NCBI GenBank assembly: GCA_050253335.1
Contig: JBFWJG010000033.1
Location: 1 to 29,090 of the forward strand
DNA length: 29,090 bases
Direction: 5' to 3'
DNA from: Deferribacterales bacterium
GTDB taxonomy: Bacteria > Chrysiogenota > Deferribacteres > Deferribacterales > Geovibrionaceae
A program made the translations under genes and the position numbers. This document shows, in pieces, positions 1 to 29,090 of this stretch (the stretch's first letter is position 1; each line of letters begins with the position of its first letter). Under the pieces are notes generated by a model, which saw only the letters and a list, made by a program, of their open reading frames with translations, was not told where the DNA came from and ran no database searches.

Positions 1-1
1 G

Positions 2-652
2 GATGATGATTACGCTAATCAGCTTGAGAAGGACTGTATGCATATCATCAACCATATGTCAGCCACAATTGATGATTTCAGGCGTTTTTTCGCTCCGGAC
101 AAAAGTGCGGAGCTGTTCGAGGTTATACGCTCTGTTCTGGAAACAATAAGGCTTGTCAGCGCGCAGCTTGCCGCGTCCGGAATTTCCTACCGGATCAGGT
201 GCGCCTGCTTCGAGGACAGCTACTTCGCGGAAAATTCGGTCGACCTGCCCCGATGCCCAAGGCAGAGCACCCTTGTTAAAGGTTATGAGGGGGAGTTTAA
301 GCAGGTTCTCCTGAACATAGTACACAATGCCCGTGACGCTGTAATCGAACGGAGAGCAAGGGAAAACACCTGTTTTGAAGGAGTGATTGAGTTTGAAGTG
401 GATGCCGGAGGGGATAACATTGTGCTGAGCATAAAAGATAACGGCGGCGGAATTGAGCCGGATGTTATGCAGAAGATATTTGATCCTTATTTCACCACTA
501 AGGAAGAGGGGAAAGGTACGGGTATCGGTCTTTATATGTCGAAAAATATTGTGGAGCAGCATATGAAGGGCTATCTGAGCGCGGAATCAAAGGACGGATG
601 CGCTGTTTTCAGGCTGGTTCTCAGACCGGCGGCGGTGGTCAATGGCGTCTGA
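2..652 (+). CDS. Sensor histidine kinase, C-terminal part (5' truncated by window)
   Basis: Frame is open from base 2. End of HisKA (MSATIDDFRRFF), N box (EFKQVLLNIVHNARDA), G1 (DNGGGI), F (FDPYFTTK) and G2 (GTGIGLY) boxes are present. Confidence 0.92.
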   Translation, partial: DDDYANQLEKDCMHIINHMSATIDDFRRFFAPDKSAELFEVIRSVLETIRLVSAQLAASGISYRIRCACFEDSYFAENSVDLPRCPRQSTLVKGYEGEFKQVLLNIVHNARDAVIERRARENTCFEGVIEFEVDAGGDNIVLSIKDNGGGIEPDVMQKIFDPYFTTKEEGKGTGIGLYMSKNIVEQHMKGYLSAESKDGCAVFRLVLRPAAVVNGV

Positions 653-1004
653 AACTGTTAAGGCAAAAATACTTTATATCGAAGATGAGGCGCTGACCAG
701 AATGCTTATGGTGCGTCAGCTGAAGCTTTATTTTTCCGATGTTTTCGAGGCAGGAGACGGAAGAGAGGGGCTTGAGGTTTTTATGGCGGAAAAGCCTGAT
801 ATAGTCATAACCGATCTTTCAATGCCGCACCTTGACGGCTTTCAGCTTGTGGATATCCTGAGAGCTCAGGGGTGTTCCGCACGGTTTATAATAACCACAG
901 CCTTCAGGGAGGAAACCTGCTCCCTGAAAGACTGTGAAATTCTTTTCAAGCCCATAAGCTTTGCGGATGTTTATTCCTGCGTTAAGAAACTGCTTGCTCA
1001 GTGA
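642..1004 (+). CDS. Stand-alone response regulator (receiver domain)
   Basis: ILYIEDE, phospho-acceptor ITDLSMP, TTAF and FKP motifs; overlaps the kinase stop. Confidence 0.9.
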   Translation: MASETVKAKILYIEDEALTRMLMVRQLKLYFSDVFEAGDGREGLEVFMAEKPDIVITDLSMPHLDGFQLVDILRAQGCSARFIITTAFREETCSLKDCEILFKPISFADVYSCVKKLLAQ

Positions 1005-1984
1005 CTGAGCTGACCGAGCCTCTCCAGCCAGAAGCGGTATTCCTCGTTTGAAACTTCCGACTTCCAGAAGCCTGTGAGCACGGCAGCGGCCACGGCAGCC
1101 CAGAACAGCAGAAAAACCGCAAGCGTCAGGTATCTGTAATCCGTTTTGCAGGTTTTAAGGCAATTGTCATTCGCCCGCACCCTCACGCAGTCGTGACAGC
1201 CTATACACTCGGGCGAATGGATCGTTCCCGCCTTATGCACCTGTATGTCCATGGGGCATATGTTCGTACATTTCATGCAGTTTATGCAGGCTTCGCTGTT
1301 TCTTTTTATCTTGAACGGCGAAACAAGGGATACAAGCCCCATAAGCGCGCCGTAAGGGCATAGAAACCTGCACCAGAAGTTTCTGAACAGAAGACCGAGT
1401 ATCATAAGCACGGCCAGAACAATCAGGGTCGTGCGCGAGGGATCGGCAAAGAAATTCATCATCTTCGCGTCCGACACCTTGTTGTAGGGCGCGTTCAGAA
1501 AGCCTTCTATGGCGGGCAGAGACATCTGGATAAGTATAATGTAAACAAAGAAGCCCAGAAGGAGGTACTTCAGCAGAAACAGGGGATAAGCCGCGAATCT
1601 GTGTATTTTGATGTTTTTGCCTGATGCGCCCACTGTTTCGGAGATAAGCCCTATGGGGCAGATGTAGCCGCAGAAGCCGCGCTTGAAAATAATGCTGATT
1701 AAAAGAAAGACGATAAGAAGCGTCAGCCCCGCTGGATGAACCATGTCATAGTTCCCGCTGAGAACAAGACGCTTAAACCCCATCAGTGCGCTTATGGGGA
1801 GAAAGGCCTCCACTCCTCCCGGCTTAACAGCGGACATATCCCCCGCGCCTAAGGCCGCGAGATAGAGATAAAACCTTATTCCCACATAAATTGTTGAAGC
1901 AAGAAAGATATACTGAATGAGACGCCTTACGGACGTCCGGTCTGATTTGAGATAACGAGCGGCTCCGCTCACAAATTGGTTCAT
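998..1984 (-). CDS. Membrane 4Fe-4S binding protein (YccM/NapH-like polyferredoxin)
   Basis: Several TM helices; CxxxCP motifs (FCGYICP, WCRFLCP); two CxxCxxC ferredoxin motifs. AGGAG RBS 6 nt before ATG 1984. Confidence 0.85.
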   Translation of the reverse strand: MNQFVSGAARYLKSDRTSVRRLIQYIFLASTIYVGIRFYLYLAALGAGDMSAVKPGGVEAFLPISALMGFKRLVLSGNYDMVHPAGLTLLIVFLLISIIFKRGFCGYICPIGLISETVGASGKNIKIHRFAAYPLFLLKYLLLGFFVYIILIQMSLPAIEGFLNAPYNKVSDAKMMNFFADPSRTTLIVLAVLMILGLLFRNFWCRFLCPYGALMGLVSLVSPFKIKRNSEACINCMKCTNICPMDIQVHKAGTIHSPECIGCHDCVRVRANDNCLKTCKTDYRYLTLAVFLLFWAAVAAAVLTGFWKSEVSNEEYRFWLERLGQLSH

Positions 1985-2139
1985 CAAAAGCTCCTTTTTA
2001 ATAAATCTTTACGATATGCTAGCCGTAAATTTTATTTCGATAATTGATCCCGAACAAAAAACAGCAAATAAGTTTTCAGAAATGTTTAAAATATAGACAG
2101 CGGTCTTTTGAACTAAGTTATTGATGATAAAATAATTTA

Positions 2140-2155
2140 TGTGGGAAATAGAACA
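2140..2155. promoter_or_regulatory. NifA-type upstream activator site TGT-N10-ACA upstream of nifA
   Basis: TGT GGGAAATAGA ACA, about 130-140 bp upstream of the predicted sigma-54 start. Confidence 0.55.
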
Positions 2156-2256
2156 ATGCGGCCAAGATTGTAAAAAATGTAATTTCAGATGATGAATATT
2201 TAATCACACTGAATGTAATAAACCTTTCAAAAGCCCGTTTTCCGCTGATTTCTCAA

Positions 2257-2272
2257 TGGCACAGGCATTGCT
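2257..2272 (+). promoter_or_regulatory. Sigma-54 -24/-12 promoter of nifA
   Basis: TGGCACAGGCATTGCT matches TGGCAC-N5-TTGCW; GG-N10-GC spacing is exact. Confidence 0.85.
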
Positions 2273-2283
2273 TGTTATTATAC

Positions 2284-3954
2284 ATGGAAAAGAGATTAAG
2301 CTACTATAAACTTCTTCTGAATACAATATACGACATAAGCCTTGAGCTGAACTCCAAAATCAGCGAAAGCGCCGCGCTACAGAATGTGATGAACATTATG
2401 AGCAACAACCTCAATATCCAGAACGGAACTATTCTCACTGTGGAACCCGACACCGAAATGCTTATCCCGAAAGCATCTCACGGCCTCAGCAGAACAGCTC
2501 TTGCGGAAATGGTTTACAAAAGCGGAGAGGGGATGGTGGGGAAGGTGTTTAAATACGGTTTTCCCATAATGCTCCACGACATAAGCCTTGAACCGGATTT
2601 TAAGGATAAGATCAAAAGGAAAAATGACGAGAAAATCAGTTTCATTGCCGTTCCCATCACTCACGGAAACGAAAAGATAGGCGTTCTCGCAGTGGACAAG
2701 CTTTACCGTGAGGTGGTCAGCTATGAGGCAGAGGTGGATATCCTCAAGATGATCGCCGCTCTTGTTGCTTCGTTCATGCATAAAATGAAGCTGATAAACA
2801 GCGAAAAGAAACAGCTTATAGAGGAAAAGGAGCGTCTGCGCAGCGAGGTTGCGGGCAAATTTTCCGTTAAAGGGCTTGTGGGCGGAAGCAAGCTCATGCA
2901 GGAAGTTCTTAAAAAAATCTCACAGGTGTGCCGCACAAAAACCACCGTGCTTATCAGAGGCGAAAGCGGAACAGGCAAGGAGATGGTCGCAAAGGCGATC
3001 CACTATTCCGGCGACCGTTCGCAGAAGCCTTTTGTGGCGGTAAACTGCGCCGCCATTCCCAGAGAGCTGATTGAGAGCGAGCTTTTCGGCTATAAAAAAG
3101 GCGCCTTCACAGGAGCCACCGCGGATAAAAAAGGGAAGTTTGAGCTTGCCGGAGGCGGAACCATCTTCCTTGATGAAATAGGGGACATGCCCCTTGAAGC
3201 GCAGAGCAAGCTGCTCCGTGTTCTTCAGGAGATGAGCATAGAGCGTGTCGGCGGTTCGGAACCAACGCCTGTGGATGTGCGGGTGATAGCCGCCACAAAC
3301 AGAAATCTCGAAAACGCTGTCCGCTCGGGAGATTTCAGGCTGGATCTCTATTACAGGCTGAATGTTGTCTCCATCTTCCTTCCCCCTCTGCGCAAGCGCA
3401 GGGAGGACATCCCCGAACTCGCCAAAACCGCCCTTGACAAATTCAACTCAAATTACGGCACAAGACTTAAAATATCGCCGGATGTTTTTCCTCTGCTTAT
3501 GAAATGTTCATGGCCGGGCAACATACGTGAGCTTGAAAACTGCATAGAGCGGGCCGCCCTTTCTGCTTCGAGTGATGAAATAACCCCTGCGGAGTTCACA
3601 TGCTCCAGAGGGGAGGTCTGCCTTGCACAGCTTATGGATAATAACGGAAGCTCAGGCTGCGGCGAGCACGCCGTCTGTATAGAGTCGCTTAATATGGACA
3701 CCGGCGGCGGGGAACAGAAGTTTTTCTGCGAGCATTATCCCAAGTCCTCCGAAAGACCTGCGGATGAAGCGGTGAAATCTGCCAAGCCTCTTTCCGAGAT
3801 ACCCCCCGCAGTTAATGATGAGAGACAGATGGTCATTGACGCCCTCGAAAAAACCGGCTGGGTTCAGGCAAAGGCGGCGAGGCTTCTGGGAATGACAGTG
3901 CGCCAGATCAACTACCGCATAATGAAATTCGGCATAGAAGTGAAAAAAATATAA
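2284..3954 (+). CDS. nifA: Nif-specific sigma-54 transcriptional activator NifA (GAF-AAA+-HTH)
   Basis: N-terminal GAF; GESGTGKE, GAFTGA, FLDEIG and WPGNIREL motifs; NifA-type C-terminal GWVQAKAARLLGMTVRQINYR. Start set at ATG 2284 because TTG 2272 lies in the promoter. Confidence 0.93.
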   Translation: MEKRLSYYKLLLNTIYDISLELNSKISESAALQNVMNIMSNNLNIQNGTILTVEPDTEMLIPKASHGLSRTALAEMVYKSGEGMVGKVFKYGFPIMLHDISLEPDFKDKIKRKNDEKISFIAVPITHGNEKIGVLAVDKLYREVVSYEAEVDILKMIAALVASFMHKMKLINSEKKQLIEEKERLRSEVAGKFSVKGLVGGSKLMQEVLKKISQVCRTKTTVLIRGESGTGKEMVAKAIHYSGDRSQKPFVAVNCAAIPRELIESELFGYKKGAFTGATADKKGKFELAGGGTIFLDEIGDMPLEAQSKLLRVLQEMSIERVGGSEPTPVDVRVIAATNRNLENAVRSGDFRLDLYYRLNVVSIFLPPLRKRREDIPELAKTALDKFNSNYGTRLKISPDVFPLLMKCSWPGNIRELENCIERAALSASSDEITPAEFTCSRGEVCLAQLMDNNGSSGCGEHAVCIESLNMDTGGGEQKFFCEHYPKSSERPADEAVKSAKPLSEIPPAVNDERQMVIDALEKTGWVQAKAARLLGMTVRQINYRIMKFGIEVKKI

Positions 3955-3976
3955 CAAACATAAACAATACAATGAA

Positions 3977-3992
3977 TGTAGGTAAGCTTACA
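3977..3992. promoter_or_regulatory. NifA upstream activator site TGT-N10-ACA
   Basis: TGTAGGTAAGCTTACA, near-palindromic, about 90-100 bp upstream of the predicted start. Confidence 0.8.
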
Positions 3993-4022
3993 AAAACTGG
4001 ACAAGGCTTGGGTGTTCTTCTC

Positions 4023-4035
4023 TAAGTAGCTGATA
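4023..4035 (-). promoter_or_regulatory. IHF-like binding site
   Basis: Minus strand TATCAGCTACTTA fits WATCARNNNNTTR and lies between the UAS and the sigma-54 box. Confidence 0.55.
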
Positions 4036-4052
4036 AAACAGTTCTTCATATC

Positions 4053-4068
4053 TGGCACGCTGCTTGCA
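4053..4068 (+). promoter_or_regulatory. Sigma-54 -24/-12 promoter of the ferredoxin-nifZ unit
   Basis: TGGCACGCTGCTTGCA, consensus match. Confidence 0.92.
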
Positions 4069-4099
4069 AAAGTAACTGAAAAGATTAAGGAGGAACACA

Positions 4100-4363
4100 A
4101 TGGCCTATATCACAGGAATTACCAAAAGCGGCGGCACATGGACGCCTGAATATGTCATGGGTGTGGACAACGAAAAGTGCATCGCCTGCGGACGCTGTTA
4201 TAAAGCCTGCAGCTTTAGCTGCCTTTCACTTCACGAAGATGACGATGATGACTCCGCAAGACGCTACATGGTGCTTGAAAACGACAAGGACTGTGTGGGC
4301 TGCAAGGCCTGTGCCGTTGCCTGTCCCAAGAAGTGTTTCACCCACGCACCTATGGAGGCGTAA
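4100..4363 (+). CDS. fdxB: Nif-specific ferredoxin III (2[4Fe-4S], FdxB/FdxN type)
   Basis: TxxGxTWTP N-terminus; CIACGRCYKAC and CVGCKACAVACP motifs separated by an acidic EDDDDD loop; AAGGAGG RBS. Confidence 0.88.
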   Translation: MAYITGITKSGGTWTPEYVMGVDNEKCIACGRCYKACSFSCLSLHEDDDDDSARRYMVLENDKDCVGCKACAVACPKKCFTHAPMEA

Positions 4364-4364
4364 T

Positions 4365-4658
4365 ATGGAATTCAGAGAAAACCAGAAGGTCAGAGTTCTC
4401 GGCTGCACAAAAAGTGACGGAACCTGCGCAGGCTGCAACCGCGGAAAGGTGGTTGCCGAAGAGGGGGAGGAAGGTTTTGTCTGCCAGATTACAGAGTTCC
4501 TCTTTGAGCCTGTTGTAGTGGTTCATTTCCTTGAAACCAATAAAAAGGTTGGTTTCAGGAAGCATGAGCTTGAAATTATCGAAGATTACGATCCGGACGA
4601 GATGATCTGGATAAAAGTTAAGAAGAACGGCTCTCAGAATACGGTTTCAACATCGTAG
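4365..4658 (+). CDS. nifZ: Nitrogen fixation protein NifZ
   Basis: KVRV...DGT..G...G..GFV..I..FL....VVHFLE...VG.R..EL pattern of NifZ; GGAGG RBS and ATG 1 nt after the ferredoxin stop. Confidence 0.8.
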   Translation: MEFRENQKVRVLGCTKSDGTCAGCNRGKVVAEEGEEGFVCQITEFLFEPVVVVHFLETNKKVGFRKHELEIIEDYDPDEMIWIKVKKNGSQNTVSTS

Positions 4659-5437
4659 CGCCCGCCTATCACAAGGTATTCCAGCTCACCGCTGAATGAC
4701 CTTCGGGGCAGGGCTTCCGAGAAGTACACTATCTTTGTGTAAGGCACTTCCGCCTTGATTATCTTACTGCCGAACTGTTCTGCTATCTCTTTTTCCGAAG
4801 TGAAAGAGGAGAGGGAGTTCAGTTCGATGCAGTATTTTCTTTTTGAGAGCTGGCTGATTATTATGTGATCGCTCAGGTCGTTTACACCCCTGTAGAGGGT
4901 TATGGTGGGAACATGATTTTCGCAGTATGCCTTAATTATTGTCTGGGTGTATGTGTACAGCAGGTCGAGCTGGGAAAACATGCTGTTTTTGTTTGTTCGG
5001 GAATTCATCCACTCCTGAAGATAATCGTAATACTCCTTGGAGTAAAGCCCCGGAATGCTCTGCCCGTGGTAGAAGGGAATAAGCCCGAAGCGGTTTTCCA
5101 CCCATCCTTTAAGCACTGCTCCGGCGGAGTTGTTGGAGTCAAAAAGCCAGCTTTTCAGAAGCCTTATGTAACTGCCGACCTTTTTTCCGTTTACCCTTTC
5201 CTCCAGCGCGAAAAGCTCGTTCATGTAGTTTTCAAAGAAAACGGAGGCATCGTCTATGCTCCCGGCGGAGGCGATAATCTCAAAAAGCCAGCGGTGGTAT
5301 TCAAGAACGCCGTCAATTGTGATGGGTATCACGCCGACATTATATTCCCTGCTCACAAAAAGCTTGGCGGGAATATTGATTTTATTCGTGCTGTGGTAAT
5401 AAACGCCTGCCTTGTGGCTGTCATCAATATTTATCAT
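4634..5437 (-). CDS. draT: NAD+-dinitrogenase-reductase ADP-ribosyltransferase DraT
   Basis: HSTN N-terminal motif, WLFDSN...GAVLKGWVENRFGL, QLDLLY, LYRGVN, LNSLSSFTS and catalytic ExEYLVIGG. Confidence 0.92.
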   Translation of the reverse strand: MINIDDSHKAGVYYHSTNKINIPAKLFVSREYNVGVIPITIDGVLEYHRWLFEIIASAGSIDDASVFFENYMNELFALEERVNGKKVGSYIRLLKSWLFDSNNSAGAVLKGWVENRFGLIPFYHGQSIPGLYSKEYYDYLQEWMNSRTNKNSMFSQLDLLYTYTQTIIKAYCENHVPTITLYRGVNDLSDHIIISQLSKRKYCIELNSLSSFTSEKEIAEQFGSKIIKAEVPYTKIVYFSEALPRRSFSGELEYLVIGGRYDVETVF

Positions 5438-5459
5438 GATCGAAATATGCCAATACAAT
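5431..5459 (+). promoter_or_regulatory. Putative sigma-70 promoter of draG
   Basis: TTATCA-N17-TACAAT. Confidence 0.45.
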
Positions 5460-5472
5460 TGGAAGTTTGCAA
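5444..5472 (-). promoter_or_regulatory. Putative sigma-70 promoter of draT (leaderless geometry)
   Basis: Minus strand TTGCAA-N17-CATATT with an extended TGn, followed 6 nt later by the ATG. Confidence 0.5.
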
Positions 5473-6363
5473 ATGAAAAATGATGTTTATGAAAGGGCGC
5501 TTGCCGCTTATCTCAGTTTTGCAGTCGGCGATGCCCTCGGCGCCACAACGGAATTTATGCTTCCCAGAGAAATCAAAGATAAATATGACATACATGACAA
5601 GATAATAGGCGGAGGCTGGCTTCATCTGAAGGCGGGGAATGTCACCGATGATACGGAGATGTCGCTTGCTCTGGGCGACAGCATTATGGAAAACGGAGGC
5701 TACACAGTTAAGGGAGCGGCGGATCACTTCGCAAAGTGGATGAAGAAGAAGCCTGTGGACATAGGCAGCACGGTGAGAAGGGGGATTGTCAATTACCTTA
5801 CAAAAGGCTCCGTGGTGTCTCTGTACTCAACATTCTCCGCGGGAAACGGCGCGGCCATGCGGAATCTGCCCGTTGTTCTGTACTGCCTGAAGGACTGGAC
5901 ATGGTTCGAGGAGATAACCATATCCCAGTGTCATATAACTCACAACAACGAACTCTCAGACATGGCGACCGTTGTTCTCGGCGAGGTCATGAAGGTTCTT
6001 CTGGAAACAGGGGACAAAAAGGCCGCTCTTGATATAGTTTCAGAATTTATCAGGAAAGCACCTTCGTTCTCACACTCAAAATACAGCGGCGAGGCATCCG
6101 GCTACATTAAGGACACGTTCAGAACTGTCATGCACTTTTTCTTTGATTCAGACAACCTGTACGAAACTGTTGTCAGAACTGTTAATCAGGGCGGAGACGC
6201 AGACACCAACGGTGCCATAGCGGGAATGCTGGCGGGCGCGCTTTACGGTATGGACGGAATACCCCAGCGGTGGCTGAAAGCACTGGATCAGGATGTTGTA
6301 AGGCTTATTACAAAACAGACCGAAGATCTGCTGAATGCCCCGATGAACGTGATTTTGTTGTAA
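5473..6363 (+). CDS. draG: ADP-ribosyl-[dinitrogenase reductase] glycohydrolase DraG
   Basis: AVGDALGATTEF, GGGWLHLKAGNVTDDTEM, SAGNGAAMR and VNQGGDADTNGAIAGMLAGA motifs; adjacent to draT and nifH. Confidence 0.93.
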   Translation: MKNDVYERALAAYLSFAVGDALGATTEFMLPREIKDKYDIHDKIIGGGWLHLKAGNVTDDTEMSLALGDSIMENGGYTVKGAADHFAKWMKKKPVDIGSTVRRGIVNYLTKGSVVSLYSTFSAGNGAAMRNLPVVLYCLKDWTWFEEITISQCHITHNNELSDMATVVLGEVMKVLLETGDKKAALDIVSEFIRKAPSFSHSKYSGEASGYIKDTFRTVMHFFFDSDNLYETVVRTVNQGGDADTNGAIAGMLAGALYGMDGIPQRWLKALDQDVVRLITKQTEDLLNAPMNVILL

Positions 6364-6406
6364 GGTTTGTCAGCTTATCCCTTCAAACCATACAAAAACC
6401 TTACAA
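6358..6406. promoter_or_regulatory. 11-bp perfect inverted repeat upstream of nifH (candidate split NifA enhancer)
   Basis: TTGTAAGGTTT (6358-6368) and AAACCTTACAA (6396-6406), 27-nt spacer. Confidence 0.55.
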
Positions 6407-6413
6407 TTAATAA

Positions 6414-7391
<978 letters not shown>

Positions 7392-7407
7392 TTCCGCAAG
7401 GATGCCC

Positions 7408-7480
7408 GCTTTCTTTTCGGCCGCGGCCGCTCATGCTTTTTAAAAGCGACACAGAAGCGGCCTGACTGCGGGGGGAAAGC
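7408..7480 (+). other. nifH-nifD intergenic RNA stem-loop (mRNA stability/attenuation element)
   Basis: GCTTTCTTTTCG/CGGGGGGAAAGC outer stem with 4 G-U pairs; inner GGCCGCT/AGCGGCC stem. Confidence 0.6.
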
Positions 7481-7524
7481 AAGAACGCGAGACTTTTTGA
7501 CCCCAATAAAACGAGGTAGACAGC

Positions 7525-8967
7525 ATGAGCACTATAGATAAAAAACAGGCCGAGGAGTTTATAGAGTCGGTCATCTCCCAGTATGAGGAGAAAACGTATA
7601 AGGACAGGAAGACCCACATAGAGGTTGTTGAACCCGGACAGGAAAAGTGCGGCGTTAAGTCCAACAGGAAATCCCGCCCCGGCGTTATCACCATGAGAGG
7701 ATGTGCATATGCAGGCGCCAAAGGCGTGGTGTGGGGTCCCATAAAGGATATTATCAACGTAAGCCACGGTCCCGTGGGCTGCGGCCAGTACTCTTGGTCA
7801 TCCAGACGTAACTACTATAACGGAACAACAGGTGTGGACAGTTTCGGTACAATGCAGTTTACGTCTGACTTTCAGGAAAAAGACATAGTTTTCGGCGGCG
7901 ATGCGATGCTGAAAGCCCTTCTTCTGGAAGCTGACAAGCTTTTCCCGCTCAACAGAGGGCTCAGTGTTCTCTCTGAATGTCCCATCGGTCTTATCGGTGA
8001 TGATATTGAAGCGGTTTCAAAAGAGATCTCCAAGGAGATAGGCAAGCCTGTTATCCCCTGCCGCTGTGAAGGTTTCAGAGGCGTTTCCCAGTCTCTCGGT
8101 CACCACATAGCAAACGACACCATCCGTGACTGGATATATGAAAAAGATATGGTCGGCCAGAAATTCGAGAAAGGCCCGTATGATGTAGCCCTCATAGGGG
8201 ACTACAACATAGGCGGCGATATATGGTCATCAAGGAAAATTATTGAGGACATGGGACTTAACCTTGTTGCTCAGTCAACCGGTGACAGTACGTTCAGCGA
8301 GCTTGCCAACGTTGCTCAGGCGAAAGTGGTTCTCATCCACTGCTACCGCTCAATGAACTACATCTCACGCTACATTGAAGAAAAGTACAATGTGCCGTGG
8401 CTTGAGTTCAACTTTTTCGGCCCCACACAGATCATCAAATCCATGCGCAAAATTGCCGCTATGTTTGATGACAAAATCAAAGAGCAGACAGAAAAAGTCA
8501 TCGCTGAGAAATATCAGCCTTACTTTGAAAAAATTGTCGCCAAATACAGACCCAGACTTGAAGGGAAGAAGACAATGCTTTTCGTTGGTGGTCTGAGACC
8601 CAGACACACAATGCCCGCCTTTCAGGATCTCGGTGTTGAGATACTGCTCACAGGGTATGAGTTTGCCCACGGTGACGACTACCAGCGTACCCTTGAATAC
8701 CTCGACAGCACAACCATCATGGTTGACGACATGTCGGAATTCGAGATGGACAACTTCCTTGAGAAGTATAAACCCGACCTCTTCGGTTCAGGTATTAAAG
8801 AAAAATACCAGACACAGAAGTCCGGCATCCCTTTCAGGCAGATGCACTCATGGGACTACTCAGGCCCCTACCACGGTGTGGAAGGCTTCGGAGTATTTGC
8901 CAGAGATATGGACATGGCAATTAACGGAGCAGTTTGGAAAAACATCAAAGCTCCGTGGAAAAGCTGA
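7525..8967 (+). CDS. nifD: Nitrogenase MoFe protein alpha chain
   Basis: P-cluster Cys (RGCAYAG, HGPVGC, SECPIG); GVSQSLGHH; FeMoco ligands HCYRSMNY and FRQMHSWDY. Confidence 0.99.
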
Positions 8968-8996
8968 TAATCAGAGCCGTACAGGAGAGGTAAATC

Positions 8997-10514
8997 ATGA
9001 GCAAAGATATTAAAATTAAAGATCATATAACCCTTTTCGAGGACGAGCGCTTCGGAGAGATGTTCAAGAGAAAACGCGCGCTCTATGAGAACGCGGCAAC
9101 TGAGGAAGAGGTTGCGAAAACCCTTGAGTGGACACTCGGTGAGGAATACAAGGAGCTTAACTTCAAAAGGGAGCACCTTGTTGTTAACCCTCTTAAATCC
9201 TGCCAGCCTCTGGGCGCGCTTTACGCTGCCATAGGTTTTGACGACACTATGCCTTACGTACACGGTTCACAGGGCTGTGCGGCTTACTTCCGCTCACATT
9301 TCTGCCGTCACTTTAAAGAGCCTTTCCCCGCTGTTTCCGACTCCATGACGGAAGACGCCGCGGTTTTCGGCGGACACAACAACATGTATGTGGGGCTTGA
9401 TAACGTTTACAAGCTCTACAAACCCGGTATGGTTGCCATATGCACATCATGTATGGCGGAAGTTATCGGAGATGACCTCAACAACTTCGTTAAAAATGCC
9501 AAAGATCAGGGCAATGTTCCGGAAGGCTCGATCATTACACATGCGCACACCCCATCATTCGTAGGTTCGCATATCACAGGCTATGACAACATGCTCTCAA
9601 GCATGCTTGCTCAGGTCGGCGAGAAAACAGGCGAAGTGAAAGACAGAATCAACGTTATCCTCGGGTTCGATACTTATATAGGCAACTTCCGTGAGATAAA
9701 AAGGATTCTCGGTCTGTTCGGAGTGGATTTCATCCTCCTGAGCGATCCTTCCTACAACCTCGATTCACCCACTGACGGACATTACAAAATGTTCAACGGC
9801 GGAACAAAGATTGCTGACCTGAAAGATGCGCCTAACTCAAAAGCTACACTTATCCTTCAGAAATACGCTACTGCAAAAACAATAGAGTTCATTCAGAAAG
9901 AATGGGGACACCCTGTAAAAGTGGTTAACCCCTTCGGTATCAAAGGTTCAGATGACCTTATGATGGCAATCGCCGAGCTTACAGGCAAAGAAATTCCTGC
10001 TGAAATCGAAAACGAAAGAGGCAGATTCATAGATGCCATAGGTGACTCATACTACTGGGTACACGGCAAAAGCTTCTCTCTGAACGCTGATCCTGACTAT
10101 GCCTTCGGTCTTACGCGCATGGTTATGGAACTCGGCGGGGAGATCAAGCATGTTCTGCTCACCAACGGCACAAAAGACTGGGAAGCGGACACTAAAGCGC
10201 TGCTTGCTTCATATCCTCAGGGGAGCGAAGCAGAAGTTTACTCAAACAAGGATATGTGGCACTTCCGCTCACTGCTTGCCACTGATCCCAGCGATTTCAT
10301 CATAGGCAACAGCTTCGCAAAATATCTTATGAGAGATACGGGCATTCCGCTTATCAGAATCGGTTTCCCCATGTTTGACAGGCAGTTCCTCCACAGATAC
10401 CCCACCATAGGCTACATGGGCGGACTGAACCTCCTCAACTGGATCGTCAACACAATCCTTGACGAAACAGACAGAAAAACGATGCACACCACGAGCTACG
10501 ACGTAATCAGGTAG
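8997..10514 (+). CDS. nifK: Nitrogenase MoFe protein beta chain
   Basis: NPLKSCQPLG, HGSQGC, TSCMAEVIGDD, HTPSFVGSH and C-terminal YDVIR. Confidence 0.99.
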   Translation: MSKDIKIKDHITLFEDERFGEMFKRKRALYENAATEEEVAKTLEWTLGEEYKELNFKREHLVVNPLKSCQPLGALYAAIGFDDTMPYVHGSQGCAAYFRSHFCRHFKEPFPAVSDSMTEDAAVFGGHNNMYVGLDNVYKLYKPGMVAICTSCMAEVIGDDLNNFVKNAKDQGNVPEGSIITHAHTPSFVGSHITGYDNMLSSMLAQVGEKTGEVKDRINVILGFDTYIGNFREIKRILGLFGVDFILLSDPSYNLDSPTDGHYKMFNGGTKIADLKDAPNSKATLILQKYATAKTIEFIQKEWGHPVKVVNPFGIKGSDDLMMAIAELTGKEIPAEIENERGRFIDAIGDSYYWVHGKSFSLNADPDYAFGLTRMVMELGGEIKHVLLTNGTKDWEADTKALLASYPQGSEAEVYSNKDMWHFRSLLATDPSDFIIGNSFAKYLMRDTGIPLIRIGFPMFDRQFLHRYPTIGYMGGLNLLNWIVNTILDETDRKTMHTTSYDVIR

Positions 10515-10665
10515 TGTTACAGTTCCATGGACGGAACTGCGCCGTGCCGGAGCGAAGGCTTGCTTTGCAAGGCGCGAGCGGTTTCAGCCGAACCGCAGGA
10601 CGCAGGTTCGGCGATGGAAAGTAGAAAAACGATGTACACCACAAGCTATGACGTAATCAGATAGT
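10473..10665 (+). repeat. 43-bp direct repeat of the nifK 3' end (10473-10515 and 10623-10665)
   Basis: 39/43 identical, offset exactly 150 bp, same reading frame. Confidence 0.95.
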
Positions 10666-10754
10666 AAGGTATATACCGCTGCGGGGCGGCGGCAAAAGTC
10701 CGCCCCCCGTTTTATCCGTTTCCGGGCGAACCTCAGGACGCAGGTTCGGCGATG
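10589..10754 (+). repeat. 28-bp repeated hairpin CGAACCKCAGGACGCAGGTTCGGCGATG (10589-10616 and 10727-10754)
   Basis: 27/28 identical; each copy folds as CGAACC/GGTTCG with CAGGACG in the loop. Confidence 0.9.
10683..10713 (+). terminator. Terminator-like or stabilising hairpin between nifK and nifT
   Basis: GGGGCGG/CCGCCCC stem followed by CCGTTTT; the U tract is short, so termination is likely partial. Confidence 0.45.
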
Positions 10755-10779
10755 ATTTAATTAGAGGCAGGGCTGCAAA

Positions 10780-10986
10780 ATGAAAGTAACAGTTAGAGAA
10801 ACGCCGAAAGGCATTAATATTTACGTTCCCAAGAAGGACATCGAAGCGCACGTGATCAAGATAGAGCAGGCAGGGGCATGGGGCGGAGTGTTTGAACTTG
10901 ACAACGGCTGGGTTCTGGAATTTCCCGCTTTGGAGGAAGTGCCCAAACTCCCGGCTACATTCGAGGCAAAAGTACTCTCTAAATAA
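10780..10986 (+). CDS. nifT: Nitrogen fixation protein NifT/FixU
   Basis: 68 aa with YVPKKDIE, WGG...L.NGW and LP.T.EA, typical of NifT. Confidence 0.9.
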   Translation: MKVTVRETPKGINIYVPKKDIEAHVIKIEQAGAWGGVFELDNGWVLEFPALEEVPKLPATFEAKVLSK

Positions 10987-10998
10987 AAGGAATGTGCC

Positions 10999-12357
10999 AT
11001 GGCTGCAAAATTTGACCATCTTACCGAAGTTGACAGCTGTTCTGAAAATAAAAAGAAAAGCACCGCAGAAAAGGCAAAAAAATGCGCCAAACCGACACCC
11101 GGCGCAACAATGGGCGGGTGCGCCTTTGACGGGGCACAGATCGTTCTCCTTCCCGTGGGGGATGCCGCACACCTCATTCACGGCCCCGCCACATGCGTAA
11201 GCCAGAACTGGAACAACAGGGGCAGCAGGAATCTTCACGGTCAGTGCTATAAAATGGGCTTCTCCACCGATGTTACCGAGATGGACGTTGTTTTCGGCGG
11301 GGAGAAGAAGATTACCGATAAATGCGTGGAGATAGCGGGCAGATACCCGGTAAAAGCTATCTTTGTCTACACCACCTGCGTCACCGCTATGATAGGCGAC
11401 GATGTTCCCACTGCCTGTAAAAAGGCGGCGGAACTCACCGGAATCCCAGTGATACCCGTGGAATCTCCCGGCTTTATCGGCAATAAAAACTTCGGCAATA
11501 AGATAGCGGGCGATGCTCTTCTTGAGTACGTAATAGGCACTAAAGAGCCTGAAAAAACCACAGAATACGACATAAACATCATAGGTGACTACAACATAGC
11601 CGGCGAACTCTGGCAGATGATGCCTGTTTTCAGAGAGCTGGGGATAAACGTTCTCTCAAGCCTGACAGGCGGAACCTCATATGACGAAATAGCATACGCC
11701 CACAGGGCGAAATGCACGCTTGTCATATGCAGCAAGGCTCTGCTCACTCTGGCGGAAGGGCTTAAACGCAGATACGGAATACCGTTCGCGGAGGGTTCAT
11801 TCTACGGACTGGGCGAGATAGAGAAGACTCTGCTCTCCGTTGCGGACATGCTGGGCTCTGATGAACTCAGGGCAAAAATTCACAGCTATGTTGAAAGGAA
11901 AAACGCTGAGACTCTGGCGGAGATAGCACCCTATAACGCTGTTCTCAAAGGTAAAAGAGTTTTCGTTTATACTGGCGGGGTGAAAAGCTGGTCAACGATT
12001 TATCAGCTTGAGGAACTCGGCATGGACGTGATCGGAACCAGTACAAGGAAATCGACAGAGCAGGACATAGAAAAAATCAGGGAACATTTTGAAGGAACAC
12101 AGAAAATGCTCCTTGAAAAAGGGGATGGCCGCATCCTGCTGAACATTCTTCAGAAGGAGAGAGCGGATCTTCTCCTTGCCGGAGGGAGAAACATGTATAC
12201 CTCCATCAAAGGCAGATACCCTTTTGTGGACGTGAATCAGGAAAGGATACACGGCTACGCGGGCTACACTGGCATGATTGAGCTGGCAAAACAGCTTGCA
12301 TACACTCTTGCCTCCCCTGTCTGGGAAGTGGCAAAGCGCAAGGCTCCGTGGGAGTAA
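10999..12357 (+). CDS. nifE: FeMo-cofactor scaffold NifE
   Basis: PGATMGGCAFDGAQ, HLIHGPATC, TCVTAMIGDD, YTGGVKSWS, DVNQER and APWE end. Confidence 0.96.
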   Translation: MAAKFDHLTEVDSCSENKKKSTAEKAKKCAKPTPGATMGGCAFDGAQIVLLPVGDAAHLIHGPATCVSQNWNNRGSRNLHGQCYKMGFSTDVTEMDVVFGGEKKITDKCVEIAGRYPVKAIFVYTTCVTAMIGDDVPTACKKAAELTGIPVIPVESPGFIGNKNFGNKIAGDALLEYVIGTKEPEKTTEYDINIIGDYNIAGELWQMMPVFRELGINVLSSLTGGTSYDEIAYAHRAKCTLVICSKALLTLAEGLKRRYGIPFAEGSFYGLGEIEKTLLSVADMLGSDELRAKIHSYVERKNAETLAEIAPYNAVLKGKRVFVYTGGVKSWSTIYQLEELGMDVIGTSTRKSTEQDIEKIREHFEGTQKMLLEKGDGRILLNILQKERADLLLAGGRNMYTSIKGRYPFVDVNQERIHGYAGYTGMIELAKQLAYTLASPVWEVAKRKAPWE

Positions 12358-12361
12358 GTCT

Positions 12362-13693
12362 ATGGAAACAACAGCAAAAACCGGACAGACCAATCCTCTG
12401 AAAAAAAGTCAGGTGCTGGGCGGAAGCTTAGCCGCCCTCGGAATAAAAGGGGCTATGCCTCTTCACCACGGCTCGCAAGGGTGCACGGCATTTACCAAAA
12501 CGTTTCTCACTCAGCATTTCAGGGAGATAGTACCGATGCAGACCACAGCCCTCACCGACATAGCAACGATTATGGGCGAGGACTGGAACCTGCTTGAAGG
12601 CATGAAAAACGTAATAGAGAAGCATACGCCCGAACTCCTTGTTCTTCTCTCCACAGGAATCTCCGATACCAGAGGGGACGATTTTGAGCGGAGCATAAAG
12701 GATTTCAGGAAGAAATATCCGGAATATGCGGGAACGAAAATTGTTTACTCCACGACACCCGATTTCGTGGACGATGCTCACCTCGGCTACACAAATACGC
12801 TGAAAGCAATATTCAGACAGCTTGCTCCGGCGAAGATGGAAACCGAAAAGGGGCGGGTGAACATTCTCCCCGCATTCGCCATGACCGCGGGAGACATAGA
12901 CGAGATAAGGGATGTTGCGGAATCATTCGGACTGCGCCCCGTGTTTCTGCCGGATATTTCAGAAAGCATGTCCGGCTGTGCGGATTTCTTCTACAGCACA
13001 GCCCCCGGCGGGTGCACTGTTGAGGATATTTTAACCGCAGGATCGGCGGAACTCAACATAGCGGTCGGCAGGACAACGGGTGAGATAGCGGAACAATTGA
13101 AAGAGCTTACTGATGTTCCTTTTGTAACCTTCGATTCTCTCATAGGGATCACCGAAACGGACAGATTCATAGAGCTGCTTATGAAGCTTTCCGGCAAGAC
13201 GGACGTTCCCGCAAAAATCAAAAAACAGCGCAGAACGGCAATAGATGTAATGCTTGACGGACACTTCAATTTCGGCGGAAAGAAAGCCGCTGTCGCCATT
13301 GAGCCGGATCTCCTGCTCGGCGTATCAAAGTTTCTTCGTGATGAGTTGGGGATCACTGTACAGATAGGCATCACCACCTTTTCTTCCCCTTTTCTTCAGG
13401 ATGTTCCTGCGGAAGAGGTGATCAAAGGTGATCTGGAAGATATAGCCCTGAAGGGGGGAGGAGTATCCCTTGTCATTTCAAACACAAACGCTCATTTAAC
13501 CTCGGAGATAGTGCACGCTCCATTATTGAGGATGGGTATCCCTGTGAAGGACAGGATAGGGCAGTTTATAAAGGTTTACACCTGTTACAGGGGCGCGGCG
13601 TATTTCGCCTCTGAGATAGGGAGCATTCTCCTTGAACGTGACGAGCACGAGTCATGGGAGGAGCAGACAGAGAACTACAGGAGGAGTTTATGA
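12362..13693 (+). CDS. nifN: FeMo-cofactor scaffold NifN
   Basis: NPLKKSQVLG, HGSQGCTAF, HFREIVPMQTTA and MLDGHF; ATG 4 nt after the nifE stop. Confidence 0.95.
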   Translation: METTAKTGQTNPLKKSQVLGGSLAALGIKGAMPLHHGSQGCTAFTKTFLTQHFREIVPMQTTALTDIATIMGEDWNLLEGMKNVIEKHTPELLVLLSTGISDTRGDDFERSIKDFRKKYPEYAGTKIVYSTTPDFVDDAHLGYTNTLKAIFRQLAPAKMETEKGRVNILPAFAMTAGDIDEIRDVAESFGLRPVFLPDISESMSGCADFFYSTAPGGCTVEDILTAGSAELNIAVGRTTGEIAEQLKELTDVPFVTFDSLIGITETDRFIELLMKLSGKTDVPAKIKKQRRTAIDVMLDGHFNFGGKKAAVAIEPDLLLGVSKFLRDELGITVQIGITTFSSPFLQDVPAEEVIKGDLEDIALKGGGVSLVISNTNAHLTSEIVHAPLLRMGIPVKDRIGQFIKVYTCYRGAAYFASEIGSILLERDEHESWEEQTENYRRSL

Positions 13694-14058
13694 AAGTAGC
13701 GTTCTGTACAAACAGCATGAAAGAGGTGGATGAACACTTCGGCAGGGCAGCTTCCGTCGCGGTTTATGATGTCAGCGCCGAAGGTTCGGAGTTTGCCGAA
13801 CTGCGCACATTCAGACCCATTGACGCTGATGCGGATCATAAGATTGATATTAATACAAAAGCCGGAGCGCTTAACGACTGTTCGATCCTTTATCTCACGG
13901 AGATAGGCGGGCCTGCCGCCGCTGTTGTTGTGCGCAATAAGATTCACCCCATCAAGGTGGACGACAAAACGCCCATTGACGAGCTTCTGGACAGTCTTGT
14001 GAAAAAGCTGAACGATTCTCCTCCGCCGTGGCTGAGAAAGGCGATACAGGTCAAATAG
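13690..14058 (+). CDS. nifX: FeMo-cofactor carrier NifX
   Basis: MKVAF...VDEHFGRA, IGGPAAA, IHPIKV and PPPWLRKA; GGAGGAG RBS; ATGA overlap with nifN. Confidence 0.93.
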   Translation: MKVAFCTNSMKEVDEHFGRAASVAVYDVSAEGSEFAELRTFRPIDADADHKIDINTKAGALNDCSILYLTEIGGPAAAVVVRNKIHPIKVDDKTPIDELLDSLVKKLNDSPPPWLRKAIQVK

Positions 14059-14059
14059 C

Positions 14060-14518
14060 ATGGCGGGCATGTCTCTTTCCCAGAGAACAGGCTGGGAGGT
14101 CTCCGGCTTTACAGACACCCTTGTCAGAAAGATGAGGGCTTTCGACACATACGGCTCATGGAAAAAACTTGATGACACTCAGGTTCTGAGCCGCTATGTG
14201 AAGAGCCGTGAGGACAGAAAAAAGATAGACACATCAGGCGCGGTGGACATTCAGACCGTGTGGCGGATACGGATGTTTTACGAGGCTGTGGCGATGCTCA
14301 CCGAGCAGAACACGGGAAAGCTCTGCTACGCCGCCCTTGATCTGGGCTATGAGGGTTTCGGCAGGGCGTTTGTGATATATGAGGACTATATACTCTGCTG
14401 CGATACCCTGAGAAATGCCCACAAGTTCGGGTTTGCCTCCATTGATGAACTGGCGGCGGCGGGAGAGACAAAAACGCTCAGAGCCTGTGAAAAGGCCGCG
14501 GAACTGGGCATTATCTAA
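14060..14518 (+). CDS. NifX-associated nitrogen fixation protein (DUF269)
   Basis: RAFDTYGSW, EGFGRA and LRNAHKFGFAS motifs; canonical position after nifX. Confidence 0.88.
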   Translation: MAGMSLSQRTGWEVSGFTDTLVRKMRAFDTYGSWKKLDDTQVLSRYVKSREDRKKIDTSGAVDIQTVWRIRMFYEAVAMLTEQNTGKLCYAALDLGYEGFGRAFVIYEDYILCCDTLRNAHKFGFASIDELAAAGETKTLRACEKAAELGII

Positions 14519-17235
14519 AGAAACTCTCTCGGAAAGCGCATGGAGAACACTGCGCCTTTTTCACTGTTGGATGCCGCTATGGTTCCTTTCATGCGGTTTT
14601 CTATGATCATGCGGGACATATAAAGGCCGATTCCGGTTCCTTCGTCCCCTTTGGTGGTGAAGTAGGATTCAAATATCTTTTTCAGCGCCTCTTCGGGTAT
14701 TCCCCCGCCGTCATCCCTTGTTTCGACAATAACTTCCGTGTCGGTCTCGATTACAGCCACTTCTATATTGCCGATGGATTTTCTCTCAAGGGGCGGCATG
14801 GAGAGCCTTTTGGCGTCTATCGCATCGCGCGAGTTGCTGAGAAGGTTTACCATAACCTGCTTGAATTCGCTGGCGTAGCCGAAAAGAACTATGCAGTCGG
14901 GGTCTGCGCCCTCGGTGGTGATTTTTACATTTATCTTATGCTTCTCAAGGGATGATTTCATCAGTGCGACAACATCGTCCAGAGCTTTTCTCACAGAGAA
15001 TTCCCCAAGGGATTTGGAGGGGGTGAAGAAGGTGCGGAAGTCCTCCACTGTGTGCGCCATGAAGTCAAGCTGGTTCATTATCTCGATTACATATTCGCTG
15101 AGTTTTTCCTTTGTAAGCTCATTAAAGTCATAGTCGTCCTCAATAAGCTGAACATAGAGGCTGGCGGAGTTGAGTGGCTGTTTCCACTGGTGGGCTATGG
15201 CGCCGATCATTTCACCAAGGGCAGCCAGCTTGGACTGCTGAATGAGCATCTGTTCCTGCTCACGGTGTATCCGCTCGATCCTGTTCATTTCCGTAATGTC
15301 AGCTATGGAGTAAATGAAGTGTGGTTTCTCCTCCTCCATTTTCACCGCACCCGCAGTCACAAGCAGATCAAGGGTTTTGCCGTTTTCAAGCTCATGCTTC
15401 CACTCGGTTGTGTGCGGGGCTTTTTCTCTGTCCGCTTCGGGAAACAGATCAAAGAAGTTCTGCTTTTTCAGAGTGTTTTCAGGTATGGAGAGTATCTGGC
15501 TGAATTTTCTGTTGAATCTGACAAACTGTCCCGCCTTGTCCACAAGGCATATGCCGAAGCTGGCAAACTCGAATATGAAGGAGAGAAGCTGTTCGTTCTG
15601 GCGGAGTGCCGTTTCCGTGCGCTTGATTTCGGTTATGTCATGGGCAGTGCCCAGAACATTTATATGACCCGATGCGTCCGTTCTGATACGGCTCTGCACC
15701 CTGAGAATCCGTCTTTCCCCGTCGATGCGGTTTATGTGAATATAATCGTCAAAGCTTCCCTTTGCTATTGTTTCGTCCGAAAGCATACTCTGGAGCAGAG
15801 GCATGTCCTCCGTTGCTACCATCTCAAGAAAGTTCCTGTCAGAGAGGGTGACTTCGTTTTTATCCAGACCGAATATCCTGTAAAGTTCATCAGAACAGCT
15901 CAGCTTTCTGTCTGCTCCCGACCACTCCCAGCTTCCTATTCTAGCTATCTGCTGCGCCTGCTCAAGCTGCTGTCGGCTGCTTTCAAGCATTCTGTTGGTT
16001 TTGCGCAGTTCTTCTGTGCGTTCGTTGACTATTATTTCCAGTATGCGGTTAGCGTCCCTGAGGATTTTGTGGTAGTTCTCAAGGTCTGTTATGTCGGTGA
16101 GTGATACAATATACTCTCCCGCTGTCATGGGGAGAATACGGAAAGTTACCTGAAATGTGCGCACGGCCCCGAAGGGATCGCGCATTTTCACCTTACTGTC
16201 CAGCCCCATTCGGAAGTTCTGGAAGACCTCCTCGAGCCAGCCCTGTTCATCCTCGCCGGTCACAAGACCGTGTTCTTTGAAGAAATAGGCGGAGAGATCC
16301 TTTTTCCGCCCCCTGAACTCATCAAGGGTTTTTGCCTGAAAGAAATCCAGGAAGCTTTTATTGCAGTTAAGGAGAAGCTCGCCGTCAGTGACTATTATGA
16401 TGTTGGACTGAAAGTCCAGAATCTTCTGAACATATTCGCTCTTCTTCTCAAGTTCGTTGAGGAAGTTTCTCCTTTCCGTTATGTCGTCCATCACGCAGAC
16501 GATATATTCCGGCCTGCCCTCCTGATCAAAAATCACCGAAACCGCGATTCTGCTCCAGAAGGTTTTTCCGGAAGGTGACTGGATAAGCACTTCCTCTGTA
16601 ATGGAGTCCTTACTGCCTGTGTAAAGCATTCCGAAGCACTCACGGCACATAGTCAGGAACTCGGGAGCGAGGAGGTTTTCAAAACTCAGTCCTTTGAGCA
16701 TATCCTCGCCGAGCCCGGTCATTCTGCGGAATGACTCGTTCGTGGTCAGTATGGATTTGTCCGTGTTGAGAATGACAATACCGCTTGCGCTTCTGCCGAA
16801 AACGGCGCGCTGGAATGATTCGCTCTCCTCAAGTTTTTTTTGGGTCTCAAAAAGCCTTGTCTGGTCATAGATCATCACAAGGGCATATTTCAGATCCTTG
16901 TCAAAAGGGGAGATAACCACGTTCTGTTTCATGTATTCGAAAAAGGAGTTTGTGAATTTCGCTGATTTTATTTTGAAGAGCCAGCCGTCTGTGCCCGCGT
17001 CATAATAGGTGTGAGAATTGAGTGCCTTCATGGAGCGGATTTTTCTTTTGAGCTGCTTGACATTTATTTCGGGAAAAAGATCGGTGATTTTCTGACCTGT
17101 AACCTGCTCTCTGAAAAGGGAAGTATGAGCCTCAAGCCACTTGTTCCAGAAATGAACCGTTAGTTCATCGTCCAGAATGCAGGCGCCGTTGTATATGGAG
17201 TCAAGAAAATAAGCGGGATCTGTCTCAAATTTCAT
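14515..17235 (-). CDS. Cytoplasmic multi-PAS sensor histidine kinase
   Basis: About five PAS-like segments; QQSKLAALGEMIGAIAHQWKQPLN H box; N, G1, F and G2 boxes; no TM helix. Start placed at ATG 17235. Confidence 0.92.
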   Translation of the reverse strand: MKFETDPAYFLDSIYNGACILDDELTVHFWNKWLEAHTSLFREQVTGQKITDLFPEINVKQLKRKIRSMKALNSHTYYDAGTDGWLFKIKSAKFTNSFFEYMKQNVVISPFDKDLKYALVMIYDQTRLFETQKKLEESESFQRAVFGRSASGIVILNTDKSILTTNESFRRMTGLGEDMLKGLSFENLLAPEFLTMCRECFGMLYTGSKDSITEEVLIQSPSGKTFWSRIAVSVIFDQEGRPEYIVCVMDDITERRNFLNELEKKSEYVQKILDFQSNIIIVTDGELLLNCNKSFLDFFQAKTLDEFRGRKKDLSAYFFKEHGLVTGEDEQGWLEEVFQNFRMGLDSKVKMRDPFGAVRTFQVTFRILPMTAGEYIVSLTDITDLENYHKILRDANRILEIIVNERTEELRKTNRMLESSRQQLEQAQQIARIGSWEWSGADRKLSCSDELYRIFGLDKNEVTLSDRNFLEMVATEDMPLLQSMLSDETIAKGSFDDYIHINRIDGERRILRVQSRIRTDASGHINVLGTAHDITEIKRTETALRQNEQLLSFIFEFASFGICLVDKAGQFVRFNRKFSQILSIPENTLKKQNFFDLFPEADREKAPHTTEWKHELENGKTLDLLVTAGAVKMEEEKPHFIYSIADITEMNRIERIHREQEQMLIQQSKLAALGEMIGAIAHQWKQPLNSASLYVQLIEDDYDFNELTKEKLSEYVIEIMNQLDFMAHTVEDFRTFFTPSKSLGEFSVRKALDDVVALMKSSLEKHKINVKITTEGADPDCIVLFGYASEFKQVMVNLLSNSRDAIDAKRLSMPPLERKSIGNIEVAVIETDTEVIVETRDDGGGIPEEALKKIFESYFTTKGDEGTGIGLYMSRMIIENRMKGTIAASNSEKGAVFSMRFPREFL

Positions 17236-17848
17236 ACTGTTCAATATACTTGTCCAAAGCTATGAGCAGGTGCTCAAAAGAACTCTCCTTGAGAAGAAAT
17301 ATAAGAAGTCCGTGGATTTCCTCCTGTCTGAAGTCCAGAACAGTTTCCACAACTATTATTTTGCTGAAATTTTCAAAATTTTTGTATTCGGCTATCTTCT
17401 CTCCGCTCTGCCTGTCCACGGCGGGCGGATGGAAAAACACCTCAAGCTCAAGGAGCTCGGCAATTTTTCCCACACATGCGGATGTGAGTATGTTTGAAAG
17501 TTCATGTATTGAGCTGACTATGTCTTCTTCGCTTTCGATCTCCTCGCCGGAGTCGTTCATGAAGATTGCGGCGACCTTGCGGGCCGATTCATCATCGGTG
17601 ATGAAGATGCTCTCTCCGTCCAGCTTGTTTATAAACACCTGTACGGAAACGTAATAGTCATTTTTTTTGGATGTTTTGCTGTTGACGTAGTTTTCCAGAC
17701 CTTCAGTGCCGACAAGGTGAATCTTCGGAACATGCAGATTGGCATGTGCTTCAATGGAATCGGAGATAATGGCCGTGGCCATACCGTAGGAAATATTCAT
17801 GATTTCCGTGAGCGCATCTTTCCTGTCATCATTCAGAACATTCATCAT
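17225..17848 (-). CDS. CheC-family phospho-aspartate phosphatase
   Basis: Two ExxN motifs (DALTEIMNI, IHELSNIL) and a PP motif (FFHPP). Confidence 0.85.
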   Translation of the reverse strand: MMNVLNDDRKDALTEIMNISYGMATAIISDSIEAHANLHVPKIHLVGTEGLENYVNSKTSKKNDYYVSVQVFINKLDGESIFITDDESARKVAAIFMNDSGEEIESEEDIVSSIHELSNILTSACVGKIAELLELEVFFHPPAVDRQSGEKIAEYKNFENFSKIIVVETVLDFRQEEIHGLLIFLLKESSFEHLLIALDKYIEQYEI

Positions 17849-17860
17849 ATAAATCAGCCG

Positions 17861-18220
17861 TTAAACGAGTTTGGTAATGATTTGTGAGATTTTCTCGGCG
17901 GTGACCGGTTTGTTGAGTATCTCTGTCGCGCCGAGATCCGAAACCATTTCAGTTGTTTTTTTCTGTATGTCTGCTGTGATTATAACAACTTTTGCGGCGG
18001 GATTCATAGTTTTTATTTCTTCCAGCGCCTCTATGCCGTTTTTTTCCGGCATTGTAAGGTCCATAAACACGAGATCCGGACTGTACGCGGAGTAAGTTTC
18101 CACTGCTTCTATGCCGTTTGACGCCTCACGGTAGTCAAACTCTCCGGAAAAAGCAGCGCTGAGAGACTTGAGAACCCCCTTTCTTGCTATTCTGGAATCA
18201 TCGGCTATCAAGATTTTCAT
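17861..18220 (-). CDS. CheY-like stand-alone response regulator
   Basis: ILIADDS, FMDLTMP, ITADIQ and NKP. Confidence 0.92.
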   Translation of the reverse strand: MKILIADDSRIARKGVLKSLSAAFSGEFDYREASNGIEAVETYSAYSPDLVFMDLTMPEKNGIEALEEIKTMNPAAKVVIITADIQKKTTEMVSDLGATEILNKPVTAEKISQIITKLV

Positions 18221-18254
18221 GTATACCTGCTAAAAATTATTATTAATTTAAACG

Positions 18255-18282
18255 ATCATAACCTGAGAAAGCCAAATGTCAA
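18255..18282 (-). promoter_or_regulatory. Sigma-70 promoter of the receiver-CheC-kinase operon
   Basis: Minus strand TTGACA-N16-TATGAT. Confidence 0.7.
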
Positions 18283-18342
18283 GTTCAAGATGCTTTATAT
18301 AAAGGAGTCTGGTTAGGATAATTTTTATTTGTCAATGTTGAG

Positions 18343-18371
18343 TTGCGGTTCATTTTATGAAACTGTATAAT
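18343..18371 (+). promoter_or_regulatory. Sigma-70 promoter of the EAL gene
   Basis: TTGCGG-N17-TATAAT. Confidence 0.6.
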
Positions 18372-18484
18372 GGATAGTGATTTAGTATGGTTTTCACGGC
18401 GGTTCGTTCCTGAACAGGCTCGCCGGAGAGCGGCGGGAGGTCTTTTCAGGGGCTTTTTCCGCTGCGGGATGTAAGGTGGTTTTG

Positions 18485-20704
18485 ATGACTGTCCGCATGA
18501 GGGCGATGCTTCTTGTTATTATGTTAATGCTCTCCCTTTCCGCTATTTTTCTTTTCGCGGGCAATTATTTTAATGAGAAATACCTTGACTACTCCTTCCG
18601 CAGGTTCGATTTTCAGCTTGCGCGTTCATTCGAGCTCTCCATATCCGCCACGGAGCGGAAATACAGCAACACCGTCCACAGCCTCCTTCAGGATAAAAAT
18701 ATAACCGACGCTTTTTTCGCAGGGGACAGGGAGAGACTTTTTCTCGAACTTATGCCCTATTATAAGAAAATGAAGGAGGAAGACCCCTTCTTTCATATCA
18801 TGCACTTTATCGACAAAAACGGAGTGACTGTTCTGCGTATGCACAGACCGGACTTCTTCGGGGACAGTCTTTCGGAAGTCCGCCCGTTTGTCAAAGAGGT
18901 TCAGGAAACACAGAGAACTGTCACCGGGTTTGAACCCGGCAGACACGGCATCTTCTACAGGGTGATGATCCCCGTCTTTAACGGCGGGGAATACGCAGGT
19001 CTGCTTGATCTCGGGCTTGATGCGGATTTTGTTGTTGATGCGGTGGCCAGACACTTTCAGTTCAGAAGCGCGCTGTTTCTCAAAAAACAGTACGCGGATG
19101 TGATAACCGACAGGGAAGACATGACATCCGCAGGCGATTACTATATCGCGGGGACGGATGATCCGGCGTTCCGTGTTTACGGTACGGATTATCAGCCCGG
19201 CACGGGTATGCTGCTCAGGAAAATCAGCGGAGCTTATTACAGCTTTCACACCGCCTACGAACTTAAAGAACACGGCGGAGCGCCTTTTGCCTATCTTGTC
19301 GTGGTTCAGGATATCGACGCCGAGGTGAAGGACTACCGCAACGCGAGATTTTATCTCACGCTGGTTGTCATAGCCTTTCTTATTCTGGCGGGGTGGATAC
19401 TGCATTACAGCTTCCGCGGGATGCTCAGGGCAATTGAAGAGGGCAAGAAGAACCTGTCTGTTCAGCAGAGAACAGACACGCTCACCGGACTGCCCAACAG
19501 GAACGCGCTCCTGAGCGATCTGGAGAACATGCCTGAATGCGTGATGATTCTCATAAACATAGACCGCTTCAAGGAAGTTAACGAGGTGTTCGGCATTGAG
19601 GCGGGGGATCATGTTCTCAGGGAATATTCTGTCTGCCTGCGCGGATACATATCCTCCTTTGAATCCGCGCACCCCGAGATTGAGGGCTGCACCGAGCTTT
19701 ACAGGCTCGGCAGGGATGAGTTTGTTATCCTTCTCCGCTCAAAAACAGAGTTTGCGGAAAGAATGGCAGACAGCATTTCAAACAAGACCGACTCTGAAAT
19801 CATCGATTATCAGGGCATCGACATCTCCGTATCTGTCAGCATAGGCATCTCCGGAAACAGGGAAAAACCGCTTCAGTCATCCGATATAGCGCTTAAAATA
19901 TCCAGAGAGCGCAAAAGGGCGTTCATGCATTTTGATGAAAGCATGGAACTTAGCCAGCATCAGTCAAACAACTTTTTCTGGCTCAACAAGGTGAAGCAGG
20001 CAATCAAGGAAGACAGGATTGTTCCCTATTTTCAGGGGATAATGGACAACAGCACAGGAGAAATCCGCAAATACGAATGCCTGATCAGGATGCTGGAGCC
20101 GGACGGAAGCGTTGTTTCTCCGGGAATGTTTCTTCCCATTATCAAAAAAACCAAGCTCTATCCTCAGCTTACGAAAATAATGCTGCGCAAGTGTGTGGAG
20201 CATTTTAACGGCCAGGGCAGAGAGTTCTCCATAAATATCTCAACCGAGGATATACTTAATAAAGACATAGTGCTTTACATACAGAATCTCCTGAAAAATA
20301 CCGAGACTGCCCGGAATATTATATTTGAAATTCTGGAAACGGACAACATCGGCAATTATGAGGAGATAAGGGAGTTCATAAGCGAGGTGAAGAGACTGGG
20401 CTGCAAGGTCGCCATAGATGACTTCGGCACGGGCTACTCCAATTTTACACACCTTATGAACCTTGATTTTGATTATCTGAAGATAGACGGAAGCCTTATC
20501 CAGAACATTCACCGCGACGAATACACAAAAAGGCTTGTGAAAAGCATAGCCGGATTCGCGGGAGGAATGAAAATCAGGACTGTGGCAGAATTTGTGAGCA
20601 GTGAGGAAATTTTTGATGCTGTAAAAGAGCTCGGAATCGACTACTCACAGGGCTTCTTCATTGCCAAACCGAAGCCGGAAAGCGGTTCGGACGACTTCTC
20701 TTGA
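18485..20704 (+). CDS. Membrane Cache-sensor GGDEF(degenerate)-EAL protein, probable c-di-GMP phosphodiesterase
   Basis: TM-periplasmic Cache-like domain-TM; DTLTGLPNR; RLGRDEF; YECLIRM, FEILE, DDFGTGYSNF, LKIDGS, AEFV and SQGF. TAAGGTGG RBS before ATG 18485. Confidence 0.9.
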   Translation: MTVRMRAMLLVIMLMLSLSAIFLFAGNYFNEKYLDYSFRRFDFQLARSFELSISATERKYSNTVHSLLQDKNITDAFFAGDRERLFLELMPYYKKMKEEDPFFHIMHFIDKNGVTVLRMHRPDFFGDSLSEVRPFVKEVQETQRTVTGFEPGRHGIFYRVMIPVFNGGEYAGLLDLGLDADFVVDAVARHFQFRSALFLKKQYADVITDREDMTSAGDYYIAGTDDPAFRVYGTDYQPGTGMLLRKISGAYYSFHTAYELKEHGGAPFAYLVVVQDIDAEVKDYRNARFYLTLVVIAFLILAGWILHYSFRGMLRAIEEGKKNLSVQQRTDTLTGLPNRNALLSDLENMPECVMILINIDRFKEVNEVFGIEAGDHVLREYSVCLRGYISSFESAHPEIEGCTELYRLGRDEFVILLRSKTEFAERMADSISNKTDSEIIDYQGIDISVSVSIGISGNREKPLQSSDIALKISRERKRAFMHFDESMELSQHQSNNFFWLNKVKQAIKEDRIVPYFQGIMDNSTGEIRKYECLIRMLEPDGSVVSPGMFLPIIKKTKLYPQLTKIMLRKCVEHFNGQGREFSINISTEDILNKDIVLYIQNLLKNTETARNIIFEILETDNIGNYEEIREFISEVKRLGCKVAIDDFGTGYSNFTHLMNLDFDYLKIDGSLIQNIHRDEYTKRLVKSIAGFAGGMKIRTVAEFVSSEEIFDAVKELGIDYSQGFFIAKPKPESGSDDFS

Positions 20705-20806
20705 CTCTGACGTCATAAGGATTATGCTTTATTTGTAAGCTGTTGTGTATTATAAGGCATAAAATGTCTTAATTATAGCGAGTAACGAGGGTGTTTTTTG
20801 AGCGGT

Positions 20807-22147
20807 ATGAAAAAAGTAGTTCTTAAAAAAGGGATTGACCTTCCTTTGAGCGGAGCTCCCGAGCAGAAGATTTACGAGTCGGGAAGCGTGAGCAGATATG
20901 CCGTCACAGGAGACGACCATATCGGTCTCAAACCCGCGATGAATGTTCAGGAAGGGGATTCGGTGAAATCGGGCGATCTGCTTTTCACTGATAAAAAAAA
21001 TAAGGGCGTCAAATTTGTTTCACCTTTTTCCGGCAGGGTTCTCGCGGTCAACAGAGGCGAGAAACGCAGATTCATCTCCCTCGAGATAGAGATTGACGGC
21101 AGGGAAGGGGCTGATTTCAGAACATTCGGCGACCCGAAGAAAATCGATGCAGAAACTCTCCGCACGGCAATAAATGATGCCGGTCTCTGGACATCCTTCA
21201 TAAGCCGTCCATTCGGGAAAACTCCCGCTGCGGACGCATCAGCGGACTATATCTTTGTAACCGCCGCGGATACCCGTCCCCTTGCCGCTGATGTGAAAAC
21301 GGCGATCGCAGACAGGGAAGAATATTTTGCGGCAGGCGTCTCCGCTCTTGAGAAGCTGGCAGGCAAGAAACTTTATGTCTGTGTGGGTTCTGTGGACTCG
21401 GTTCCTGTTGTTGAGGGTGCAAAAACCGAATATGTCTGTTTTCAGGGGCCGCACCCTTCAGGCCTTGCGGGAACCCATATACACTTCCTCGCCCCTGCTC
21501 ACGCAGGAAACCGCACATGGGAGATAGGCTGGCAGGACACGGCGGCCATAGGCGAACTTCTGCTTACAGGGAAAATACCTGTTCAGACGGTTATCTCACT
21601 CTGCGGAACAGGCGCTGTGAAGCCGAGGCTGATCAGAACCGTGCGCGGCGCATGGCTCGGCGATCTTCTTAAAAATGAAATCAGCGCGGAGGATGTCCGT
21701 GTGATAAGCGGAAGCGCACTCCACGGACGCAAGGCGGCTGCTCCTGCGGATTACCTTCACAGATACATAAATCAGGTTACCCTCATTCCCGAGGGGAGGG
21801 ACAGACGTTTCATGGGCTGGGCAGGGCCGGGAACGGACATGCACTCCGTGAAGCGCTCGTTTCTCACAGGTTTCGGCATGGGCAGACCTGTTTTCAACAC
21901 TAACCTGAACGGCGGCAAACGCCCCATTGTTCCCGTTGGGAGCTACGAGGACGTGATGCCTCTGGACATTCTGCCCACTTATCTTCTTCGGGCTGTTTCT
22001 GTCGGGGATTTCGAAACAGCGGAGAAGCTCGGCTGTCTTGAGCTTCTGGAGGAGGATTTATCCCTGTGTACTTACGCCTGCCCCGGCAAGCAGGACTATG
22101 CGCCTATGCTCAGGCAGGTGCTTGATTTGTTGGAGAGGGAAGGCTGA
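20807..22147 (+). CDS. nqrA: Na+-translocating NADH:quinone reductase subunit A
   Basis: KKGIDLPLSGAPEQ, GPHPSGLAGTHIHF and LGCLELLEEDLSLCTYACPGK. Start is ATG 20807 or TTG 20798. Confidence 0.96.
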   Translation: MKKVVLKKGIDLPLSGAPEQKIYESGSVSRYAVTGDDHIGLKPAMNVQEGDSVKSGDLLFTDKKNKGVKFVSPFSGRVLAVNRGEKRRFISLEIEIDGREGADFRTFGDPKKIDAETLRTAINDAGLWTSFISRPFGKTPAADASADYIFVTAADTRPLAADVKTAIADREEYFAAGVSALEKLAGKKLYVCVGSVDSVPVVEGAKTEYVCFQGPHPSGLAGTHIHFLAPAHAGNRTWEIGWQDTAAIGELLLTGKIPVQTVISLCGTGAVKPRLIRTVRGAWLGDLLKNEISAEDVRVISGSALHGRKAAAPADYLHRYINQVTLIPEGRDRRFMGWAGPGTDMHSVKRSFLTGFGMGRPVFNTNLNGGKRPIVPVGSYEDVMPLDILPTYLLRAVSVGDFETAEKLGCLELLEEDLSLCTYACPGKQDYAPMLRQVLDLLEREG

Positions 22148-23340
22148 TGAAAGGACTGCTTAATTTTCTGGAAAAATACGAGCATCACTTCAAAAAGGGC
22201 GGAAAGCTGGAAAAATGGTATCCGGTTTTTGAAATGACCGATTCTTTCCTTTACACCTCTCCGGAGGTGACCAAAGGATACACACATATAAGAGACGGGC
22301 TTGATCTCAAAAGGATAATGACCACCGTGGTTCTTGCACTTATCCCGTGCATTCTCATGGCGTTTTACAATACGGGGCTTCATGCCAACTATGCGGCGGA
22401 GGCGGGCACTCTCTCTGAAGGGTGGCGGCTTGGCGTAATGGCGGCGGCAGGCGGGGCGGACAGTTCGTCCGTCGGTTCATGCTTCCTTCACGGCGCGCTT
22501 TACTTTCTGCCAGTCTATATCGTCACCCTTGCGGTGGGCGGGTTCTGGGAACTGCTTTTTGCAGTGGTGAGAAAGCATGAAATAGGCGAGGCGTTCCTTG
22601 TCACATCCCTTCTTTTCCCGCTGATTCTTCCTCCGACTATCCCTCTCTGGCAGGCGGGAGTGGCTATTTCCATCGGTCTTGTCATGGGCAAGGAGGTCTT
22701 CGGCGGAACGGGGCGTAACTTTGTCAACCCAGCGCTGATTTCAAGGGCTGTTCTCTTCTTCTCCTACCCTGCGGCAATGACCGGCGACAGGATATGGATT
22801 CCGGCGGATACCGTGACATATGCGACTCCCCTCGGGTCCATGGCTCTTGGCAATGATTCAGGCTTAACATGGATGGACGCTTTTCTCGGCTTCATGCCCG
22901 GGTCAATGGGTGAAACATCAGCTCTGGCGTGTCTGTTCGGTGCGGCAGTGCTTATCGCCACAGGCATAGGCTCATGGCGGATAATGCTTTCAAGCGTCAT
23001 CGGACTTGTTTCCCTTGTGATGGTTTTTAACGGAATAGGGAGTGAAACGAACCCAATGATGAACCTCAGCCCCGAGTGGCATCTTGTTCTCGGCGGATAT
23101 GCGTTCGCTACGGTTTTCATGGCAACAGACCCCGTTTCCGCTTCAATGACGAGGACAGGCATGTATGTTTACGGATTTTTAATCGGAGCTATGACGGCGC
23201 TCATAAGGGTAGTCAACCCCGCATTTCCTGAAGGGGCAATGCTTGCGGTGCTTTTCGGGAATGTTTTTGCCCCGGTCATAGACCAGTATGTGATAAAAGC
23301 GAATATAAGAAGGAGGGGGCGCAGATATGCCGGATGTTAA
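22147..23340 (+). CDS. nqrB: Na+-NQR subunit B
   Basis: THIRDGLDLKRIM, VGGFWE, KEVFGGTGRNFVNPAL, ATPL FMN site and FMATDPVS. Confidence 0.97.
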   Translation: MKGLLNFLEKYEHHFKKGGKLEKWYPVFEMTDSFLYTSPEVTKGYTHIRDGLDLKRIMTTVVLALIPCILMAFYNTGLHANYAAEAGTLSEGWRLGVMAAAGGADSSSVGSCFLHGALYFLPVYIVTLAVGGFWELLFAVVRKHEIGEAFLVTSLLFPLILPPTIPLWQAGVAISIGLVMGKEVFGGTGRNFVNPALISRAVLFFSYPAAMTGDRIWIPADTVTYATPLGSMALGNDSGLTWMDAFLGFMPGSMGETSALACLFGAAVLIATGIGSWRIMLSSVIGLVSLVMVFNGIGSETNPMMNLSPEWHLVLGGYAFATVFMATDPVSASMTRTGMYVYGFLIGAMTALIRVVNPAFPEGAMLAVLFGNVFAPVIDQYVIKANIRRRGRRYAGC

Positions 23341-24115
23341 TTCCCGAAAATTTACATTTATAGTCTCTCTCGTCCTTTCCGTTGTCTGCTCGGTTCTGGT
23401 TTCGGCGGCGGCTGTTTCGCTCAAGCCGATTCAGGACAAAAACCGTGAGCTCGACAGGCAGAAGAACGTTCTCGCCTCTGCGGGGCTTCTGGGTGAAGGT
23501 TCTGATATAGAAGAGACATTCAGGAGCATTTCCGTTCTGGCTGTTGATGTCCGTGACGGAAGTTTTGAGAAAAAACCGGGATTTGACGCGGTTTTCTTCA
23601 AGGATTTCAAGGCAATGAGCACTTCAAACTCGACATCGGTACGGCTGACAAAAGAGCAGGACACAGCGGGCATAGCAAGCATATCCGCAATGCAGCCCGT
23701 TTATATCGTCATGAAGGACGGCAAGCCTGATAAAATAATTCTCCATGTTTACGGCAGCGGCCTTTGGTCCACAATGTACGGCTTTCTGGCTCTGGAGGGT
23801 GACGGAAGAACCGTTGCGGGGCTTACCTTCTATGACCAGAAGGAAACTCCCGGTCTCGGCGGGGAGATTGACAATCCCAACTGGAAAGCGCAGTGGGCCG
23901 GAAAACAGGTTTACGGTGATGACGGCTCCCTGAAACTCGGTGTGGGCAGCGGGAAGATTGACCCTGCCTCTGCGGACGGGGCGCATCTTGTTGACTCCAT
24001 ATCCGGCGCATCCCTCACCAGCAGAGGGGTAAACGAGCTTGTGCGTTTCTGGCTCGGCGAAAACGGCTACGGCAGATTTCTCTCAAAAATAGAAGAGGAG
24101 GGGTTCAATGGCTGA
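23327..24115 (+). CDS. nqrC: Na+-NQR subunit C
   Basis: N-terminal [20 protein letters not shown] and [13 protein letters not shown] motif. Confidence 0.95.
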
Positions 24116-24728
24116 CGGCACAATGAAAGTATTCACTGACCCCGTTTTCAGGAACAATCCCATCGCCGTGCAGGTTCTGGGCATCTGCTCCGCACTGGCG
24201 GTTACCTCGAATCTGAAAACAACACTTGTCATGGCGCTTGCGGTTACTGTGGTTCTGGGGCTCTCAAACCTCTCCCTGAGCATAATAAGAAACTACATCC
24301 CCTCAAGCATAAGGATAATAGTGGAAATGACGATTATCGCCTCACTTGTTATCATAGCGGATCAGTTTATAAAGGCTTTTTTCTTCGACATAAGCAAACA
24401 GCTCTCCGTTTTTGTGGGGCTTATCATAACCAACTGCATCATAATGGGCAGGGCGGAGGCTTACGCAATCAAAAACCCCCCTTTTTCCAGTCTGCTTGAC
24501 GGATTGGGCAACGGAGCGGGCTACGGTCTTGTGCTTATCGCCGTGGGCACCGTGCGTGAGCTCATCGGCGCAGGCAAGCTTCTGGGCTTTCAGGTGCTTC
24601 CCCTCGCAACGGAGGGAGGGTGGTACACGCCGAACGGACTGTTCCTTCTGGCTCCCAGCGCCTTTTTCCTCATAGGGCTTATTATATGGGGTGTTCAGCT
24701 TATAATATCCAAGGGGGCTAAGGCATGA
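24108..24728 (+). CDS. nqrD: Na+-NQR subunit D
   Basis: [18 protein letters not shown] and [20 protein letters not shown]. Confidence 0.97.
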
Positions 24729-25336
24729 CAGAGATCTACTTGAGCCTTCTGGTTAAATCAATATTTGTGGAAAACATGGCGCTTGCCTTCTTTCTGGGCA
24801 TGTGCACTTTCCTTGCGGTTTCAAAACAGGTGGAAACGGCGACAGGGCTTGGTATCGCCGTTATAGCCGTGCAGACCATCACCGTTCCGGTGAATAACCT
24901 TATTTACCAGTATATCCTCAAGGACGGCGCACTGGCGTGGGCAGGGCTTGATAATGTTGACCTCACGTTCATCGGCCTCGTGACCTACATAGGCGTAATA
25001 GCCGCCATAGTTCAGGTGCTTGAGATGGGGCTGGACAGGTTCGTGCCCAAGCTCTACAACGCTCTGGGTATTTTCCTGCCGCTCATAACGGTTAACTGCG
25101 CCATCCTCGGCGGCACGCTGTTCATGGTGCAGAGGGACTACACCTTCGGAGAGAGCGTGGTTTACGGTTTCGGCTCCGGAGCGGGCTGGGCTCTCGCCAT
25201 CATCGCAATGGCCGGAATCAGGGAAAAGATGAAGTATGCCGATGTCCCCAAAGGACTGGATAATCTGGGCATTGTGTTTGTAATAGCGGGGATCATGGCG
25301 ATTTCGTTCATGCTCTTCTCCGGCATACAGCTTTAA
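24725..25336 (+). CDS. nqrE: Na+-NQR subunit E
   Basis: [32 protein letters not shown] and FSGIQL end. Confidence 0.97.
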
Positions 25337-25346
25337 GGGGGCAAAC

Positions 25347-26573
25347 GTGATAGAGATAGTTTTAGGCGTTGCCCTTTTTACGGCAATAATCCTTTTTCTG
25401 GCGGGGTTTATCCTCACCGCAAAGCAGTGGCTTGTGCCCGCCGGAAATGTCCGCATTGTCATCAACGGCAGTGAGGACAAGGCTCTCAGTGTGCAGAGGG
25501 GCGGAAAGCTTCTGAGCGTTCTGGCGGATGAGAAGATATTTGTTTCCTCCGCCTGCGGAGGCGGCGGTTCCTGCGGCCAGTGCAAAGTTGTGGTTCATCA
25601 GGGCGGGGGCGAAATTCTCCCCACGGAAAAGAGCCATATCAACAGAAAGATGGAAAGAGAAGGCTACAGGCTTTCCTGCCAGCTTACCGTTAAGGATGAT
25701 CTGAGCATCGAGGTTCCGGCGGAGGTCTTCAGCGCCCGTCAGTGGGAATGCGAGCTTGTTTCAAACAGAAACGTGGCAACTTTCATAAAAGAGATAGTCC
25801 TGAAGCTTCCCGAAGGGGAGGACGTGAACTTCCGCGCGGGCGGCTATATTCAGGTTATGGTTCCTCCACATCAGACAGATTTTACGCAGATAGACGTCGG
25901 TGAGAAATATCACGGCACATGGGAGAAATTCGGCATGTATCAATATAAGTCCGTGGTGGATGAACCTGTGGTGCGTGCTTATTCCATGGCGAACTATCCG
26001 GAGGAGAAAGGGGTCATCAAGCTCAATGTGCGCATAGCCACCCCGCCTCCTAAAAGTGTGGATATCCCCCCCGGAAAAGGCTCCACATATCTGCATACGA
26101 GGAAGCTTGGGGATAAGATAACAATAACGGGCCCCTTCGGCGAGTTCCACGCCACAGACAACGACACCGAGATGATTTTTCTCGGCGGCGGCGCAGGCAT
26201 GGCTCCCCTTCGCTCAATAATATTCGATGAGCTCAAAAGAAAGGGAACTAAGCGCAAAATATCATACTGGTACGGAGCGAGAAGCGTTGCGGAGCTTTTT
26301 TATGATGAAGACTTCAAACAGCTTGAGAAAGAGTTTGAGAATTTCAGCTGGAATGTGGTGATGAGTGAGCCCCTTCCGGAGGATAACTGGACGGGCTACA
26401 AGGGCTTTGTGCACTGCATAGCCTATGACGCTTACCTCAAAAACCATCCTGCTCCGGAGGACTGCGAATATTATCTCTGCGGGCCTCCTGTTATGATAGA
26501 TGCCGTGCTTGACCTTCTTGATAAGCTCGGAGTCGAACCGGAGAACATATATTTTGATGATTTCGGCGGGTAG
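25347..26573 (+). CDS. nqrF: Na+-NQR subunit F
   Basis: [2Fe-2S] [12 protein letters not shown]...RLSCQ, FAD-binding [25 protein letters not shown] and DDFGG. Confidence 0.98.
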
Positions 26574-26579
26574 ATTATA

Positions 26580-26771
26580 ATGAAAATGTTTGCCGCCGCT
26601 TTTGCGGCGGCTTTGATAGCTTTTGCGGTGTTTTTTCTCTCCGTGCTGAGCGCGAAGAGGAGAAACTCCTCATGCGGCTGCGGAAAGGGCGCTGAATGCT
26701 GCGCCTCTTCCGGCGGACGCACCGATAAGAGTGAGTGTGAAGGCGGTCATGGAAACTGCGGCGGACACTGA
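26580..26771 (+). CDS. NqrM-like small Cys-rich membrane protein (Na+-NQR maturation)
   Basis: 63 aa, N-terminal TM helix, basic patch, SSCG then further Cys; directly after nqrF. Confidence 0.6.
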   Translation: MKMFAAAFAAALIAFAVFFLSVLSAKRRNSSCGCGKGAECCASSGGRTDKSECEGGHGNCGGH

Positions 26772-27146
26772 TCAGTTGCTGTTCAGCTTATCCAGACACT
26801 GCTCCAGAAGCTCAAACAGCCTTTTCTTCAGGATCGGCTTAATCAGAGAAAAGTCGGCTCCCTTGGCGTTTTCCGCCTGATCCTCAAATGCCGTGATGAT
26901 TATCACAGGCGTTTCGGTATCTGTTTTTCTGATTGCTGAAATCATCTGAAGCCCGTTCATTACGGGCATGTCAAGGTCGGTGATGATTATGTCCGGCTTC
27001 ATCTCAGCATGGATTTTAAGCCCGTCCTCGCCGTTTACCGCGAGCCGGAACTCTTTCACGTGCTTTGACAGTATTTTCTCGATGGACTTCTGCATGAGCA
27101 GTTCATCCTCAACAAAAAGAAGCCTGATGTCTTTCAGATTCCTCAT
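26772..27146 (-). CDS. Stand-alone response regulator (receiver domain)
   Basis: LFVEDE, ITDLDMPVMNG, ITAF and IKP; paralog of 642-1004. Confidence 0.92.
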   Translation of the reverse strand: MRNLKDIRLLFVEDELLMQKSIEKILSKHVKEFRLAVNGEDGLKIHAEMKPDIIITDLDMPVMNGLQMISAIRKTDTETPVIIITAFEDQAENAKGADFSLIKPILKKRLFELLEQCLDKLNSN

Positions 27147-29090
27147 AAAGCGCTCCCCTCGTAAAACTTTTCAAGCATTATCGTGAACTCAGCACCTTTG
27201 TCAGTGTTTCTCACACTGATTCTGCCCTTCATTTTCCCTTCAATAATGGTTCTGCACATATACAGCCCTATGCCCGAGCCTGAGCCTTTTGTTGTGAAAT
27301 AGGGCTCAAAAAGCCTGTTCATAGCTTCTTCCGGTATTCCTCCTCCGTTATCGGAGAAGGTTATTTTAACCTGCAGTTCGCTTGATTCTATTTTTATGTT
27401 TATTATGCCCGCTTCTGAGTTTTTGAGTGTTTTGAGGTTTCTTCTTTCTGCTATGGCGTCTTTTGAGTTAGCAATAAGGTTCAGTATAACCTGTTTGAAT
27501 TCGTTGGGATAGCCGAATACTTCAGAACCGTGGGTTTCTGTTCCGGTATTGTCTATGTAAACGGCAATATAGTTAACCTTGAGCTGAGGCAGCATGAGGT
27601 TTACAATATCCGAAACCGCAGTGGATATGTCAAAGGTCTGCATACTTCTGGCAGGCTTGAAGAAGTTTCGGAAATCATCAATGGTGGCGGCCATGAAGTT
27701 AACCTGCTTCAGTATCCCGCCTACATGCTCGTTCACCGCTTCAAGGGTCAGTTCCTTATAGTCATAGTCGTCCTTGAAGCACTGCGCAATAAGGGCAATG
27801 GCGTTCAGCGGCTGTTTCCATTGATGGGCAATGGCGCCGATCATTTCGCCCATGGCGGCCATTTTGGACTGCTGAACAAGCATCCGTTCCTGCTCTCTCT
27901 GCTTCTGCTGAAGCCTGTTCTTTTCGCTTATGTCAAGATGGGTGGATATGAGGTACCGCTTTCCGTCATACATTGTCACCCATTTTGTGGTCATGAGCAC
28001 ATCCATGACTGTTTCATCAACACGCTTTATTTTCCACTCGGAGGCTATGCGCTTCACATGACCGTCACGGTATTTTATGAACAGCCGCCGCATATCCTCC
28101 CGCAGGGTTTCGTGAAGCACTGTTTCGAACGAGGAGTTTATTACGGCGTGTTCTTTCAGCCTGTACATTTCGCAGAAGCGGCCGTTAACCCTGACATAGC
28201 GGCCTTTGTCATCCACCATGGCAATGCCTATGCTTGCCATGTTGAATATAACGGACAGCATCTCTTCATTCGCGGCCAGTTTGCGGTAGCTTTCGAAAAG
28301 CTCTCTGCTTCTGCGGTTTATTTTTTCTTCCAGTGATATGTTTGTGTCTTCCAGAAGCTTTTTCTGGTTTTCAAGCTCTGTTATGTCGGTGAAGGAAACT
28401 ATGTAGTAGTATTTTTCGCCGGGGAAGGGCTGGATATCCACCATGAAAAAGCGGACTGAGCCTGTTTTGGGATCTTTTATGGCGACTTTTGTGTCGCCGG
28501 AGGAGGCTTTGTTGCGGAGAACTTTTTTCAGCCAGTGCCCCCGTCTGTTTTCAGTGAGATAACCGTTCAGGGGAACAAACATGTCGCATATGCAGCCGTT
28601 TGTGTCTTTAAAGTCCGCAAGCGATTCATACCCGAAAAAATTCAGCATGTTTTTGTTGCAGTTGCGCATCTCTGTTCCGTTGGTGACCACAACCATGCTG
28701 TTTACGAAATCAAGCATGTTCTGAAGCTGTTCCCTGCTGGTGATAAGCTCTTCCCGAAGGTTTTTCTCCGTGGTTATATCTCTGATGACAAAGAGAAGGC
28801 GGGGTTTCTCACTGCCTGTTCCGGATATGAATGAGACAGATGTGTGACCCCAGAAAAAACCGTTTTTAGTCATGTAGAGATTTTCAGTCCGGAGCCCTTC
28901 CGGAAGTTCGCCTTTGGTGAGCTTTTTAAGCTCGTCCGGCAGAATTATTCTGCGTCCGAAAGCAAGGGAGTTGATATTCTGCCTGGAGAGCTGTTCCTTC
29001 TCCATATCGAACATGCGGACAGCGGCAGGGTTAAAGAAAGTTATGTTATTTTTTGAGATCCGTAATGATTACAGCATCCGAACTCTGCTC
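27143..29090 (-). pseudogene. Multi-PAS sensor histidine kinase (5' truncated by window) with a +1 frameshift at 29049-29054; pseudogene or sequencing error
   Basis: Kinase core intact (QQSKMAAMGEMIGAIAHQWKQPLN; N, G1, F, G2). A PAS domain is split between two frames: EQSSDAVIITDLK(K*) and NNITFFNPAAVRMF, across an A6 run. Confidence 0.8.

What the first reader, a model, noticed from the sequence alone, without database searches (positions are those of the whole stretch)
10473..10665. In-frame second copy of the nifK 3' end, diverged mostly at synonymous sites, that could encode a NifK C-tail mimic peptide
Seen: the last 43 bp of nifK recur exactly 150 bp downstream at 39/43 identity. Three of the four differences are synonymous third positions (ACG/ACA, TAC/TAT, AGG/AGA) and one is His to Tyr. 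The frame stays open from the nifK TAG to the second TAG. This gives small ORFs 10614-10664 (MESRKTMYTTSYDVIR) and 10527-10664 (45 aa), both ending like NifK (RKTMHTTSYDVIR). Each copy is followed by a different structured spacer and then the same 28-bp hairpin, so the region reads as two tandem 'nifK tail + 3' UTR' units. Known: the NifK C-terminal (Y/F)DxxR is conserved and lies at subunit interfaces of the MoFe protein. Inference: the synonymous bias suggests both copies evolved under coding constraint. Options are (a) a scar of allelic replacement or integration at the nifK 3' end, (b) a translated peptide mimic affecting MoFe protein assembly, or (c) a recombination or readthrough route to an alternative NifK tail. 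With only four differences the statistics are weak, and neither ATG has a clear SD.
Basis: partly seen in the sequence, partly recalled or inferred. Interest (0 to 1): 0.8.

Follow-up and report, generated by a model that had tools for sequence, protein, structure and literature searches.

The report
Mobile hairpin element duplicates gene tails
The repeated end of the nitrogenase gene nifK is real, but it is the footprint of a small hairpin-forming mobile element that sits in over a hundred places in this bacterium and often copies the end of the neighbouring gene; it is probably not a mini-protein, and the enzyme that moves the element was not found.

Summary
The 43-bp nifK-tail repeat is real (39/43) and not a misassembly. 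The 107 bp between the copies is one member of a three-hairpin element (E) with about 150-190 copies in this Deferribacterales genome. In 27 of 72 scorable E clusters the upstream sequence is repeated behind an E copy (14-71 bp, mostly gene 3' ends), usually joined as element tail|GA. One congener has no element and no duplication at nifK. In two others the copy is out of frame, so the in-frame layout is not conserved. The synonymous bias is real genome-wide (33:13). It is mostly explained by copies tracking, and swapping with, the real gene end, so it does not need translation, though a few synonymous changes private to copies remain unexplained. A peptide mimic is unlikely (about 4%). What is new is the element's behaviour: long, variable target duplications, a fixed join, no terminal inverted repeats, and none of the tested RT, Y1 or DDE_Tnp_1 families found in a closed congener genome. 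It resembles TwoAYGGAY RNAs, REPIN clusters and IS1634-type long repeats but matches none of them. Verdict: new variant of a known kind; mechanism inferred, enzyme unknown.

The parts
8997..10514 (+). nifK, MoFe protein beta subunit
   Evidence: TIGR01286, 731 bits
10473..10515 (+). X: last 14 codons of nifK (the duplicated target; its GA join point is at 10474)
10519..10625 (+). Element E, full copy: H1 (about 10520-10539, loop ATGGAC), conserved core, H2, H3 (about 10587-10612, GGA-containing loop) and tail. The model match overlaps the first bases of X'. It carries a 1-nt insertion in the core that is shared with the G002 and G003 nifK copies.
   Evidence: CM R1 91.9 bits; alignment and fold; RNA z -4.1, DNA z -3.9
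10623..10665 (+). X': second copy of the nifK tail, most likely non-coding
10527..10664 (+). Small ORFs 10527-10664 and 10614-10664; start codons supplied by the element; frame not conserved in G002, G003 or X4
10681..10714 (+). Ancestral nifK 3' hairpin with a short T run, also present in element-free G001. Terminator-like by eye only; it did not pass the terminator scan.
   Evidence: 0 sites; z -2.25
10717..10754 (+). Truncated second copy of E (H3 only); full length in G003 and, by the 10716->10520 joint, in X2 and X3
10780..10986 (+). nifT
   Evidence: TIGR02934

Best explanation
X' is the target duplication made when a non-autonomous three-hairpin element (E) entered behind the nifK stop codon in the ancestor of G000, G002 and G003. 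SHOWN: E is a high-copy family; it is often flanked by long, variable repeats of the adjacent gene end; the join is element tail|GA; empty and filled orthologous sites exist; copies track each species' own allele. INFERRED: a free 3' end at the target is extended with, or ligated to, a single-stranded copy of E (RNA-templated or ssDNA). The new end then re-anneals tens of bases away by 1-7 nt of microhomology, and repair synthesis copies X twice. Afterwards X-X' and E-E recombination expands the unit to (XE)n, collapses it, or refreshes X' from the gene. The X/X' differences are therefore mostly changes that were filtered in a real gene, which gives the synonymous excess without translation. 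The weaker claim 'by-product of E, not a peptide gene' I put at about 0.9. Whether E has a job as a CsrA-binding RNA is separate and untested.
For: Family: 144 core hits in 92 clusters against 1 in shuffled DNA; 190 nhmmer hits; 22 of 32 pairs with compensatory change in 21 copies. Duplications: 41 of 101 full elements have a flanking repeat scoring >=14, against 0.95% of 2943 mismatched pairs (array-interior copies included). Per cluster in G000: XEX 13, (XE)nX 7, (XE)n 7, E only 24, EE without X 21. GA within two bases of the join in 37 of 43 joins (18 of 22 in G000), counted by eye. 17 of 89 clusters start within -2..+7 nt of a same-strand stop. Empty versus filled: nifK empty in G001; the C55 locus is empty in G002 and G001, XEX in G000, tandem in G003; a 7-nt repeat at L148/L193 against an empty G000 site. 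Allele tracking at C114, C79, C41, C9 and C47; different join points at C41 in G000 and G003; pop-out product at C29 in G003. nifK orthologues in all three congeners have Tyr, so His is a change in the gene.
Against: No mobilising enzyme found: RVT_1 in 1 of 6 genomes (G001 only, with no E beside it); Y1_Tnp in 0 of 4 congeners; DDE_Tnp_1 in 0 of 5. 45 of 72 scorable clusters show no X copy. At C29 and C9 the repeat runs into H1 of a resident element, which fits local re-duplication better than arrival at an empty site. An empty site can also be a pop-out. Some synonymous changes are private to copies: two at nifK and three of five at L061 against three relatives. The synonymous share still exceeds my 'purifying gene plus neutral copy' expectation of 0.44 (30 of 43 after dropping one duplicate and two stop-codon changes; p=6e-4). 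Periods are multiples of three in 18 of 36 (p=0.03).
Confidence: 0.55

Rival explanations
1. Local re-duplication without a dedicated enzyme. A resident E stalls or folds in the nascent strand, its tail slips back to an upstream GA, and X-E is copied in tandem; partial loss of the last E leaves X-E-X.
For: (XE)n arrays in G000 (7), G003 (9) and the loci (5); repeats that include H1 of the resident element; no enzyme found; G003, X2 and X3 carry a second whole E at nifK; stems almost purely Watson-Crick (H2 617 WC, 6 GU).
Against: G002 nifK has X-E-X' followed by the ancestral, element-free 3' region; G000 C55 has X-E-X' with an intact downstream gene start. Slippage does not explain spread to about 90 loci or a fixed tail position with only about 2 nt of homology.
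Confidence: 0.22
2. Allele import. DNA from a related strain carrying gene-end plus E recombines by homology in the gene and joins illegitimately at an upstream GA, leaving the old gene end behind as X'.
For: Pairs with many synonymous and almost no other differences: 5:0 at L061, 6:1 at L127 (by eye). The G000 C55 copy carries the G003-type allele. E at nifK has 0 of 100 differences between G000 and G002 while four-fold sites differ at 0.20.
Against: Many copies are identical to the local gene. The same join is inherited across species while X' tracks the local allele (C9). It does not explain entry into new loci.
Confidence: 0.13
3. X' is translated (small ORF or read-through) as a NifK C-tail mimic that affects MoFe protein assembly.
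For: Open frame; ORF apparently intact in X2 and X3; two copy-private changes are synonymous; 18 of 36 periods in frame.
Against: Frame or start lost in G002, G003 and X4; +T at 10514 in X3 and X4 breaks read-through; absent from G001. The same layout lies behind unrelated genes, where only 7 of 36 are open to read-through and 13 of 36 have an in-frame ATG in the element. No clear ribosome-binding site by eye.
Confidence: 0.04
4. Misassembly of a repeat.
For: The genome is in 142 contigs; one array holds an N gap; no laid contig spans the whole stretch.
Against: The same join is in G002, in single-contig G003 and in X2-X4; the copies differ at 4 sites.
Confidence: 0.01

Closest known systems
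TwoAYGGAY RNA motif (Rfam RF01731; PMC2864571; extended in bioRxiv 10.64898/2026.09.22.753630)
   Same: Hairpins with ANGGAN/AYGGAY loops, intergenic, tens to hundreds of copies, proposed Csr/Rsm sites, mobile-like expansion called unresolved in the preprint. CsrA is present in 5 of 5 genomes.
   Different: No RF01731 hit. Three separate hairpins rather than two on a basal stem. Clusters are direct tandems, whereas the preprint's doublets are 68% divergent. The preprint's main text has no occurrence of 'duplicat' or 'target site' (supplement not seen).
REP/REPIN clusters with RAYT (PMC3116915)
   Same: Short structured non-autonomous repeats; ordered clusters are tandem repeats that include flanking sequence.
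   Different: E is not a pair of inverted REPs. No Y1_Tnp in 4 of 4 congeners. Single copies carry long flanking repeats.
IS1634 / IS1549 long variable direct repeats (as summarised in PMC2266710)
   Same: Target repeats of long, variable length (8-514 bp); the paper says no mechanism had been proposed.
   Different: Those are autonomous DDE elements. E is 107 bp and non-coding, has no terminal inverted repeats (one search found none in the region), and has a sequence-specific join.
MJRE palindromic repeats of Methanocaldococcus (known to me only from AI note e1-2523424)
   Same: Said to insert at gene 3' ends and copy a stretch of target.
   Different: Archaeal; no sequence comparison made; the primary paper was not retrieved.
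SINE/LINE target-primed reverse transcription (recalled, no call)
   Same: Variable long target duplications, sequence-biased 3' join, 5' truncation with microhomology.
   Different: No RVT_1 in G000, G002 or the closed G003; RNA intermediate not shown.

Membership tests
TwoAYGGAY (RF01731) | Match to the Rfam model | tested here: not met
   0 matches at E<=1 in window 10300-10900; none among 6 chance-level hits in 5 loci
TwoAYGGAY (RF01731) | Two hairpins with AYGGAY-type terminal loops | tested here: met
   H1 loops ATGGAT 29, ATGGAA 25, AAGGAT 11; H3 CAGGATG 54, CAGGACG 25
TwoAYGGAY (RF01731) | Both hairpins on a common basal stem | tested here: not met
   Consensus fold shows three independent arms
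TwoAYGGAY (RF01731) | CsrA/RsmA binding (proposed, not shown, in the source) | not testable with these tools
   csrA present in 5 of 5 genomes; binding untested
REP/REPIN-RAYT | RAYT (Y1_Tnp) gene in the genome | tested here: not met
   0 in G000-G004; 1 in G008, which had no E match
REP/REPIN-RAYT | Two REPs in inverted orientation | tested here: not met
   Copies lie in direct orientation
REP/REPIN-RAYT | Tandem clusters that include flanks | tested here: met
MITE of a DDE element (IS1634-like) | Terminal inverted repeats | tested here: not met
   0 inverted pairs of 12 nt or more in 10200-11200; ends not complementary in A1
MITE of a DDE element (IS1634-like) | Long variable target repeats | tested here: met
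   14-71 bp; 7 bp at L148/L193
MITE of a DDE element (IS1634-like) | Cognate transposase | tested here: inconclusive
   DDE_Tnp_1 in 0 of 5; other DDE families were not searched
SINE-like retroelement | Reverse transcriptase acting in trans | tested here: inconclusive
   RVT_1 only in G001; divergent RTs or host polymerases not excluded
SINE-like retroelement | RNA intermediate | not testable with these tools
   No RNA holder listed
Translated sORF | Start and frame conserved in relatives | tested here: not met
   Lost in G002, G003, X4; apparently kept in X2, X3; absent in G001

The most novel reading that the evidence does not exclude
E is a bacterial SINE-like element: a 107-nt structured RNA or ssDNA without its own enzyme that is inserted by a target-primed route at GA sites, probably by a host enzyme or an unrecognised one, and makes 7-70 bp target duplications. 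It would then keep a cycling, selection-filtered spare copy of gene 3' ends while spreading CsrA-type loops into 3' UTRs. The same route could explain the unresolved copy-number expansion of TwoAYGGAY RNAs.
Probability: 0.2. Interest if true: 0.85.

Novelty: new variant of a known kind. Interest (0 to 1): 0.52.

Why it matters
For nitrogenase biology the finding is ordinary: no new peptide. For mobile DNA it gives a clean test set: dozens of dated junctions, empty, filled and popped-out orthologous sites in four congeners (one closed), a fixed join motif, and none of the tested enzyme families. How ANGGA-loop repeats multiply is called unresolved in a 2026 preprint, and no mechanism was on offer for long variable target repeats in the IS4 survey; both become testable here. 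It is also a caution for small-ORF scans: a synonymous bias in duplicated gene tails can arise without translation.

Tried and rejected
Rfam: no family. Enzyme searches: RVT_1, Y1_Tnp, Cas1 (weak hits in 3 of 5, none in G000 or G002), GIY-YIG (a small stand-alone one only in G002; the others lie in about 600-aa frames), DDE_Tnp_1. The Y2_Tnp search (73) is uninformative because no control rang. A motif scan of 2522 G000 ORFs gave 3 HUH-like hits that look by eye like HIT/TatD-type proteins (labels recalled). ORFs beside 26 loci showed no shared partner gene by eye. Viral contigs: 4 pattern hits, 0 model matches. Metagenome scan: 37 loci, of which I tested 9 with the model (only 14-20 bits, judged chance); the other 28 were not examined. 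No RNA holder listed, which says nothing on expression. Promoter and terminator scan: 0 sites. G-U versus A-C asymmetry could not tell the working strand (H1 9 vs 19, H2 6 vs 1). A DGR-type A-to-N rule was rejected by eye: two differences are at T, and there is no RT. A formal background for the GA join was not computed; the count is by eye. Literature searches listed no paper describing this family or its duplications; these cover only the open library, and most hits were seen as listings only.

Full report
1. Observation. The repeat is as described: 10473-10515 and 10623-10665, 39/43, spacing 150, with two copies in the genome. The frame is open between the two TAG codons. The genes are nifK and nifT. 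The organism lies in the Deferribacterales (record titles of pattern hits); the genus name Geovibrio comes only from earlier AI notes.

2. The spacer is a dispersed element. Bases 10516-10622 gave 113 blast hits in the genome. A core motif found 144 hits in 92 clusters against 1 in shuffled DNA; a profile found 190, 144 of them nearly full length. Twenty-one copies fold into three arms with compensatory change at 22 of 32 pairs. H1 and H3 carry ANGGA-type loops. Rfam has no match. A covariance model matched 21 of 68 phylum genomes, with 57 of 57 scored candidates in each of the four congeners and few, weak matches elsewhere. An earlier AI note (e1-7660909) described the same family for its loops; I confirmed the family and the loops, not a function.

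3. The element goes with long target repeats. 41 of 101 full-length copies have a flanking direct repeat scoring at least 14, against 0.95% of 2943 mismatched flank pairs. This count includes array-interior copies, so the per-cluster figure is fairer: 27 of 72 scorable G000 clusters (13 XEX, 7 (XE)nX, 7 (XE)n); 33 clusters with a truncated first element and 3 at contig edges were left out. Lengths run from 14 to 71 bp. 46 of 89 clusters follow a same-strand stop and 17 start within -2..+7 nt of it. The element-to-copy join reads roughly AAG(A/T)CA|GA. GA starts within two bases of the join in 37 of 43 joins (18 of 22 in G000). I counted these by eye, after dropping 5 repeated rows and 7 rows whose left flank is an element remnant; six loci recur between genomes; no formal background was run. 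At several sites the element's first bases match the target for 3-7 nt (C1, C62, L067). The pattern reaches other genera: 2 of 22 distant hits show a gene-tail repeat (L111, L127).

4. History at nifK. G001 has no element and one tail. G002 has X-E-X' at 149 bp followed by the ancestral 3' region. G003 has X-hairpin-E-X'-hairpin-E at 212 bp. The nifK elements of G000, G002 and G003 share a private extra C, so there was one origin. All three congener NifK proteins end in TMYTT; the His is a change in the G000 gene. Contigs of X2-X4 hold the same join. X2 and X3 show a 10716->10520 joint (an intact second E); X4 lacks one base at 10625; X3 and X4 have +T at 10514. X2, X3 and a minor X1 contig have ACG at 10643, and these plus X4 have TAC at 10649, so ACA and TAT are recent changes in the copy. 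The in-frame ATG at 10614 seems kept in X2 and X3 and is lost in G002, G003 and X4.

5. The synonymous bias. Over 43 gene/copy pairs in G000 and relatives there are 33 synonymous and 13 non-synonymous differences. Neutral expectation is 0.28, and 0.44 if the gene is purified and the copy neutral (p=1.4e-4; 30 of 43 and p=6e-4 after dropping one duplicate and two stop-codon changes). But copies track their own genome's allele at orthologous loci (C114, C79, C41; C47/L061/L207; C9), sometimes with the same inherited join and sometimes with a different one. At C29 the G003 gene ends with the sequence that is the copy in G000, consistent with pop-out. Where relatives allow polarising by eye, most synonymous differences are changes in the gene or alleles seen in another genome's gene (C45, C1, L150, C79, nifK AGG). 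X' thus behaves as a snapshot of a real gene end, refreshed by and exchanged with the gene. Residue against this: copy-private synonymous changes at nifK (2), in the G002 nifK copy (1), L036 (2) and L061 (3 of 5); a 6:1 pair at L127; and periods in frame in 18 of 36 (p=0.03). Allele import from unsampled strains could explain these; weak coding-like constraint is not excluded. Only 7 of 36 pairs are open to read-through and 13 of 36 have an in-frame ATG in the element.

6. Mechanism. Shown: family, structure, repeats, join motif, and empty, filled and popped-out sites (nifK; C55 empty in G002 and G001; of 60 G002/G003 element loci, 20 lacked a profile hit in G000, 18 were filled and 22 had no joint orthologue, with few clean junctions). 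Inferred: primed insertion of a single-stranded E copy with microhomology re-annealing, then tandem recombination. The strand and chemistry are open. The loops fit CsrA-binding RNA (csrA in 5 of 5; proposal as cited in the preprint). The invariant GCG-N-AGC with free N and the near-pure Watson-Crick stems fit ssDNA (PMC13037366). No RVT_1, Y1_Tnp or DDE_Tnp_1 was found in G000, G002 or the single-contig G003; other families were not searched. E at nifK is unchanged over 100 nt between G000 and G002 while four-fold sites differ at 35 of 174, which points to selection on E or recent exchange.

7. Comparison and novelty. It works like REPIN tandem clusters and IS1634-type long variable repeats and looks like TwoAYGGAY, but it fails a defining test for each. 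Papers seen: 10.64898/2026.09.22.753630 (abstract, outline, 12 passages; supplement not seen, and it may discuss flanking repeats), PMC2864571 (4 passages, supplement hits), PMC3116915 (12 passages), PMC2266710 (4 passages), PMC13037366 (abstract start, 12 passages), PMC11893778 (listing only). MJRE elements are known to me only from an AI note; SINE/TPRT features are recalled. Searches listed no description of this family's duplications. Loci other than those are cited by contig because their gene names would be recalled.

8. Verdict. Observation confirmed; peptide-mimic reading not supported (0.04); the copy is an element footprint (about 0.9), most likely made by primed insertion (0.55). 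New variant of a known kind; interest 0.52; most novel case 0.2 probability, 0.85 interest.

Noticed in passing
G000:C41:7712-8125; L171: A longer relative of E (different 5' half) flanked by a roughly 45-bp repeat of a gene's 5' end, which restores the gene start downstream. G004 has 20 weak matches, the two inspected being about 144 nt long.
   Followed up: no
G000 against L139-L196: Orthologous E copies swap H1, H2 or H3 as whole modules while keeping pairing (17 pairs printed), which suggests conversion among dispersed copies.
   Followed up: partly
E core, window 10546-10553: Invariant GCG-N-AGC with free N (C39, A38, G32, T23) equals the stable DNA mini-hairpin of PMC13037366; distant relatives have GCG-NN-AGC with GNRA-type loops, which also fits RNA. 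The nifK copy has an extra C here.
   Followed up: partly
G000 C41, C26, C10, C79; L073: Where the target reads GATC at the join, the copy often reads GCTC or GTTC. Unexplained.
   Followed up: no
G000 C3, C12, C17, C30: E appears joined into H1 of another E, at or near the GA of its loop, giving 91-94 bp periods.
   Followed up: no
L257-L258; G000:C47:11560-12330: Other palindromic repeat families lie between or in place of E copies; one resembles Ssn/NTS-type repeats (label recalled; PMC11893778 seen as a listing only).
   Followed up: no
L031:1219-2721: Stand-alone 500-aa reverse transcriptase in G001 with no E nearby.
   Followed up: partly
L113-L136: Weak E-like matches (1-2 scored per genome) in 10 of 21 genomes of family f7; two sit just before tRNA-like sequence by eye (L114, L124).
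   Followed up: partly
window 2272-14518 and 20798-26573: nifA, a draG-like gene, nifH-D-K-T-E-N-X and a NifX-associated gene, then an nqrA-F operon; ordinary.
   Followed up: no
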